In this document: in pieces, positions 1-64,000 of the stretch
How positions within the stretch are numbered: position 1 is the stretch's first letter
Layout: every line of letters begins with the position of its first letter
IMG/VR virus record: IMGVR_UViG_3300027715_000010
Location: 30,379-94,378 of that record
Strand: one strand, 5' to 3'
From: a virus
Taxonomy: Duplodnaviria > Caudoviricetes
DNA length: 64,000 nt
Translations under genes and position numbers: made by a program
The notes under the pieces: model-generated
What the model was told of the DNA's origin: nothing
Databases searched by the model: none
Seen by the model: the letters and a program-made list of their open reading frames with translations, nothing else

Positions 1-507
1 ACCTTCCATCAATCCTTCAACCAAAGCACTTGGAGCTGATGGATCTGATACGATATCTACAGTAACTAGATGAAAGTCATCTTGCACTTCTGCGGCACCA
101 TTGTTTAACATTTTAATGGAACCTAAACCTCTTGAAGACACACCTAATTGAATACCTTCTTTAATAAGAGCCTTTACTAACTGACCGTTGGCAGTATCTA
201 ATATCTTTGCACGACCTACGATATCATCACCACTAAACTCTAATGCTTCAATTAAATGAGAAGCACGGTCTAATTGGATATTTGGTGAGTCACTATGCTC
301 TAATTCACCTAATGCTCTACGTGTTGCAATCATATCTTTAGAAAAACGAGCTACCTCATTTTCCATAATCTCTTTTGGATAGATACGACCATTTTGGTTC
401 TTTATGTTTGATTGCATAAAAATACCTTCAATAAAGAACTTCTTCTCGCCGTTCTCTTCTCTATTAAGTGTATTTACGTTTTGCTTAAACTCTTTAAGAA
501 GCTTCAT
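1..507 (-). CDS. gp21: Prohead core protease gp21 (runs off window edge)
   Basis: Not in ORF track; manual translation from ATG 507: MKLLKEF...FFIEGIFMQSNIKNQNGRIYPKE...ALGELEH...GVSSRGLGS...DIVSDPSAP, which are hallmark gp21 motifs; downstream of portal. Confidence 0.95.
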   Translation of the reverse strand, partial: MKLLKEFKQNVNTLNREENGEKKFFIEGIFMQSNIKNQNGRIYPKEIMENEVARFSKDMIATRRALGELEHSDSPNIQLDRASHLIEALEFSGDDIVGRAKILDTANGQLVKALIKEGIQLGVSSRGLGSIKMLNNGAAEVQDDFHLVTVDIVSDPSAPSALVEGLMEG

Positions 508-637
508 TTGTAATATCCTTTAGAAGATTATCCGATACTTGCATTCTTATATTATCAATCTCAGATAATGCTCTATTTGCTAATTCTTTAGTAACTAAAC
601 TATTGTCGGGATTTTGTCCCTTAAATACTTGTTTCAT
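494..637 (-). CDS. Small prohead core protein (gp67/gp68-like), 47 aa
   Basis: Manual ORF MKQVFKGQNPDNSLVTKELANRALSEIDNIRMQVSDNLLKDITNEAS, directly after the late promoter at 643-650, between portal and gp21. Confidence 0.6.
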   Translation of the reverse strand: MKQVFKGQNPDNSLVTKELANRALSEIDNIRMQVSDNLLKDITNEAS

Positions 638-642
638 AATAG

Positions 643-650
643 TATTTATA
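643..650 (-). promoter_or_regulatory. T4-type late promoter TATAAATA
   Basis: Exact consensus upstream of prohead core/gp21 genes. Confidence 0.8.
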
Positions 651-666
651 TTATCCATAATCTCAC

Positions 667-855
667 CTATTTTTGAAATGGTTTCTTTGTAGGAATATCA
701 AACGTGCCAAAGTCTTTCATTAAACTTTCTGCAGCTTGAGAACGTATAGAATTAATAGTATCTATACTTTTCTGTGCCATAACTTTGTTTACGTTATCTT
801 CTAACGATACTAGATTCTCATTAGCACAATAACTAACAATTTTACTTAGATCCAT
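667..855 (-). CDS. Prohead core protein (gp67-like)
   Basis: 62-aa helical ORF immediately after portal, at the T4 gp67 position. Confidence 0.6.
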   Translation of the reverse strand: MDLSKIVSYCANENLVSLEDNVNKVMAQKSIDTINSIRSQAAESLMKDFGTFDIPTKKPFQK

Positions 856-2461
856 TTATCTCTCCTATAATCTTTTCTATTTCATCCGTTTGGTCTTCTG
901 TATTACCTAAATCTTCTGCCGCAGTAGGACTTGCAAGATCTTCCTCAGCGTCATTGGTATCTTGTATTAAAAGATCGTCCTTAGCATTCAATTTTAGAAT
1001 CTGTGTCTTTACATATTCCTCGGTGAAGTATTTACCAATATATGGCTGAACGTGCTCTAATAAGGCAATACGATTGGTTAGAATTTCAGCATCCTTTAGT
1101 TCTTCAAAATATGAATTGGTATTGAACTTAATTACCATTGTATTCTGTAAATCTTCCCAGTCTTCTGGATCTATAACACCAGTAATCAATAGTTGGGTTC
1201 TTAGTAAATCGTGAAAGATCTTAGCAAAACGACTTTGTAAACGATCTATCATCTTACCAAACTTGATTTCGTCACGGGTTATCTCAGATGCTTTACCAAG
1301 ACTAAATCCATTTTCTGGATTGATTCTGCTCAATGGAACGTTTAATGCGCGATACATATTCTTTTGGAAGTAGATCACATCATCTAAATTTCCAAGATTC
1401 TGCCCACCAGTTAGCTGAGCAACCTCCGTAGAATTCTTACCGTTTCTGCGACTTAACCAGATATCCTCTTGCATACTCATAACTTGTGGTTGCTCTTTGG
1501 TCTGCCCGGTTGAAGCATCGTAAAGCATCTTATTGCGATACTTATGGATTAAGCTTTGAATATATTGCTCTGCTTTAAGTTTTGGTAGATTCTCAACATC
1601 AATGTAAAATACACGACGTTCTGGTGCCCTTGTAATACGATAGATAACCAGTGAGTCTTCCATCATTCTCATTTGGTTAATAGGTTTAATCGCTTTATGT
1701 AAATAACTAATAGGAAACTTTTTAATTTCTGTTGAAGTGCCAGGAGTACTAATCTGCACGTTCTTAACTTCAAAGTATGAATATAAACCAGAAGTTGCAT
1801 AAGCTACACTTTCTATTGGTAGCATAATACCTTGCGCTTGTGAAGCTAAAGCATTGGTTGCATAAACAAAATGCTCATTGATAGTTTCAAAAACAGTCAT
1901 ACCGTCTTGCTGACGTTCTGTCTGATAGGTAGCAACTTTACGAATATCGTATGGTGATATTGGTCTGACTTCAACAATACCATCTTTTAAGTTTTCTTTA
2001 TTCGTGATAATCTGAAAGTAAATACGGCCATCTACGTAAAACTGTCTAAAGTAATCATATCCATCAACGTTGAACTTCATAAGCTTTAGAATATGGTCAA
2101 AAGCTTCGTGGATCTTCTGTTTTACTTCTTCTGAATACTTTTCTTTATCTAGGTAATCTAATATAAGATGTATTGGGTAAACATCTTCGTCTTTTACAAT
2201 AGCTTCGCAAACAATATCATCTATAGCATTGTCTACTTCTGGATGCGAAGTTAACTCACGATAAGTTCTAATTAACTGGGATTCTGAGTCATTTTGAGGA
2301 TTGAAAGTTAGTGTATAACCAATAAAGCCAGCAGCCATATTGCTATTATCAATAACATAAGAAGCATCCGTTGTTGGAGCAACTACAGATGGGTACTTCT
2401 TATCATCTATAAATCTTTCACCATTTTTATTGAATAACTTAAAACCTTGCCAACTTGCCAC
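842..2461 (-). CDS. gp20: Portal vertex protein gp20
   Basis: HPEVDNAIDDIV, YLHKAIKPINQMRMMED, YRITRAPERRVFYIDV, EITRDEIKF motifs. Confidence 0.98.
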   Translation of the reverse strand: MASWQGFKLFNKNGERFIDDKKYPSVVAPTTDASYVIDNSNMAAGFIGYTLTFNPQNDSESQLIRTYRELTSHPEVDNAIDDIVCEAIVKDEDVYPIHLILDYLDKEKYSEEVKQKIHEAFDHILKLMKFNVDGYDYFRQFYVDGRIYFQIITNKENLKDGIVEVRPISPYDIRKVATYQTERQQDGMTVFETINEHFVYATNALASQAQGIMLPIESVAYATSGLYSYFEVKNVQISTPGTSTEIKKFPISYLHKAIKPINQMRMMEDSLVIYRITRAPERRVFYIDVENLPKLKAEQYIQSLIHKYRNKMLYDASTGQTKEQPQVMSMQEDIWLSRRNGKNSTEVAQLTGGQNLGNLDDVIYFQKNMYRALNVPLSRINPENGFSLGKASEITRDEIKFGKMIDRLQSRFAKIFHDLLRTQLLITGVIDPEDWEDLQNTMVIKFNTNSYFEELKDAEILTNRIALLEHVQPYIGKYFTEEYVKTQILKLNAKDDLLIQDTNDAEEDLASPTAAEDLGNTEDQTDEIEKIIGEINGSK

Positions 2462-2499
2462 GATTTCTCTCCATTAAAGAATTTGTATTATCATAATGT

Positions 2500-2507
2500 T
2501 ATTTATA
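2500..2507 (-). promoter_or_regulatory. Late promoter TATAAATA for gp20
   Basis: Exact consensus about 40 nt upstream of portal start. Confidence 0.8.
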
Positions 2508-2510
2508 AGA

Positions 2511-2530
2511 GGAGGATCCGAAGATCCTCC
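2511..2530 (-). terminator. UUCG-tetraloop hairpin (terminator or stability element)
   Basis: GGAGGATC-TTCG-GATCCTCC on the minus strand; C(UUCG)G intergenic hairpins are typical of T4. Confidence 0.75.
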
Positions 2531-2537
2531 ATTAGTT

Positions 2538-3428
2538 CTAAGCCTCTACGTAATAGTATTCTTGGTCTATATTACCAGTTTTTTCAATTTCTTTATTCTT
2601 CTGGTCTACAAACTTTTGAGCATCTGCTTTATTAGGAAAGGTTTTGACTACTGTTTCTTTACCATCTTCATTGTGATAAAATACAGCAGCTACAGTTCCT
2701 TCGTTAAGTTTAGATTCCAGAAACTTATTGCTTGGCAATAACTTCTTTAATTGATTAAATACTTCTTTATTACCACTGATAAACTCAATAGATCTTATGG
2801 CAAAGTGGTCTTTAAACTTATTGACTGTTGCTTCAACTGGTTTTTGCATATATATTTTAAGAAAACCAGCATCTGCAGTTTTATCAACACCAGACGTTGA
2901 ATAGTATTTACGTAAAAAATTCTTTACAGCTTCTTTATCTTCAGTAAAGTTAAGTCTAATAAGTGCAAATTCTTCTAAACCTTCTTTCAGATTCTTACCT
3001 AATAACTGTAATAATCCACCAACTGCGATGTAGCAATCAGACTTAATCTTAGCAACTGCTTTCTTAGCATCTGCAGATTCTGGTCTATCTTGAAACATAC
3101 CAAGGAATCTTTGGATATCAGTAATATGTTTCATTACTTCCATAACAGATTCTTTTAGTTGCTCATTGGTCATTGTTTTATATTTTACTTTAATGGTAGT
3201 CATAAAATCCATAACTTCATCAAAGTGTCTCATCATTGCGAATACTTCGGATATTGTATTATATTTAGCAAGAACCGAAGCAGACTTATCTAAAACTGGT
3301 TCTGCTTGGTGTGCAATCTTATCCCAAGAATCGGCATTCTTCTCTATATAATCTTTGGTGCTTTGTACTAACTCAGCTTCCTTGATTATACTTTTATTTT
3401 CTTTTATAAATTGTGTAAATCTCTTCAT
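2538..3428 (-). CDS. Hypothetical protein, probable internal head protein
   Basis: N-terminus MKRFTQFIKE resembles the T4 IP capsid-targeting sequence (MKTYQEFIAE); inserted between gp19 and gp20. Confidence 0.55.
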   Translation of the reverse strand: MKRFTQFIKENKSIIKEAELVQSTKDYIEKNADSWDKIAHQAEPVLDKSASVLAKYNTISEVFAMMRHFDEVMDFMTTIKVKYKTMTNEQLKESVMEVMKHITDIQRFLGMFQDRPESADAKKAVAKIKSDCYIAVGGLLQLLGKNLKEGLEEFALIRLNFTEDKEAVKNFLRKYYSTSGVDKTADAGFLKIYMQKPVEATVNKFKDHFAIRSIEFISGNKEVFNQLKKLLPSNKFLESKLNEGTVAAVFYHNEDGKETVVKTFPNKADAQKFVDQKNKEIEKTGNIDQEYYYVEA

Positions 3429-3448
3429 TTTAGTACTCTTGCATAGTT

Positions 3449-3470
3449 GGGAGGATCCGAAGACCCTCCC
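3449..3470 (-). terminator. UUCG-tetraloop hairpin after gp19
   Basis: GGGAGGGTC-TTCG-GATCCTCCC; near copy of the 2511-2530 hairpin; no U-tract follows. Confidence 0.65.
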
Positions 3471-3479
3471 GATTTATTA

Positions 3480-4016
3480 TTAATTTATATCGTTAGTTGT
3501 AAAATGAGTAGCTTGGAACTTTACATCAAATTCCTCTACTTTATCCACATCATTCCAATTCAACTTAACAGTGCCGATATCACTTGGCCAAGCATTATGA
3601 ATTGTATAAGTTCTAATAATCGTAGAACCATCTACATCTAATTGCTGTACCGTGAGATCTTGCCAGTGCCCTTGTTTTACATCACCAGGGATTCTAGCAT
3701 TATCTGTGAAGGACATTAAGCCATTTTGCCATTGCTCAAAAGCTTTACGAACTTCAAAATCACGATCCAAACGAACACCAACTGACCACTCAATAGAAGG
3801 TCTATCACCAGGTATTGCAATCTTACGACCCATATACTCAACCGTGGTAATACCAGTGGTTAAAGTTGGAAGGTCTGTACTATTACAATAGAAAATAGAT
3901 GACGTTGTTGGAACGGTCACGTAAGAAGGAAATGATAATTGTACACGAAAACGATTTGACCTTGCACCACCTTTAAACTGTGCAATAAAATCGTTTATAT
4001 TTGTATTACTAGCCAT
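3480..4016 (-). CDS. gp19: Tail tube protein gp19
   Basis: GGARSNRFRV, YMGRKIAIPGDR, WPSDIG; follows sheath gene. Confidence 0.96.
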   Translation of the reverse strand: MASNTNINDFIAQFKGGARSNRFRVQLSFPSYVTVPTTSSIFYCNSTDLPTLTTGITTVEYMGRKIAIPGDRPSIEWSVGVRLDRDFEVRKAFEQWQNGLMSFTDNARIPGDVKQGHWQDLTVQQLDVDGSTIIRTYTIHNAWPSDIGTVKLNWNDVDKVEEFDVKFQATHFTTNDIN

Positions 4017-4027
4017 AATTTATCTCC

Positions 4028-5653
4028 TTAAGCTACTATTTCTTCAAAAGATACACCAGTACGGGTAGCAATGAAGTTTAGTTTAATAAAGTTGATTGAA
4101 CGAGTTGGCTTAATAAACAAATTAGCAACGAATTCATTACGATCTATAACTTCACCAGTATTATTGGTTTCATCGCATATTACGAGATAATCAACAACAC
4201 CTCTACGACCTTGAACATCTCTTAAGAAAGGTTCTACCGTATTTATAAATGAGCGTCTTGTTATTTCGTCATTGAACTCAAACAACACATATTTTGAAGC
4301 TATCGCGATTGATTTTTCTAATGTAATAAATAACATTCTTACATTGATACGGTCAAAAGCACTAGGTTTTGTTTGTAATGTTTTATCTCCATATAGTATA
4401 GCACCTTCATTAGGGAAGATAACACAAGGATTGATTTGTGATTTGTATAATTCATCTCTTGTAGTCTGTGCTTGTGTATATGCAAACTTAACAACGTTCT
4501 TAATACGACCACGATTTAGACCTGCTGGACTAAACCAAGCATCTACATCGTTAGAAGTTTTTGCCATTAAACCAGCAATATCACCATTGAGTGGAACCCA
4601 ACGATAAGTATCTGCATAACGATCGTATTGATATTTCCAAGTACTATCCATAAATGCATAGTTAGAATTACCATATACGGTTCTTGTCGCTTTTACATTG
4701 GTTAAAATTGTACTAATAACACTTACGTTTACGCAGTCTGTCTTAGCAGGTGATACGAAAACAACGCAATCTTTTCTTACTTCTGCGATATTATCAATTA
4801 CCCATTTACCAACTGTAGAAGATGCACCACCAACAAATAAGGTAGTTACGTCAACATCTTCAACTGATTGGAATAATGCCCAACCAGCTTCTAAGTCTGC
4901 ATTAGCTGCAGTAGCACCATTGGCACCACCTGCTAAAGTTACCCCAGAAGAAGCACCAGTTAACAATGAAGCTTTAGCAACATTGATATATGCTGAGTTA
5001 GTTTTTAATCTTTCAACTACATAATTTGTAGAACCATCAAAGCGTTTTGCTGTAGATGTTAAAGAAACATCGTCAAAAGTTTCTAATACGGTTCCAGCAG
5101 TACCAGTGATATTACCCAAAACATCAACTACTACAATATGGAATTGTGAAGCATCTGGAGCACTATCAAATAGGTCTCTATATGCCCAAGTATAATCACC
5201 AGAACTATCTACTACATCAAATCCAGCAGTATCGCACCAAGCAACTTGAATAGAATTACCTAGAGCACCTGGATATTTTGCAATCCAAAGATCTGTTGAT
5301 GTACTAAACGAAGTATTTTCATATTCGTCTTGATTTTTAATTAGTTGACCAGTAGTGCCAGCTGAAGCAGATGCCGTAGCATTCAAAGCACCAGTTCCTA
5401 CTACGCGCACTAATTTAAGATTAGTAGCATAAGCTAAGAAACTAGCTGCTGCAAACCAACCTTCATAATTTGAACTTCCTGGTTTACCGAATTGAGAAAC
5501 GAGGTTTTGCTCGCTATCAATCGTTGTGATAACATCTACAGGTCCCCAAGCAGCTTCCAATACTGTACCACCATTAGAGGTAGCGACAGCTGGAACGTAA
5601 GCTGATTGGTCTGTTTCTGTTACTAAAACACCAGGAGATAATTGTGTAACCAT
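4028..5653 (-). CDS. gp18: Tail sheath protein gp18
   Basis: LSPGVLVTETD, WFSPAGLNRG, FDRINVRMLF, IKPTRSINFIKLNF. Confidence 0.98.
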   Translation of the reverse strand: MVTQLSPGVLVTETDQSAYVPAVATSNGGTVLEAAWGPVDVITTIDSEQNLVSQFGKPGSSNYEGWFAAASFLAYATNLKLVRVVGTGALNATASASAGTTGQLIKNQDEYENTSFSTSTDLWIAKYPGALGNSIQVAWCDTAGFDVVDSSGDYTWAYRDLFDSAPDASQFHIVVVDVLGNITGTAGTVLETFDDVSLTSTAKRFDGSTNYVVERLKTNSAYINVAKASLLTGASSGVTLAGGANGATAANADLEAGWALFQSVEDVDVTTLFVGGASSTVGKWVIDNIAEVRKDCVVFVSPAKTDCVNVSVISTILTNVKATRTVYGNSNYAFMDSTWKYQYDRYADTYRWVPLNGDIAGLMAKTSNDVDAWFSPAGLNRGRIKNVVKFAYTQAQTTRDELYKSQINPCVIFPNEGAILYGDKTLQTKPSAFDRINVRMLFITLEKSIAIASKYVLFEFNDEITRRSFINTVEPFLRDVQGRRGVVDYLVICDETNNTGEVIDRNEFVANLFIKPTRSINFIKLNFIATRTGVSFEEIVA

Positions 5654-5746
5654 TTATTTTATGACTCCTTTTTACTTTTGCAAAAGTACCTCATTTCAGA
5701 GGCACAATTTCTTATGATATAGAAAAACTTTATATATCTTCGTCTA

Positions 5747-5754
5747 TATTTATG
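5747..5754 (-). promoter_or_regulatory. Variant late promoter CATAAATA for gp18
   Basis: One mismatch to TATAAATA, about 95 nt upstream of gp18; the leader contains short hairpins. Confidence 0.5.
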
Positions 5755-5772
5755 CTTACTAAAAAATCGGCG

Positions 5773-6927
5773 TTAATTTATTTCCGAAAGCAAAGGCTGC
5801 ATATCACCTTTTTGTAATATATTAATAGCTGCATTATAATCAGCATCCATTTCCACACCACACGAAGAGCACTTATAGTACTCCCCCTTTCTATTGGTTT
5901 TCATTATAACCCCACAACACGAGCATCTTTGGCTTGTATATGCTGGAGCAACCTTAGTAACCTGGAAACCTTCCATTTCACTAAGGAAACCTAATTTTTC
6001 TAATACTTGTCTATAAGACCAGTATTGCATTTTATTCATAAGATTTGTAGATAACTTAGTATTATTCTTAACTAATTTAAGATCTTCTACATATAATGTA
6101 TGTAATTCTGTATCACTTACTAATTTCTTGCATAATCTATTAATTTCATCTGTTTTATATTTAAGTAGTTTTTCATATCTTCTACTACCTCTTTGCTTCT
6201 TTGCAATTCTATTATAAAGATCTTTTAATTCTTTGCCATAGAATTCACCTTCAGAAGTACTAATTAACTTATTATAACCTATATCAATTCCTATCTTTTT
6301 ACCAGTAGTCTTCTTATCTGGTGTTTTACATTCCCAAAAATAGTTGACATAATACTTACCATTTTTATTTGATAGTCGTACGGTATTCTTTCTTTTACAA
6401 TTATTATACTTTTTCATATAGTTATATAATTGTACAGGAAATTTTATAGATTTAGAATATGGGGTTTTAATAAGAAGAAAATTATTTTGTATATTAAAAA
6501 CTCTAGAATCCAAGCTTATATTGATATTCTTTAGATTTATTTTAATTCTTTTCTTATAGTTTATATTTAATTCTTTAAAGTGTTTTGAGGTAAACTTATA
6601 TTGTCTACCATTTTTTAAGAAGTAACTATATACCTTCTTGTATCTTTTAAAGGTTCTATTCCTAGTATAGTTTATATTAGATCTAACAATTTCAGAAGCT
6701 TGCTTGTATATTATCTGCTTCCAACCAGAATGATGTATAGTATAACCTGGTAGTAAAGGTGAAGATAATAATGATTTTAATGGTATTTTTTCTTCTAATA
6801 TATCTTGGATATACATTCTTAGTTGATTCTCATAGTCAATAAAAATACAATCTAGCATTTCTATTTTACCAGTGTTAGATAACATTAGACTATGTTTAGA
6901 AGTTCTTATATAAATACCGTCAGACAA
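5773..6927 (-). CDS. tnpB: TnpB-family (IS200/IS605-type, Cas12-related) RNA-guided nuclease, no TnpA
   Basis: RuvC I GIDIG, RuvC II VEDL, zinc finger CSCCG...CSSCG, RuvC III DADYNAAINI; PAYTSQRC motif. Confidence 0.93.
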   Translation of the reverse strand: MSDGIYIRTSKHSLMLSNTGKIEMLDCIFIDYENQLRMYIQDILEEKIPLKSLLSSPLLPGYTIHHSGWKQIIYKQASEIVRSNINYTRNRTFKRYKKVYSYFLKNGRQYKFTSKHFKELNINYKKRIKINLKNINISLDSRVFNIQNNFLLIKTPYSKSIKFPVQLYNYMKKYNNCKRKNTVRLSNKNGKYYVNYFWECKTPDKKTTGKKIGIDIGYNKLISTSEGEFYGKELKDLYNRIAKKQRGSRRYEKLLKYKTDEINRLCKKLVSDTELHTLYVEDLKLVKNNTKLSTNLMNKMQYWSYRQVLEKLGFLSEMEGFQVTKVAPAYTSQRCSCCGVIMKTNRKGEYYKCSSCGVEMDADYNAAINILQKGDMQPLLSEIN

Positions 6928-6956
6928 ATCAATAGTTCCTTTATTGGTGTTGTTTA

Positions 6957-6989
6957 GAGGGTATAGATTCGTCCAGAATCTTTATCCTC
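6957..6989. repeat. Imperfect inverted repeat upstream of tnpB (candidate left-end hairpin)
   Basis: GAGGGTATAGATTC-GTCCA-GAATCTTTATCCTC. Confidence 0.45.
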
Positions 6990-6995
6990 GTATAG

Positions 6996-7003
6996 TATTT
7001 ATA
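6996..7003 (-). promoter_or_regulatory. Late promoter TATAAATA upstream of tnpB
   Basis: Exact consensus about 70 nt before the tnpB start. Confidence 0.7.
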
Positions 7004-7039
7004 ATATCTAAAAAATCACAATATCCCAAGTTTATAAAG

Positions 7040-7111
7040 TCGGTGGCCAAGTAAACGGAGGGGAAGACCTAGCCACCGTAGAATATAGCACCGGAGGAGA
7101 AAAGTGCTATA
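7040..7111 (-). ncRNA. Candidate two-hairpin small RNA with CCUCCG loops
   Basis: TATAGCAC/GTGCTATA stem with loop TTTTCTCCTCCG; 12-bp CGGTGGCTAGGT/ACTTGGCCACCG stem with loop CTTCCCCTCCGTTT; starts right after TATAAATA at 7116-7123; the G-U pairs work only on the minus strand. Confidence 0.6.
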
Positions 7112-7115
7112 ATAC

Positions 7116-7123
7116 TATTTATA
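7116..7123 (-). promoter_or_regulatory. Late promoter TATAAATA overlapping gp17 stop
   Basis: Exact consensus; no ORF follows, only the two hairpins. Confidence 0.7.
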
Positions 7124-8696
7124 TTATCAATGAAGTATCATTATACAATCTATTAGTATCTTTATCTTCTACCCCATTATCAATATAAGTTACTGGCATA
7201 AAGTCATCAAAGTTAGTATTGATAGTGTTTCTAAAACTAAGATCCGTCATATCCTTGAAATCATCTTTTGAAGAGAACCAGGCGAATAGAACTAGACCCA
7301 TTACCAAGTCGTCGTGGTGTCCATCATCTGCACAATAGGTATAACCATATCTAATAAAGTTGTTTAGTTCTGTTATGGTATTTTCATCGGTTAGAATTAA
7401 CTTATCTTGCTCTATTAGTTCCTTTAGATTTATACAACCAATCTTCTTTACGTTCTTATTGGTTCTAATACCCATTACACCTTTTTCCGTAAAGATTATA
7501 TTTTCATATTCACACTCGTGTAAAAGTATATGCCCAACCTCTTGTCCAACCGAATTGGTCTCTAATAATACATAAGCATTATTGAACTTTCTGGCAACTT
7601 CATAGATAACATCTGGAAACTGTAAATAACTCATTGTATTATCATAAAAAGTTGCAACCTGACGCATCGGGAACTCTGTAATATCTATCACACTAAACGC
7701 ATTATAGTCCTGTCCTTTACCCTCTGAGCAATCCACGGTTAGCATATAAACATTACTTTTTTTGCTTTCTTCATCTGTCTTAGGGTATTCATATACACGA
7801 AGACCATCTTTCTGATACTCTGGTTTACCATTTACCAAATTACGTAGTTTAGTTGCAGATATCAATGTATCACAAGATCCAAGAAAAGCATTATTGTATT
7901 CTTGCTCAAACTTATCTAAGGACATCGTTTTAAGCATCTTTTCTTTCCAGGCGTCATCTCTACCAGGAACGTCCCAATAGTTAACCTTAATTGGACAGAA
8001 TAAAGAATTACCTTGCTCGGCATCCGTCCACATCTGATAAAAATGATTAAGTCCATTTGGTGTAGATGATATAATAATCTTTGAATTCTTACCAGATGAG
8101 ATAGTAGGGAATACGGAACTTATAAACTCTTGAGCTAAGTCATTGGAAATAAAAGAGAACTCATCAAGGAGCACACTTGAGATTGAACGCCCACGCACTG
8201 CGGAAGCACTTGTAGCACTTGCAGTAATCTTAGAACCATTTTCCAGCTCAATAGAACTCTTATTCCATTCCACGATACCGATCTGCATCCAGAAAGGTAG
8301 ATTTTCATACATCAGTTTAATACGTCCAAGCAGTTCCAATGCGATTGCGTGTTTATTGGCAAGGATTGCGCATTCGTGATAATCATTGAATATAACTGCG
8401 TGTAATAGATAAATCAGACCACTGGTAGACTTACCAGTTTGTCTTGGGGATAGAACTATCGTAAATCTGTTATCGTAGTAACTCTGGACAAGTCTTTCTT
8501 GGTATGGATAAAGATTGATATTCATTAGACCCTTATCCAGGTTAATAATCTTTACATAATTATTAGCAAAGTACTTAATATCAGTTTTACACCTGATAAG
8601 TTCGTCTATTTGCTCTTGAGTAAAGTTAACCTTAACGTTCTCAGCTTTAAGTCTTGGATTGTTAAGATAATACTGTGGACCTTTGAATTCTTTCAT
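7119..8696 (-). CDS. gp17: Terminase large subunit gp17
   Basis: YLNNPRLK, PRQTGKS Walker A, LLDEFSF Walker B, STPNG, HDDLVM nuclease motif. Confidence 0.98.
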   Translation of the reverse strand: MKEFKGPQYYLNNPRLKAENVKVNFTQEQIDELIRCKTDIKYFANNYVKIINLDKGLMNINLYPYQERLVQSYYDNRFTIVLSPRQTGKSTSGLIYLLHAVIFNDYHECAILANKHAIALELLGRIKLMYENLPFWMQIGIVEWNKSSIELENGSKITASATSASAVRGRSISSVLLDEFSFISNDLAQEFISSVFPTISSGKNSKIIISSTPNGLNHFYQMWTDAEQGNSLFCPIKVNYWDVPGRDDAWKEKMLKTMSLDKFEQEYNNAFLGSCDTLISATKLRNLVNGKPEYQKDGLRVYEYPKTDEESKKSNVYMLTVDCSEGKGQDYNAFSVIDITEFPMRQVATFYDNTMSYLQFPDVIYEVARKFNNAYVLLETNSVGQEVGHILLHECEYENIIFTEKGVMGIRTNKNVKKIGCINLKELIEQDKLILTDENTITELNNFIRYGYTYCADDGHHDDLVMGLVLFAWFSSKDDFKDMTDLSFRNTINTNFDDFMPVTYIDNGVEDKDTNRLYNDTSLII

Positions 8697-8712
8697 CCTC
8701 CGTCTCCTACCG

Positions 8713-9183
8713 TTAGACCTTTATATCTTCGGATGTATCTTTCTTTTTATTACCAATCATTTCAAGCACTTCCTTGGTAGATCCAACAAGTAAAGTCTGA
8801 TTGGTTATATTTTGTACAGAACCATTTTCTGGAGTAGGGAACTTGCTGGTAGCATCCTTACGTGTTTTATAAAGTTGTATCAACTTTTCATTGGCAGTTA
8901 CTATCTCTTTCATCATTTTAGTAATCTGCTCATAGATCTTTGGTTCTTGTGTCATAGCTGCAAGTTGCATAAGTTCTTGCATATTTTGATTACCGGTATC
9001 TATCACGTTCTTTAGTTGCTTTCTTGCATAATCAAAGTCATCGTCTATATTACCAGGGGTGGATTCTGGTTCTACATCAATGATTTTCTCTTCCCGTGGT
9101 GTGATATTCATTAGAGGTTTTAGTTCTCTACCGATATCTTCGGCAATATCTAAAACTTGTCCTAACTTTTGGTTTGGTATCAT
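8713..9183 (-). CDS. gp16: Terminase small subunit gp16
   Basis: DDDFDYAR, EPKIYE, LVGSTKE motifs; position before gp17. Confidence 0.9.
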   Translation of the reverse strand: MIPNQKLGQVLDIAEDIGRELKPLMNITPREEKIIDVEPESTPGNIDDDFDYARKQLKNVIDTGNQNMQELMQLAAMTQEPKIYEQITKMMKEIVTANEKLIQLYKTRKDATSKFPTPENGSVQNITNQTLLVGSTKEVLEMIGNKKKDTSEDIKV

Positions 9184-9197
9184 ATAAACTCCGTTTT

Positions 9198-9992
9198 CTA
9201 TTCTATAATATCTGTTATTGCTTCGTCAAAAATAGAGTCAGGATCCGTAAGATCTACGATTCCTTGGTCTATTTTATATTGCTCTACGTAAGTATCTAAT
9301 TCTTCAATCTTATTTTGCATAGCTGGATCGTTGTAGATATTAGCTATAACTTTCTTAATAATTTTTGCGTCTGTAATTGGTGGATATAAATGACCTAATA
9401 CAGTAAACTCCAACTTCCAGGTTATCATACGTGTTGTTGCCAATTCACCATCATAAGAATCCTCGTGAGTAATAGATTTATAGATAATCTGAAGATCCCT
9501 AGTAATACCTAATTGCGGTATATCTTTTAAGGTTACTGATAGATTTGGTGTAAAGTATGGTAGAATCTGCTCTATAATCTGTAAACCATCATCTAGATTC
9601 TTACTCATTATATTCAAGGCAAAGTTAAACTTATATGGTATCGGATTAAGTTGCTTCAACATACTTGTAAGTTCTTGTGGTTGAAGTATCTTGTCAGTAT
9701 TACTAATCATAGTAGTTAACTTACGGCTAGCATCATATTCCATACCAGTCATTTCAAAAGACATTCTAGGCAAAAGCATTCTAATGTTGGTCTTACCACC
9801 GATCTGTCTTCTTTGTGCTTGCTCTTGAATTGCTCTTAACCATTTATGCTTTGGTCCATAAGATAATGGAACCTTGATAGTTTGAACTTCATTACCATTA
9901 GCATCCGTTCTTACAATAGATATATTATTGAATACAGTACCAAAGGCAGATACGATTCTTCTAGTTGTAGCAAAATAAAAAGTTTGAAACAT
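9198..9992 (-). CDS. gp15: Tail sheath terminator gp15
   Basis: AFGTVFNNI, KVPLSYGPK, LPRMSFEM, QIIEQILPYF. Confidence 0.95.
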   Translation of the reverse strand: MFQTFYFATTRRIVSAFGTVFNNISIVRTDANGNEVQTIKVPLSYGPKHKWLRAIQEQAQRRQIGGKTNIRMLLPRMSFEMTGMEYDASRKLTTMISNTDKILQPQELTSMLKQLNPIPYKFNFALNIMSKNLDDGLQIIEQILPYFTPNLSVTLKDIPQLGITRDLQIIYKSITHEDSYDGELATTRMITWKLEFTVLGHLYPPITDAKIIKKVIANIYNDPAMQNKIEELDTYVEQYKIDQGIVDLTDPDSIFDEAITDIIE

Positions 9993-10621
9993 TATACTTC
10001 TCCAAATGGATTATTCTCATCAAAATCAAGAATAACATCACCTTCTTCTTGTATCGGTGTATTTTCTGCAAAGGCATCGTTTAAAGTATTGTTTAGATTC
10101 TCAAATGTTTTCTGTATATTATCAACATCTTGATTACCAGTATTAAGAGTCTCTTGGCTGTATGTAAATAACTCACACTTGAACTTATATTGACTTTGCT
10201 TACTTAAACTATAAAACGGACTTTCATCTTCAACATACTTGATTTCAAAAAGTGCTTTACCTACTGGAAAGTAGATTATATCACCTGGTCTTGGTATATA
10301 GTTCTCTGTTATCTCTTCAAACCTACGTCTTGCTACCGTCAAATCAAAAACATCTGGTATATCTAAACCAAACTTTGTTAATAAATCACTGGTACCATAA
10401 CCATCTTTAGAATCTACATAAGCTTCTATTGTCCAGTACTTATTAAATGCACTCAAAACATCTTCACCGAAGATCTTATCTTCCTTTACGAGAGTTCGTG
10501 GAGCATAAATAATATCGTGACCGGTAATCTTTATTAATTCACTAGCGAGGTCATCCACCAGATTTTGCTCTGGTGTAGCACCGATTCCTTTACCACTTTG
10601 AAAAATGTTATTAACTGGCAT
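9992..10621 (-). CDS. gp14: Neck protein gp14
   Basis: IIYAPRTLV, LTKFGL, PRPGDIIYFP, FEIKYVE. Confidence 0.95.
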   Translation of the reverse strand: MPVNNIFQSGKGIGATPEQNLVDDLASELIKITGHDIIYAPRTLVKEDKIFGEDVLSAFNKYWTIEAYVDSKDGYGTSDLLTKFGLDIPDVFDLTVARRRFEEITENYIPRPGDIIYFPVGKALFEIKYVEDESPFYSLSKQSQYKFKCELFTYSQETLNTGNQDVDNIQKTFENLNNTLNDAFAENTPIQEEGDVILDFDENNPFGEV

Positions 10622-10633
10622 ATTCTTTTCCTA

Positions 10634-10664
10634 TATAAATATATACTTTATACTATTATTTATA
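10634..10664. promoter_or_regulatory. Face-to-face late promoters (plus 10634-10641; minus 10657-10664)
   Basis: TATAAATA on both strands between gp14 (minus) and the LRR gene (plus). Confidence 0.65.
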
Positions 10665-10689
10665 CGGTTTGCTTTTGGAGATAATAAAA

Positions 10690-11109
10690 ATGCTTAAAAC
10701 TGAATTAGACTTGTTGGAATCCCTTAGGAAGATATATTTTCTTAAGAACTCCAATGTTTTAGATTATACCATACGTGAAGATGGACGCTTTGAACTGTTT
10801 GGGGATATAGATCTACGTTGTTGTGGTCTTATCAAACTACCAGATTTATCAAATGTTATTCTCAATGGTGATTTTAATTGCTCGGATAATGTGTATCTTG
10901 ACTCACTAGTAGGAGCACCAAAGGTAATTAATGGGGATTTTACTTGCAATAATACCTCAATAGAATCATTATACGGTTCTCCGGTAGTAGTTAAAGGTGA
11001 CTTTGACGTTTCGGATAATAATAAACTATACTCTGAAATACATAGTCCAACATTAGTCGGAAGCTATAAAAGGAATAACTGTAAATGCCTAACACCAAGG
11101 ATTAATTAA
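10690..11109 (+). CDS. Leucine-rich-repeat-like protein
   Basis: Repeats LDSLVGAPKVINGDF / IESLYGSPVVVKGDF; start revised to ATG 10690 (GGAG upstream). Confidence 0.75.
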   Translation: MLKTELDLLESLRKIYFLKNSNVLDYTIREDGRFELFGDIDLRCCGLIKLPDLSNVILNGDFNCSDNVYLDSLVGAPKVINGDFTCNNTSIESLYGSPVVVKGDFDVSDNNKLYSEIHSPTLVGSYKRNNCKCLTPRIN

Positions 11110-11110
11110 G

Positions 11111-11419
11111 ATGAAACAAGAACTATTCCGTAAACCAATTCCAAATGGATCTTCGGTAAAATACTCCGATGGATCTATTGGAGAGTGTGTTGCTAACTCT
11201 GATACCTACTCTATCTGCAGTCATTTTAATGATGAAATCAATAGAGTAGAACTAGTTTTATACCAACCAGCAGAATTTAAGTGTTTTGTTGAAGTTATAG
11301 AAGGCGATAAGGTTTATCTAAAAGAAACTAATCTTCAGATAACTCTTTACTGTGATAAAAATAGTAGAAAACCTTGTAAGGTATGCTCGGAAGAGTTACT
11401 ACCTAAACTAAACATTTGA
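11111..11419 (+). CDS. Hypothetical protein
   Basis: ATG directly after LRR stop; 102 aa, Cys-rich. Confidence 0.65.
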   Translation: MKQELFRKPIPNGSSVKYSDGSIGECVANSDTYSICSHFNDEINRVELVLYQPAEFKCFVEVIEGDKVYLKETNLQITLYCDKNSRKPCKVCSEELLPKLNI

Positions 11420-12041
11420 TAATCAATAATAAACAACCAATAAAAAATCCTGTACTCAATTCTGCGTTCTTCGTGCAATCTATATTATGTGCAACGCAGA
11501 ATTTCAAGAGTAATGAATTCCATATCCAATAGATATATCCAAACAACATCATTCCATAACCTATACAGAAAATCCAAGGATTACTAAAATACCAGGCTAG
11601 ACCAGCAGTCATCGGTAGCAAATATAATCCCCGAAGTGTCATTCCAAGAAGACAATACCCATCTTTATCGGGATCTGTCATATTAGATGGCGTCACAATC
11701 CCATTGTCTTGGCTCGTGGTGTAGGCAAAATTAATTATGGTGTCAACCCACCCAATTTCTTTTGAATTAATTGATTCAGCAGATCCAAAGTGAAATCCAA
11801 AGTATTTACCCCAACCGGGAGCTGCCCAGATAAGATATCCAATAGCAGTGATTAGACCAACTTTGTAATCATTGAATAAAACACCAGAGATAATACCCAT
11901 TATATAAGTTGCGACTAGTCTACCGTGAGTAATTACTGGAATAGATATTCCGTGGGATTTCAACCAGGCTTTTATGTTTATGATATTACCACCACGAATA
12001 GCATTAGCTATAGATGATAGTATTAGGAAAAGGATTGACAT
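11403..12041 (-). CDS. Multi-pass membrane protein
   Basis: Several hydrophobic helices. Confidence 0.7.
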   Translation of the reverse strand: MSILFLILSSIANAIRGGNIINIKAWLKSHGISIPVITHGRLVATYIMGIISGVLFNDYKVGLITAIGYLIWAAPGWGKYFGFHFGSAESINSKEIGWVDTIINFAYTTSQDNGIVTPSNMTDPDKDGYCLLGMTLRGLYLLPMTAGLAWYFSNPWIFCIGYGMMLFGYIYWIWNSLLLKFCVAHNIDCTKNAELSTGFFIGCLLLIIKCLV

Positions 12042-12042
12042 A

Positions 12043-13263
12043 TTATAGTCCTTTTAATAGGGATTTCAAGAATTCCTCAACTTCAGCATTTAGACGGTCA
12101 CCATTGAAGTAATAACCAAAGATCTCAGCAAACCATTCGGAAGAATTGGTTTTTGAGTATTGTGATGGAAAAGGACTGATATCCTTTTGTTGCATCTTAC
12201 TAACTTGGTCTTGTACTGCTGGTATATCTTTAAGAAATCTACCTGGGTCGTTTGATGTATAACCTAGATATGTTGGTTGACTTGGATCCTTAGCTTTTGG
12301 ATTTGGGATCTTAAACTTGATTGTTTTACCAAGATATTCTGTAATCTCAATAGATGGAAACTTGTTATGTTTCAGGGTCTTACCAATAAGTGGTGTAATT
12401 ATATCTTTTAGTTTATCATTGGTAGTATCTTGTCTATAGAACTTTAAAAAGGTATCCATAATAAGTTGTCTTTTAGAACTTAGATTATGATAATACAATC
12501 TATGAGCATATTCGTGGGCTAGTGTTTGTAAAAAATAATTGCCGGATCCCAACTTATCCATACCAATGAGTATATAACCGTCATTTAGATCGTAAGTTGC
12601 AATCGCGCCACGTTCTGCTTTTTTATTAAATATAATTGTTGTGCCAATAAAGCCTCTATCTGCTCCTTCTGCACGAAGTTTAGAATAGAATTGCTTGAGT
12701 ACATCTAATGCTTTTGGTTTATCTTTATCTTCTATGTTATAATAGACAGTTGCACCATTATAGGTGTCTACAATGGATTCTTCTTTATTGGTTGGTTTTT
12801 CAATACCAGTTATACGAAGGATTTGCTCATCTTTTACATTTAATGCAGACAACTTGATATAAGCTTGACTACGGTTTATTGTAGATATCTTACCATACTT
12901 TGCTAAAATTGGATTTGCTAGTAGTTCCCGCATTTGTCCTTCAGATCCAACACGGGTATATAATACCATAAAGTAAAGAACTGCAGCATCATCTTTATAC
13001 TTTGAGTTATAATACTCTAGGAAGTTAGTATATTTATTTTGCATAGCTGGATCTTTATTGAATACGCTGCTTTCTTCTTTGTATCTAATAGTTGCATCTT
13101 TATATGCTTTATTCAAAATTGTTGTCTTTGGTTCGTAGCATATAAAACTATCTGATGATTTTAGATCTTTACCATTAGCACTAACTATTACAATTTCAGG
13201 AGCAGAAGGTTTGTAGATATCCTTTGTAATATAAGATAGCATCGGATTCTGTGAAAAATACAT
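12043..13263 (-). CDS. Zincin-like metallopeptidase domain protein
   Basis: LAHEYAH (HExxH) plus distal SQYSKTNSSEWFAEIF third-ligand motif. Confidence 0.75.
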   Translation of the reverse strand: MYFSQNPMLSYITKDIYKPSAPEIVIVSANGKDLKSSDSFICYEPKTTILNKAYKDATIRYKEESSVFNKDPAMQNKYTNFLEYYNSKYKDDAAVLYFMVLYTRVGSEGQMRELLANPILAKYGKISTINRSQAYIKLSALNVKDEQILRITGIEKPTNKEESIVDTYNGATVYYNIEDKDKPKALDVLKQFYSKLRAEGADRGFIGTTIIFNKKAERGAIATYDLNDGYILIGMDKLGSGNYFLQTLAHEYAHRLYYHNLSSKRQLIMDTFLKFYRQDTTNDKLKDIITPLIGKTLKHNKFPSIEITEYLGKTIKFKIPNPKAKDPSQPTYLGYTSNDPGRFLKDIPAVQDQVSKMQQKDISPFPSQYSKTNSSEWFAEIFGYYFNGDRLNAEVEEFLKSLLKGL

Positions 13264-13268
13264 TGTTT

Positions 13269-14027
13269 CTATCCTACGAATAAATCACAAGGTAATTCAT
13301 TGGTGCTACGAATTTCTTCTTCTAACTCTTTGATTTCTGCAATAGCTTCATCATAGACTTCTTTACCATTCATAGTAACCCCACCTGGGAGTTGTACACC
13401 ATTAAACTTTTTCATATTATTACCCCATTGTCTTTTAATCAATGAAGTAGTATATTTTTTCAACCAGATATTATCCCACACCTTAGGCCATTGGTTCTGG
13501 TCTAACTGATAATAACCATAGAGTACTATCTGACCGTAATCAGTCTTAATTCTTGATAAATCATCTTCAATATACAACCGGTTAGTTATCCTATTGAAAT
13601 GAAAGGACTTTGCTTTGTTAAACATAAAATCAATTAAAGCAAGATGTTGTTGGTTCTGGTAGATATACGCCATATTACCAGCCTTGGAATACATACCTTG
13701 ATTAAGATATAAGTCCGTCATATGCATTTGGTATCTAATATCAAATAATGAACGGTCAAACCAAGCAGATGCAACATCCAAAGGTAAAACTCTTGTAATA
13801 GCAAACAAAGCATCTGGTATCTCAAGGAATCCAGCAGTTACGTCAGCATCGGTAACACTGTGAATAACCCAGCTTTCTTGAACTGCGTCAAAGTGATATT
13901 CTTTGAAGACTTGTAATGCTTCATCTATGCGATCTTCTACTTGGGTATCTGCAACATTTATCTCTATGGCAGGAGCACCAAGTTTTCTTAAACAATAATC
14001 TTTTAATTCCGTTCTTGTACTTAACAT
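13269..14027 (-). CDS. gp13: Neck protein gp13
   Basis: YCLRKLGAPAIEINV, KRQWGNNMKKF, QLPGGVTMNG. Confidence 0.96.
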   Translation of the reverse strand: MLSTRTELKDYCLRKLGAPAIEINVADTQVEDRIDEALQVFKEYHFDAVQESWVIHSVTDADVTAGFLEIPDALFAITRVLPLDVASAWFDRSLFDIRYQMHMTDLYLNQGMYSKAGNMAYIYQNQQHLALIDFMFNKAKSFHFNRITNRLYIEDDLSRIKTDYGQIVLYGYYQLDQNQWPKVWDNIWLKKYTTSLIKRQWGNNMKKFNGVQLPGGVTMNGKEVYDEAIAEIKELEEEIRSTNELPCDLFVG

Positions 14028-14028
14028 T

Positions 14029-14388
14029 TTAAGCCACCGTATTTAAGTGAGTAATTTCTGGTTTGACTGTTGCAATACCTTCAAAAACTCTATACACTAC
14101 ATTTTCTGTATTGATTGCCGCAAAGATCTCAACGTCATACAAGTATCTCTTTGCTGGTATGGCAGAACTATCTTCGGAACTTAGATGCAATTCTATCACG
14201 ATTCCGTTACTATCATTGATTAAAGCAGTATCAAGTGTATAGTAAGTCTCATTATCAGTTGTTTCTCTTAAAAAGCATCTTGCCGAAAACTCGGACAAGT
14301 CTAATGTAAGAAAAGCATCCGGTAAATCAATAGATTGACGATAGGTCTCACCTTGATTGATATATAGATTTTTGTATGTTGCAGTCAT
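14029..14388 (-). CDS. Conserved T4-like virion structural protein
   Basis: NLYINQGETY, RYLYDVEI, RVFEGIATVKPEIT; late promoter directly upstream. Confidence 0.75.
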   Translation of the reverse strand: MTATYKNLYINQGETYRQSIDLPDAFLTLDLSEFSARCFLRETTDNETYYTLDTALINDSNGIVIELHLSSEDSSAIPAKRYLYDVEIFAAINTENVVYRVFEGIATVKPEITHLNTVA

Positions 14389-14408
14389 TTTTAGTCCTCT
14401 TTGTTATC

Positions 14409-14416
14409 TATTTATA
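14409..14416 (-). promoter_or_regulatory. Late promoter TATAAATA
   Basis: Exact consensus upstream of the 14388 gene and gp13. Confidence 0.7.
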
Positions 14417-14705
14417 ATTTTGGTTTAGGACCAAAGTCTTTTGGTGAGCTTTTCTTCTTATTGTTGTTTAGAGCATCTGCAACGTCACTATGCTTTTTAT
14501 CTAATTCTTCTGGCATAGCTATTCCAAAGTGTTTTGGCATTCCAGCTTTTATGCACTCATTATTGACAGTTACCATAAACCAGTATAATTCATCTTCGTA
14601 TTTTATGAATTCTTTGCCTGTTTTGTCTGTATTACCACCAAGTCTTCTTAATCTTTCAAAAGCAGCTATTACAGCTGGCACCTCAAATATGGATTCTATT
14701 GACAA
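14412..14705 (-). CDS. Hypothetical protein
   Basis: Tightly packed ORF in operon. Confidence 0.65.
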   Translation of the reverse strand: MSIESIFEVPAVIAAFERLRRLGGNTDKTGKEFIKYEDELYWFMVTVNNECIKAGMPKHFGIAMPEELDKKHSDVADALNNNKKKSSPKDFGPKPKL

Positions 14706-14709
14706 GATC

Positions 14710-14904
14710 TTATTCCTCTATTTTGTATCCACAGAGAAGCGCAAGCTCATCCATAGACATTCTGTTCTCCATTAGACCAACTTTGACTTCAAAACTAGTG
14801 TTTATAAAGTCCAGTGTGTCCACCCGTTTATGAGTAAATTGCATTTTCTGCTTTAATTCTATAAGTTTATTGAACTTAGATTTTAAGCTTTCTATATCTT
14901 TCAT
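14710..14904 (-). CDS. Hypothetical protein (paralog of 14904-15125)
   Basis: DIESLKSKFNKLI...MSMDELALLCGY. Confidence 0.65.
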   Translation of the reverse strand: MKDIESLKSKFNKLIELKQKMQFTHKRVDTLDFINTSFEVKVGLMENRMSMDELALLCGYKIEE

Positions 14905-15125
14905 TACTTTACTTTTGGTTGATAACCTGATAAATCGGATAATTGTTGTAATGATATATCATACTTCTGGCAGCCATCTTGTATATAACAAGAAAGATTG
15001 ATAGACTTTTCCAATAGTTCTTCTGATGGATTCTTAACATATTCAGAATCCACTTGTATTAAACTATTGAAAGCTAATGTTAAACTAGCTATATCATCCA
15101 ATCCAGCATTATCTAATTTTGTCAT
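14904..15125 (-). CDS. Hypothetical protein (paralog of 14710-14904)
   Basis: DIASLTLAFNSLI...ISLQQLSDLSGY. Confidence 0.65.
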   Translation of the reverse strand: MTKLDNAGLDDIASLTLAFNSLIQVDSEYVKNPSEELLEKSINLSCYIQDGCQKYDISLQQLSDLSGYQPKVK

Positions 15126-15526
15126 TTTGCTAAACCACTTTCTAAAGCATTGATTTCTGCACGCAATTTATCTCTTTGAGTATTTAGTTCCTCAACGTTA
15201 TAAGGTAATTCTTTATTAACTAAGGAATACTCATAGCACTTTATAACACGAAAATCAGAATCTGCAAGTTCTTTTTTACGGCTTGCAATCTGGTTTAATG
15301 CTTCTTGACGTAAAGCAAATGCTTCTCTTTCTGCTTGTATCTTTGCTTCTTTGTCTTTTAGTTCTTTTGACTTTGTTTTCCAAGTCAACCCGCAAATATG
15401 ACTACCTTCTTGCACATAGATAACTTCTTCAACAGAACCATCTGGATGCTTAATAGTATCACCTAGTTTTACTGGCTCTTGATTTACCATTTTCTCGTCA
15501 AACTTAGCTTTTGTATATTGTGTCAT
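15122..15526 (-). CDS. Putative tail fibre assembly chaperone
   Basis: C-terminal LADSDFRVIKCYE...RDKLRAEINAL, directly after fibre genes. Confidence 0.6.
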   Translation of the reverse strand: MTQYTKAKFDEKMVNQEPVKLGDTIKHPDGSVEEVIYVQEGSHICGLTWKTKSKELKDKEAKIQAEREAFALRQEALNQIASRKKELADSDFRVIKCYEYSLVNKELPYNVEELNTQRDKLRAEINALESGLAK

Positions 15527-15530
15527 TATA

Positions 15531-16607
15531 TTAAACTCTCTTTATAGTTTTTAATCTAATTGTTGAACTTGTTTGGAATCCACCATTAAATGTAATTGAT
15601 GTTATATTATCTGCTGTATTGGTCCACATAGTGGCAAACGTTCCAGCATAAGCAGGAGTTCCGTCATTACCATCAACTTCAAAATAATCTATTGCACCAC
15701 AACGAACTCTTCCAGTAGCAGCATAGATAGAACCATAACAACATCTATTTACCGTTGTTGCAGCAGTACCATAAGTTAAAATCATAGCAGAACCACCAGT
15801 AAATCCTTCACCAGTGAAACTATTTACACCACCTGACCATTTACCATATTGTGAAGAATATGCATAATTAGCACCGGTATCAGCATTTAGATTTAATGTA
15901 GCAGAATCTCCGTGGTGTCTTATTTCTATATCATAGATCTTATCTACGTTTCCATTTAGACCTGTAATAGTAACTGGACTTGTTGTATTCAATAAACCAC
16001 TATCATAAACTGCGGTAAAACAATTAGCATTCAAAGACTTAGTTGTCATTGTGTTAAATAACTTACCAGTAGTATTCTGTGTCCGTTTCATTAGACAGAT
16101 ATAAGTTCCAGCACCCATATTACCAGATAGTACAATAGATGTTAGATTATCTGCTGTGTTAGTCCATTGGTTAGTAAAGTTGAAAGTCCAAGGGAATTGT
16201 GAAGCTGCAAGACCATAATTCATTCTACCAATAATAGAACGTTTTCTACCGGACTTTGCAAAGATTCTTATATCAGAGAAACCAGGTTGGTTTCCAGCAT
16301 TGATATAAGTTGCATACGCAGCAGATGAACCAGTTCCGATTATAGCACCACCAGCAGAACTTGTATAGAAAGTATATGTGATCGTATAATTGTTTATAGA
16401 AGAATCGTTATTAAGATATAAAGATACCCAGTGAGCAGAGTCCGTAGTATGTGGTGCTCCAAAAATAATCAAACGATATTCTTCGTCCGTATTACCATCT
16501 AAACCACTAATGGTTACCGATGCAGCATCCCCGGTTAAAGTATTCTCATAAACGATTTGCTCTACATTATCAACAGAGCTTGAAGTAATACTATTAAAAG
16601 TTGTCAT
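15531..16607 (-). CDS. Tail fibre/adhesin protein with two tandem modules
   Basis: Start revised to MTTFN at 16607; repeated I(S/T)GL(D/N)GN..Y.L and WTNTADN(L/I)TSI modules. Confidence 0.7.
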   Translation of the reverse strand: MTTFNSITSSSVDNVEQIVYENTLTGDAASVTISGLDGNTDEEYRLIIFGAPHTTDSAHWVSLYLNNDSSINNYTITYTFYTSSAGGAIIGTGSSAAYATYINAGNQPGFSDIRIFAKSGRKRSIIGRMNYGLAASQFPWTFNFTNQWTNTADNLTSIVLSGNMGAGTYICLMKRTQNTTGKLFNTMTTKSLNANCFTAVYDSGLLNTTSPVTITGLNGNVDKIYDIEIRHHGDSATLNLNADTGANYAYSSQYGKWSGGVNSFTGEGFTGGSAMILTYGTAATTVNRCCYGSIYAATGRVRCGAIDYFEVDGNDGTPAYAGTFATMWTNTADNITSITFNGGFQTSSTIRLKTIKRV

Positions 16608-16608
16608 T

Positions 16609-17598
16609 TTATGAATTACCTCTTCTTGCCCAAAGTCTGATTTGTGTCCCACTATTCAAATAGCCGGGTACTGTATAGGTCTCAGTCATTTCCATTTCAC
16701 CAATAGAAACATAAGGATTGAGACAAGCAGTCGTGATATAAAATCTATAGTATCTATATGCTGTACTATTGGTTATTGCTTGGTTGACGATGTAAGTATT
16801 TGCCGTATTAGTTGAGTTAGTAGCAGAAGCAAGGTCAGTCCAGTTGCTATCGTCATTACTTCCTTGAAATACCCAAGCACCAGGTGCATAAGGATAAGAT
16901 GCATAATTACAAGTTAGAATCTTAAGATATGTAATAACCTTTGCATTACCACTACCGAAGTCATATTTCAACCAAGCAGGAAAAGATCCATTAGAAGCCC
17001 AAGAATCATTAGCATCCGCATTTGTTTTATTAAATGCTTTCCAGGCAGCACGAAGTTCTTCACTTGCAGATACAACACCACTTGGAGCAGTATTACTTGT
17101 CATTGTTGGGGTTGCTGATTGTGTAGCAGTTGTGCTTTGAGCAATTATCTTTAAGGAAGTGATATTAGTATTGTTTGGATTCCAGATATAGCCGTGTTTT
17201 CTGAAGGTAGTATTACCATTATCTATTGAAGTACAGATAGCAGAACGTTGATTATTTTGATATGGAAAAAGTCTCATAATACCAACATCACCATCAGCAC
17301 CATAACATAATGGAATACCTAAGTTTGTAGTTTGATATAAATTATAGATGGTTGAACTACCAGTAACTCCCCATTGATTACCAAAATAACTTGCTGAGTT
17401 GTCCGCATTTGGTTGGACAATCATATAACTAACTGCACCACCAGCAGAAACAACTTCAAGTCTATAATGTCTATCAGTGTCTCCGTCAAGTCCACTAATC
17501 GTAAAATCAGCAACATTAGAACCTAAAGTCGTGCTATAGATAAGTTGGTCTTCACCACCATATAACTTTGTTGTTCTTAATTTATTAAAGGTTGTCAT
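16609..17598 (-). CDS. Tail fibre/adhesin protein with F5/8 type C (discoidin)-like insert
   Basis: ISGLDGDTD module plus PTMTSNTAPSG...AWKAF...WLKYDFG...YRYYRFYIT. Confidence 0.7.
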   Translation of the reverse strand: MTTFNKLRTTKLYGGEDQLIYSTTLGSNVADFTISGLDGDTDRHYRLEVVSAGGAVSYMIVQPNADNSASYFGNQWGVTGSSTIYNLYQTTNLGIPLCYGADGDVGIMRLFPYQNNQRSAICTSIDNGNTTFRKHGYIWNPNNTNITSLKIIAQSTTATQSATPTMTSNTAPSGVVSASEELRAAWKAFNKTNADANDSWASNGSFPAWLKYDFGSGNAKVITYLKILTCNYASYPYAPGAWVFQGSNDDSNWTDLASATNSTNTANTYIVNQAITNSTAYRYYRFYITTACLNPYVSIGEMEMTETYTVPGYLNSGTQIRLWARRGNS

Positions 17599-17607
17599 TT
17601 ACTTACC

Positions 17608-19425
17608 TTATATGTAGATATAACTACAAGTTCCAGTAACCGTGATATTAGTAAAGTCATATATGCAACTATTAGTAGCAGCAGTATCAACATCAGGGAC
17701 AATCTGCTTACCGTTTGCGTCAAAGAATTGTATCAACAATCCGTAAGGAGCACTCAATGCTTTATTATGTGTAATCGTCAATTTATTTGCAGTTAGATTA
17801 GCACTTGTGAAAGTTCCTGTCGTAGAAGTTGCAATAATCAAGTCGTCAAGTTTTTGTGCAATCTTTTGAACTGTATCATCTGAAGTTGTTAGTTTACCGT
17901 CAAAGCCACTAGCATCTACTGTGATTGAAGTAGCAGGATGGCAAGCAAGTGCATTCCTGTTGCTTAATGATTGGTGGTCTGAAGGTGAAACACCACTTAT
18001 AATTGCAGATACACTTTGTCTGATTGGCATAACCGAAACAAGTTGAGCATTGCTTGGGGAGCTACCAGAAACACGTTGATAAGTCATTTTAGCAACTACA
18101 ACAAATTCTTTTACTGGTAAGTTGCCCATACTGAGTGTGCTAAAGTCAGAACCAGTTGCGTCAGCTAATGTCGTAAATAGATTTTGCCCCATTACGATAA
18201 AGATTTGATTACCAGCCCCACCAGTAGCAGGATTGAGTAATGCACCCATACAAACCCAATAGTTTACCCAACGGTTATTTGCTGTTACCGCAGTCATTTG
18301 CCACGTTCCAGCATTATTTTGATTGTAGTAAATATCAGTTCCGTTATCAAGAATACCAGTCACCGAAGTATAATTGGAAACAAACTCACCATTTGCGTCA
18401 GTTCCACTTCTACGAACGATTGTATATGGACCACTCTTAGCTACAGGATTGATTGTATGATATAAATCTTCATCTGCTAAAGTGCCACCAGCAACTGCAT
18501 AAGCCAAGTTTGTTGCACCAGCTGCATTAAGTGTATATCCACTAATAGCACCACCGGATACTAATACAGAACCACGGGTATTGTGCAAGTAATAGTGTGT
18601 AGCATTTGACATACCGGAATATGCTGGATGCCTTTCATCCCATAGATAACCAGCTTTTACTGTAGCATCTGCATTATATAAAACAGTTGCAACCCAGGCA
18701 GTAGATCCAAAATCAGGAATCGTATTAACTGTTGAAATAGTTAAAACACCAGAACTATTAAAATAATAAACATACATACCACTTGCATCTGGATGAGCAG
18801 CTATTGTTTGTGTGGTTAAAGTATATCTTACACCATTGACATAAGCATAAACATTACCAGCAATCGTTAGAGTTAGTTTTCTATGATTTGGATTTGTACC
18901 ACCACTATAATTATTATCATAAGTGATTGTAATACCAGTAGAATTTTCAATACCATTGTATGAAGGTAAAGATAACTTTGTTCTATCAAAAGCTTGGTTT
19001 GATATTCCAGTAATCAATCCTTTTTGATTTACAGTTACTGCTGGAATTGTTATAGTATCACCATAAGTTCCAGGAGTTCCAACTAAAGAATCTGCTAAAG
19101 TTGTTGAAAAAGTACCAGTTCCGGTTCCAGTTACGGCACCAGTTAAAGTAATTGTTTGGTCACCTGTATTAGATCCAGTGATTGTAGCATTACCATTAAG
19201 AGTTAAAGTTCTATCTGTATCTCCGGTAATAATGTTTAGTATTCTATCACCAGTAAGATCTTCATTTACTCTTAAAGTTAAATAATGTGATGGATTAATA
19301 TAATCTTGTAATTTGACCGTTGTAGCAATCAAAGGGGAAGGACCATTCACAAAGCTTATAACTTGATTGGTTCTCTGTCTCCAGGTGTCTATTGTATCTG
19401 TATTATTTACTATACTTATTGTCAT
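17608..19425 (-). CDS. Tail fibre-like protein
   Basis: N-terminal DTIDTWRQRTN anchor motif; Thr/Gly-rich; VTVNQKGLIT fibre repeat. Confidence 0.75.
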   Translation of the reverse strand: MTISIVNNTDTIDTWRQRTNQVISFVNGPSPLIATTVKLQDYINPSHYLTLRVNEDLTGDRILNIITGDTDRTLTLNGNATITGSNTGDQTITLTGAVTGTGTGTFSTTLADSLVGTPGTYGDTITIPAVTVNQKGLITGISNQAFDRTKLSLPSYNGIENSTGITITYDNNYSGGTNPNHRKLTLTIAGNVYAYVNGVRYTLTTQTIAAHPDASGMYVYYFNSSGVLTISTVNTIPDFGSTAWVATVLYNADATVKAGYLWDERHPAYSGMSNATHYYLHNTRGSVLVSGGAISGYTLNAAGATNLAYAVAGGTLADEDLYHTINPVAKSGPYTIVRRSGTDANGEFVSNYTSVTGILDNGTDIYYNQNNAGTWQMTAVTANNRWVNYWVCMGALLNPATGGAGNQIFIVMGQNLFTTLADATGSDFSTLSMGNLPVKEFVVVAKMTYQRVSGSSPSNAQLVSVMPIRQSVSAIISGVSPSDHQSLSNRNALACHPATSITVDASGFDGKLTTSDDTVQKIAQKLDDLIIATSTTGTFTSANLTANKLTITHNKALSAPYGLLIQFFDANGKQIVPDVDTAATNSCIYDFTNITVTGTCSYIYI

Positions 19426-19435
19426 TTCTTAATTC

Positions 19436-20191
19436 CTAATATGTTATACCACTTCCACCGTTATATAACTCAGATATTTCTGATGTTGTTAAAACTCTGT
19501 TAAAACAAGCAACTTCATCTGCGTATCCTTGATAAGGACCATAAGCAGGATATGTATTACCCAAATATGTTAAACTACCACTAACTGCTGAAGTATACGC
19601 TGTCAATCCTGTTCTTACCAGTACATTATTTATATATAAAGATGGTTGTCTATTTGTACAGTTAACTACAATGTGGAACCAAGTATTTGGCATAGAAGCA
19701 GAATAACTTAATAATACTGGTATATTACCAGTCCAGTGAGATACTATTTGTACACCATTACCACCTACAGATATACCCATTCCTTCATAAGAATTACCAC
19801 CATTTACTGGTCCAATAACATATTTTTGGCCAGTCTGTCCAGAGGTACCAAGATTTGCTTCTGAGGCAATAGTGATATTAGATCCCGGATAAACCCACAA
19901 TGAATAAGCAAAATTATTAGTTACATTTGGTTGAGTTGAAGATATTAAACTATTTGAACCATTAAAACTAGCAGCTGTTCCAATTTTACCGGCTATCCAA
20001 GATATATTAGATGCAGTACCATTATAAGAAGCATTTACACTATTATCAGCATTAGAATCCAATTTGAAGTATGATACTAATCCATCTATAGCTGGAAATG
20101 AAGAATAAACCAAAGACGTTCCTTGATAAACTCTTCTAACCGTATTAGTTCCTTGGTAAAGTCTTACAGAATTAGTACCTTGTTTTAGCAT
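19436..20191 (-). CDS. LamG/concanavalin A-like lectin domain virion protein
   Basis: GLVSYFKLD, GKIGTAASFNG, WFHIVV, FNRVLTTSEISELYNGG. Confidence 0.85.
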   Translation of the reverse strand: MLKQGTNSVRLYQGTNTVRRVYQGTSLVYSSFPAIDGLVSYFKLDSNADNSVNASYNGTASNISWIAGKIGTAASFNGSNSLISSTQPNVTNNFAYSLWVYPGSNITIASEANLGTSGQTGQKYVIGPVNGGNSYEGMGISVGGNGVQIVSHWTGNIPVLLSYSASMPNTWFHIVVNCTNRQPSLYINNVLVRTGLTAYTSAVSGSLTYLGNTYPAYGPYQGYADEVACFNRVLTTSEISELYNGGSGITY

Positions 20192-20199
20192 ATCAAATC

Positions 20200-20964
20200 C
20201 TATATTACAAAGTAAAGTGTTGTACTGTCTTTCGTTCCAATAGCATTATACTGAGCCAAACTACCTACCCACATTTTATAGTTGGTAGATGCATTTTGCT
20301 CTTCAATAAGAATAGCACCACCATATCCAAGTACATTTGAATTATTAACACGTAGAGAAGTTCCAGCAGATCCTTTTGCTAATTTATTAGAAATATTGGT
20401 TCCATCACGATAAACAATGTCATAAGCAGCTGTCATTGGATCTCTAAATAAACCAGTTACTCCAGTTCCAATAGATACACCATCAATACTACCACCAGTT
20501 ATTGCTACGTTATTAGCATTCTGAGTTGCCATATTACCAAGACCAAGATTAACTCTTGCATCTGAAGCATTACCAGCACCAGTTCCACCATTGGATATTG
20601 TAATAGGACTAATACCTGTTATAGATCCACCGGTTATACTTACATTATTTGAGTTCTGTTCTGCTAAAGTTCCAAGTCCTAAACCAGATCTTGCTGTTTC
20701 TGCTGTATTACCACCAGTTCCACCATTAGCAATACTTAATGCCGTATTCAAACTTAATGTTGTAAATGCACCAGAGCTTCTTGATGTTGCACCAATAGTA
20801 GTTCCATTGATAGAACCACCTGTTATTGCACAACTGGATATAGATCCACCGGTTATGGTTACTGCACTTGCGGATCCTACTGCATTAGCAAAAGCAATAG
20901 TATCATTAAGACGAAGTCTCCAAGTCTCAAAAGTATCAGTTTGTAAAGCTATGTTTATTGTCAT
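20200..20964 (-). CDS. Tail fibre-like protein
   Basis: DTFETWRLRLN anchor; ITGGSI and ANGGTG...AR.NLGLG fibre repeats. Confidence 0.8.
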   Translation of the reverse strand: MTINIALQTDTFETWRLRLNDTIAFANAVGSASAVTITGGSISSCAITGGSINGTTIGATSRSSGAFTTLSLNTALSIANGGTGGNTAETARSGLGLGTLAEQNSNNVSITGGSITGISPITISNGGTGAGNASDARVNLGLGNMATQNANNVAITGGSIDGVSIGTGVTGLFRDPMTAAYDIVYRDGTNISNKLAKGSAGTSLRVNNSNVLGYGGAILIEEQNASTNYKMWVGSLAQYNAIGTKDSTTLYFVI

Positions 20965-21164
20965 TTCTTATCCATCTTTTTTGTGATAGCTTGCAAAAGA
21001 GCTTTGATTTCGGTCATTTCATTTTCTAAGCGGTCTAATCTATTCATATTTTGCAGTCTTCTATACTTCTGCTCTTTTGCTTGCTCTAACTTGCTTCTGT
21101 TACTATTTATAACTGCGAAGCTGTCAGTATCTCTTACTAATTCATTATCTATTTTAATCTTCAT
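20961..21164 (-). CDS. Conserved small T4-like protein (coiled coil)
   Basis: Start revised to MKIKIDNELVRD; LVRD..S.AVIN motif typical after the large baseplate gene. Confidence 0.7.
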   Translation of the reverse strand: MKIKIDNELVRDTDSFAVINSNRSKLEQAKEQKYRRLQNMNRLDRLENEMTEIKALLQAITKKMDKK

Positions 21165-21165
21165 T

Positions 21166-24100
21166 TTAAGACCCCGTAGCAACTGCTCTGAAATCTTTAA
21201 TCAATGGTACATCAGCTGTATTTGAAGTAACCATTACCAACTTAATAGCAAAGATTGAGAAACCAGGTAAACTATCTGCATAGTATTCATAATCTTTTAT
21301 TGTAGTATCAGACTTTGGAGTTGTTATTGCAGCAGTCATTGCCGTCCAAGCTACATCTGAGAACTTACCACTGTTATCATCTTTTAAGATTCTATAGTAA
21401 ACTTTAATATCAGCAGCGTTTGGTCTTAATGCACTAAAATAAACACGTAGAGCATTTGCTGGGCTGGTTAGGTTTACTCGTTTTGTAAAGTATCTAGCCA
21501 AGGCATTTCCTGCTACTGCTGTATCTTCATTGGTGTAATCATTATTGATGATATTACCAATACTTACTACAGAAGTTCTTTGTAAGTCAATAACTGGACT
21601 GATATTATCTAAATCAGAAGTAAATGTACCAGTTATCTCAAAGGATTTATTACCACTTAAGCTTGTTGTTTCATTGATTGAACTTGCGATAATGTATTCA
21701 TCATCGTTATCAATAGTATCATTTACAATCAATGCTCTTGCTGTGGTATCTTTTACATATCCATTGGTTGTTAGTTTACCAGTGAAAGTTAAACTAGTAT
21801 CATTAAATACTAGATTCTGGCATCCAATATACATAGAATCCAAAGGTTTATTTTCGGTTGCTGTTATTGCAGTTCCACCACCAACACCAGTAGCATTAGC
21901 ATTCGTAGTTACTGTAATAGTATAACTATTTTGTAATACGTTAGCTATTGTATGTGAAGCATTAAGTTCCGTTGCTGGTATGTTATTAGTTGCAGTTGCA
22001 CCAGCTAAGGTTACTTTATCACCATTTTGCATTCCGTGGTTGGTATGAGTTACTTCTACAATGTTAGAAGCATTAGCTGTTAGTAATGGATTGGACCCTA
22101 AGGTTACTACTGGTACAGCTTCATTTTCAAGAACCGCAGTTCCAGTTACCGAAGTATTAAATTGACAACGATATAAAGTAAACTTCAAGTCACTTAATTG
22201 GTCTTCTGTCCAGGTAGAAGCATTTGAACTTTTGAATAAGACACCAAGATAAGGTTGTTTAGAAATTATCTGGTCTGTTTGGTATTGTCTTTCACCCATA
22301 GTAGCAATCCATACATTGTACTCATTTGAAGTACTTAATAACGTGATTGCGTATTCTTGTCCTTCTTGTAAGTAGACTGGTCCTTCAAAAGTAAATGTTG
22401 TTGCTACCGTTCCATCTGTGCTTGTATTAACTGAAGCAGGTAATAAAGTTACTGTTGACATTGGCACGATAGTAGATCCAGGTGTTCCGTTTACCATATT
22501 TCTAATTTGTAAAGTAACTGGTATATTCTTACTATCCTTAGAAGCAAAGAATACATCAACTTTACTGATAAAAGCACCACCGACAGTAGTTACCATAAAT
22601 GATTGAGCTAATGGATCTAAGTATTGACCATTCAAAGTTACCCTTGTTGATATTACATCTGCTTGACGTGTTTCTAATATACCAGATGCCGTATAACCAG
22701 CTTCTGCATTAGTTTCTTCAGCAGATACATCACCAATATAAGAATCTGACAATCTAAACATCTTCGTTCCGGTTCTAAATCTTACCGTATCGGTGTTTGG
22801 TATTGTAAAGGTTCCACTAATAGATCCCGAAGTATCGGTTACCATTGGTGTACTAAGTGCTTGACCCGTTGGGGTAATATATCCATCAACTGCTACACCG
22901 TCAAAGAATCCATAAACACGAGTACTTGGTTTCAATCCAGTTGCCGTGAAGCTAATAGTATTGCTTCTCATATAAGGAATTGCGGTTGAGCTTAGGATCT
23001 TATCATTGATTACTTGTCTGTTAGATACTGATATCTGAGCATAACCAGTTCTTTCCCAAGTTGCTCCAGTTCCTAATGCTTGCACAGCACTTAAAGAATT
23101 GGTTATCAACTGTTTAGAACGGCTGCTACCACTTACATCAGAACTACCAAACCAGAATTGTTTCCACTCACCCCAGATTGGATGTCCGTTGATATTAAAG
23201 ATCTCATTTTTACCAGCAGCGTAATCTGCTTGTCCACCAAGATTGGTTACGTTTTCTGTTATAACAACATCAGAAGCACGTGAAGTATCTTTCCAATCAT
23301 CTGAAGATGGACTAATTGTCATTGAACCTTTGTAGAATAATACGTCATACGGATTGATATTGATATAACCAGAAGCTTGGTCTTGTGTGATATAAGCTAT
23401 TGGTGTATATGGTAAAGTTAAAATATCACCAGTTAACTGAACGTTTGCAGAACTAGAAGCATTATATTCTAATTTGATATTACCAGTATAGAAGTTTGGT
23501 CTTAATGTTTGTTTTTCAATATCAATAGATGCTTTATAATCTGCGTCATTATAATCTGCTACTTGTGTGGTTGTAAAGTTATCTACAACGAATCCGTTCT
23601 TAAAGCGGTTAACACCGGTACCATCATCAATAAACAACTCAGCAGTTTCTTTTTCTAATAATGATAAAGACACATAGTATTCAAGATTCTGGACACGTTT
23701 TTCAATCTTACCAATATCTCGCATAGTGTATCTTTTATTTTCAATAATAGAAGCTGCTACGTCTGTCGTTGCAAAAGTATATGGAGGTATTAAAACATCA
23801 TATAAACCCATTGCAGTATCTGGAGCACTAGGAGCTGATGGTGTATCTGAAGGATTGCCTTGTATAACACCAAAATTGCCTGATAAATCAAGGTATACTT
23901 TGTCTATTCTTGGTAAGTAGTATTCATAGCTTACACTAACATCTTCACCACTTACAATAAGTTCTGATAAAACTGAGTAACCAGATCCTGTATTATTTTG
24001 TCTTGGCCTAAAGTCTAAACAATCTCTTAGATTATATGTAATACCATTAGATCCAGTATAAACTGGGATATCTGCATAATCAATTACACCAGCATAAGAA

Positions 24101-26361
24101 TCTACCGAGAAGTAATCCCCAGCACCGTGCTCAAAGTAATCATAATCAACATCTAAAGTTCCACCAGGATTGGTTGCGCCAGATTTTAAGTATAATGCTC
24201 CAAGTTCGTATGTATTATCTCTTTGACCATTATCTAAGGTAAATCTATCGGTTACATCAATAGCACCAGACATAATAGAATTGATTTGGAATATATCGGC
24301 ACGATCTAATGCTACAGATGACCCGGAAGCCAATCCAGTTTGAACTCTATTGGTAAATGTTTTGGTCTTTTCTGCTACAGAAGATTTGGTCAATGTTGCA
24401 AGAATTCTAACTGTATCAGTTCCACCACCAGATACTGTAATAGTAACTTGTTTACCAGTTGGAGAACCACCTAGTACAACAGAGTTACCAGATCCAGCTA
24501 AATCTACTACGGTTCCATCAGATTTTGTTAAACGATATCTTAATGCTGAATAACTAGAAAAGATCTCATTGGTTCCTGCTGTTAAAGTAATAACCCCACC
24601 AGTCAAGGCACCTGTATAAAATCTCATAATCTTATATGATGTATCACTTGAGCCAGATGGTTTTACAGTTTTAATAACTGAGTTTGGTAATTGTACCAAG
24701 TTTGTATTGATACTATTATCAAAAAGTAATGCTTCACCACCGGTCAAAACTGTATCGGTTAGCATATTAGGAGTGCCAGCTTTTACAATGGATTTTACAT
24801 CGGTAGCAAATACATAAGACCCAGTCATTACAATATCATAAAGGAATAACTTGTAGATTGCAGAAGAACCAATAGTTCCACTTACATATTGCCAACCTTT
24901 TACTTTTGCAGTACCAACTTGGGTACCAGCTGAAGTATCAGTTCCATTATGCACAGCATTTTTCAAAAGAACTGTATCAAAAGCACTGATATTAAAAGTT
25001 CCTTTGGTTGTATTGACTAAACAATAAGTTCCATAAGTTACTGGTATAACTGAATTGGATACTGACTTGGTAGAACGTCCTTTATCGGTTGCTACGTAGG
25101 TTGTAGATATCTTCTCAATCTCATAACCTTTTACATAAGCTTTACCAGGTTCCAATCCAATAGCCAACTTTGTAGCATCTCCACCTTGAGCAACTGTATA
25201 GATACCACGATTGGTAGTATCGTTTAGATGCTCACGAATTTCAATCGGGAATGCTCTTACTGTATAATCACCAGACTCATCATAAGTTCTACGAGCTAAG
25301 GTCTTTTCTAATTCTGAGTATTGTGTTCTAACAACTAGTTCTTGTATAACACCGGTATCAATACGAAGTAATTCAATAAATCCATCACCAAGAGTTGCTG
25401 TTAAAGCATACTTAGCTAAGGTTAATTCAATTTTAAGTCTATCAGCACCAGGAGCATTGAAGTTTGAATAACCACTTGCTGGATCGTTTAATGAACTATC
25501 ATCTGAAGCAGTTACTAAACTTTCGTCTAGGAATAAACCAACTTTATATGATGGTGTTGCACTGTATTTTTCAAGGATTAAAGTCTGTTTTGCAACTCTT
25601 AAAAAGTAACCTTGTGAAAAGTATATACCATCATTGATAGTTACGGCAGAACCAGTTCCAGTTGCAGCTGAAGCATAAGTCGTTGCTATTGTTGCACTTT
25701 CAATTCCGAGTGTTTCATCTACTACAACGATATTTTCGTTATTAGAAAAAACAGATGCCGTTGTCAATGTTGCTGTAATACCAGTAGCAGAAGCAGTTGC
25801 ATTGTTTGAAATAGTAACTTCATTAAGACTAGTATTAACTGCTGTGATTGATGTATTAGCTGGTATGCCAGTTCCCGTAATAGTTGCACCAACAATAAAT
25901 GTGCTTAGAATATCAACAGAACTTGTAATCTTATTGGATCCTGATACTGTATTAACTGCTACAGTCTTAACACTATCACCGGAAGCATATTTTATGAATA
26001 ATGTATTTGGATCTGTTAAGTCAGCAGCTGACACTGCAACTACACGAGCAGAAGCACCAGAGGTCTTACCAATAATAAGTGTATCCAAAAAGTCTGCTGT
26101 ATCAATATCAGAACCACTATATTGTGGTTGTAATTTCAAATACTTATAAGTAAGGTCTACACTAATCTCACCAGGAATAACCATACTTCCTTCTTTGAAT
26201 ATATGATTACCAAATCTTTCAATTTGTTTCTGAAGAATATCTTGTATTTGTGTTAGTTCCCGTGCTTGAACTGCTACACCTGGTTTGAAAGGTATTTTGA
26301 TAAAATCTTTCGTCTCAGAGTAATCGTCAAAGTATGGATCTGTATTAAGATTAATAGTCAT
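21166..26361 (-). CDS. Large baseplate/virion structural protein (VrlC/DUF4815-like)
   Basis: PYFDDY...FKPGVAVQARELTQIQ, LARRTYDESGDY, NKRYTMRDIGKIEKRV, RFKNGFVVDNF, DPLAQSF. Confidence 0.9.
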   Translation of the reverse strand: MTINLNTDPYFDDYSETKDFIKIPFKPGVAVQARELTQIQDILQKQIERFGNHIFKEGSMVIPGEISVDLTYKYLKLQPQYSGSDIDTADFLDTLIIGKTSGASARVVAVSAADLTDPNTLFIKYASGDSVKTVAVNTVSGSNKITSSVDILSTFIVGATITGTGIPANTSITAVNTSLNEVTISNNATASATGITATLTTASVFSNNENIVVVDETLGIESATIATTYASAATGTGSAVTINDGIYFSQGYFLRVAKQTLILEKYSATPSYKVGLFLDESLVTASDDSSLNDPASGYSNFNAPGADRLKIELTLAKYALTATLGDGFIELLRIDTGVIQELVVRTQYSELEKTLARRTYDESGDYTVRAFPIEIREHLNDTTNRGIYTVAQGGDATKLAIGLEPGKAYVKGYEIEKISTTYVATDKGRSTKSVSNSVIPVTYGTYCLVNTTKGTFNISAFDTVLLKNAVHNGTDTSAGTQVGTAKVKGWQYVSGTIGSSAIYKLFLYDIVMTGSYVFATDVKSIVKAGTPNMLTDTVLTGGEALLFDNSINTNLVQLPNSVIKTVKPSGSSDTSYKIMRFYTGALTGGVITLTAGTNEIFSSYSALRYRLTKSDGTVVDLAGSGNSVVLGGSPTGKQVTITVSGGGTDTVRILATLTKSSVAEKTKTFTNRVQTGLASGSSVALDRADIFQINSIMSGAIDVTDRFTLDNGQRDNTYELGALYLKSGATNPGGTLDVDYDYFEHGAGDYFSVDSYAGVIDYADIPVYTGSNGITYNLRDCLDFRPRQNNTGSGYSVLSELIVSGEDVSVSYEYYLPRIDKVYLDLSGNFGVIQGNPSDTPSAPSAPDTAMGLYDVLIPPYTFATTDVAASIIENKRYTMRDIGKIEKRVQNLEYYVSLSLLEKETAELFIDDGTGVNRFKNGFVVDNFTTTQVADYNDADYKASIDIEKQTLRPNFYTGNIKLEYNASSSANVQLTGDILTLPYTPIAYITQDQASGYININPYDVLFYKGSMTISPSSDDWKDTSRASDVVITENVTNLGGQADYAAGKNEIFNINGHPIWGEWKQFWFGSSDVSGSSRSKQLITNSLSAVQALGTGATWERTGYAQISVSNRQVINDKILSSTAIPYMRSNTISFTATGLKPSTRVYGFFDGVAVDGYITPTGQALSTPMVTDTSGSISGTFTIPNTDTVRFRTGTKMFRLSDSYIGDVSAEETNAEAGYTASGILETRQADVISTRVTLNGQYLDPLAQSFMVTTVGGAFISKVDVFFASKDSKNIPVTLQIRNMVNGTPGSTIVPMSTVTLLPASVNTSTDGTVATTFTFEGPVYLQEGQEYAITLLSTSNEYNVWIATMGERQYQTDQIISKQPYLGVLFKSSNASTWTEDQLSDLKFTLYRCQFNTSVTGTAVLENEAVPVVTLGSNPLLTANASNIVEVTHTNHGMQNGDKVTLAGATATNNIPATELNASHTIANVLQNSYTITVTTNANATGVGGGTAITATENKPLDSMYIGCQNLVFNDTSLTFTGKLTTNGYVKDTTARALIVNDTIDNDDEYIIASSINETTSLSGNKSFEITGTFTSDLDNISPVIDLQRTSVVSIGNIINNDYTNEDTAVAGNALARYFTKRVNLTSPANALRVYFSALRPNAADIKVYYRILKDDNSGKFSDVAWTAMTAAITTPKSDTTIKDYEYYADSLPGFSIFAIKLVMVTSNTADVPLIKDFRAVATGS

Positions 26362-26378
26362 TGTTTATCCTTTAATTT

Positions 26379-27233
26379 CTAATAATCAACTACCAAGTGG
26401 ATTGTTTCCGTTTGGCTTGTAGATCTAGTAATAGATGTTCTATTTTCAGAATATAAGATAGTTCCACTTAATAAATCATAATCAGCAGCCACATAAGTAT
26501 CACCTGTCAAGGCAACTGCAGAATTATCTAATGGATTTGACCACAAGAATACTTGTCTAAATGTATCTATTGGCATCTCATTTCCAACAAAGGTATATCT
26601 TACCATCACAGTTGAAGCACCAAGTTCCAAAGCAGCATTCTTACCGTGTCCACCGATTGGAGATCCACTTGCATAAGTTGCAGCAGCTTCTACTGCTAGT
26701 TGTTGTGCCGTTTTTTGTGTTCCAGTAGGAACTGGTAACCAATCAGTAACCAAGAAATTGGTTGCTACAGCTGGTCCTAAATCGTACATAAACTTCCATT
26801 GATAACCATCAGCAGTGGTAATCGTTGTAGTTAAAGTTCCAGTTGGTTTTACAGTTGATGGTGCAGATCCATTATTACTAATGCATTTATAAACATTGTA
26901 ATCATCGGTCAATACATAAAAGTTGCTACCGAATAAACTTGTTGTGCTATCAGTATAAGCATCGTAAGTCGTTCCAGTTGTCCAGTTAATTCTTTGAATA
27001 ACCAAACAAATATCAGCACTAGTAACTTTCTTAATACCCAACGTTGCTTGTCTTAATGCTACTTCTGTTGCTACGGAATCTACCGCAGTATCAGGTGAAG
27101 CTTCATTTGACCAAGCAGTATTTTTACCAATACCAGCATATAGGATATCTGGACTAGGTGTTGTTCTTGTTACCGAACTAACAAAGTCAAATGCTGTTTT
27201 TACTTTATAATTTTCTTTAATAATTGTACTCAT
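26379..27233 (-). CDS. gp8: Baseplate wedge subunit gp8
   Basis: RINWTTGTTY, FYVLTDDYNVYKCISN, DGYQWKFMY, SGTILYSENR. Confidence 0.9.
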   Translation of the reverse strand: MSTIIKENYKVKTAFDFVSSVTRTTPSPDILYAGIGKNTAWSNEASPDTAVDSVATEVALRQATLGIKKVTSADICLVIQRINWTTGTTYDAYTDSTTSLFGSNFYVLTDDYNVYKCISNNGSAPSTVKPTGTLTTTITTADGYQWKFMYDLGPAVATNFLVTDWLPVPTGTQKTAQQLAVEAAATYASGSPIGGHGKNAALELGASTVMVRYTFVGNEMPIDTFRQVFLWSNPLDNSAVALTGDTYVAADYDLLSGTILYSENRTSITRSTSQTETIHLVVDY

Positions 27234-27263
27234 CTTGAGTCCTCTTTGTTATAATATCTCTTA

Positions 27264-27271
27264 TATTTATA
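27264..27271 (-). promoter_or_regulatory. Late promoter TATAAATA for gp8
   Basis: Exact consensus about 30 nt upstream of gp8. Confidence 0.75.
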
Positions 27272-29065
27272 CTATGTAATAGAAATATAATTACCTCTAA
27301 TGTTCGGTTGCATACTATCCATAGTTGGAGTAGTAACTGCTGTTCCTGGTGTCAATGTTGCAATAGTAGCAATATCAGGACCATATATCTGTATAACTTC
27401 GTCTATTGTTAATTCATAAAGATAAGTTGGTCTTTCTATTTGCGTTTCAATTTCTGTAAAGTAGTTTATCTCAACTGGATATAGATTTACATTACTTGTA
27501 AAGAATATAAGATCTGTATTACCAGTAATAGATTCTAATGTTATTGGCGTATATAAAACACGAGTGTAATTTACTTCACCAAACATCTTCATACCAGCAG
27601 GATGCACTGTTGGCTTAACTGCATCTGCGAAAGTTGCAGTATCTAACTCAGATTTCAATACATAAGAGTATTCTTGCCAGTATTCGTTATCTTGTAGTTT
27701 CTTTGTAGAATCTAATTTACTATCATCGGTTAACCATTTACCGGGATATGATACTAATGCTGATGTTGTAAAGGAAAATGTGGCATTATTATTACCATAA
27801 CCTATTGTATCCGTTGTATAATCATTTATATTACCGGTCAGAATAGGTGCTGGATTTTGTACAACTACACTTGATATTGCAGAAGTTCCACCTGATACGG
27901 ATAAGATAGCACCAGTTCCAGTTGCAGAAGTTACCGTTGCTGTTGGAGTCTCATAGGACTTACCAGCTGATATTAGTTTTACTGTTATAATAGCACCAGC
28001 ATTATCAACAACATCAACCACAGCAGTTGCACCGTTACCAGTGGATCCAGGATTGTCTATGATAGATACAATATCCCCAGTTCCATTTATAATAGTTGAG
28101 GTTATAGTAGAATTCATTGGTAAGTTTAGATAATCAATATCGGTAGAAGTTAGACCAGATACAACCTGATTAAGTAAAACTTGGTTATTATATACAGAAT
28201 TCATTGGTAGATTGTTTAATGTGGTTACTATCTTGTAGTTGCCATTATAATTACTACCACCATTAAGAACCCCAATAGAACTAATCGGTGAAGATTGCAA
28301 TGCAGTTACTACACCAAATCCAAGAATACTCATATTGGAATCGTTGGTAACTATATAAACCTTATCACCTTTCTTATAACCAGATCCACCATTTACCACA
28401 GTAAGACCAGATATAACTTCAAACGAACGTTCTTGTATAACTGTTCCATCAACGCTGGTTCCAGCGATTAGTCTACCTGGTAGAAATGTACCCTTCACAG
28501 AACTTAGAAAGAATTCTGCAATTTTTACACCTTCTAACTCATAGCTAACTGCATATTCAACAATACCAGTAGCTCCAGAAGTTAGACCTGTTATCTGTCT
28601 ATTTACTAGGTCACCAAAGTTACCTGTGTTATTCGTGCATTTTAATGAAGTTTCAACTACCCACTTACCGTCTGATGGTCTTAATAAATCATCTTTTGGA
28701 TAATAGAAGTTGACATCTTGATTATATAATACACGGAATAGAAACTTAAAGGACTTCTCAGTACCTTTGCTTCCGTATAGGGATTTGATATTTTTAATAA
28801 GTAAAGAAGAATCTGCCAGATAGTTTACTGGTAGAATATCAATATAAGTCTTTCTAAAATAGGTTAAGAATTCTGTAAGATCTGTCTCATCTATATCACG
28901 GTATTGTAATAAATTATAAGTTCTTTCACCGGCATTACCAACAGTATCTAGATATTCATAATAGTATTCTAGAAAAGTCGTGAAAAGACTGGTTGAGTCA
29001 TCCTTTATAAATTCTGGTATAACCCTATCAAATACCGTCTTAAGATTGTAGAACTCAGTTTCCAT
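27272..29065 (-). CDS. gp7: Baseplate wedge subunit gp7-like
   Basis: FLEYYYEYL, SKGTEKSFKFLFRVLY, LQDNEYWQEYSYVLKS, HPAGMKMFG. Confidence 0.88.
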   Translation of the reverse strand: METEFYNLKTVFDRVIPEFIKDDSTSLFTTFLEYYYEYLDTVGNAGERTYNLLQYRDIDETDLTEFLTYFRKTYIDILPVNYLADSSLLIKNIKSLYGSKGTEKSFKFLFRVLYNQDVNFYYPKDDLLRPSDGKWVVETSLKCTNNTGNFGDLVNRQITGLTSGATGIVEYAVSYELEGVKIAEFFLSSVKGTFLPGRLIAGTSVDGTVIQERSFEVISGLTVVNGGSGYKKGDKVYIVTNDSNMSILGFGVVTALQSSPISSIGVLNGGSNYNGNYKIVTTLNNLPMNSVYNNQVLLNQVVSGLTSTDIDYLNLPMNSTITSTIINGTGDIVSIIDNPGSTGNGATAVVDVVDNAGAIITVKLISAGKSYETPTATVTSATGTGAILSVSGGTSAISSVVVQNPAPILTGNINDYTTDTIGYGNNNATFSFTTSALVSYPGKWLTDDSKLDSTKKLQDNEYWQEYSYVLKSELDTATFADAVKPTVHPAGMKMFGEVNYTRVLYTPITLESITGNTDLIFFTSNVNLYPVEINYFTEIETQIERPTYLYELTIDEVIQIYGPDIATIATLTPGTAVTTPTMDSMQPNIRGNYISIT

Positions 29066-29066
29066 T

Positions 29067-30869
29067 TTATTTTGCTACTACATTGGCTACGATATTATTC
29101 AACTTTAATATCTGATTGCGTCCGTTCGTGATTACTTCGTTATTTATACTGGTTAGATTAACTTCGGTAACACTTGGAAGTAAGGTACTCGTTATTGTTA
29201 TATAACTGCCCGTAAATCCACTTGTAATAAAGTTAGTTAATACTACGTAACCAGTTGTATAATCAATGGTTCCAGCTGCAGAATCTAATACTTCAATAGT
29301 TCCACCAATGGATCTTACGATTTGAATAACACCAGTGCTATATGGAGCAACCCCAGTTGGTACATCTCTAAAATAATATCCAGAAACACCACTGACACTA
29401 AAAGTTGTACTTGTTAATAAACCAGGTTTTACCGGATTTGCAAAGTCTACGGTATATCTTGTTGCGACATTGGTAGTTGGTGATAGTCTGTAATCAAGAC
29501 TTATTCCAGTTGTATTACCAGTAATTGAAGTATCTGCATCGTCTATAGCAGAACTTAACTTTGATAAAATAACACTTGAATTAAAGATATCCACAAAGTC
29601 AGCAAAGAAAGTTGTAATTGCAGAACTTACCAAGGTCTGTAATTGACTTACTGTCTTGATTGTTTCACTTGAGTTATAATTTACATTAGAACTTACATTG
29701 ATATAAAGATATTCTGGTGCAACGTATTCTGGTTTTACAGTTACCACCGCATAAGAAGATCTAATATCTGCTAGGATCTGTGCTTTGGTTACTTCATTTA
29801 GATAATACCCAGAGTTTGGTTCTAATGATACGAATACTTTACCATATACAGGAGTTGGTAGATTATCTTCTCCACCCCAGACTACTGCATCTTTAATGAT
29901 TGGATAATTCTTTTTAATAATCACTGAATAATCATCGGTAGTTAATGCCCTGTTTTGTGATTGATAGAACTTTGTTGCCATAGTTCTAATGCTTTCTATA
30001 TCCTCTATATCAGCACCACCAGCAGATCCACTTAAAACTGTTATAGAAACATTGGTTGTTCCTGCTACAGTAGATAATCTCGTAAAGCTTTGAATACCAT
30101 TAGCATCTGCACCAGCAGTAATTAAATACTCTATTGTTATAATAGATCCATCAGTTGGATTTCTGCCTAGAACGTCATCACCGAACTTTACTTCAAAATA
30201 ACCATCAAAGGTCTCTTGTAGATAATAAACTTCCGAAGTAGATGTAATAGCATCTTTTACCACATTTGAACTATATAAGTATTCTCTATCAGTTACCGAC
30301 ACCGAAGTATCTTTTACCTTTACAGAAAGGAATCTTGTATCAACATCTTTGTTTGGTATAATAAATCTTTGGTTAGGATTTAGACTATCTACAACATAAT
30401 TATAAGTTGCATATCCACCTTGATATACATCAATATCAGCAGTATAAACATCATTGACTGGGACTACGTTATAGGCTTCCGTTGTAATGAATAGATAATT
30501 CTTGTTATTAAGTATTGCATTAAATTGAGTATTCTTACTAATTACAGCAGGATTTGGACTACCAACTGGCACAAAGGTTACCCTTAATGTTGCTACAGAC
30601 GCTGTCTTACTCGTAGGTAAGTAATTTAATTCTTTTGCTCTTGAAACGATACTTGAACGATTCTGTGCAGTATCAAGAAACATCTCACTTCCAATCATAT
30701 TAGCATTTATTGCATTATAGTGGGTATTATATGCTAAGGCATCTAATAATACTGATAGACCAGCACCTTCAAAGTTATAATCAGTAAACTCTGGCTTTGA
30801 CTTTAGAAAAGTCTTTAAGTTGGTCTTGATTGTATCAAAATCTAATTCGGTTACTCGTAAATCTGTCAT
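29067..30869 (-). CDS. gp6: Baseplate wedge subunit gp6
   Basis: ELDFDTIKTNL, DYNFEGAGL, LAYNTHY, QNRALTTDDY, WGGED, YGKVF. Confidence 0.96.
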   Translation of the reverse strand: MTDLRVTELDFDTIKTNLKTFLKSKPEFTDYNFEGAGLSVLLDALAYNTHYNAINANMIGSEMFLDTAQNRSSIVSRAKELNYLPTSKTASVATLRVTFVPVGSPNPAVISKNTQFNAILNNKNYLFITTEAYNVVPVNDVYTADIDVYQGGYATYNYVVDSLNPNQRFIIPNKDVDTRFLSVKVKDTSVSVTDREYLYSSNVVKDAITSTSEVYYLQETFDGYFEVKFGDDVLGRNPTDGSIITIEYLITAGADANGIQSFTRLSTVAGTTNVSITVLSGSAGGADIEDIESIRTMATKFYQSQNRALTTDDYSVIIKKNYPIIKDAVVWGGEDNLPTPVYGKVFVSLEPNSGYYLNEVTKAQILADIRSSYAVVTVKPEYVAPEYLYINVSSNVNYNSSETIKTVSQLQTLVSSAITTFFADFVDIFNSSVILSKLSSAIDDADTSITGNTTGISLDYRLSPTTNVATRYTVDFANPVKPGLLTSTTFSVSGVSGYYFRDVPTGVAPYSTGVIQIVRSIGGTIEVLDSAAGTIDYTTGYVVLTNFITSGFTGSYITITSTLLPSVTEVNLTSINNEVITNGRNQILKLNNIVANVVAK

Positions 30870-30870
30870 C

Positions 30871-31293
30871 TTATCTTACTCTTATTAAAGAAACTGTTTG
30901 TGTTATCGTTCCTAATTCTATGCGGCCAGTAATCTGAAAGGAAACTGTTATTCTTAACTCATTACCATCTGGATCTTCGTTTATCTCAACATCTTGAAGT
31001 ATTACACGTGGCTCCCAATTCTTTATAATGGTCTTAATCTCTTCAAATACCAAAGCTTTTGTAATATCGTCCAATGGCTCAAATAATGTAGCTTTTAATA
31101 ACGAACCAATCTCTGGATGGAAAGCTCTTTCGTAAAAACTTGTTTGCAAAAGATTAGATACACTTTGCTTAATAGCTTCTACGTCAGTCTTGGTTCTTAT
31201 GTCATTAGTTATCGGATGCTTTAGAAAGCTAACATCAATATCTTTATACTGATACGTTCCATTATTATCCGCTATTTTGTTAGATACTGCCAT
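30871..31293 (-). CDS. gp25: Baseplate wedge subunit gp25
   Basis: YKDIDVSF, AIKQSVSNLL, ERAFHPEIGS, WEPRV. Confidence 0.93.
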   Translation of the reverse strand: MAVSNKIADNNGTYQYKDIDVSFLKHPITNDIRTKTDVEAIKQSVSNLLQTSFYERAFHPEIGSLLKATLFEPLDDITKALVFEEIKTIIKNWEPRVILQDVEINEDPDGNELRITVSFQITGRIELGTITQTVSLIRVR

Positions 31294-31544
31294 AATTCTC
31301 TTGCACTTCCAAAGGTTAATAGTTCTGGTTCTTTTATAAACTCAATCTTATCTACATAAAACACCAGTATAAATGTATTGAAATCTAAACATATAACAGA
31401 ATCTTCTTGTGGTATAATAACTGGATCTAATGAGAATTTAGTATACCAATCATTAAGAAATCTCAAACTTTCAATTACAGTTAACTGGTCAATATGCTGT
31501 GTCTTCAATAAGTTATTTATACTATTGATTATATTTTGTTTCAT
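31272..31544 (-). CDS. Hypothetical protein
   Basis: Packed ORF, 90 aa. Confidence 0.55.
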   Translation of the reverse strand: MKQNIINSINNLLKTQHIDQLTVIESLRFLNDWYTKFSLDPVIIPQEDSVICLDFNTFILVFYVDKIEFIKEPELLTFGSARELWQYLTK

Positions 31545-31545
31545 A

Positions 31546-31755
31546 TTAAAAACCTAATTTTTCCATTCTTTTTTCAATAGCTTGCGCAACTGCTTCTTTA
31601 TATTCACACTCGGCATCTACTAATTCTTGACAGTGGTCTGGATCCCTATAACCATATTCTTCACGAGCTTGTTTTACTTTTGCTTTAAGTTCTTGGATAT
31701 TCTTTTGTTCTTGTACTTCATTGAATATCTTTGCTAATCTTGATTTGAATTCCAT
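31546..31755 (-). CDS. Hypothetical protein
   Basis: Packed ORF, 69 aa. Confidence 0.6.
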   Translation of the reverse strand: MEFKSRLAKIFNEVQEQKNIQELKAKVKQAREEYGYRDPDHCQELVDAECEYKEAVAQAIEKRMEKLGF

Positions 31756-32817
31756 TTACCTGCCCTCTTTAAAAACTATATAACATAATAAATGAGATGG
31801 TAGTATTCCACCACGGGTATTCCTAAAACTTATAACAAAATCCACCTTATCACCAACTAATCTAACTTCCACTTGCTTCTTACAATTATTCTTTGGATAG
31901 ATTACCTTAACTCTATTTATATTAGACCAATCAGCATTTACCGTGGAATCTATTCTTTTTATTGATAAACCTTTATAAAAATGTACCATATAATAATTAG
32001 TTCCAATAACAGAGGATATAAACTTGCGGATTCTATATATATTTACACTATTACTAACATCAACGATCTCATCACAACCTATTGAAGTTCCTTTATATCT
32101 TGTAAATGAAGATCTAAACTTGTTGGTATCTATTCCAAAGAACTCTAATAGTTTCTTTGCATTATCAGAAAACTTGCCAGTTCTATAACTACTTACTGGT
32201 ATCAATCCAATTATACTATTGTTAATTAAGGATATTCTATTACCATATTTTAGAGATAGGTTTATCCGTCTGTACTTAGTATATAATTGAATATCAGCTA
32301 CTGCATTACCAACATCGGATAAATCGCATTCAGAATCTATTAGACCACTTACGATACTTTTATTTTTGATTATCAATGGTCTAAATGGTTTATAACCAGC
32401 AGAGTTGCTTATAGTGTTTATTTTATATTTGTTAATGAAATCAATCAGTTCTTTATACTTACCAGTTCTTGTTATTAGATTCCGATAAACATCATCTTCA
32501 AACTTATTACCTTGATTACCTTTTGGTTCTCCACCGAAGTCTTCTGATTTTAGTAGATATCCAAGATTATATCTATTGTTTATGGTAACCCTTGCTTTGT
32601 TTGGTATTTTATCAAAGAACTTAATTAGTCTATTTTCAAACTGTCTATGAGTACTTTTACCAACTGTTATTGTGATATCTTCATATTGTAAAGAATCTAT
32701 TTTAATATACTTTTGGTCTATAGTCTTTAATGATTGTCCGTGGTAGATCTTATCCGCAAGTATGCAAATTCTATCAATACCATATTTTTTAATCTCATAA
32801 AGACTAAGTGCTGTCAT
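31756..32817 (-). CDS. Putative PD-(D/E)xK-like nuclease
   Basis: GNQGNKFE...VADIQL...INLSLKYG; basic protein. Confidence 0.55.
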   Translation of the reverse strand: MTALSLYEIKKYGIDRICILADKIYHGQSLKTIDQKYIKIDSLQYEDITITVGKSTHRQFENRLIKFFDKIPNKARVTINNRYNLGYLLKSEDFGGEPKGNQGNKFEDDVYRNLITRTGKYKELIDFINKYKINTISNSAGYKPFRPLIIKNKSIVSGLIDSECDLSDVGNAVADIQLYTKYRRINLSLKYGNRISLINNSIIGLIPVSSYRTGKFSDNAKKLLEFFGIDTNKFRSSFTRYKGTSIGCDEIVDVSNSVNIYRIRKFISSVIGTNYYMVHFYKGLSIKRIDSTVNADWSNINRVKVIYPKNNCKKQVEVRLVGDKVDFVISFRNTRGGILPSHLLCYIVFKEGR

Positions 32818-33632
32818 TAGCTAAACCTTTTCTTAAAGACTCTACTTTGTGTATTGCCAGTATTCTTTTTTGACAACTGGGTATCCACTGCCGGTGTTAT
32901 TAAGTCAGATACATCTTGTCCTTTACCTGGATCTTTACTTGTTGGTGTTGTACCATTATTTGCCCAGTCAACCGTTCCATTAGATATTGCACCAGAACCT
33001 AAACTATTAGCAACGATATTACCTGTTAGAGTAAAATCTACTATATGGCATTTTCTAATAGTTGTTTGTGCTGATTGCAGATTTATAGCTCCAGATAATA
33101 TGGTTTGATAACTTACACCTTCTATCTGATGATTAGTTGCTCTTGATACATAGTCACCTTCTACCCGTAAGGTATAATTACCATTGACGATCTGAGTATA
33201 GTTACCACCAACTTTTTCTGTAATATCACCCTGGACTAGAAGATTGCAATCACCATTGACAATAACATTACGATTACCACCAACGATTACCGCATTATCT
33301 GCAAGTATTATCTCAAAACCATCACCAAAAACTTTAGTTACTTTGGATCCATCAGGACTAATCTCATAAAAGGTTCCAGATCTGTGCATCTCAAAGATAC
33401 GTTCTTTACCGGGGGTATCATCATATTCTTTAATGTGACCAGATTCCGTTGTATTAACGTGGTTATATGGATACTTTGGAGCAGACTGAGTTGCTGGTTC
33501 CTCTATGGTAGAATCTGTGGCAGTCTTTGCCGTGGTTATGCGAACTTCATTTTGAAAAGCAACCTTGGTTCTATCATCACCAGTAGCTAACTCATTGATA
33601 TCATTTGCTGGATTTATTAAAAAGGTTTTCAT
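32817..33632 (-). CDS. gp5 C-terminal part (beta-helix needle)
   Basis: YPYNHVNTTESGHIKEYDDTPGKERIFEMHRSGTFYEI plus V.G(N/D) beta-helix repeats. Confidence 0.9.
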   Translation of the reverse strand: MKTFLINPANDINELATGDDRTKVAFQNEVRITTAKTATDSTIEEPATQSAPKYPYNHVNTTESGHIKEYDDTPGKERIFEMHRSGTFYEISPDGSKVTKVFGDGFEIILADNAVIVGGNRNVIVNGDCNLLVQGDITEKVGGNYTQIVNGNYTLRVEGDYVSRATNHQIEGVSYQTILSGAINLQSAQTTIRKCHIVDFTLTGNIVANSLGSGAISNGTVDWANNGTTPTSKDPGKGQDVSDLITPAVDTQLSKKNTGNTQSRVFKKRFS

Positions 33633-33636
33633 TATT

Positions 33637-35154
33637 CTAATTCCATTCTATTGTTTCTACCACAGAAGATCCAGTTAGTATCGGTGTTGGATCTATACTT
33701 GGTACATTATCATCTAATAATTCATTTGCTCTTAGTTCTAAATGTAAATTATTCGTTCCAGCAGTTCCTATAACTTGTCCCTTACCAACAATATCATTGA
33801 CTGATACTAATATAGAACCAAGTAAACCATACCTTGCTGCCGTTCCGTTCTTATGTTTAATCACTACAAGGTTACCATAGCTTTCATAATTACCAGCAAA
33901 AGTAACCACACCGGTATCTACTGCATTTATCATAGTTCCAGTTGGTGCTTCTATATCAACACCTTTATGAAAAGATATAACTTGTTGGGATAATGGATTC
34001 TTTCTCAATCCATAATTGGTAATAATAGAACCATCTACTGGCATCTGTACTTTACCAATCATATTGTTTGCCAATCCAAGTAATGTAGTGATATTAGAAT
34101 TGCTTATCTGTGTAGGGATTGATTGCTTCATAGTAGTTACTTGGTTATATGCTGTCATTACATTAGCATTTACCGTATTATACATTGCAATAAGATCCGA
34201 TACCGAAGTTCCACCAACACTAATAGCTTTTAGCGCAGCGTCAATAATCGGTGTCATTGGTATAGTTGAAAACTGAGAAACACCAACAAAACTTTGATTA
34301 AATTGTATCAGCTCCGTCTTTACAGCTTCAACCTTGTTTATCTTATCTACTGTTGGTGTGAATACTGTAAATCTACCAAGAATAGACTTGGCACTATATA
34401 AATTGTCTGTAAAGTTGCCCGAACCATTTATCTTATTGATTGCTTCCCCAACTAATGCTTGTGTTGTTAGAATCTCATTGAAACCTGTTAGATTACTATT
34501 AACTCCAGAAACATTGTTAAGTGTAGTAACTAACTGAGCAAGATTAGTCTGAGTTCCACTATTAAGCATTCCATCAATTAGATTGATAGATTCTTGTATG
34601 CCAGAAGATACATAACTAGCACCGTTAAGATTCTGTAGTTCCGTTTTAGCTAAATCACTTATTCCAATTAAATCTGCTTGTAAGCTATCTAATTCATTAA
34701 TATAATTTACTTCATCGTTTGAAGTTCCAATGAAATGACTGTTATCTGGTACTGGACTACCTTCCGTATAATCAGGTTCTGGCACAATCGGATAGGTGCC
34801 AGAGGGATCCGAAAAGCCTTCTGATAGATCTACTGCAGAGACACGCACTCCAGGCAAGGATCCAAGTATCATAGGTATTTGTGCTGACTCACCATCTATG
34901 AAGAATCCGAAAACACGAGTTCCTTCTATTGGACCGATTGGAGCAGATCCAACACCTGATATGCTAGCAGCTGTAATTGGTAGAATAGGGGAAGCCCAAG
35001 GCAAGTCTTCCGTGGGTAAGTCATTTTTGTTTTCTGTATGGTAACCAATAATTCTAACACGAACTCTACCCATACGTAAAGGATCGTTGCGATCTTCTAC
35101 TACACCGAAGAACCAATAGAATCCATTTCTACCTAGAAATCTGTTGTCTTGCAT
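33637..35154 (-). CDS. gp5: gp5 N-terminal OB-fold fused to a degenerate M23 peptidase domain
   Basis: WFFGVVEDRNDPLRMGRVRVR, LPWA, GFFIDG; C-terminal HKGVDI...YGNLVVIKH...V..GQVIG. Confidence 0.88.
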   Translation of the reverse strand: MQDNRFLGRNGFYWFFGVVEDRNDPLRMGRVRVRIIGYHTENKNDLPTEDLPWASPILPITAASISGVGSAPIGPIEGTRVFGFFIDGESAQIPMILGSLPGVRVSAVDLSEGFSDPSGTYPIVPEPDYTEGSPVPDNSHFIGTSNDEVNYINELDSLQADLIGISDLAKTELQNLNGASYVSSGIQESINLIDGMLNSGTQTNLAQLVTTLNNVSGVNSNLTGFNEILTTQALVGEAINKINGSGNFTDNLYSAKSILGRFTVFTPTVDKINKVEAVKTELIQFNQSFVGVSQFSTIPMTPIIDAALKAISVGGTSVSDLIAMYNTVNANVMTAYNQVTTMKQSIPTQISNSNITTLLGLANNMIGKVQMPVDGSIITNYGLRKNPLSQQVISFHKGVDIEAPTGTMINAVDTGVVTFAGNYESYGNLVVIKHKNGTAARYGLLGSILVSVNDIVGKGQVIGTAGTNNLHLELRANELLDDNVPSIDPTPILTGSSVVETIEWN

Positions 35155-36560
35155 TATAATTTAATCCCCATTAGATTCTCTACGTTATCCCTTATTACTT
35201 CAATTCGCATTAAGTAACTTGTTCTTGTTATAATATGTCTAACTGCTGTAATCAAGTATTTCCCACTATAGAACTTATTCAGATCTACTTGTTTTTGAAC
35301 TCCGTTACCGTCTTGTACCATTTTAGTATCATATATTTCTATATTAACTATGTCCCCAACTGTATATAACGAGTTTGCGTTGATTGTCAAATGAATTCTG
35401 TTATTATTTAGAATCTGTCTATAAACTAACCTATTCATAACATATTGCTCTGGTAAAGTAATCTCTGACGGCATATCATCATAAAGAACTGGGCAAGTTG
35501 GTATAGCTTTAAGACAAGCATCGTTTTGATTTATAACACGATCTATCATATTTTCTGGCAGTAACTTTTGACCACCAGACATATTGTCATAGTCTGCAAA
35601 GTATTCCTGATAGTTAGATTTTATATCATTTATATCTCCGGTGTTGATATTATATGATAAAACACGATTGGAATACATACCATTTCTAAAGTTCTGCACA
35701 ATGTTATAGTTCTCTGGAAAGCCTAGTTCGTGTATTAGATCCTTTTTGACACCATTATTAGAATACATTATCTCACGGTGTTTTTCTACATTATCACGAA
35801 GTCCATAAAGAAAAGTGCCTTTTGGATCTGCATAAGATAACTTTTCTATTGGTGTGAAGTTATATCCACGTTTATTCTCAAAGAAAAAGTAATTAGCAGA
35901 TACTTGTTTTCCTTTGGTGTTTATGTATTCACCAATGGAACGTGAAGCTAACCAAGTAATCATTTCAAAAGGACTTTTATAAGTTCCAATAACACTATCA
36001 TCAAACTTGGTTGGCTCTATTGTAATACTCTTTCTGTCATATTCTTCTTTACGACCTGTTAGTGGTAAACCTAATCCATAAGGTTCTTTGCTGGTCAATA
36101 ATTCCTTTACAATATCAGATGCTTTCATATTACGATAAGACTTAGTTATCTTCAACCGCATATCTTCAAGTGCATCCTTAGTAACTAGATCCAGGGTATA
36201 GGTCTTTAAATCTTCTTTTTCTTGTATAATGTTTCTTAAACGAACGATAATAAACTCTTTTACATAACCATCAAATATATCTTTTGGTTTATAATTCATA
36301 GACTTAAACTTAATTCTGATGGTCTCAAATCCGGTAATAGGTAGCATATCAAGAAAGCATTTATCATCAGCTATCTTTATAGTTGCTGATATTGCTGGTC
36401 TAATTAGATCTTCGTAGACTTCAATTTCTGTAATTATCCTTTTAATATCATATATATCATTAGAGTTAGATACCAACTGGATATAGTCAATCTCAGCAAG
36501 ATTCTTCTGTAATGCAGTACTTTCATTAGAGTTAATTCTTGTTTTTACATCACCGGACAT
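35154..36560 (-). CDS. Baseplate hub protein (gp27-like)
   Basis: IEVYEDL, LPITGFE, YFFFEN..GYNF, VGDIVNI, SGKYLITAVRH; between gp53 and gp5. Confidence 0.8.
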   Translation of the reverse strand: MSGDVKTRINSNESTALQKNLAEIDYIQLVSNSNDIYDIKRIITEIEVYEDLIRPAISATIKIADDKCFLDMLPITGFETIRIKFKSMNYKPKDIFDGYVKEFIIVRLRNIIQEKEDLKTYTLDLVTKDALEDMRLKITKSYRNMKASDIVKELLTSKEPYGLGLPLTGRKEEYDRKSITIEPTKFDDSVIGTYKSPFEMITWLASRSIGEYINTKGKQVSANYFFFENKRGYNFTPIEKLSYADPKGTFLYGLRDNVEKHREIMYSNNGVKKDLIHELGFPENYNIVQNFRNGMYSNRVLSYNINTGDINDIKSNYQEYFADYDNMSGGQKLLPENMIDRVINQNDACLKAIPTCPVLYDDMPSEITLPEQYVMNRLVYRQILNNNRIHLTINANSLYTVGDIVNIEIYDTKMVQDGNGVQKQVDLNKFYSGKYLITAVRHIITRTSYLMRIEVIRDNVENLMGIKL

Positions 36561-36561
36561 A

Positions 36562-37071
36562 TTAGTTAACCTTTAAGAGTTTCTCTATATCTCTTTCAAA
36601 TTGTTTTAAGTATGTTGGATTGATTACTTTGATTTGTCTTTTAGTTTCATTGATAGCAGACTCATACTCTTCATTAGTTACTGCAACAATCCAATCAGCA
36701 GGTATAAAATCTGAGTTTACTACTGTTCCTGCTGGTAACTGTGGTTCCGAAGCACTTGTTGTTTCATAATGATGAACTAAAGATCCATTATAAGAACCAT
36801 ACTTTTTGTCTATATATCTTGTTAGTTCTACTGAAGATAAAATCCAGTCAAATTGTGGATTTATTATATTATTCAATAGGATAATAACCCAGTGATATTC
36901 TGCATTACCATAGAGTTTATAAGCAACCGTTTCTGGTTTCTCACCGTCTTGCACAACATAATAAGTAAAGTACTGTTGTGGTAACTGGTTATTACTAATC
37001 ACACGTTGCAGTAAGTTTGTGCAGATTGTATTATTATATGTTATTAGATTAAACTTCTCAAAATAAGCCAT
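36562..37071 (-). CDS. gp53: Baseplate wedge gp53 (LysM-like)
   Basis: YFEKF, DGEKPETVAYKLYG, HWVIILLNNI, HHYET. Confidence 0.92.
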   Translation of the reverse strand: MAYFEKFNLITYNNTICTNLLQRVISNNQLPQQYFTYYVVQDGEKPETVAYKLYGNAEYHWVIILLNNIINPQFDWILSSVELTRYIDKKYGSYNGSLVHHYETTSASEPQLPAGTVVNSDFIPADWIVAVTNEEYESAINETKRQIKVINPTYLKQFERDIEKLLKVN

Positions 37072-37081
37072 TATATAACTC

Positions 37082-37771
37082 CTATCTAAAATCTTCTTTG
37101 GTTACGATCTTTTGTTCTGAGAACTTAAGTTCTAATGATACTTTTGCTGGCATACCTGTATAAAATCCAGTATCAAGATTCTCAAAGGTTGGTATGCAAG
37201 AAGTGCAAACTACCTCTGGTTGTATCTTTGGTAGAAAAGCAGCAGACTTACCTTGAAAGGTTATATTAAATACAGATGGATAATCTAAGGTTCCCTCGGT
37301 TTCTTTATCTCCACCTGGTGAGCTATGAAACTGGAAGAACTTAATGATTGCCATAATAGCATCTTGGTCTTCTACTGATTGTGGTATTAGGTTATACTTA
37401 AAGTCAAAGACACGCATATCCATACCTTCAAAGTATAGTGTCATAAATGTATTGGCTACAATACCAGCAGACTTAGTTAATCCAGCACCTTTTGTTCCAG
37501 TCAGACCTGTGGTAAATGATGTTGCAGTTGCTGCAGCACCACCGATTATACCGGTATCTTCACCACCAATCAATTTGTTTATTCTACCTGTATCAGCTGC
37601 ATATCTTGGACTTACTGGATTTGCCATAGATTCTGGTAATGGTAATAAAACAGAGTTATAACCGATATTTCCACCACGATTTAAGGAACCAGCTGGTGCT
37701 TTGGCAATAAACAATGTTTTACCAATAATTTTATCATTACGAAGATTTGCTGGATATTGTACTGTAGCCAT
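37082..37771 (-). CDS. gp48: Baseplate tail tube cap gp48-like
   Basis: LPLP, FEGMDMRVFDFKYNLIPQS, LELKFSE. Confidence 0.85.
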   Translation of the reverse strand: MATVQYPANLRNDKIIGKTLFIAKAPAGSLNRGGNIGYNSVLLPLPESMANPVSPRYAADTGRINKLIGGEDTGIIGGAAATATSFTTGLTGTKGAGLTKSAGIVANTFMTLYFEGMDMRVFDFKYNLIPQSVEDQDAIMAIIKFFQFHSSPGGDKETEGTLDYPSVFNITFQGKSAAFLPKIQPEVVCTSCIPTFENLDTGFYTGMPAKVSLELKFSEQKIVTKEDFR

Positions 37772-37776
37772 TTTAT

Positions 37777-38028
37777 TTACTCATTTACTTTCTTGTTGAT
37801 TTTGTCTTCAAAACTTGAGAATCCAACATACGCACCAACGATTGATGTCATACCGATAAAATACCAAGTAAGAATCTCGTCCATTGCAACCAACTTTGAC
37901 TCTGGACATATTGCTAACAAAAGAACTGTCAATGGCATACTAACAAGAGCGAACCAAGCCATTCTTTTTCTTTGCGTTCTTTTATTCGGAACTTTTTCAT
38001 TACCCATTTCTACTACCTCATTTTCCAT
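37777..38028 (-). CDS. Two-TM small membrane protein (holin-like candidate)
   Basis: RKRMAWFALVSM...WYFIGMTSIVGAYVG; charged termini. Confidence 0.55.
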   Translation of the reverse strand: MENEVVEMGNEKVPNKRTQRKRMAWFALVSMPLTVLLLAICPESKLVAMDEILTWYFIGMTSIVGAYVGFSSFEDKINKKVNE

Positions 38029-38197
38029 TTAATCGTTCCTCTTCCTTTTTTATATAATCTTCTAATAATGAAATATACACTTCCCTCTCGTATGGTATCA
38101 TATTTTCAAGCTCACTTATCGTAAAATTGTGTAGCTTTACTAAGTTAAAGTTGGTGGTGTAGTAAGCCGATAAACTTTCAGCACCAACTAATATCAT
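38018..38197 (-). CDS. gp51: Baseplate hub assembly chaperone gp51 (59 aa)
   Basis: Manual ORF MILVGAESLSAYYTTNFNLVKLHNFTISELENMIPYEREVYISLLEDYIKKEEERLNGK; ATGA overlap with gp26. Confidence 0.88.
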   Translation of the reverse strand: MILVGAESLSAYYTTNFNLVKLHNFTISELENMIPYEREVYISLLEDYIKKEEERLNGK

Positions 38198-38889
38198 AAA
38201 AAATTGGATAGACCTTCCAACTCTATCTTAATATGCTTTCCACATTTACAATCATATTCTATAACACCAAGCAATCTTGGTAGATTCTCAAAGAATTCAA
38301 TAAGTTGCTTGAATTGTGATATCTCTAACTTATCTAAGAACTCAACATATTCCTCTGGAGTTGTTGTCTTAGAATCATATACCTTATCACCAGAAAAAAC
38401 ACATTCTATACAGTTTGCAATGAACTTGATATTATCACCTTCGTCTAGTGTTGCAAACTTTTCAGCTGTGGTAAATGTTGGGTATTGTAAAACAATTCCA
38501 ACAGTATCACTAATCATTATTTTGTTATCTATTTTCTTATTATTCTGTACTTTTACCTCATTAAGGTTAAAAGCGATTGCTTTCTTTTCTTTGCAATCTT
38601 TACAAGTATTAATAAGATTTATAACTTCCCCTTTGGATTTCATTCTTGTATGTAAGAATATAAACTCAATATCCGTAATCGGTAAGTTATCAAGATCTAC
38701 TTCTGTCAATATGCAATTACGTAATACTTGCTTTACAGACTCAATTCTATTCTTTGTATCAGACTCATTCTGTGCAAGTAATAGAATCTTTTCATCTTTT
38801 ACCAAAAATGGTCTATACTTGATATCTTTACCACTAACTGGTAATTTCAAAGTATAGGTTGGTGTTGTTATTATATTATTTAATGTCAT
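38194..38889 (-). CDS. gp26: Baseplate hub assembly chaperone gp26
   Basis: PTYTLKLP, KYRPFLVKDEKILL, DIEFIFL..RMKSKGE, CxxC...CxC, LEGLSNF. Confidence 0.93.
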   Translation of the reverse strand: MTLNNIITTPTYTLKLPVSGKDIKYRPFLVKDEKILLLAQNESDTKNRIESVKQVLRNCILTEVDLDNLPITDIEFIFLHTRMKSKGEVINLINTCKDCKEKKAIAFNLNEVKVQNNKKIDNKIMISDTVGIVLQYPTFTTAEKFATLDEGDNIKFIANCIECVFSGDKVYDSKTTTPEEYVEFLDKLEISQFKQLIEFFENLPRLLGVIEYDCKCGKHIKIELEGLSNFL

Positions 38890-38905
38890 TATCTAGTCTC
38901 CGTTG

Positions 38906-39457
38906 TTAAGTATGTTTAATTTCTTGTAGGTTATAAAATGTAAAGGTTACTGGTAAAAGCACTATAGCATTATCTTGGCTCATATTGTAATCTATATCAC
39001 CGATATTAAGTGGATATGCATTGATTAACTTTACCCCACCAGTTGTCTTCCCTTCTAGATCCAGTGTTAGGATCTCAATATCTTTTACATAGTCCTCTAA
39101 AAACTTTGCTGTGTTAGTAGTTCTATCAAAGGTTTCGTCCATCCAATTAACAAAATAATCACGTTCCTTTCCGGACTCACTTAGAATAAACTCCATCGTA
39201 GCATCTCCAAAAGTACGATTTGCAGCTATTTTCTTATGTAATTCACCAAAGTGCTTTAAGTCATTGGTTCCAGTTGTAATACCTGGTAACTTTACTCTTT
39301 GACAAGCCAAGGTTAGGTATCTAGTATTAGTATCAACAATGTTTATAATAAACCTATTCTGTCTGGCTCCATTGACTGCTACACCAAGGAACTCTTGCAT
39401 TATGTTTTTATTTACCCATCTTAAAGATGACTGTGTTATTCTTTCAGAATTACTCAT
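38906..39457 (-). CDS. Tail tube-like baseplate protein (gp54/gp19 paralog)
   Basis: ARQNRF, LPG, LINAYPLNIG, VTFTF. Confidence 0.8.
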   Translation of the reverse strand: MSNSERITQSSLRWVNKNIMQEFLGVAVNGARQNRFIINIVDTNTRYLTLACQRVKLPGITTGTNDLKHFGELHKKIAANRTFGDATMEFILSESGKERDYFVNWMDETFDRTTNTAKFLEDYVKDIEILTLDLEGKTTGGVKLINAYPLNIGDIDYNMSQDNAIVLLPVTFTFYNLQEIKHT

Positions 39458-40068
39458 TATTTCTTCCTTATACCTCTGATACTATCCGACCATACACCAG
39501 AGTTAGAACTTCTAACAAAGCTTTCGTATGGTAGAAATATAGCTGGTTCCCATTCGTCCGAGGATATTTTAGCTATACCACTTCTTAACTGACTAAACAA
39601 GTATCTCTTTACACAAGGCTTCACTAAGTCAAACTTAGAAAATCCTTTAAGTGTTTGGTATGTTGCATTAATCTTTACTTTTGTTGGCATACTTTTATTA
39701 CTTGCAAATGCCATCAAAGCATCTAATAATATAGCTCTTAACTTTGGTGGTAAGTAATGTAGATTTAATCCAAGGAATCCATCTTCATAACTACCAATAA
39801 TAAAAATCAAAGGGAATCTATCCCAATAAGGTAATGTCTCGTCCCACTTAGCAAAGTAAGCAAAAGTGTACATAAAACCTATACCAGGACTTCTAGCAAG
39901 CATCTTATTGGTTGCTTGAGCATCTGACATAACTCGTTGAAAAGCAGACTTACCGAGTAAAGATACTTTCTTTCTAAACCAATCCATAGAATCCGTGGAC
40001 ATCTTACGAAGTCCAATAGCATCCCTTTGCTTGGTTAATTTACCTAAAAATGTCTCTGTTTGAGCCAT
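39457..40068 (-). CDS. gp2: DNA end protector gp2
   Basis: LPYWDRFPL, GLNLHYLPP, CVKRYL. Confidence 0.93.
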   Translation of the reverse strand: MAQTETFLGKLTKQRDAIGLRKMSTDSMDWFRKKVSLLGKSAFQRVMSDAQATNKMLARSPGIGFMYTFAYFAKWDETLPYWDRFPLIFIIGSYEDGFLGLNLHYLPPKLRAILLDALMAFASNKSMPTKVKINATYQTLKGFSKFDLVKPCVKRYLFSQLRSGIAKISSDEWEPAIFLPYESFVRSSNSGVWSDSIRGIRKK

Positions 40069-40514
40069 TAAATACCTATCTCTTTTTCTGTTAGTATTCT
40101 AAATTCCCAACCGTGTTTGTCGGCAAATTCCTTTGCAGACTTCCACTTACTATTATTTATACCCCAAGTAGTTAGCTCAGTTATATATCTTTTCATCTGC
40201 CTTTTACTTTTTAGTTCTGGCTGTATAGTTTGACAAAATGGCTTTACTTCAATTAGACTTGTTCGTATATTTCCCTTAGTATCCTTATACTTAATAATAA
40301 AATCAACAAAGTATCTATGTGCTCTATTATCAACTGGACTTATGTAATCAACTATTACCTCTTCAGAAGACCATTGTAGAATACTTGGATGCTGGTCAAA
40401 ATACAAAGCACAACGCAATTCCCAGGAACTGCGGAATACTATATTCTTTACATTACCAACATACTTTTCTGGATGCTTTGGAGTAAACTTACCTTGTCTA
40501 TAGTGTCTTGCCAC
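40068..40514 (-). CDS. gp4: Head completion nuclease gp4
   Basis: Start revised to GTG 40514 (AAGGA upstream); PEKYVG, FRSSWE, WSSEE, HRYFVDF, IEVKP. Confidence 0.93.
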   Translation of the reverse strand: MARHYRQGKFTPKHPEKYVGNVKNIVFRSSWELRCALYFDQHPSILQWSSEEVIVDYISPVDNRAHRYFVDFIIKYKDTKGNIRTSLIEVKPFCQTIQPELKSKRQMKRYITELTTWGINNSKWKSAKEFADKHGWEFRILTEKEIGI

Positions 40515-40526
40515 AACTACTGTCCT

Positions 40527-40560
40527 TATAAATAAAAGTGTATCATACCAACTATTTATA
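40527..40560. promoter_or_regulatory. Face-to-face late promoters (plus 40527-40534; minus 40553-40560)
   Basis: TATAAATA on each strand between the divergent gp4 and tape measure genes. Confidence 0.75.
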
Positions 40561-42296
40561 TGGACAATATAAAAATGAAAATAGACATTCCTAATGACAA
40601 GATAGTACCAAAGCAAGGCATACCAGATGATTACTTTGTAAAGGCCAGTGATGACTTCTTTACACAACAAAAGACTGGTTTAGTCAATGGTATAGTTGCT
40701 CTTGTATCAAAAGTATATAAGAATAATGTTGATGTTGTAAAGAAAGTAGATCTAGACCTAGTCAAGTTATCAAAGCTTAATGATAATGACCTTGATAAAC
40801 AATTACTTATTCTAGAAAAGCAGCGTGAGAAAGAGCAAAAGAAACTTAAAGACGGTATTCTATATGGTCTTGGAGAAGAAGCTGTGTCCGGTATTGCTGG
40901 AACTATAAGATCCATATTACCAGGTTTCCTTGGTGGTGGTATGATTAGTGATTGGATGACCAAAGGATACGAACGCAAGTTCTCAAAAGAAGCTAGATTA
41001 GAACGCAGAGCTAAGTTTGAAGAAGAAAAGGAATCTGTATTAGAATCCGAAGCACCTAAGAAATCAAAAGCCAAATCCTGGTGGGATAATGCTACTGCTA
41101 AGTTTGAAAAGATGACACCATCTTTTGCAGCATACCCAGAAGAAGGTGGTGCTGGTATGGAAGCAGAAGCACCGTTTGCTACATCTATGAGTGGGGATAT
41201 TCTTCTTAAGTTAGATAACGTGCAAGGTATTATTGATACTAAGACCGAAAAGATAGGTGATTATCTTATTGAAATTGGATCTGTTTTATATGATATTAGA
41301 TCTATTCTTACCAATAACACTAATCTTCTAAAAGGTGTTAATGAATCTGGTTTTCAAGCTATAGACTTAACAAAAGAGCAAATTGAGCAGAACGAATACC
41401 TATCAGATTCTCTTGAAGCACAAAAAGAAATGAGTGATACATCATTTAAGAATATAGTTTCTGGTGGTGCTGGACTTGCTGGTGCAGATGGATTGATTAA
41501 CTTTTCAGAAGCTCAAGCAGAGAAAGCTGGTGATGGTGGATTTATATCTAAATATCTTGGTGCTAGATTTGCTGAGCATATTGCAAAACCTTTGCTTGGT
41601 CTTTTCAAAGGTGTATTTGCTAAGATTGGTCTTGCAGCTGTTTCGTTATTCAGTGGTTTAGGTTCTTTAATAGGATCCGCATTTGCTTCAATAGGAGCCG
41701 TTCTGGCAGGGGTCACCGCTCCTATATGGGGTATTATAGCGGCCATAGCAGCAGCCGTAGCTGTATTAGGTTATTTCGGTGTAAAGAAGTATAAAGAATA
41801 TAGTCTATCTAAACAAAAAGAAAAGAACCCAACTTTATACAATGAAAAAATTAGCGAACGTGCAGAAAAGTCTTATGTAGATCTAAACGATAAAGAAAAA
41901 GATGAGGCATTGGCCGAGATAGATGCTACTACTGGGGAACGTAAAAAAGGATTCTTTGGTAGAGTTGGCAATGTATTCAAGAAAGATTGGCAAAGACAAC
42001 TTGAAAAAGATACTAATAAAAAGATAATAGAAAATATCAAAGAAGAAAGAGCTTATGTATCTTCAGTAGTTCCAGATACGGTAAATCGTGATTATGCAGC
42101 TGATATTATGATGGAGAAAAGCTTCAATAATAAAATGAAAACCGTTAAGACAATGTCAGAACCACCTAGATTAGAAGATATGAAAGCTATTGAAAAAACA
42201 TATAATTCTAATATGAGTGTAATCAATAACATATCACAATCAGATCCTAGATTATATGAGCAGCCATTTAATATCCGGGTAACCGAAGGATTCTAA
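40560..42296 (+). CDS. Probable tape measure / hub protein (gp29-like)
   Basis: About 578 aa, helical, Ala/Gly-rich hydrophobic segment, late promoter, divergent from gp4; true start may be ATG 40575. Confidence 0.7.
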   Translation: MDNIKMKIDIPNDKIVPKQGIPDDYFVKASDDFFTQQKTGLVNGIVALVSKVYKNNVDVVKKVDLDLVKLSKLNDNDLDKQLLILEKQREKEQKKLKDGILYGLGEEAVSGIAGTIRSILPGFLGGGMISDWMTKGYERKFSKEARLERRAKFEEEKESVLESEAPKKSKAKSWWDNATAKFEKMTPSFAAYPEEGGAGMEAEAPFATSMSGDILLKLDNVQGIIDTKTEKIGDYLIEIGSVLYDIRSILTNNTNLLKGVNESGFQAIDLTKEQIEQNEYLSDSLEAQKEMSDTSFKNIVSGGAGLAGADGLINFSEAQAEKAGDGGFISKYLGARFAEHIAKPLLGLFKGVFAKIGLAAVSLFSGLGSLIGSAFASIGAVLAGVTAPIWGIIAAIAAAVAVLGYFGVKKYKEYSLSKQKEKNPTLYNEKISERAEKSYVDLNDKEKDEALAEIDATTGERKKGFFGRVGNVFKKDWQRQLEKDTNKKIIENIKEERAYVSSVVPDTVNRDYAADIMMEKSFNNKMKTVKTMSEPPRLEDMKAIEKTYNSNMSVINNISQSDPRLYEQPFNIRVTEGF

Positions 42297-42338
42297 TAAA
42301 AAAGGGTAGACTTACTCGGAAAGCCTACCCCTCTTTTT
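42297..42338. terminator. Bidirectional intrinsic terminator
   Basis: GGGTAGACTT...AAGCCTACCC stem flanked by an A-run and a T-run between convergent genes. Confidence 0.8.
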
Positions 42339-42352
42339 TACTTGTCTATTAT

Positions 42353-43246
42353 TTAATTAAACAAGTTATCATATTCATCTGGCTCAGAACCAGCATCAGA
42401 GATATTTTCAATCTCTTCTTTTGCTAATACTGGAGCAGATGCTTTAGCTTCCACTTCATCATAATCTGGAATTTCATCATCAATTTTAGCATTTAAAGCT
42501 GATTTTGGTTTACTTAAGTCATAAGCACCAATAACATCTTCAAATCTTTTGTTTAGTTGTTCGTAAGTCTTAAATTCGCTTGGAGAAATGAATTGATTTA
42601 ATTTATACTCTTTTGCCCAAACATCTTTTAGTTTTTCGTCATCACCACCTAATAGAGGTGAAGGTGCGTCAAATGAAGATTTATCATAAGTCAAGAATTC
42701 TGTATCAGTTTTCTTGCAGATTTTAATCTTAAAGTTTGCACCAGCCCAAAAATCAAATGGATTTACTGGGGTATCCGTTGGGAACTCTGGTTTCATTGCG
42801 TTTTCAATCATAGCGTAGATTGCTGGTCCATAAGCAAATAAAAATACTTTACCATTATTTTCTGGTTGTTCTGGATCATCTACAATGAAGATATTTGAGA
42901 TAAAGTTCTTTTTACGGAATCTACCCTTTGTCATATCTTTTTCTGCTTGATTTCCTTTATATAATTTATTGTTGTTATCACATACTGGGCATTTTAATCC
43001 AATAGTAGTTGGACAATTTTCAATAAAGTAACCATTACCTTTGATAGAATGGCTGAAGTACTTTACCCAAGGCATATCCTCACCATCTGGAGCTGGTAAG
43101 AATCTAATCGTTGCATAACCAACGCCGTCTTTATTACGTGAAAGTTTCCAGAATCTTTCATCTTTGTGTCCACCTTTATCGGCGTCCATCTTTTTTGTTA
43201 GTTCTTGTAAGCTATTTGCTTTTTTCTTTAATGCTTCAAAATCCAT
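42353..43246 (-). CDS. gp32: Single-stranded DNA-binding protein gp32
   Basis: DERFWKL, IRFLPAP, ENCPTT...CPVC zinc site, NPFDFWAGANFKIK, acidic tail. Confidence 0.97.
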   Translation of the reverse strand: MDFEALKKKANSLQELTKKMDADKGGHKDERFWKLSRNKDGVGYATIRFLPAPDGEDMPWVKYFSHSIKGNGYFIENCPTTIGLKCPVCDNNNKLYKGNQAEKDMTKGRFRKKNFISNIFIVDDPEQPENNGKVFLFAYGPAIYAMIENAMKPEFPTDTPVNPFDFWAGANFKIKICKKTDTEFLTYDKSSFDAPSPLLGGDDEKLKDVWAKEYKLNQFISPSEFKTYEQLNKRFEDVIGAYDLSKPKSALNAKIDDEIPDYDEVEAKASAPVLAKEEIENISDAGSEPDEYDNLFN

Positions 43247-43318
43247 TTTATTTTTTCCTTTTTTGTTTTTTGTTATTGTCTACCAGTACATAGATCTAAT
43301 GCTTAGACAAACATTAGA
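43247..43318 (-). promoter_or_regulatory. Gene 32 translational operator: H-type pseudoknot plus A-rich leader
   Basis: Stem 1 TCTAATGT/GCATTAGA; loop TTGTCTA pairs with downstream TAGACAA; then an unstructured A-rich tract to the ATG. Confidence 0.8.
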
Positions 43319-43347
43319 ATAATCAACTAATCAGTACCTTAAATTAT

Positions 43348-44721
43348 TTATATGTTCCATTCGTCAAGTCCTTTTAGATTGGTCTCAAACTCTTTTCCGA
43401 ATTCCTCAACTTCTGGATGCTTTAGTATGTCTTTATCAACTTTTTCTAAATCATAAAATCTCATTTTCGTTTTGTCAAGTCCTACTGCAAACTTTCTATT
43501 CTTTGCCTTATCCCCATACCTATTCTTTAATTGCTTAAAGATTCTTTGACCACACTCATCTAACTTCTCGTCCCCGTACATACCAATCAATAAATCACAA
43601 GTATCTGGTAAACCTTTTGATTCAGAAACATTATCTATGTCTAATTCACCACCTTTCATTGAGGACCTATCCGATTGTGTTGCGGTTAATATCGGCACCC
43701 CTAATTCCTTAGCCATAGCACGAAGTTCTTCTGCAATACTCTTTACATAGATATATAAGTTAGCACTAACTGATTTCATTGAGCATCTACTTGATGAGCA
43801 GATATTTAGATAATCAACAATAATAACATCTGGCACAAAGTTCTGTTTCATTTTCAATTCGTTAACAGTGTTTCTGAAAGTCAGAGCACTTGGTTGTCCA
43901 GTTGGGTATTCTTTAATCTTTAGACATCCGATACCTTTTGCTTTTAAACGATTGATTTTCTTATCAAAAACATCCTTTGGTATCTCTTCAATGTTATCCA
44001 TACTAATATCAAGTAAGTTAGCATCTATTCTTTCTGCAATCTTTTCTTCAGCCATTTCCATAGTTAAGTATAAAACATTTTTACCTATGGTTAACCAGTG
44101 TGAAGCACAATGGCATAATAGAATAGTCTTACCAGAGTTAGTAGCAGCAAGTACACAATTCAGAGTCTTTTTCTCAATACCACCTTTGGTAATTTTATTC
44201 AATAAATCAATATCAAAAGGTAGTTTCTCGTTCTCACGATGATAGTATTCAAATCGTTTATCTGAGTCATTGATATAATCGTGTCCGACATTACTATCAA
44301 AAGTAACCCCAAGAGCATCTGATAATAGATCCGGTAGACTATCTATAGAATCCTTATCTTTATCTTTATTTTCCAATATGGTAATGCCTTTGGTTATGGC
44401 ATTAACAATAGCTCTGGTTCTACACCATTTTTCAGTTTCTTTTAGTGCCCACTCCAGATTGTCTTCTGCAATAGGCTTTAGTTCTAATAATAGTTTCAAT
44501 CCAGCTTTATACTGATTATCTTTTAAGGATTTTACTTTACCCCACTCAACTTTTAGAGTATCAATACTTGGCCTATTATTAAAAGTAGTTATAAACTGCC
44601 CGATAATTTGAAATAATGCTTGATTGACTGCATCTTCAAAATAAGCAGTTTTTAGATGTGGTAATACAACTCTAGTATAAGAATCGTTGTAGACAAGACC
44701 ACCGAGTATAGTCTCTTCCAT
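43348..44721 (-). CDS. gp41: Replicative helicase gp41
   Basis: AATNSGKT, NVLYLTMEMAEEKIAERIDANL, IIVDYLNIC, TATQ, QLKNRY. Confidence 0.97.
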   Translation of the reverse strand: MEETILGGLVYNDSYTRVVLPHLKTAYFEDAVNQALFQIIGQFITTFNNRPSIDTLKVEWGKVKSLKDNQYKAGLKLLLELKPIAEDNLEWALKETEKWCRTRAIVNAITKGITILENKDKDKDSIDSLPDLLSDALGVTFDSNVGHDYINDSDKRFEYYHRENEKLPFDIDLLNKITKGGIEKKTLNCVLAATNSGKTILLCHCASHWLTIGKNVLYLTMEMAEEKIAERIDANLLDISMDNIEEIPKDVFDKKINRLKAKGIGCLKIKEYPTGQPSALTFRNTVNELKMKQNFVPDVIIVDYLNICSSSRCSMKSVSANLYIYVKSIAEELRAMAKELGVPILTATQSDRSSMKGGELDIDNVSESKGLPDTCDLLIGMYGDEKLDECGQRIFKQLKNRYGDKAKNRKFAVGLDKTKMRFYDLEKVDKDILKHPEVEEFGKEFETNLKGLDEWNI

Positions 44722-44726
44722 TTTTA

Positions 44727-45791
44727 TTACTCTTCCGTTACTGTTTCATCAACTTCTTCTGCTGGTACTACTTCATTTTTACCATAACAAAACTCTTTTG
44801 CGCACGCTTCATCTATACGGTCTAAAACTTCTTTTGTAAAGTACTTTGTTGGATTTTTTAATATAGCATTTTCAAATACCTTTACATCCTTGGCAACTTC
44901 ATACTTATTAGATACTTTGGTAAAGATACCATACTTTTCTGCAATATCAAGTAAACCATAATATCTATCCAATCCGTGGTCATAAGATACTAAGGTTGAT
45001 ACAGATCTATTCTCTTTAGTTAGACGGCTTTTCTGCAATGAAGCTGTAAGAATTGCCCCAGTTACTTCATTTTCTTTATCTTTGTCTTTACGTTTAGATA
45101 ATGAGATAATCTGAGAAGCAGCATAAACTAATCCAGAACCACCACCCATTTTCTTTTGAGGAAACATAGATCCAATGACATCATAAACGTGGTTAGTTAC
45201 TATCATTGAGCATTTTAATCTGCCAAGTTTTAATGTAATAACACGGAATAAAGATTTAACTACTTGCGCACGAGTCATATCACGAGTTTCTTTACCTTCT
45301 AAAGTATCGTTCATTTCCTTTGATGTTGATAACTCACCAAGGGAATCTAATACAAATAAAACTGGTTGACGTTCTGACTCTTTGGTCTCTTCAAGTTCTT
45401 TTAGAATCTTCATCATCTGAGTTCTAAAGTTTTCTACTGTATCTGCTGGTAGAATAGCCATTCTAGTTGGATCCATACCACGTTCTTTAATCATCTCAGA
45501 AGTAATAGCACTTTCACTATCAAAGTAGATTACTTGTCCGTCTTTGTTAGCATCTTGAAAAGCTTTTGCAATTCCTAATGCTACGAAAGTTTTACCAGTA
45601 GAACTTTCACCTGCTAAAGCAACTACTTTATTGCCAGCAATACCTTTATAGATAGATCCTGATAATAAAGCATTGAGTGCATAACTGCCAGTATCTACAT
45701 AAGATACCACATCAGCATCCAATCCTTCTTCTACAATAGCTGCATATTCATTATTAGCAGCTTCAGTTAGTTTTTTCAAAAATGATACCAT
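44727..45791 (-). CDS. uvsX: RecA-like recombinase UvsX
   Basis: DTGSYALNALLSG, AGESSTGKT, YFDSE, DMTRA, MGGGSG. Confidence 0.97.
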   Translation of the reverse strand: MVSFLKKLTEAANNEYAAIVEEGLDADVVSYVDTGSYALNALLSGSIYKGIAGNKVVALAGESSTGKTFVALGIAKAFQDANKDGQVIYFDSESAITSEMIKERGMDPTRMAILPADTVENFRTQMMKILKELEETKESERQPVLFVLDSLGELSTSKEMNDTLEGKETRDMTRAQVVKSLFRVITLKLGRLKCSMIVTNHVYDVIGSMFPQKKMGGGSGLVYAASQIISLSKRKDKDKENEVTGAILTASLQKSRLTKENRSVSTLVSYDHGLDRYYGLLDIAEKYGIFTKVSNKYEVAKDVKVFENAILKNPTKYFTKEVLDRIDEACAKEFCYGKNEVVPAEEVDETVTEE

Positions 45792-45792
45792 A

Positions 45793-45963
45793 TTAGTTTC
45801 TCCGAGTTTGTGTTAAAGTAAAGTATAAACCTCTAATTGCTCCAAAATAAGATACAAACCATAAAGTAAGAGCGAATACTGGTAGATCTCCACTTATAAA
45901 GACTAAAAATAAGTTTATTGAAATTAGTACTATATTAAATACCATTTCGTTAAAATAAGTCAT
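45793..45963 (-). CDS. Small membrane protein (56 aa)
   Basis: Manual ORF MTYFNEMVFNIVLISINLFLV...; hydrophobic; AAGGA upstream. Confidence 0.5.
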   Translation of the reverse strand: MTYFNEMVFNIVLISINLFLVFISGDLPVFALTLWFVSYFGAIRGLYFTLTQTRRN

Positions 45964-46129
45964 TTTTTCTTCCTTCCGTTATAAAATTAACAAACACACT
46001 AGCAAAAGCACAAATCCCGAATAGAACCAGTGCTGTTTTATTAGCATTAGCATAACTTAGAATCATTACTTCTGCAAAGATTCCTAAGTAAAAAACAATG
46101 TGTAATAACACGAATTTGAAATAAGTCAA
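45950..46129 (-). CDS. Small membrane protein (59 aa, TTG start)
   Basis: Manual ORF MTYFKFVLLHIVFYLGIFAEV...; GGAG upstream; fills the gap. Confidence 0.45.
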   Translation of the reverse strand: MTYFKFVLLHIVFYLGIFAEVMILSYANANKTALVLFGICAFASVFVNFITEGRKNDLF

Positions 46130-46888
46130 CTACTTTCTCCCATCTATTATAACTGATTGTAATCCTGTGTTTATATTCTCACGGGGGTATCCCATCGGAT
46201 TATTGACAAATGGAATTCCGTTCTTAAGTTCCAATGTTGGTGTGTGAGTATGTCCAAAGATCCAACCAACTAAGTTTAGTTCGCTTGCTAATTCACCAAG
46301 TTTTGGATTATAATAAAACTGGGTAACGTCAGTATATTCACCTTTATATAAAGCTTGTTCCTTAAATGGAGCAGTGTGAGTTACCAGAATACATTTTTCA
46401 TTGGACTTCTTTATCTCACGTTCTAGATAGTTATAATCTTTATCCATAAGATCTTCTGGCATTGCACCATCACTAAATCCGATACATCTGCTATCATTAA
46501 ATCTAGTATACCAAGAAGGATTGTTATCTACTGAATACCACCCATTACAACCAATAAATCTATATCCGTCAATAACATAGGACTTATTTCTGGTTAGAAA
46601 CTTAATTGTCTTATGTTCATCAAAGAAAGATTTGTATATTTCATCTATATAATCTGGTGTACTCTTTTCTGCATTATAATAATCGTGATTGCCAGCTACG
46701 AAAAGTATATGCTCATAGTCATAATTTCTACAAATATCAGTTAAAGTTGTTATGGTAGTTTCTGGACCGTGTGCGATATCACCGGCAATAACCAAAATAT
46801 GAGAATTGGTCTTACCTAGGTCCAGCATTCTATCATTTATATCATAGAAAGTACTATGAATATCTGATATGAAATCTACACAAAGCAT
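46130..46888 (-). CDS. Calcineurin-like metallophosphoesterase
   Basis: SDIH, AGDI, GNHD, VTH, GHTH, NPMGYP. Confidence 0.92.
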   Translation of the reverse strand: MLCVDFISDIHSTFYDINDRMLDLGKTNSHILVIAGDIAHGPETTITTLTDICRNYDYEHILFVAGNHDYYNAEKSTPDYIDEIYKSFFDEHKTIKFLTRNKSYVIDGYRFIGCNGWYSVDNNPSWYTRFNDSRCIGFSDGAMPEDLMDKDYNYLEREIKKSNEKCILVTHTAPFKEQALYKGEYTDVTQFYYNPKLGELASELNLVGWIFGHTHTPTLELKNGIPFVNNPMGYPRENINTGLQSVIIDGRK

Positions 46889-46897
46889 ATTAAACTC

Positions 46898-49444
46898 CTA
46901 AAAGAAAGCATCTAAACTGTTTGATTTTTCAATCTGCCAATTCATAGCATCTAATATGCCTTTAATTGGTGATAGAAAAGTCTTCTCAAATTGTAAGTTA
47001 TAATCAATATACTGGTCTAACTCAAACTCATTAGGTAAAGTTCCAATAAAGGATATCACATTTTGCCCTATATGGTTAGGTTCTTTCAGATACAAAAACT
47101 TAATCTTGTCTTTGCTACCTATTGGTTTAATCTTCTTTAGTCCAAGTTTCTTAAGCAACTGATTATGTAATATAGCACCTCTATTATGTATTGGAGTTCC
47201 TTTCTTAAAACCTTGATTGCTGTTATCAACGAACTTATCCATTTCAGATACACCTCTTGGAAAAGCGACAACATCAGCTGGTTGTTTTGAGAACTCCTCT
47301 TTAAACTTATCTATAAACTGTATAACAGTATCATTGTCGGTTGTCAAGATTAATTTAATAGCTTCCTTAATTTTTGTTCTACAGATAGCTGGTGTGGATG
47401 ACTTAACAGCTTCAATTCCCATCATTTTTATATTTGGTTCATTAAATCTAACACCTTCATTATCCCATACAGAGATAATATAATGCTTCTTTGCTAACCA
47501 GATAGCTTTTTCCCCAATAGCTTCACGTTTCATTTTCATTCTAAGAGTATAAGAATTCGTATATTCAAACATCCGTTGATAAGTTCTTTGGAATAATGGT
47601 TCTAACTCATCAGCAGCAAACTTATCTAAATAGTTTACTTTTTCGACAATACTTAATTTGGGGTCAACGAATTTTTCTAATTCTAGATAAACAGAGTCAG
47701 TATCAATACCTACCACATAGTCGTGATTTGTATTAAGCTTTTGATTTAGCATCTTATTCGTTTCTTTTTCAGTGGTTTTAATAACCATTTGCCCACTACT
47801 TGTAATAGCTACAGCATTCTTGATATTATAATAAGCAAAGCCTTGATTACCGATTGCACCATAAGCAGAGTTTAGACAAATCTTCAAGCACATCTGTCTA
47901 TTGTTTAGAGCAGATATCTTCTTAACTAGACTTTCTTTTTCATTTAATAGTTCTTTAGTTTCACCGTGTGATAGTTGTTCTTTTACTACTTCTAATTTCT
48001 TCTTGCACTCAATCATTTCCTTTTTAGCAATCTTACGGCCATCAAATAGTTCTTTAAAGATAGTTGGCAAAATACCGTACTTATCTTTTCTATATAAAGC
48101 ACCATTGGCAGTCATTGAATAATCATACTTTTTAAGTAAAGATAAGTCAATCTCTTCGTGGACAAGTTTATCAATAGTTACTTTAGAAGTTAATGCTTCT
48201 AGTTCTACAGGCACACTAGTTATCAAAGTTTCTGGACTAATGTTCCATTGCATAACAATAGAAGGATATAAAGATTCTAAATCACAAGAAACCACCCAGT
48301 TATATAAACCAGGAGTTGTTTCTTTTACATAAGCACCAATATACTGCTCAGACTTATCTTCTTTCTTATCTTTTGGATTGATTACAATATTCTTTTCTAA
48401 TAAATGATTGTAGAGTAAAATTTCCCAATAACGAACTGGTCCATAGCAGACTGTCGTATTTGGTGCTTTGGCAATATACATCATATCTAAGTGCAGATCT
48501 ATCAACTTCATTTTTTCATCAATTAAATCAACGAGGTTAACATCTTGTATATTATAATCAATGAATTTCTGATAATCACTTTCATACAAATCATCCAATG
48601 ATCCAGTATATGCGATCTTACCTTGCCCCAATTCATAATTTGCAATCGAGTTTAATGAATATGATTCCTTATTTCCTGATGTATATTTCTTATATAGATC
48701 TAAATAATCCATAGAAGATATACCAACTATTTCTTGTAAATCATACGGGTCACTAGCAACATAGATTGTCTTCTTAGTAATCTGCCCCCAGACACTCAAT
48801 TTATTCGCTTGTTCTGGTCCAAGTACTTTTGTTATCCTATTGATAATATATGGAATATCAAAGAATCTTATATTCCAACCTGTAATAATATCTGGATAAT
48901 CATAAGTCCAGAGTTTTAGAAAGTTCTCTAATAAGTGTTTTTCATTTTGGCATTTAACATACTTAACATTTGGATTGGTGTTATTATAGTCTTTACAACC
49001 GAATACGAAAAACTTACCTTTATTAGAATCTTTTACTGTTATAGCAGTAATTGCATTATTTGCTAAGGCTGGTTCCGGAAAACCACCGTTGATATCTGTT
49101 TCAATATCTATGTTGAAGACTTTTAGATGTTGTCTGTCAAAAGTAATATGTCCTTTATAAGCTTCACTAATATACTGTTCTTCAAAGTTGGTTGTGCCAT
49201 AGATTTTTGCATTGGTACCTTTATATTGCTCTATATAGTTTCTAGCATCCCACAGATTATTGAAATCCATTCTTTGGACTGGTTCGTCATATAAAGTCTT
49301 GTATAAATTGCTTGTTGTTTTGTTTGATTTTACAAATAGATATGGTTTATAATTCTTAATAATTCTTGAAAATCTTTTACCATTTTCTACACCTCTTAAA
49401 TAGACATTATTACCTTTTACGAAGCAATTTATATAAAAGTTCAT
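46898..49444 (-). CDS. gp43: Family B DNA polymerase gp43
   Basis: DIET and GWNIRFFD exonuclease motifs; DLESLYPS, KICLNSAYG, IDTDS; no intein. Confidence 0.98.
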   Translation of the reverse strand: MNFYINCFVKGNNVYLRGVENGKRFSRIIKNYKPYLFVKSNKTTSNLYKTLYDEPVQRMDFNNLWDARNYIEQYKGTNAKIYGTTNFEEQYISEAYKGHITFDRQHLKVFNIDIETDINGGFPEPALANNAITAITVKDSNKGKFFVFGCKDYNNTNPNVKYVKCQNEKHLLENFLKLWTYDYPDIITGWNIRFFDIPYIINRITKVLGPEQANKLSVWGQITKKTIYVASDPYDLQEIVGISSMDYLDLYKKYTSGNKESYSLNSIANYELGQGKIAYTGSLDDLYESDYQKFIDYNIQDVNLVDLIDEKMKLIDLHLDMMYIAKAPNTTVCYGPVRYWEILLYNHLLEKNIVINPKDKKEDKSEQYIGAYVKETTPGLYNWVVSCDLESLYPSIVMQWNISPETLITSVPVELEALTSKVTIDKLVHEEIDLSLLKKYDYSMTANGALYRKDKYGILPTIFKELFDGRKIAKKEMIECKKKLEVVKEQLSHGETKELLNEKESLVKKISALNNRQMCLKICLNSAYGAIGNQGFAYYNIKNAVAITSSGQMVIKTTEKETNKMLNQKLNTNHDYVVGIDTDSVYLELEKFVDPKLSIVEKVNYLDKFAADELEPLFQRTYQRMFEYTNSYTLRMKMKREAIGEKAIWLAKKHYIISVWDNEGVRFNEPNIKMMGIEAVKSSTPAICRTKIKEAIKLILTTDNDTVIQFIDKFKEEFSKQPADVVAFPRGVSEMDKFVDNSNQGFKKGTPIHNRGAILHNQLLKKLGLKKIKPIGSKDKIKFLYLKEPNHIGQNVISFIGTLPNEFELDQYIDYNLQFEKTFLSPIKGILDAMNWQIEKSNSLDAFF

Positions 49445-49461
49445 TATAGTATCCCCGTTAT

Positions 49462-49487
49462 GGTAGACTGCATTTCTACAGTCTACC
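49462..49487 (-). promoter_or_regulatory. Hairpin upstream of gp43 RBS (candidate translational operator)
   Basis: GGTAGACTGTA-GAAA-TGCAGTCTACC ends 5 nt before GGGGA...ATG; no U-tract. Confidence 0.6.
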
Positions 49488-49497
49488 GATTATAATT

Positions 49498-49800
49498 TTA
49501 TTCAGTGATAATCTTTTGTTCTGGAACGATTAGACCAGCTTGCTGACGTCTAATAGTTTCAATAGCTTCGTTATATGCTTTTTCTAAATGGATGTCAACT
49601 TCTAACTCAAGTACGATATTAGAACTTAGAACTTCTATTGATGTATCATACTTTGCATAAGGTAAGAATCTAGCAAATGCCATACCAGTTTGAGTATTTA
49701 CTAAACTGATTGGATTTACTAAAGTTGATTTATGGTCATTATGTTCTACTTCACAGAAGATTTCATCTGCACTTGCTAACTTTACTAATTTTACTGTCAT
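49498..49800 (-). CDS. Conserved T4-like Sm-fold-type protein
   Basis: VKLVKL...EIFCEV...NP...FLPY; typical gene upstream of gp43. Confidence 0.65.
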   Translation of the reverse strand: MTVKLVKLASADEIFCEVEHNDHKSTLVNPISLVNTQTGMAFARFLPYAKYDTSIEVLSSNIVLELEVDIHLEKAYNEAIETIRRQQAGLIVPEQKIITE

Positions 49801-49811
49801 TTGTTTTTCCT

Positions 49812-50081
49812 TTAATAACTTGCTAAAATATCATCTTCATTGACGATATAATACTTAATACTATCTTCTGTTAAAGCAATCAATGTTTTACGTTCTAATA
49901 TAACATTTTCACCAACAAAAATAGTCTTACACTCTGGACCAATAGATTCTACTGTTCCTTTAATAACACGTTCTGACATCTGGTCTTTCGGGCTATCAAG
50001 TATAATACCTCCTTCGGTCTTAAACTCTTCACCTTGTATAGCAGATTTTACTAAAACTTTATTCTTATGCGGTCTAATCAT
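49812..50081 (-). CDS. Co-chaperonin GroES-like
   Basis: IRPHKNKVLVK, KTEGGIIL mobile loop, GTVESIGP, EDDILA. Confidence 0.85.
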   Translation of the reverse strand: MIRPHKNKVLVKSAIQGEEFKTEGGIILDSPKDQMSERVIKGTVESIGPECKTIFVGENVILERKTLIALTEDSIKYYIVNEDDILASY

Positions 50082-50269
50082 TATAATTCTAGTCCTCCAT
50101 CTTCATTCTTTAATAACTTTACAATAACAGTAAGTATAATAGTCATAAAACTCAATACAGTAAGCACAATAGCTGGCGATAATACCCACCACCAAGACCA
50201 AGTAATCGTATTAGTCAATTTAAGCACTACAAAAATAGCTGTTAATAAAGTCCAAGCATTCATTCTCAC
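50081..50269 (-). CDS. Small membrane protein
   Basis: FVVLKLT..ITWSWWWVLSP, a common phage membrane motif. Confidence 0.75.
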   Translation of the reverse strand: MRMNAWTLLTAIFVVLKLTNTITWSWWWVLSPAIVLTVLSFMTIILTVIVKLLKNEDGGLEL

Positions 50270-50281
50270 TTATTCCCCCTA

Positions 50282-50470
50282 TTAGTAGTTTGTTGTTTTC
50301 ACATATTCAAGTTTGGCATCTTCAACCATCTTTTTCTTAGATTCTTCTGTGATATCCATATCTTTAATGGATTTCAGTTTAATGCACAAAGCATTGAAAG
50401 TTGGGGATAACTTAAATGGTTTTTCTTTTTTAGTCATTTTCTTCTCCTTCTTTATGATATACAATACCAT
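50282..50470 (-). CDS. Hypothetical protein
   Basis: Packed ORF; may start at internal MTKKEK. Confidence 0.5.
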   Translation of the reverse strand: MVLYIIKKEKKMTKKEKPFKLSPTFNALCIKLKSIKDMDITEESKKKMVEDAKLEYVKTTNY

Positions 50471-50681
50471 TTTCTAAAAGTATAGACTCATAAGCGGAAA
50501 TGGTATTAACTAAACGCTCATAGTCTTCTATTGAAATAGTTATACTAGGTTCTTTCAATACTCTAGCATTATTATTTATTGCCAGTGTTTCAAGATAGTC
50601 TAGATACTTAATATCATTAGCAAGATCCAGCAATTCATTAAGACCTTTATACTTAACTACAACTTCTTTTGGATCCATCAT
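50430..50681 (-). CDS. Hypothetical protein
   Basis: Packed ORF. Confidence 0.6.
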   Translation of the reverse strand: MMDPKEVVVKYKGLNELLDLANDIKYLDYLETLAINNNARVLKEPSITISIEDYERLVNTISAYESILLENGIVYHKEGEEND

Positions 50682-51238
50682 TTTTTATTCTTTTCACTCA
50701 TAATGATATTATCAATAGCATTAGTAATAGCACAATGCAAATATATTTTAAGTGCTGATACACTTAAACCAATATATCTACGTGCTTCGTCTATATCTAA
50801 TTCATCTAGTTTTATATTATGCTTATGTTCTAAAATGTCAAGTACTTCTTTCTCAAATAGTGTATAATTTATATCTAATGTCATATTAGAAACATCAGTT
50901 GTTAAATTACAGTATATAAAGTCATTAAGACAGTGTTTTTCAATGGATTTATAATGTTCGTCAAGTATATTTACTCTAACAAACTTATTCAACATATTGA
51001 TACCAAAGGACTTTTCAAGGTCAAAGATAATCTTCTGAGGATATTCAAATGCTAACTTAATGATATTACCAGGAATTGCTGGATTGTCTTGAGTTAGAAC
51101 CATACACGGTACATCTCGTTTTAATTCTTTCTCTATAACAAAGTCCGGGCAGAACTTGGATCTAATCTGGATTTTGTGGTTTGGATAACATTGTAGATAC
51201 TTTTTGACTTTATCTACAAAAACTTCATCTATAAACAT
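50678..51238 (-). CDS. Hypothetical protein
   Basis: 186 aa; AGGGG RBS upstream. Confidence 0.7.
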   Translation of the reverse strand: MFIDEVFVDKVKKYLQCYPNHKIQIRSKFCPDFVIEKELKRDVPCMVLTQDNPAIPGNIIKLAFEYPQKIIFDLEKSFGINMLNKFVRVNILDEHYKSIEKHCLNDFIYCNLTTDVSNMTLDINYTLFEKEVLDILEHKHNIKLDELDIDEARRYIGLSVSALKIYLHCAITNAIDNIIMSEKNKK

Positions 51239-51269
51239 ATTTTCCCCTTTCGTAATAAAACATATTTAC

Positions 51270-51298
51270 TATATAAGGCATTAAGTCCGAAAAGTCAA
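51270..51298 (-). promoter_or_regulatory. Possible sigma70-type promoter TTGACT-N17-TATATA
   Basis: Intergenic; same -35 hexamer as at 55649 and 57317. Confidence 0.4.
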
Positions 51299-51307
51299 TT
51301 ACTATTA

Positions 51308-51904
51308 TTAGAAATCTTTCTTCAAATTATCAAAAAATTGTTTTACAATAAGTTTGCATTGGTCATCTCTAACTTCAAGAAAGTTATAATACTTTTCAAC
51401 TTTTCTTTTAAGTTCCAGTTCCCACAATGGATCTTCTGCAAGTTTAGGTAGAAAATGGAATACTTTATCCAGCATAATGACAGTTTCTAAACTAATATCC
51501 CCGGCAATTACGTCTTTGATAAACTCACTACTTAGAATATAGTTCTTAAAACCTGTGATATTACCGACTTTATTTAGAAACTTTAGATTCTCTCTAAAAT
51601 GACCATATAGATCCGACCACTTTTTCTTTAAGTCTATGAATAACTTATGGTCATAGTTTGAAATAAAGAACTTTTCATTTTCAAGAAAGTTAGCAATAAA
51701 GCCAATTTTAATATCTTCTACTGTAGTATGTAGTTTCATTACTCTAAAGAAAAAGTACTTCTGCTTATTGGAATTAATAAAAGCTACTTTATCTTGAATA
51801 CTCTTTACTCTACCTTGATACTTAAAGTAATCATAACTAGAAGAAAAATGCATACGCAAAGGAAAGTATATAGCATATACATCATAAGCATTTACATCAT
51901 CCAT
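51308..51904 (-). CDS. gp59: Helicase loader gp59
   Basis: AYDVYAIYFPLRMHF..YDYFKYQGR, ISLET. Confidence 0.88.
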   Translation of the reverse strand: MDDVNAYDVYAIYFPLRMHFSSSYDYFKYQGRVKSIQDKVAFINSNKQKYFFFRVMKLHTTVEDIKIGFIANFLENEKFFISNYDHKLFIDLKKKWSDLYGHFRENLKFLNKVGNITGFKNYILSSEFIKDVIAGDISLETVIMLDKVFHFLPKLAEDPLWELELKRKVEKYYNFLEVRDDQCKLIVKQFFDNLKKDF

Positions 51905-51911
51905 AATAAAC

Positions 51912-52559
51912 TCACTTTCTATATAATATATCTGGTCCTATTTTTGGAAAGCAATCTAAAGCACTTTCTGGATTGCAGTTATAAACTTTAATGCCTGCTT
52001 TTTCTAATGGTTCTACTGTGGTTCTAAACTTTCTTAACCAGCGTTCTATCTGCACATCCATTGCCGATTTTTCACAAGGTGCTTCATTATGCCACTCGGA
52101 TTCGTTATTCTTACCGGTACTCATATCATATCCAAGTAAGTAAATCTCTTTTGCACCTAATCTAGCAGCGACATTAATTGCTTGGTGACCGGAGTTATTA
52201 CCACAGATATAATCTTCGTGTGCTGGATCCATATCTATTCCTTCGTCACGAGTTAAGTTCATATAGTACTTTACCCCAGCTTTATCCCAATATCCATAAG
52301 CAATATGCATATCTTCCCAGTCTAAATGACCAGTAGAACTAAGTGTAGTATTTTCTAATTTTACAAGATCTCTTGCTGCCATAATGTAAAACGGAAGATC
52401 TGAGAAGTGTATATGGTCACAGTGCATTAGTTTATATGCAAAGTTCAATCCCATTATAAAATACTTATCAGTATCTATTTTACTAACATCAATTTCTTTT
52501 AATGACGGACCACCACCAATTATAATAACTGGTTTGGTTATTTGTGGAAGATTTATCAT
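51912..52559 (-). CDS. MptE/Maf-like (DUF115, sialyltransferase-like fold) protein
   Basis: IIIGGGPSL, GNNSGHQAIN, GAKEIYLLGYDM, VYNCNPESAL. Confidence 0.75.
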   Translation of the reverse strand: MINLPQITKPVIIIGGGPSLKEIDVSKIDTDKYFIMGLNFAYKLMHCDHIHFSDLPFYIMAARDLVKLENTTLSSTGHLDWEDMHIAYGYWDKAGVKYYMNLTRDEGIDMDPAHEDYICGNNSGHQAINVAARLGAKEIYLLGYDMSTGKNNESEWHNEAPCEKSAMDVQIERWLRKFRTTVEPLEKAGIKVYNCNPESALDCFPKIGPDILYRK

Positions 52560-52816
52560 ACATCAAACCTAAATGTTGTTGGTTTCTTTAATAGTCTTAA
52601 ATCAATAGCTTCAGATTCTAGTTTACTCTTAATACCATCTGATAAGTTATCTTTAAGTACTTCAAGATCCATATTGTTTTCTTGAGCATAGATTAGTACA
52701 GCTTCTATATAAGTTGTGTGTTTTTTATTGATAATTTCCATAATATCGTCTGTGGACTTATCTATTACCTGTCTGGTAATAAAATCAGCATCGTTTATAT
52801 CAAGCATTATCTTCAC
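52556..52816 (-). CDS. gp33: Late transcription coactivator gp33
   Basis: TYIEAVLIYAQEN...IKSKLESEAIDLRLLK; near gp59. Confidence 0.85.
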   Translation of the reverse strand: MKIMLDINDADFITRQVIDKSTDDIMEIINKKHTTYIEAVLIYAQENNMDLEVLKDNLSDGIKSKLESEAIDLRLLKKPTTFRFDV

Positions 52817-53753
52817 TCTCCAACTGTGTTGAAACTTGTTCTATTGTTTTAAGAACTGTATCTATACTTACATTTTTATTTATAAATGTAATTCCACAAG
52901 CTTCACTGTGTCCACCACTGGATTGAATAATATCTGGATACGTTGCCTTTAAGTATTCAATACGTTTACCCAAGTTTACTTTTTCTTGTCTGCTTCTAAT
53001 AGAGATGCTATAATACTCACCAGTTGGCCTATTTACAAAATAATAATATCTATAACCTTGCTTATAATACGGCACATAATTCATAATAGGTATTTCTACG
53101 TTATCAGATATTGAAATAAGTCCAGTTTTACCTACATCTGCGTATTCTGTTTGTTTTTCAATACAATGCTTAACTTTGATGCTGTAATCAATGATATAAT
53201 CTTGTTCGTCAACATTAAAACCATTAAATCCATTTGAGAATCTTTTCATAAAGTCTCTTGAGTGATACTTCCAGAATAATGTGTTTAGTCCGTCAGCGTT
53301 TTCCCAATCTTCACTATCATCTTTTTTCCATAGGTCAAAGATATTGGTATACTTAACTAGAGACTCATATTTTATAAGACTTGGAAAAGTATCTATATGG
53401 TCATCATAGAAAATCTTAGCACCACATTTATCTTTATTCCAGCTCATAAAGAACTTTTGTGTCTTTGCGGTTAAGTATTTTTTATAGAAATCTTCTGAAT
53501 TCTGATGATGGTCATATAAGTAAATCTTATCAAACACTTTAAAGATCTTAATAAGCTGGTCTTTACTAAGGCAAAGATCTGTAATTACGATCTCGGTCTC
53601 TTTTGTTTTTAGTGTACAAAATTGTTCTATAACACCATCTAGTTTGACAAGACCCATAGCTTTTGACATATCAAATCTACCGTAAACTTCAGTAGCTAGC
53701 ATTTGACACACGATACCGTCTAGGTCATAGTGTGTTAGTAAATACTTTTGCAT
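52800..53753 (-). CDS. DHH/DHHA1-family phosphoesterase (NrnA-like)
   Basis: THYDLDG, TDL, YDHH, ISIRS, SGGHSEACG. Confidence 0.88.
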   Translation of the reverse strand: MQKYLLTHYDLDGIVCQMLATEVYGRFDMSKAMGLVKLDGVIEQFCTLKTKETEIVITDLCLSKDQLIKIFKVFDKIYLYDHHQNSEDFYKKYLTAKTQKFFMSWNKDKCGAKIFYDDHIDTFPSLIKYESLVKYTNIFDLWKKDDSEDWENADGLNTLFWKYHSRDFMKRFSNGFNGFNVDEQDYIIDYSIKVKHCIEKQTEYADVGKTGLISISDNVEIPIMNYVPYYKQGYRYYYFVNRPTGEYYSISIRSRQEKVNLGKRIEYLKATYPDIIQSSGGHSEACGITFINKNVSIDTVLKTIEQVSTQLESEDNA

Positions 53754-53764
53754 AATATAACTTT

Positions 53765-54403
53765 CTATATAAGTGTTTCTAAGTCCCTATACTCAAAACA
53801 AGTTAAGGCACTGTCTCGGTTGCAGTTATAAACTTGTATTCCTAGATTGTCAATATCTTTTTTCGTATTTATCCAATTTGGTATCATTACCTGTGAATAA
53901 CGAACTGGATTAGTAAAACGTTTATGCTCATCGTGCCAGTTATTATGACCATTGGTTGGTTTCATATCAAAACCAACTAAAGCAATCTTCTTATATCCCA
54001 TTTTTATAAGTACATTAAGTGCTTGAAGACCAGCATTATCTCCACCAACTCTATTTGTTTCCATATAAAGACCATAAGCACCAGCTTTATGTTGATATTC
54101 AATACCACCAGAATTCCTCCACATTTCAACATTATAAGGAACTCCGATATTACCGTTATAAGGTGCAGAGCAAGTCCAGTAATTTTCTAAAACGTGGTCT
54201 TTAAACTTTGGATTTTCATAATGCCAAGTCCACCAGACAAAGTCCGAGAAGTGGCTAAGCACCGTCTTCTTGAATAGTTTATAAGCATTATTGGTTGTGG
54301 CAATATCCTTATCCATTAATAAGTTAAGATTAACTGTTGATAAACTTGGACCACCACCAATTAAATATACTATGTCCTCCATTATTCCCCCGTTATCTAT
54401 CAA
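53765..54403 (-). CDS. Second MptE/Maf-like protein
   Basis: YLIGGGPSL, GGDNAGLQALN, GYKKIALVGFDM, VYNCNRDSAL; start may be the internal MEDIV. Confidence 0.75.
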   Translation of the reverse strand: MIDNGGIMEDIVYLIGGGPSLSTVNLNLLMDKDIATTNNAYKLFKKTVLSHFSDFVWWTWHYENPKFKDHVLENYWTCSAPYNGNIGVPYNVEMWRNSGGIEYQHKAGAYGLYMETNRVGGDNAGLQALNVLIKMGYKKIALVGFDMKPTNGHNNWHDEHKRFTNPVRYSQVMIPNWINTKKDIDNLGIQVYNCNRDSALTCFEYRDLETLI

Positions 54404-54683
54404 TTTGTTCTATAGATTCTATCTTATTATTCTTAAGAATTGCATTATAATACTTTTCAGAAGAAAGATCTTTAAATCTTAGAAAACTAATCATATTGGA
54501 AAGTTCTTCTAAATCATAATTACGTCCAACCCCAGTCATTATATCTTCTAAAGTGCCTTGGTCAAATGCAAGATGAGAAGAAACAAAGGTATCATTTTTT
54601 AAGTAGTCTTTAAGTAAGTCATAATAAAAATTGACAGTTTCTTCATAATGCACTCTAAAGCCTTCTTTTACCACGAATTTCAT
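54393..54683 (-). CDS. Hypothetical protein
   Basis: AGGTG RBS; packed ORF. Confidence 0.65.
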   Translation of the reverse strand: MKFVVKEGFRVHYEETVNFYYDLLKDYLKNDTFVSSHLAFDQGTLEDIMTGVGRNYDLEELSNMISFLRFKDLSSEKYYNAILKNNKIESIEQIDR

Positions 54684-54693
54684 TGTATCACCT

Positions 54694-54966
54694 TTATCGT
54701 GCTATAGCTTGTGCCAAGTGTTTTAGATATGGTGTTATTTTTTGATTTTGAAAATCAAGCTTAACTAGCATATCTTTAATACGGCCTTGCTCTGCACTTG
54801 AAGTTGCTTTCATAGCTTCTATAACAGTTTCAATAGTCATAAAATTGGTTCCTGATTTACCTTCAACTGTGAAAGATTCATCTGTATTAATACCTTTTTC
54901 ATCAATAAATGTATCTAACCATTTATTAAAATTACTATCTTCATTTATTAATTTTACTTTATACAT
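54694..54966 (-). CDS. Hypothetical protein
   Basis: GGAG RBS; WLDTFIDEKGI...LVKLDF motif. Confidence 0.7.
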   Translation of the reverse strand: MYKVKLINEDSNFNKWLDTFIDEKGINTDESFTVEGKSGTNFMTIETVIEAMKATSSAEQGRIKDMLVKLDFQNQKITPYLKHLAQAIAR

Positions 54967-54975
54967 TTTATACTC

Positions 54976-55431
54976 CTAAAATAATTCTAGTTTATTGCTT
55001 GAGAATAGTATACTTTCAGATCTTCTACGATTTGTCAAGCCTTTTAATTCTTTACCAGCAGCTTTATTCCATTTAAGAAACTCTGTAGATGCTTGTGTAA
55101 AGTTATTCTTGTTAATACACTTTAATAATGTACTCTTTGAAAAATTGGTTATTCCGAGGTTATAAACAAAAGAATAGATAGCATCCCACTGGTTTTGTGA
55201 TAAACTAGTTTTTATACAGCTAACTAATTGTTTTTCAATCATATTAACTTCTTCCATTAGATAACCAGATGCTTTCTGCTCTGTAATTACCATACCGGTT
55301 GGAATAGGTTTACCACCGATACGAGTAGTTCCATAACCAATAGTTGGTACTCTTGCTGGACAAAGATAAGTAGAAGGATAGAATCCCTCATAGTGTTTTA
55401 TTAGTTTTAGACCAATATCTGATATTTTCAT
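54976..55431 (-). CDS. Endolysin, GH24 lysozyme
   Basis: LIKHYEG...YLCPARVPTIGYG, QWDAIYSFVYNLG, GLTNRRRSE. Confidence 0.93.
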   Translation of the reverse strand: MKISDIGLKLIKHYEGFYPSTYLCPARVPTIGYGTTRIGGKPIPTGMVITEQKASGYLMEEVNMIEKQLVSCIKTSLSQNQWDAIYSFVYNLGITNFSKSTLLKCINKNNFTQASTEFLKWNKAAGKELKGLTNRRRSESILFSSNKLELF

Positions 55432-55449
55432 CTTTTACCTCTATGCCCG

Positions 55450-55483
55450 TATTTATAATATATATTATCGTTTAGATTGTCAA
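55450..55483 (-). promoter_or_regulatory. Overlapping sigma70-type (TTGACA-N17-TATTAT) and late (TATAAATA, 55450-55457) promoters
   Basis: Both consensus elements read directly upstream of the endolysin. Confidence 0.7.
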
Positions 55484-55604
55484 GCTTAATCTATAATTTA
55501 ATATATATTATCACTGAAACCAAGGGGCTTTCGTCTTAACTATTTGATTTTATTAAAGAAGAATATTTATTTTCGAAAGTACCCCGAAAAAGCACTTCAA
55601 CTTG

Positions 55605-55690
55605 TATAAATACGCTCAAGTATGATTAAAAATAATTGTAAAAAAGACTTGACTTATGATTAAATAGTGATTATATGATATGTATAAATA
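55605..55690 (+). promoter_or_regulatory. Promoter cluster for the large RNA: TATAAATA (55605-55612, 55683-55690) and TTGACT (55649-55654)
   Basis: Two exact late consensus boxes and a -35-like hexamer, all pointing into a non-coding region. Confidence 0.65.
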
Positions 55691-55695
55691 TAAGT

Positions 55696-56335
55696 ATTAA
55701 GTTTTAAGACATACCGGAACCACGAATAAAAAGTCCTTTTCCGGAAAGGCATCCGCAGCAGTAGGAGCAATATGTAGGCACTGCGTACCGTCTAAGGCGG
55801 CGAACGCATAAATAGCTGTCCATAAAGGCCTGGTCGTTGCGGGATACTATAGATTGGTGCGAAAGTACTATTTTTGGGAGTCAGCCCCCAGAAGCATTGG
55901 ACAAACGGTCCAAGTTCTATAGCGCATAGCAAGAATTGAAGAGTTGAAGTCTATGTGAAATCAAAAGTATCTCCATTAGTAGGACTGGTCTTACTGTGGA
56001 TCTAGACTTATGTACATTGGATTCAACATAGGTTTAGTGAAGCGGTAAATGTCAATGGTATTATTCAATAATGTGTCGTAGTTATGTAAAAGTATTTATC
56101 CAAAAGTACTTTACAAAGTCAAAGGGCATTATACCAAGGGGATGGAGATTCCAAAAAAAGATTGTGGCATCTGCAAGGATAGCAACCACATAGGTTATAA
56201 GAATACTCATAATTCTTAAATTTCTTATAACTGACCGAGACTGTTTAGCATATCAAAGGATAAAATATGCTAACTATTTGTATATCAGATAACGGCACAG
56301 AGTTTCACCGTTAAAACAACGAACCTGATAATTTA
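55696..56335 (+). ncRNA. Large structured non-coding RNA, class unassigned (ends approximate)
   Basis: No ORF of 60 aa or more; visibly GC-richer than flanks; more than 12 stems by eye, with GAAA/GCAA tetraloops and G-U pairs on the plus strand; nested multibranch helices. Confidence 0.75.
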
Positions 56336-56339
56336 AGAA

Positions 56340-56814
56340 TAACCGCAACAAAATCAAACAAAAATCATCAATTTTTAAAAAAAAGAATAAAAAATCAAAT
56401 TCTGGGTATTACCAGAATACTATTTGGACTATTAGACGATCAAAGAATTGATCAATGAAGAGAACGAAAAGAGAGAGTGCGAAGCGAAAGAGTGAGAAAC
56501 TGAATCGATCAATAAATGATATATAATATATTCAATAAAATGGCGAAAGCCAAATAGATAATAAATAATATAAACTATATTTGAACAACCATATACAATT
56601 TAAAGATTGGCGAAAGCCAAAGACTTAAATATACAATATAATAAATTAAAATACAATTTAATGAATCAAAATTAATTTGTATTGATAATTTAGATAAAAA
56701 TCAAAAGGCCTGAAATCTATCCTTTTTTTCTCCAAAAAAGTATTCAAAATCGAAAATTCAAATCGACTTATCTTCAATAGAATCTTCAAATGAATATATT
56801 TATCTTCAATGATT
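56340..56814. other. Candidate replication origin / DNA-unwinding region
   Basis: A-rich strand-biased tract; GCGAAGC (56479-56485), TGGCGAAAGCCA (56541-56552), TTGGCGAAAGCCAA (56607-56620), TCTTCAA x3 (56771-56809); near uvsY and the switch in gene orientation. Confidence 0.5.
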
Positions 56815-57285
56815 CTATTCAACAGTTTTTCTTTCAATATAGAACTTATCAGTAAGAGCAAAAGTAGAAGTAAATATGATCGGTTCTTCAGGAGAAAGAG
56901 TCGACGATAGTTTCAATTCAGATAAAGAAGTTGGAAATAGATTAGTAAATGTTATTACAAAGTTAGGATTCTTAGCATTAGTTTCAATAATAAGTTGAGC
57001 ATCAGATCTCATCTGCAATTTATTATTACTTGATACACAGTTTTCCATCCATAGTTTTATACTTTCATAAGTCTTCAAGTCTTCATCTGCAATAAAAGTA
57101 ACTGTCAAGTCCGCTAAGTCAAAGTTATCTCCTGGAGCTTTCATTCCAAATGCTCCAAAGTTCTGTATATCAATTCCAGTTACCTTCAAGGCTGGTAGAG
57201 AGATAGACTGTATCATAAACTTTACTTCAGGAATATGATTAATATGCAGTCTAAATCCATTTGGACTCAAGTAATTCTTATTCAT
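56815..57285 (-). CDS. gp3: Tail tube terminator gp3
   Basis: NYLSPNGF, LP, PGD, LTVTFIADEDL..Y..WM, F.NLFPTSLS. Confidence 0.92.
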   Translation of the reverse strand: MNKNYLSPNGFRLHINHIPEVKFMIQSISLPALKVTGIDIQNFGAFGMKAPGDNFDLADLTVTFIADEDLKTYESIKLWMENCVSSNNKLQMRSDAQLIIETNAKNPNFVITFTNLFPTSLSELKLSSTLSPEEPIIFTSTFALTDKFYIERKTVE

Positions 57286-57316
57286 TAAATAACCTCATCT
57301 TTTTTCAAAATAACTA

Positions 57317-57345
57317 TTGACTTTTAGTCTAATCATATTTATAAG
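57317..57345. promoter_or_regulatory. Plus-strand TTGACT-N17-TATAAG (uvsY) overlapping minus-strand late promoter (57336-57343, gp3)
   Basis: Both elements read directly in the divergent intergenic gap. Confidence 0.6.
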
Positions 57346-57363
57346 TTTATTCAGAGGTAGAAA

Positions 57364-57804
57364 ATGGCTTTAGAATCAATGAAATTAGAAGATATTCAGA
57401 GTTTAGCAGAGAAAGAACTTAGAATATCAGAAGACCTAGGATTGGAGTCCAAGAAAAACACGGATCTCTTTCTTAAGTTTCTAAAAATACACAGTACAGA
57501 GAAACTAGTTTTGCTTAAAATGCAAAATAGTTATAACAAATTGCTTTTACAGAGAAGACAATACTATCTTGGTCAAGGTTCGGTAGAAGATTACAGAAAA
57601 GAACCACAGGATATCAAAGTCTTAAGACAAGATGCAGATCTTTATCTTAATGCAGATAGTCTGGTATCCAAGGAACAGTTGGCTCTTGGTTTACAGAAAG
57701 AAAAAGTAGAATGTACAGAAGCTATTCTTAAGCATATACAGAACAGAGGTTTTCAGATCTCCAAGATGATTGAATGGCAAAAGTTTACTAATGGAGTTAA
57801 CTAA
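57364..57804 (+). CDS. uvsY: Recombination mediator UvsY
   Basis: YYLG, YLNAD, IQNRGFQISKMIEWQKF. Confidence 0.92.
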   Translation: MALESMKLEDIQSLAEKELRISEDLGLESKKNTDLFLKFLKIHSTEKLVLLKMQNSYNKLLLQRRQYYLGQGSVEDYRKEPQDIKVLRQDADLYLNADSLVSKEQLALGLQKEKVECTEAILKHIQNRGFQISKMIEWQKFTNGVN

Positions 57805-57843
57805 TGCTTCGCATAACCGATTTAATTTGCTCCCCGGCGGGTT

Positions 57844-59289
57844 TTGATGATAACAGTAACTAAAATAGATGAAGTCTGGGCAAAGTTAGCCATAGAAGAA
57901 CGTTGTGTAATAATGGAAGTATCAGATTACTTTTCATTTTTTACACCAACAGCTAGATGGTCACCTTTATTCAAGAACAAAATCTGGGACGGTAAGATCC
58001 GTCTTTTCAATGCTCAGACAGGTAAACTATACACCGGTCTAATACATCATTTATATGCTTTTGCCAAAGAACACGATTATCCAATTACTTTCAAAGGCTT
58101 TTCTAAACCAGATCCAATCAGTACCGATGACTTCATAAAGAATCTACAACTACAGAAAACTCCATACGATTTTCAATTAGATGCCCTTAATCACGTTGCT
58201 AATAAACATCGTGCAGTTTTGGTATCCCCAACCGGCACCGGTAAGTCATTGATTATATATCTTATAGTTAAGTTATTCAAACTAAAGACACTTATTATAG
58301 TTCCTTCCGTGCAATTAGTATCACAAATGACCAAGGACTTTATAGACTACGATCCTTCCATTGGTAAAGATATACATCAAATCTACTCCGGACAAGAGAA
58401 AGAAACAGATAAATCTATTACAATTAGTACTTATCAATCCTTACTTAGATTACCCAAAGAATACTTTCAAGACTTCCAGGCTGTAGTTTGTGATGAAGCA
58501 CACGGAGCAGATGCCAAGTCCATCAAGAAAATACTTGAGAATCTTGAAGGTGCATATATTCGTGTTGGAACTACTGGTACTTTAAAAGATATAGAAAAAG
58601 GTAATGTACACCAGTTGGTATTAGAAGGACTAATGGGACCGATTAAAGTAGTTACCAAGACCAGAGATGCTATTGACAATAACATACTTTCTAAATTAAA
58701 TATCAATATCTTATTGTTAGAATATCCTGCTAAGGATCGTAAGTTAGTCCAAGATATGGATTATCAAGAAGAGATGACCTATATTTTACAACATCAACAA
58801 AGAAACAAGTTTATTAAAAATCTAGCTTTACAATTACAAGGAAATACTTTATTACTGTTTACTAGAATAGAACACGGTAAGATAATTTATGACTTATTAA
58901 AAGAACATACAGATCGCAAAGTGTTTTATATAGACGGGGGAATAGACGTGGATCCAAGAGAAGAGATTCGTGCTTATATGGAAAAGAATAAAGATGTTAT
59001 ATTGGTTGCTTCTTATGGTACTTTCTCGCAAGGTATCAATATCAAGAATCTACACAATGTTATCTTTGCCTCTTTTTATAAAAGCCGTGTTAAAGTATTA
59101 CAAAGCATCGGACGTGTTTTAAGAAAGTATCAAGACAAGGTAGCAACTTTATATGATATCGCAGACGACTTAGGAACACCGAAACGAAAGAACTTTTCTT
59201 TGAAACACCTTATAGAACGTATTAAAATGTATGCAGAAGAGAAACATAATTATAACATAAAGAAGATTAGAGTGCCAGATAATGAATAA
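57844..59289 (+). CDS. uvsW: DNA helicase UvsW
   Basis: WDGKIRLF, SPTGTGKS, DEAH, GTTGT, QSIGRVLR. Confidence 0.96.
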   Translation: MMITVTKIDEVWAKLAIEERCVIMEVSDYFSFFTPTARWSPLFKNKIWDGKIRLFNAQTGKLYTGLIHHLYAFAKEHDYPITFKGFSKPDPISTDDFIKNLQLQKTPYDFQLDALNHVANKHRAVLVSPTGTGKSLIIYLIVKLFKLKTLIIVPSVQLVSQMTKDFIDYDPSIGKDIHQIYSGQEKETDKSITISTYQSLLRLPKEYFQDFQAVVCDEAHGADAKSIKKILENLEGAYIRVGTTGTLKDIEKGNVHQLVLEGLMGPIKVVTKTRDAIDNNILSKLNINILLLEYPAKDRKLVQDMDYQEEMTYILQHQQRNKFIKNLALQLQGNTLLLFTRIEHGKIIYDLLKEHTDRKVFYIDGGIDVDPREEIRAYMEKNKDVILVASYGTFSQGINIKNLHNVIFASFYKSRVKVLQSIGRVLRKYQDKVATLYDIADDLGTPKRKNFSLKHLIERIKMYAEEKHNYNIKKIRVPDNE

Positions 59290-59806
59290 ACCACCAAAAG
59301 ATACAAGTAGAAATTACCTTGATAAAGAAAAAGTCTACCAACAGTTTGTTATTTACCATAAAAAGATGCTTGAAGCTAAAGAAAAAAATGAAGAACTACC
59401 AAGAGTACCAGAGTCTATTGGTAAGGCTATTCTTCTAATTTGCACCAATCTAGGTAAACTATGGAAGTTTCGTGGATATACTTATAACGAAGATATGATT
59501 GGTTATGCCATAGAACAATGTATCAGATATGTAAATAACTTTGACCCGAACAAATCTAAAGAACCATTTAGTTACTTTACTCAGATTGCCATCTATGCCT
59601 TTATTCGGTATATTCAAAAAGAAAAGAAGCAAAGATATATCCAAGTTGAGTGTATGAAGGATAACGAATTCTTATCCGGTCTAGTAACCATATCAGACCA
59701 CGATGACTATAAAAAGATAAACCTTGATTGTGTTGAGTTTATCAAGAATTATATTGAGACTAATGATAAAAAAGAGGTATCCAATGAAGATAGCAGTTCT
59801 AACTGA
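59282..59806 (+). CDS. gp55: Late sigma factor gp55
   Basis: FRGYTYNEDMI, NFDPNKSKEPFSYFTQI..AFIRYIQKEKKQ. Confidence 0.95.
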   Translation: MNKPPKDTSRNYLDKEKVYQQFVIYHKKMLEAKEKNEELPRVPESIGKAILLICTNLGKLWKFRGYTYNEDMIGYAIEQCIRYVNNFDPNKSKEPFSYFTQIAIYAFIRYIQKEKKQRYIQVECMKDNEFLSGLVTISDHDDYKKINLDCVEFIKNYIETNDKKEVSNEDSSSN

Positions 59807-60791
59807 TACTCACTTTGGTGTTAAAAATGACGACCAGGGTATGCTAGATTATTTTGATAAGTTCTATACGGTCTTCTTTGATTACTTAGAAAAGAATAAT
59901 ATCAAGCAAGTAATACACTGCGGGGACTTTTTTGATAAACGTAAGAATATAAACTTTCTAACATTAAATAAAACAAAGACCATATTCCTTGATAAGTTAG
60001 AAAAGCACGGAATTACTATGGATATCATTGAGGGTAACCACGATATCTATTTTAAGAATACCAATGTGGTATCAAGCCTAAAAGAAATCTTGGATCTATA
60101 TAAGAACATTAATGTAATAGATAAACCTATCACAAAAGAGTTTGATGACCTACCAGTAGACTTTATTCCTTGGATTATAAACGAACAGAATGCTATTGAT
60201 TTTATTCAACAATCTAAATCCAAGATTGTATTCGGGCACTTTGAGTTAAAAGGATATGAATACAGTCCAGGAGTAAAATCCGAAATTGGTATGTCAGATA
60301 CTATTCTTACCAAATACGGACAGATCTATTCTGGACATTATCATTTACACGGAAAGAATTATATTGGATCCCCTTATGAGATTACTTGGTCTGATTATCA
60401 AACCAAAAAAGGATTCTATGTCTTTGATACTAAAACAGAAAATGCAGAATTTGTAGAGAATAAGCATAGATTATTCTGTAAGATCTTTTACGAAGAAGGT
60501 ATGGAACCAGTATCAGTAAAGAATAAGATTGTTAAAGTTTATGCCAAGTTTGAACGTGACCAATTACAGTTTGATAAATGGTTAGTTGATGTAAATAATG
60601 AAAATCCGTTGGAACTTACGGTTATAGAATCCGATGCAGATAATTCTTTAGAAAAAGTTGAAATAAATGTTGACAATGTAGATACTTTACAATATATCAA
60701 AGAAGTAATAGATGCAAGTGAAACGGTTTTGGATAAAATCGTTATAAAGAAATTAGTAACTAACATATACCAAGAAGCGGAGACAATCTAA
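59784..60791 (+). CDS. gp47: Recombination nuclease gp47 (Mre11-like)
   Basis: Start revised to MKIAVLTDTHFG; GDFFD, GNHD, GHFE, SGHYH. Confidence 0.95.
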   Translation: MKIAVLTDTHFGVKNDDQGMLDYFDKFYTVFFDYLEKNNIKQVIHCGDFFDKRKNINFLTLNKTKTIFLDKLEKHGITMDIIEGNHDIYFKNTNVVSSLKEILDLYKNINVIDKPITKEFDDLPVDFIPWIINEQNAIDFIQQSKSKIVFGHFELKGYEYSPGVKSEIGMSDTILTKYGQIYSGHYHLHGKNYIGSPYEITWSDYQTKKGFYVFDTKTENAEFVENKHRLFCKIFYEEGMEPVSVKNKIVKVYAKFERDQLQFDKWLVDVNNENPLELTVIESDADNSLEKVEINVDNVDTLQYIKEVIDASETVLDKIVIKKLVTNIYQEAETI

Positions 60792-60792
60792 A

Positions 60793-61050
60793 ATGAAAAC
60801 TATTTTTGTACAAAAGTTAATGATTGAAGGTTATAAAGAAAAAGAACATCAACCAAATCTAAACGTAACCATCAATAGTGAAACTGGTATAACTATTTCA
60901 AACCAGAATATCAACTGGGCATATTCTTGCTTTATTCCATTACTTGATATTCGTGATGACGATGCAACCAAACTAATTATTGATACAGTTAGAAAATTGG
61001 ACGCTGCTATTGCTCCAGCAAAAGAAGAACCAAAAGATGATAGTATTTAA
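60793..61050 (+). CDS. Hypothetical protein between gp47 and gp46
   Basis: Packed 85-aa ORF. Confidence 0.6.
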   Translation: MKTIFVQKLMIEGYKEKEHQPNLNVTINSETGITISNQNINWAYSCFIPLLDIRDDDATKLIIDTVRKLDAAIAPAKEEPKDDSI

Positions 61051-62734
61051 GAAGGTAACGGTTAAGAACTTCTTCTCGGTAGGTAATCGGCCTATTGAAA
61101 TAAGTTTGAATACACACAGAAAGACTTTAGTATCTGGTAGTAACGGCTGCGGTAAGTCTGCTATTATTCTAGATGCTATAAACTTTGCTCTATTCAATAA
61201 GCCTTATAAGTCAGTTAATAAATCTCAAATTATTAATTCAATCAATCAAAAGGACTGTTTGGTAGAACTTGAGTTTACTGTAAATAATGTAGAATATACT
61301 ATTCGTAGAGGTATTAAACCAACCGTATTTGATATTATAGTAAATGGACAAGAACTAGACAAAGAATCCCACAATCGGGACTTTCAGAACTATCTTGAAA
61401 CTAATGTGCTTAGACTTAATGAAAAGTCTTTCCAGCAGTTAGTAGTTCTAGGATCCGGCAACTATATTCCATTTATGAGATTACCACTGGCACACCGTAG
61501 AGAGATTATTGAAGATATCCTTGATTTATCAATCTTTTCTAAAATGAAAGAAGTACTTAAAGAAAAGATATCTACCAATAAGACACAAGTTCTAGACTCA
61601 CAAGCAACCAACAATCAATTAAATGATAAAAAGAAACTTATAGAAAACTTTATTAAATCACTGGAAGTTACTAAAGATAAGAATACTTCTGAGTTAAAAG
61701 ATAAGATAAAAACCATAGAAGAAACCATTTCTAAGAATCTAATACAAATTGACAGTCTAAAGACCAAATTAAAACCATTACCAGAACCAAAAGAAGGGTT
61801 ATCTGATAGGATCGGAGTTCTTGATAGGGAATTATCAACACTAGAATATAAACTGAAGACCACGGACAAGAACCAGCAATTCTTTATGAACAATGAAAAA
61901 TGCAATACTTGCGGACAAGATATTAAGGATCGGACTAGTATTATTGCCAATTATAAGATTGAAATTGATGAGTTAACTGTTTCAATTAACACATTAAAGA
62001 ACGAAAAAGAAGGTCTTTTAGAAAAAAGACGGGCAGGGGAACTGGTTGAAAGAGAAAACAGTAAAGTAGAAAATGACATTGCAGCCTATGAAAACGAGAT
62101 AAATTATCAAAATAGATTAAAACTCCAGTTAGACGTTGAGTTATCAAAACCAAACAATAATGATAAGTTGTTGAAAGAAAACAAAAATGACTTGGAAAAA
62201 GTAAAAGAAGAACTTAAAGAACAAGAAAAAGTGCTGAATAAGTTAGTCTTGCAGAAGAAGTATCTTGATTATGTAAATAGTTTGGTTAGTGACTCTGGGG
62301 TAAAAAATCAACTTGTTAAAAAGTATATACCAATAATTAATAAATTGATGAATGAGTACTTGACAAAGTTTGGATTATCGGTTAACTTTACTCTTGATGA
62401 AAACTTTGAGGAAAAGATTAAGTCAAGGTATCGTGATATTTTTAGTTACGAGAACTTTTCAGAGGGACAGAAAGCTAGAATTGATTTAAGTTTAATGTTT
62501 ACCTGGAGAGAGATTGCTAAAAATCGCAATACTCAGAATACCAATTTATTGATTATGGACGAAGTTTTTGATGGTAGTTTAGATGCAAATGCTACAACGG
62601 AACTAATAAATATAGTTGACAAATTGGAAAATACTAATACAATAATAATTACGCACAAAGATAGTTCTGCTTTTGATAACTTTGAAAGAGCTATTGAAGT
62701 ACAGTTAGTAAATGGTTTTACCAACATAAAGTGA
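61037..62734 (+). CDS. gp46: Recombination ATPase gp46 (Rad50-like)
   Basis: Start revised to MIVFKKV; GSNGCGKS, CNTCGQ hook, FSEGQKARID, LLIMDEVFD. Confidence 0.96.
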   Translation: MIVFKKVTVKNFFSVGNRPIEISLNTHRKTLVSGSNGCGKSAIILDAINFALFNKPYKSVNKSQIINSINQKDCLVELEFTVNNVEYTIRRGIKPTVFDIIVNGQELDKESHNRDFQNYLETNVLRLNEKSFQQLVVLGSGNYIPFMRLPLAHRREIIEDILDLSIFSKMKEVLKEKISTNKTQVLDSQATNNQLNDKKKLIENFIKSLEVTKDKNTSELKDKIKTIEETISKNLIQIDSLKTKLKPLPEPKEGLSDRIGVLDRELSTLEYKLKTTDKNQQFFMNNEKCNTCGQDIKDRTSIIANYKIEIDELTVSINTLKNEKEGLLEKRRAGELVERENSKVENDIAAYENEINYQNRLKLQLDVELSKPNNNDKLLKENKNDLEKVKEELKEQEKVLNKLVLQKKYLDYVNSLVSDSGVKNQLVKKYIPIINKLMNEYLTKFGLSVNFTLDENFEEKIKSRYRDIFSYENFSEGQKARIDLSLMFTWREIAKNRNTQNTNLLIMDEVFDGSLDANATTELINIVDKLENTNTIIITHKDSSAFDNFERAIEVQLVNGFTNIK

Positions 62735-62748
62735 GAAAGAGATATAAT

Positions 62749-64000
62749 ATGTTAAACAAATACGGCTTTTTTGAGAAAAATGAGTATCTGCTAAACTCAA
62801 AAATCAACATTACCTTTGATGAATTGTTAAAGTTAAATGATGATGAGTTTAGACAATGGACTATTGATGTACGTAAAGAGATAGTTTATGCCTGGGATAA
62901 ATTAGATTTGCCACCAACATTAGCTTACACCGAAAATGAAGTTGTTGAGTTATTAAATGAAGTTAGTGGTATCGATGTTTATCAATTTGAAACAGTTGAT
63001 GAGTTAACTGGTGAAAAGGACGTATTTAAAAATACTAAGGCACACAGTTATGGAATCAACCAATGGTTTCTTAATAGATTAAAAACTAAAATGAATGATT
63101 CACATAAACTAGATGGTGAATCAGTATACCAATTATTCTCAGAAGAAAGCAATCTAGAACGTATGATCAATTACTTCAAAAGTATTATACGTAATGACGG
63201 CTTGTATAATTGGTCTGTAAACATAAAAGAAGGTGCTGTATTTACAACTGCAAAAACTGCTACTGATTGGGTAAATGAATTTGAAGCACGTGAATATTGG
63301 ACTGAAAAGAAAAAGGGATACTGGTTTCAACCGATTACAACTAACAAAAATGAAGGTTTTCTAACCATCACTAGAGAAGAAATTGGTAAATTAAATGTTC
63401 CAGAAAGAACAAAACGTATAGTAAGTGCTGAATATGATACTTATTATATTCGTTATTATGATGCCGAAGCAAGAATATTCCCTAGTGGTTTTAGATTCTT
63501 TAGAGTTGGTCCAATTAGAGTTCCAACAAATTATCCACCTGTAAGCGCAAAATACCTATACGAAAAGTTTACTGAATCATTCAAAGACCAAGAAGTTATT
63601 AATATCTACGATCCAAGTGCTGGTTGGGGTGGTCGTATCGCAGGTGCTATGAGTGTTAAAAATGATAGAAAAGTGCACTATATTGGTAATGATCCTAATC
63701 CAGATAATGTTATTACAACAGAACCATTGTATACTAAGTATCATCAGATAGCAGATTTTATCAATACGAGAACAACCAAGGCAAATCCGTTCTTTGCGAT
63801 TCAAAATACTTATGAGATATTTACAATGGGGTCTGAAGAAATTCATAAATCAGAACGGTTTCAAAAATATAAAGGTCAAATTGATTTAATCTTTACAAGT
63901 CCACCATATTTTGCTAAGGAAGCTTATAGTGAATGCGAAACACAAGCACATAAGAAATTCCCAGAATATAACGCCTGGGTTGAGGGTTTTCTGAAACCTA
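62749..64000 (+). CDS. Amino (probably N4-cytosine) DNA methyltransferase, partial
   Basis: Not in ORF track; manual translation: IYDPSAGWGGR (motif I), IGNDPN, DLIFTSPPYF (motif IV); runs off the window. Confidence 0.88.
   Translation, partial: MLNKYGFFEKNEYLLNSKINITFDELLKLNDDEFRQWTIDVRKEIVYAWDKLDLPPTLAYTENEVVELLNEVSGIDVYQFETVDELTGEKDVFKNTKAHSYGINQWFLNRLKTKMNDSHKLDGESVYQLFSEESNLERMINYFKSIIRNDGLYNWSVNIKEGAVFTTAKTATDWVNEFEAREYWTEKKKGYWFQPITTNKNEGFLTITREEIGKLNVPERTKRIVSAEYDTYYIRYYDAEARIFPSGFRFFRVGPIRVPTNYPPVSAKYLYEKFTESFKDQEVINIYDPSAGWGGRIAGAMSVKNDRKVHYIGNDPNPDNVITTEPLYTKYHQIADFINTRTTKANPFFAIQNTYEIFTMGSEEIHKSERFQKYKGQIDLIFTSPPYFAKEAYSECETQAHKKFPEYNAWVEGFLKP

Follow-up and report, generated by a model that had tools for sequence, protein, structure and literature searches.

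Downstream of gp17, the large terminase gene of an uncultured phage that we describe as virulent and T4-like, we found two adjacent hairpins on the minus strand whose large loops share a C-rich, anti-Shine-Dalgarno (anti-SD) motif. The hairpins form a genuine, strand-specific structure, not a chance fold, and they stand out among the hairpins of this phage. Their fold, their strand, the accessibility of their loops, their single copy, their resemblance to the small RNA family ar14 and their place outside the neighbouring tnpB cassette are shown by the sequence analysis. As an explanation we tentatively favour, with somewhat less than even confidence, an anti-SD riboregulator of the cuckoo/ar14 design that would be transcribed late or would be cut out of the gp17 3' UTR. 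It would be a minus-strand RNA element of ~70-100 nt, in which two very stable hairpins expose pyrimidine-rich UUCYCCUCCG loops. The loops would pair with ribosome-binding sites of the GGAG(G) type and block 30S binding, like the CCUCCUCCC loops of ar14/NfeR1 and CcsR. The candidate targets are the start regions of the phage with the strongest SD sequences, including that of gp17, and host mRNAs.

Genomic setting of the twin hairpins

The window analysed here, a stretch of 64,000 nt (64 kb), makes up the right-hand part of an IMG/VR contig of 94 kb that was recovered from metagenomes of subsurface and freshwater origin. The phage is a T4-like myovirus with 33% G+C. Its genome closes at ~126.8 kb and is circular or circularly permuted, as judged from a 127-kb ENA contig (k141_454272) that overlaps both ends of the 94-kb contig. 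The 94-kb contig represents ~74% of the genome, for which the prior estimate was 52%. The extra 32 kb carries gp45/44/62-like replication genes, a RegA-type translational repressor, NrdD, a GroEL-like chaperonin and an RNA ligase. Host inference based on LpxC gave a 'Pseudomonadota-like', Gram-negative host and nothing finer. No tRNA or tmRNA was found in a scan of the stretch, and the ribosome-binding sites of the phage are canonical GGAG/AGGA.

The minus-strand gene order is gp15, gp16, gp17, tnpB, gp18, gp19 and gp20 (portal), and Pfam confirmed the names of all seven genes. Since 91.6% of the contig is coding, leaving 8.4% as non-coding or gene-edge DNA, the gap of 191 nt between gp17 and tnpB is conspicuous. 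The first-pass annotation described this gap as an octamer overlapping the gp17 stop codon that is followed by two hairpins rather than by an ORF, and all of its sequence statements were correct. The region has no ORF of 40 aa or more on either strand. Read-through or frameshifting at the gp17 stop codon was also considered and was rejected, as the in-frame extension ends after 3 codons. The features of the region are as follows.

7119-8696, minus strand: gp17, large terminase subunit (Pfam Terminase_6N and Terminase_6C)
7121-7119, minus strand: gp17 stop codon TAA, read from the sequence
7084-7111, minus strand: hairpin 1, 8 Watson-Crick pairs and a closing U-G (8-9 bp); -8.7 kcal/mol; stem pair probability 0.84-0.94
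7103-7092, minus strand: hairpin 1 loop, UUUUCUCCUCCG, 12 nt (taken as 10-12 nt in the family-size check)
7079-7083, minus strand: linker UUCUA, 5 nt, between hairpins 1 and 2
7041-7078, minus strand: hairpin 2, 12-bp stem with 7 G-C and 2 G-U pairs; -18.3 kcal/mol; stem pair probability 0.98-0.99
7066-7053, minus strand: hairpin 2 loop, CUUCCCCUCCGUUU, 14 nt; 0.90 unpaired

Fold and strand of the hairpins

For the minus-strand sequence, the folding energy was -29.5 kcal/mol (z = -3.86), a value reached by 1 of 200 shuffled sequences. The plus-strand fold reached only z = -1.16 against its shuffles, because the two G-U pairs of stem 2 turn into C-A mismatches on that strand. Owing to this contrast, the earlier argument that the two G-U pairs fix the minus strand holds. 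Three transcript contexts were modelled, namely a 75-nt RNA, a 5' leader reaching tnpB and the 3' end of the gp17 mRNA, and in every one the stems paired with a probability of 0.84-0.99 and the loops were 0.84-0.90 unpaired. Few perfect stems in the 94-kb contig are as long as that of hairpin 2.

The two loops had been noted to share CCUCCG. This is true, and the shared stretch is longer, since the motif UUCYCCUCCG is common to both loops with 9/10 positions identical. The other strong intergenic hairpins of the phage occur singly and are capped by UUCG or GAAA tetraloops, whereas those studied here are paired and have large loops with a shared motif. Because of this difference, the twin hairpins are regarded as a separate class. 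Among the tetraloop hairpins, two near-identical UUCG hairpins (GGAGGAUC...GAUCCUCC) at 2511-2530 and 3449-3470 on the minus strand lie on either side of an ORF inserted between gp19 and gp20.

Resemblance to the ar14/cuckoo small RNAs

The best Rfam match of the region, and the one family to align with it convincingly, was ar14 (RF02344), at 7119-7009 on the minus strand, with E = 5e-4 and 28.9 bits, which is half of the ar14 gathering cut-off of 58.8 bits. This match came from a narrow scan of 6980-7160, which uses laxer speed filters than wider scans; ar14 was not recovered in the wider scans with their stricter filters, and nowhere in the window did a family reach its gathering cut-off. 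At the size of the whole genome, the E-value becomes ~0.4 when all 4227 families are counted and ~1e-4 when ar14 is taken alone. In the alignment, hairpins 1 and 2 fell on hairpins 1 and 2 of the model, with both loop motifs at the CCUCCUCCC positions. The third (terminator) hairpin of the model was deleted, and the model U-tail was placed on a U-run at 7016-7009. Because the ar14 score restates features that had already been noticed in the sequence, it formalises them and is not independent evidence. The CcsR1 model (RF02791) gave no match.

By the published rules, a cuckoo RNA has 2-4 hairpins side by side, each 24-50 nt long with a loop of 9-27 nt and a stem no shorter than 6 bp, and a linker no longer than 10 nt (PMC4615179). 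Here, hairpin 1 is 28 nt long (loop 10-12 nt, stem 9 bp), hairpin 2 is 38 nt long (loop 14 nt, stem 12 bp) and the linker has 5 nt, so that hairpin, loop and linker sizes all lie inside the published limits. Every loop of the family is described as carrying the motif CCUCCUCCC (PMC4615179). The loops of the element, whose motifs are CUCCUCCG and CCCCUCCG, hold UCUCCUCCG (7/9 positions of CCUCCUCCC) and UCCCCUCCG (6/9), respectively, and the CCUCC core is present in both. The element shares with the ar14/cuckoo RNAs of Alphaproteobacteria (NfeR1 of Sinorhizobium meliloti, CcsR1-4 of Rhodobacter sphaeroides) the modular adjacent hairpins, the variable stems and a C-rich anti-SD motif in each loop. 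It differs from them in the exact sequence of its loop motifs, in its score, in the missing terminator hairpin and in the missing CcsR1 match. Moreover, the cuckoo family ranges over Rhizobiales or Rhodobacterales, with its primary locus beside a DUF1127 gene (PMC4615179), whereas the element found here is AT-rich and belongs to a virulent T4-like phage of 33% G+C, with no DUF1127/CcaF-like gene in the 94-kb contig.

In ar14/NfeR1, 8-nt loop-start region pairings suffice for repression, and the redundant loops occlude ribosome-binding sites (PMC10746234). RNAIII and RsaE of Staphylococcus, sX13 of Xanthomonas and RepG of Helicobacter have been named as cuckoo analogues (PMC4615179). The element is like these RNAs in its unpaired C-rich hairpin-loop motifs suited to pairing with G-rich ribosome-binding sites; it has no sequence or structural homology to them and no Rfam match, and the comparison is one of principle. 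These results suggest that, on paper, the element resembles a cuckoo/ar14 RNA in design and predicted function, while it is not a demonstrable member of the family. Convergence is more likely than common descent.

Complementarity of the loops to start regions

The first-pass annotation had proposed an anti-SD small RNA that tunes terminase levels or silences host mRNAs with strong SDs, and had noted that loop 2 is complementary to the gp16 ribosome-binding site, the gp17 initiation region and the gp26 ribosome-binding site. All three complementarities were present. The sites are listed below.

8690-8703, minus strand: gp17 initiation region, ACGGAGGAUGAAAG; strongest raw pairing with loop 1, at -15.7 kcal/mol over 12 pairs and one bulged U
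8703-8697, minus strand: ACGGAGG of gp17, 7 nt complementary to loop 2, read from the sequence
9189-9196, minus strand: gp16 ribosome-binding site, AAACGGAG; 8-nt complement of loop 2, rank 5 with accessibility
38898-38904, minus strand: AACGGAG, ribosome-binding site of the gp26-like baseplate gene (Pfam PF12322); 7-nt complement of loop 2, rank 6

In a search by raw duplex energy, the best non-self partner of loop 1 over both strands of the contig was the gp17 start region, CGGAGGA[U]GAAAG. By raw duplex energy it came first of 128 start regions for this loop, with a margin of 3.2 kcal/mol. However, the complementarity proved to be generic. A generic 16S-like anti-SD and the cuckoo consensus likewise placed the gp17 start region at rank 2-3, and it was first for 11% of random 12-mers bearing CCUCC. 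Compared with a CCUCC core in random flanks, loop 1 gave p = 0.03 and loop 2 gave p = 0.11; when the flanks were shuffled instead, the values were 0.12 and 0.38, respectively. With target accessibility taken into account, gp17 was at rank 2 for loop 1 and outside the top 8 for loop 2. The gp16 and gp26 sites came no higher than ranks 5 and 6 for loop 2.

The gp17 start region is among the strongest SD-like sites of the phage. At the gp16-gp17 junction (8690-8715, minus strand), UAGGAGA at normal spacing is accompanied by a second GGAGG that abuts the AUG and cannot serve as an SD itself. Owing to these two SD-like motifs, the gp17 start is among the strongest anti-SD partners of the genome. 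Since the anti-SD and random CCUCC controls also favour gp17, regulation specific to the terminase is not supported, and the terminase story should not be carried forward without experiments. What is supported of the earlier proposal is the strand-specific RNA structure in place of an ORF, the two accessible C-rich loops of anti-SD type, the ar14 alignment and the late-promoter character of TATAAATA.

Two other target preferences were examined and rejected. The loops did not prefer the start regions of early genes, as the predicted affinity for early- and late-type start regions was no different (p = 0.19-0.25). Pairing with the ribosome-binding site of tnpB or gp18 was dropped as well, because both lay outside the top start regions.

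Copies and relatives of the element

The ~126.8-kb genome contains no second copy of the element. Searches against cultured phages by megablast, distant blastn and tblastn gave no DNA match, and gp17 was at most 47% identical to its counterparts there. In 5.8 billion proteins, the best identity of gp17 was 50%, apart from the identical protein of re-assemblies of the same phage. A scan of viral contigs for the two loop motifs returned 38 matches, where ~37 would arise by chance, and none had the structure of the element. The same kind of motif scan over genome and metagenome contigs returned 235 matches, with weak stems of 5-7 bp in high-G+C coding-like DNA only.

The one strong look-alike, at 4124-4191 of IMGVR_UViG_3300037484_001137, a viral contig of high G+C, has twin hairpins whose stems measure 8 and 11-12 bp and whose loops bear the same motifs. 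It was rejected as a relative, as its loops are the Shine-Dalgarno sequences of genes on the opposite strand. An HTH_3 gene and an ATG 7 nt after GGAGGAG are among these opposite-strand starts, and the display of SDs in hairpin loops may be a form of translational control in that virus.

Independent assemblies of our phage were identical over the element region, and the ENA and IMG/VR sequences were identical across 5600-8800. Over 51037-64000, the two sequences had 5 differences in 12,964 nt (99.96% identity), which points to slight population microdiversity or assembly noise.

Late-promoter octamers and the predicted ends of the RNA

The octamer over the gp17 stop codon is one of three features that bear on the predicted ends of the RNA.

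7116-7123, minus strand: TATAAATA (P1), T4-type late promoter consensus; exact octamer over the gp17 stop codon
6996-7003, minus strand: second TATAAATA (P2), within the upstream tnpB-flanking repeat and 120 nt downstream from P1
7008-7017, minus strand: U-run GAUUUUUUAG, 24 nt after hairpin 2, forming the first 10 bases of the tnpB-flanking direct repeat

Of the 33 copies of TATAAATA in the contig, 18 lie within the 8.4% of non-coding or gene-edge DNA, which is an enrichment of ~6-fold. Because of this enrichment we read the octamer as a functional late promoter: it is clearly predicted to act as one in this phage, and most of its intergenic copies should be real late promoters. P1 itself, at 7123-7116, could be incidental, as a by-product of the last gp17 codons ATA ATA TAA in a genome of 33% G+C. 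In T4 late promoters, the +1 position lies ~6 nt downstream of the octamer. If P1 is active, the predicted 5' end of its RNA would lie at ~7110, the first paired base of hairpin 1. Two metatranscriptome runs of the same study contained next to none of the stretch.

Elsewhere in the window, two plus-strand copies of TATAAATA, at 55605 and 55683, have no gene within 1.6 kb. They lie in a region of ~1.4 kb (55432-56814) that has no ORF longer than 46 aa in an otherwise 92%-coding genome, and this region may be a non-coding RNA or an origin region.

For the favoured riboregulator, we infer transcription, RNA ends, base-pairing function and targets, and late production could take either or both of two routes. 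In the first, transcription would begin from the TATAAATA over the gp17 stop codon, giving an RNA that starts at the foot of hairpin 1. In the second, the element would be the 3' UTR of the gp15-16-17 late mRNA, possibly processed like CcsR; some members of that family arise when RNase E cleaves a 3' or 5' UTR (PMC8034643).

A transcript-boundary structure as an alternative

It is possible, though doubtful, that the hairpins form a passive structure at a transcript boundary, either as a 3' exonuclease barrier or weak terminator of the gp15-17 mRNA, in front of the gp18 promoter, or as a 5' stabiliser of an mRNA from P1, with loops that play no role in pairing. The usual layout of this phage is a stop codon, a hairpin, TATAAATA and the next gene. 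It is seen at 2530-2511, where the hairpin is followed by TATAAATA at 2507-2500, and also at 3470-3449. The twin hairpins likewise precede a TATAAATA, namely P2 at 7003-6996. They thus resemble the transcript-boundary hairpins of T4-like phages in that they follow one late gene and precede the next late promoter, and in their stable, G+C-rich stems. Little terminase and much sheath protein are needed, which makes insulation of the genes plausible. A 5'-terminal stem-loop without a leader shields mRNAs from RNase E, and a start at ~7110 from P1 would give exactly such a stem-loop, with no single-stranded leader. Furthermore, the duplex and accessibility searches yielded no specific target for the loops.

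Several observations argue against this explanation. An intrinsic terminator is a G+C-rich stem directly followed by a U-tract, and neither stem has one; hairpin 2 is followed by ACUUUAUAAAC. The U-run at 7008-7017 has no hairpin directly before it and is not a canonical terminator, and a consensus scan of 5500-7400 found no terminator-like site. The other boundary hairpins of the phage are single and tetraloop-capped, whereas here there are two, with unusually large loops of 12-14 nt that have a common 10-nt motif, and a purely structural role needs no such motif. The top Rfam match of the region, in addition, is a family of anti-SD small RNAs. A gp17 terminator had been named in the first-pass annotation as a fall-back should the small RNA fail. 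A terminator or other 3' structure stays a live rival to the riboregulator, although the U-tract is absent.

Protein-binding RNA as an alternative

A second alternative, which we consider unlikely, is that the element is bound by a protein or by the polymerase. It would then be an operator, a decoy or a processing signal, or it would act in cis like the put RNAs of HK022, which have two hairpins and modify the transcribing polymerase. The same 10-nt loop motif in two adjacent hairpins is a typical layout of a repeated protein site, and the element lies directly downstream of the promoter-like TATAAATA. The small protein CcaF1 binds CcsR RNAs, whose loops are similar (PMC8034643). However, the 94-kb contig has no DUF1127/CcaF-like gene, no candidate binding protein was found, and the element has no sequence similarity to put or to any other Rfam cis-element.

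Relation of the hairpins to the tnpB cassette

The gene downstream of the hairpins, tnpB, is inserted between gp17 and gp18 and is flanked by an imperfect direct repeat, as listed below.

5773-6927, minus strand: tnpB, 384 aa (Pfam PF07282 and PF01385)
6980-7017, minus strand: upstream copy of the ~38-bp imperfect direct repeat, found by alignment
5728-5768, minus strand: downstream repeat copy, beginning 4 nt after the tnpB stop codon
5754-5747, minus strand: octamer CATAAATA in the downstream repeat, ahead of gp18

The repeat opens with GATTTTTTAG and includes a late-promoter-like octamer. Over the cassette as a whole (5728-7017, minus strand), the octamer is TATAAATA in the upstream copy and CATAAATA in the downstream copy. 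The cassette presumably resembles the promoter-bearing mobile cassettes of T4-type phages.

The other fall-back of the first-pass annotation was that the hairpins belong to the end of the tnpB element, as its end structure or as a barrier to read-through. We regard this as very unlikely, although the hairpins do sit upstream of tnpB, in the gap of 191 nt. Subterminal hairpins are a feature of IS200/IS605 elements, and the left end of IS200 carries a terminator and a hairpin that sequesters the ribosome-binding site. In addition, none of 80 distant T4-like gp17 loci, which come from relatives without this tnpB and were scanned downstream of gp17 and on both strands, showed convincing twin CCUCC-loop hairpins. 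Hairpins upstream of a tnpB gene are what the element has in common with IS200/IS605 left ends. Hairpins that form the end of an IS200/IS605/IS607 element would lie inside its boundaries and recur beside related tnpB genes, and those found here do neither. They are 5' of the upstream repeat copy, so that the repeats (7017-6980 and 5768-5728) leave them at least 24 nt outside the cassette. At six loci of related tnpB genes, which encode the closest TnpB relatives (29-49% identical), no CCUCC hairpins were present upstream. One close member of the TnpB family directly abuts a serine resolvase gene and is therefore taken as an IS607-type element; IS607-type elements have no hairpin ends. The ribosome-binding site of tnpB was also unmatched by the loops. 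Because the hairpins are outside the repeat and absent at related loci, and because the family is IS607-type, they are probably not part of the tnpB element and would be native to the gp17-gp18 intergenic region of the phage.

Finally, it is highly improbable that the plus strand is the functional one, with its loops CGGAGGAGAAAA and AAACGGAGGGGAAG acting as SD/GGA motifs in the ribosome-binding site of an antisense mini-ORF or in a CsrA-type decoy: GGA or GGAGG in hairpin loops is a hallmark of CsrA-binding RNAs, and the unrelated twin hairpin of IMGVR_UViG_3300037484_001137 does bear SDs of opposite-strand genes, but the plus-strand fold is no better than that of shuffled sequences, with C-A mismatches in place of two G-U pairs, neither motif leads into a plus-strand ORF (the frame that starts at the GTG after loop 1 has 2 codons), and the neighbouring genes are all on the minus strand.

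Discussion

Small RNAs that act by base-pairing have been described many times from bacteria and prophages. To our knowledge, few are known from strictly lytic phages, and we know of no multi-loop anti-SD regulator described for the T4 group; a literature search likewise found none. In its most specific form, the riboregulator that we favour would be a cuckoo-type late small RNA of a virulent T4-like phage, with twin redundant anti-SD loops that silence host, early-phage or terminase mRNAs with strong SDs. We put this forward even more tentatively than the general design.

If the hairpins are only a transcript-end structure, they would be an ordinary feature with unusual loops. If the riboregulator is real, phages would have independently evolved or acquired the redundant anti-SD loop design in the style of Alphaproteobacteria. 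It would constitute a compact and portable translational silencer, and it would add an RNA layer to the RegA-type, protein-based translational control encoded in the same genome. The twin hairpins merit experiment.

Follow-up and report, generated by a model that had tools for sequence, protein, structure and literature searches.

A candidate late-expressed, structured non-coding RNA in the only large gene-free gap of an aquatic T4-like phage genome

Here we describe an interval without genes in the genome of a T4-type phage, which carries a GC-rich island, two late-promoter motifs directed into that island, and a plus strand that folds better than its own shuffles, the minus strand not doing so, and which matches no known RNA family. 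Tentatively, and as a possibility that still falls short of an even chance, we propose a model in which the interval encodes a late, independent, non-coding plus strand transcript of 0.62 to 0.75 kb, with a GC-rich 5' domain whose fold would be under selection. From the features listed above we infer transcription, the ends of the RNA, a stable fold and whatever function the RNA may have. The element is a candidate represented by a single sequence, which comes from a single clonal phage population.

RESULTS

The gene-free gap and its GC-rich island

The phage is a T4-type myovirus with 33% GC that is known from metagenomes only. Its IMG/VR virus record comprises 94,378 bp and is about half complete. 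We analyzed the 64-kb stretch at bases 30379 to 94378 of this record, which is called the window below and to which all coordinates refer unless another numbering is given. The genes around the gap are the following.

52556 to 52816: gp33, a neighbor gene
54976 to 55431, minus strand: endolysin, the gene to the left of the gap
56815 to 57285, minus strand: gp3, tail-completion protein, the gene to the right, whose 3' end adjoins the gap
57364 to 57804, plus strand: UvsY, a neighbor gene
57844 to 59289, plus strand: UvsW, a neighbor gene
59282 to 59806, plus strand: gp55, the late sigma factor, a neighbor gene

DNA polymerase gp43, helicase loader gp59, two MptE/Maf-like transferases and a DHH phosphoesterase are also encoded nearby, with the replication module (gp43, gp59) on one side of the gap and uvsY/uvsW on the other. 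The gene-free interval between the minus strand genes endolysin and gp3 extends from 55432 to 56814, and the scan of the window showed that 55435 to 56657 is free of stop-to-stop frames of at least 60 aa. No other ORF-free gap of at least 350 nt occurs in the 64-kb window or in the whole 94,378-bp record, while 1.34 Mb of other phage loci contained three gaps of at least 300 nt, none of them GC-rich. A preliminary description of this DNA had called it the only large ORF-free gap, which is true of both the window and the record, and had given it a size of 640 nt, which has to be corrected to ~1383 nt.

The GC content reaches 0.48 to 0.51 at 55700 to 55900, so that this 200-nt window shares first place in the genome (mean, 0.33; sd, 0.039). 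The enrichment is limited to about 55700 to 56000, and for this part the earlier statement that the element is GC-richer than its flanks is correct; it does not apply to 56000 to 56335, where the GC content is average (0.34). A GC-rich island in an AT-rich genome is a classic signature for finding structured RNAs. At 700 nt from the GC-richest spot, positions 56498 to 56697 rank second in AT content among the 200-nt windows of the genome (GC, 0.19). The gap also has direct repeats of 36 and 27 nt, and its plus strand is purine-rich, as the sense strands of this phage are, with purine runs that are not unusual in comparison with the rest of the genome.

Several smaller observations were made in the AT-rich parts of the window. 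Weak similarity in reverse orientation (62% over 178 nt; E value of 3e-6 within the genome) links two stretches, at 56521 to 56683 and 6507 to 6682, that are the most AT-rich of the genome. A purine-rich tract at 56460 to 56505 holds one GCGAAGC, which as DNA forms a very stable mini-hairpin, just upstream of two hairpin repeats that are listed below, and a single copy of this motif is within chance. At the gap ends, AT-rich repeat pairs (55452 to 55512 and 56511 to 56581, with spacings of 43 and 42 nt) are mutually inverted; their alignment score was equalled in 7 of 500 shuffles, which is a weak hint of terminal inverted repeats around an element of ~1.1 kb. Since the end repeats align so weakly, a mobile element bounded by such repeats was set aside.

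Orphan late-promoter motifs and transcription signals

The following transcription signals were found in the gap.

55450 to 55483, minus strand: endolysin promoters, consisting of a late motif TATAAATA (55450 to 55457) and a sigma-70-like TTGACA-17-TATTAT; the left limit of the independent unit
55605 to 55612, plus strand: late-promoter motif P1, TATAAATA, T4-type, without a downstream gene (the nearest same-strand gene start is 1752 nt off, past the convergent gp3)
55683 to 55690, plus strand: late-promoter motif P2, TATAAATA, with a predicted start at about 55696
56399 to 56418: hairpin AUUCUGG-N6-CCAGAAU from the terminator scan (-7.5 kcal/mol; z, -2.9), a clear terminator for the minus strand (gp3) transcript
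56540 to 56553 and 56607 to 56620: two copies of a 36-nt repeat, each with a GGCGAAAGCC hairpin that is GNRA-capped on the plus strand and terminator-like on the minus strand

The late motif that the preliminary description had placed just before the element, at 55683 to 55690, is present, and it is accompanied by the second plus strand copy at 55605 to 55612. The window contains 24 TATAAATA sites versus 15.8 expected from shuffling (1.5-fold), and 12 of them are intergenic. Ten of these 12 are located 19 to 86 nt upstream of a same-strand gene start, including those of endolysin (55450, minus strand) and gp3 (57336, minus strand); the only orphan intergenic sites are the two plus strand copies in the gap, and both point into the GC island. 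When the gap was dinucleotide-shuffled, 5% of the shuffles had at least two plus strand motifs; for its AT-rich 5' flank (55458 to 55700) the share was 1.5%. An extended late-promoter consensus is not visible at the motifs of this phage and therefore gave no means of grading the orphan copies. The phage encodes both gp55 and gp33, the machinery that reads TATAAATA, so that at the level of the motif the gap appears to hold a T4-type late transcription unit, defined by TATAAATA at -10 in a phage that possesses these two proteins. Sigma-70-like matches were no commoner than in shuffles.

Tandem late motifs do occur before a real gene in this genome, at 6996 and 7116. These two minus strand copies, 120 nt apart, belong to an intergenic region of 191 nt (window 6928 to 7123; GC, 0.37), and between them lie two stable hairpins, with a minus strand fold of -28.9 kcal/mol (z, -2.75). 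Lying upstream of the minus strand gene at 5773 to 6927, this region probably represents either a small late RNA or a structured 5' leader.

Three minus strand terminator-like hairpins lie 3' of gp3 (56620 to 56607, 56553 to 56540 and 56418 to 56399). Because these terminators follow gp3 and endolysin has promoters of its own, the region from 55600 to 56400 is bracketed as a separate unit, the sole recognizable promoters of which point rightwards. For a plus strand RNA, the hairpin at 56399 to 56418 may act as a weak bidirectional stop; its plus side has just ACUAUUU and lacks a good U-tract. A convincing plus strand terminator was not found in the gap, where the hairpin at 56706 to 56730 was no better than shuffles, and no terminator marks position 56335, the 3' end given in the preliminary description.

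The same signals could be read as all that the gap contains. On the right it would then consist of the 3' untranslated region of gp3 with its terminator array and on the left of the endolysin promoter region, and any late transcription of the plus strand would be antisense or read-through towards gp3 and uvsY and not a structured RNA. The three hairpins after gp3 and the endolysin promoters at 55450 to 55483 fit this explanation, and a plus strand transcript that meets no strong terminator before gp3 could indeed run antisense into it. However, these signals cover at most about 500 of the ~1383 nt and leave 55700 to 56320, with the GC island, unexplained, and the other gene boundaries of this genome take only 70 to 250 nt. 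We regard boundary signals alone as an unlikely explanation.

The right part of the gap recalls a replication origin. T4 has an origin at uvsY, the R-loops of which are unwound by UvsW, and the ColE1 RNA II, of about 550 nt, decides by its fold whether a hybrid forms. By analogy, a transcript from the left of the gap would enter the AT-rich, repeat-bearing segment at 56440 to 56700 and prime synthesis from a persistent RNA-DNA hybrid, with the structured 5' part controlling hybrid formation as at T4 ori(uvsY) or in ColE1 RNA II. The gap shares with both systems a long putative purine-rich transcript that runs into an AT-rich segment, and with T4 ori(uvsY) the vicinity of uvsY and uvsW beside replication genes; the two GGCGAAAGCC hairpin repeats fall inside the AT-rich window at 56498 to 56697, and the direct repeats of 36 and 27 nt, the single GCGAAGC and the purine-rich plus strand point the same way. 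An AT-rich element is present, but the only recognizable promoters are late-type, not early or middle as in those systems, and sigma-70-like matches do not exceed shuffles. Late transcription requires that replication is already under way; T4 origins, by contrast, use middle promoters and fire early. Moreover, no hybrid-forming G-run/C-run pair was identified in the gap, there is no sequence similarity to ColE1 RNA II or T4 ori(uvsY), the purine runs are ordinary for this genome, and one GCGAAGC is within chance. To our knowledge, related Kyanoviridae offer no defined origin for comparison. An origin seems quite unlikely to us, slightly more so than boundary signals alone.

Predicted fold of the plus strand

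Returning to the proposed transcript, folding of the plus strand predicted two closed domains and a tail.

55705 to 56056, plus strand: predicted domain A, closed by GACA-UACCG/CGGUA-UGUC, with maximum expected accuracy (MEA) helices of pair probability 0.84 to 0.98 and a GC content of 0.44 to 0.51; it contains the GC-rich core (55750 to 55975, two multibranch sub-domains) and two 3' hairpins
56054 to 56317, plus strand: predicted domain B, closed by AAUGGU/ACCGUU and UGUGUCGU/ACGGCACA, with five hairpins and average GC content
56318 to 56398, plus strand: A-rich unstructured tail or linker, with an AT skew of +0.28 to +0.40

All stems listed in the preliminary description were found in the sequence, and most of them are part of the MEA structure with pair probabilities of 0.84 to 0.99. 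The long-range helix CCGCAGC/GUUGCGG is predicted with a probability of 0.98, and GAUACU/AGUAUC is weaker (0.55). The plus strand of 55696 to 56335 has a minimum free energy of -168.7 kcal/mol (z, -3.5), which none of 60 dinucleotide shuffles equalled, versus a z of -1.3 for the minus strand. For domain A the z values are -3.8 on the plus strand and -1.8 on the minus strand, and for domain B they are -4.1 and -1.3, values that are somewhat flattering since the domain boundaries were picked from the fold itself. For the element and its domains together, z values run from -3.5 to -4.1 on the plus strand and from -1.1 to -1.8 on the minus strand. Positional entropy of the plus strand, calculated within the domain limits, was below that of all 60 shuffles. 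The folding energy is thus better than that of shuffled controls, which had been named as a result that would speak against the RNA if it failed, and the earlier assignment to the plus strand agrees with these values, folding of the minus strand being not significant.

By comparing the candidate with other parts of the same genome, we found that this signal is modest. Among 30 other windows of 640 nt (mean z, -0.8), the candidate ranks second, since a coding window at 53323 to 53962 (minus strand) reached a z of -4.2 on re-test with 40 shuffles and beats the -3.5 of the candidate. For 56 windows of 345 nt the mean z was -0.68, with an sd of 1.13, and four of them scored at least as well as the core (-2.7). 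Because one of the 30 background windows, and a coding one, scored -4.2, the energy signal is suggestive at most: it is strand-specific and belongs to about the top 5% of the genome. The wording "highly structured" in the preliminary description was therefore too strong, since the z value does not go beyond that of a coding window from this genome. That coding window spans the DHH phosphoesterase and the start of a transferase gene and may represent a structured mRNA segment or chance.

Search for known RNA families and coding potential

We searched the 64-kb window with all 4227 families of Rfam 15 by cmscan and obtained no match at the gathering score. When 1.7 kb and, with the laxest filters, two stretches of ~380 nt from the gap region were searched at E values of up to 10, only chance-level matches appeared (snoRNAs, Flavo-1, Yfr10, atoC and STnc40, with E values of 2.9 to 9.7). 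The blank result at the gathering score in the whole window and at E values of up to 10 in the gap stretches bears out the earlier remark that the element could not be matched to ROOL, GOLLD, RNase P, tmRNA or group I/II cores. ARAGORN and the Rfam models detected no tRNA or tmRNA in the 64-kb window, and no second copy of the core, such as an internal duplication or a template of the kind found in diversity-generating retroelements, exists in the genome. We found no description of a comparable element in the literature.

Individual families were considered and rejected as follows. The ROOL covariance model had no match at the gathering score or at E values of up to 10; the GOLLD model had no match either, and the 64-kb window lacks tRNA genes. 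For group I and group II introns the Rfam models gave no match, and neither strand has open frames flanking the element. The conserved cores of RNase P RNA, tmRNA and tRNA were not detected by the Rfam models and ARAGORN.

A highly diverged member of a known family, for example a group I or group II intron remnant, an RNase P-like RNA or a ROOL/GOLLD-like RNA, might still have been missed by these models. The similar size and the predicted GNRA loops and multibranch domains would suit such an RNA. On the other side stand the chance-level matches from 4227 families, even with ~380-nt stretches and the laxest filters, together with the absence of exons alongside that could be spliced and of tRNAs nearby, which often accompany ROOL and GOLLD. 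This explanation is in our view very unlikely.

Still less probable, to the point that we give it hardly any weight, is an unrecognised protein-coding gene, which would have to be recoded, frameshifted or very small. All three minus strand frames are open for 49 to 58 codons across the GC island. However, the longest stop-to-stop frame in the gap has 58 aa, the stop-to-stop frames of the gap gave nothing beyond noise against Pfam and PHROGs, and the first plus strand ATGs past the promoters run straight into stops. Copies of the phage are present in at least three assemblies (IMG/VR, ENA ERZ27245805 and Logan SRR5693545), and over 2310 bp the ENA and Logan copies are identical to the present sequence except for one single-nucleotide polymorphism, at 56590, outside the core. 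Because three independent assemblies give the same sequence, the in-frame stops, identical in all three, are not sequencing errors.

A singleton lineage and a rearrangement junction

We looked for relatives of the element at several levels. A blastn search with "distant" settings of 50,697 INPHARED phage records returned no match to the gap, nhmmer and sensitive blastn searches of 140 loci around endolysin and UvsW relatives gave nothing credible, and BLAST against five whole related virus records yielded only chance matches of 14 to 25 nt. A single-sequence covariance model of 55750 to 55975 with 73 pairs, searched against 1.4 Mb of loci and against P-SSM2, Pelagibacter phage Mosig and three more records, matched itself alone. 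Exact 18- to 20-mers of the core were absent from viral contigs and, in two scans, from metagenome contigs; one 18-mer had 19 matches in prokaryote (GTDB) genomes, versus ~17 estimated by chance, and none of them extended beyond 18 to 22 nt.

The phage itself is similarly isolated. Its gp3 has no relative but itself among 5.8 billion proteins, and the relatives of its UvsW are at most 50% identical. Since UvsW is 45 to 46% identical to those of Prochlorococcus phage P-SSM2 and Pelagibacter phage Mosig, the phage is placed in an aquatic, Kyanoviridae-like branch of the T4-like phages, far from any cultured member, and appears there as a singleton lineage.

In P-SSM2, Mosig and the two closest metagenomic relatives examined, the genes gp21-gp22-gp23-gp3-uvsY-uvsW-gp55-gp47-gp46 follow one another on one strand and are tightly packed, with at most one to three small genes between them and no gene-free gap. 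Here, gp23 (genome C1:27592-28755) is 58 kb from gp3, and gp3 is inverted, so that the T4-like structural module has been rearranged in this lineage. Because the relatives are contiguous and gp3 is inverted and 58 kb from gp23 in this phage, the gap is, as judged by gene order, a lineage-specific rearrangement junction and not a conserved gap of the T4 core. The preliminary description had spoken of an RNA embedded in the T4-like core genome, which does not hold in a syntenic sense, the nearest relatives being contiguous and gap-free; the syntenic endolysin-gp3 gaps that it proposed to collect are likewise absent from the relatives examined. The junction cuts both ways, since an acquired element could naturally settle there and junk could also persist.

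This gene order is an argument for regarding the gap as a rearrangement scar or decaying foreign DNA, that is, a non-functional remnant of the broken gp23-gp3 adjacency and the inversion of gp3. The GC island would be a remnant of acquired DNA, and motifs and folds would be chance features of AT-rich sequence. Besides the contrast with the relatives, the collections searched yielded neither a homolog nor any sign of conservation, the fold z is inside the background range, and weak AT-rich inverted repeats bracket the gap. Nevertheless, phage genomes quickly shed useless DNA, yet this is the sole such gap in 94 kb; the GC island bears no trace of a protein frame, and decay in a genome of 33% GC should not leave behind its GC-richest spot. 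Strand-specific folding and two correctly oriented orphan late motifs would also both have to be coincidence. A scar is a serious alternative, although we think it somewhat unlikely.

DISCUSSION

According to the model that we tentatively prefer, RNA polymerase directed by gp55 and gp33 would use either or both of the TATAAATA motifs, with starts at about 55618 and 55696, and produce a transcript of 0.62 to 0.75 kb that possibly ends near the hairpin at 56399 to 56418. Two closed multi-helix domains would form in this RNA, and the likely functional core is the GC-rich 5' one (55750 to 55975). Insulation from the minus strand genes would be provided on the right by the three terminator-like hairpins that gp3 transcripts meet and on the left by the promoters that endolysin has of its own. 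As a working guess drawn from ROOL and GOLLD, the product may be a stable late RNA whose fold serves as a scaffold or as a decoy for a host or phage protein; fold-based action of this kind is suspected for other large phage-borne RNAs.

ROOL and GOLLD are reportedly large, ornate RNAs that are often carried by phages or prophages, and cryo-EM work on them is said to exist. The element resembles them in a length of several hundred nucleotides, its non-coding nature, a multi-domain fold (predicted here), its carriage by a phage and an unknown function, and a late or lytic expression pattern would be plausible for it as well. Unlike them, it matches no Rfam model and has no neighboring tRNAs, and it has no homologs, whereas the ROOL and GOLLD families rest on hundreds of covarying ones. 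The carrier also differs, being an aquatic T4-like phage here and Lactobacillales or rumen phages in the case of ROOL and GOLLD.

Other structured RNAs of T4-like phages offer further comparisons. The T4 stable RNAs C and D and the phage tRNA clusters stand out from an AT-rich T4-type genome as structured, non-coding islands of higher GC content. The element is likewise a GC-richer non-coding island in such a genome, but ARAGORN and the Rfam tRNA model are blank for it, and its size and predicted architecture are different. In T4-like cyanophages, the reported non-coding RNAs are CfrI, PhotoRC-II, wcaG, manA, the glnA riboswitch and abiF (PMC9964418). They share the broad, Kyanoviridae-like phage group with the element; however, they are 40 to 225 nt in length and mostly cis-regulatory leaders of metabolic genes or antisense RNAs, whereas the element is 3 to 10 times larger and has no downstream gene. 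The Rfam models of wcaG, manA, glnA, abiF and PhotoRC-II had no match in the 64-kb window.

Going one step further, the element might be the founding example of a new class of late-expressed structured RNAs of aquatic T4-like phages, large in size (about 0.6 to 0.75 kb) and unrelated to Rfam families. We consider this broader proposal rather unlikely, though not negligible. Such an RNA would have been acquired at the rearrangement junction and could serve as a scaffold, as a decoy against host defence, or as a self-assembling RNA like ROOL and GOLLD.

Large structured RNAs with no assigned function are rare, and phages carry several of those described, ROOL and GOLLD among them. The main present value of the element is that of a pointer. 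If the proposed reading is true, T4-type late promoters would place an RNA of this kind at a defined stage of infection, within the phage transcription system that is understood best, and deep-branching aquatic myoviruses would carry RNA elements that are invisible to sequence-family searches.
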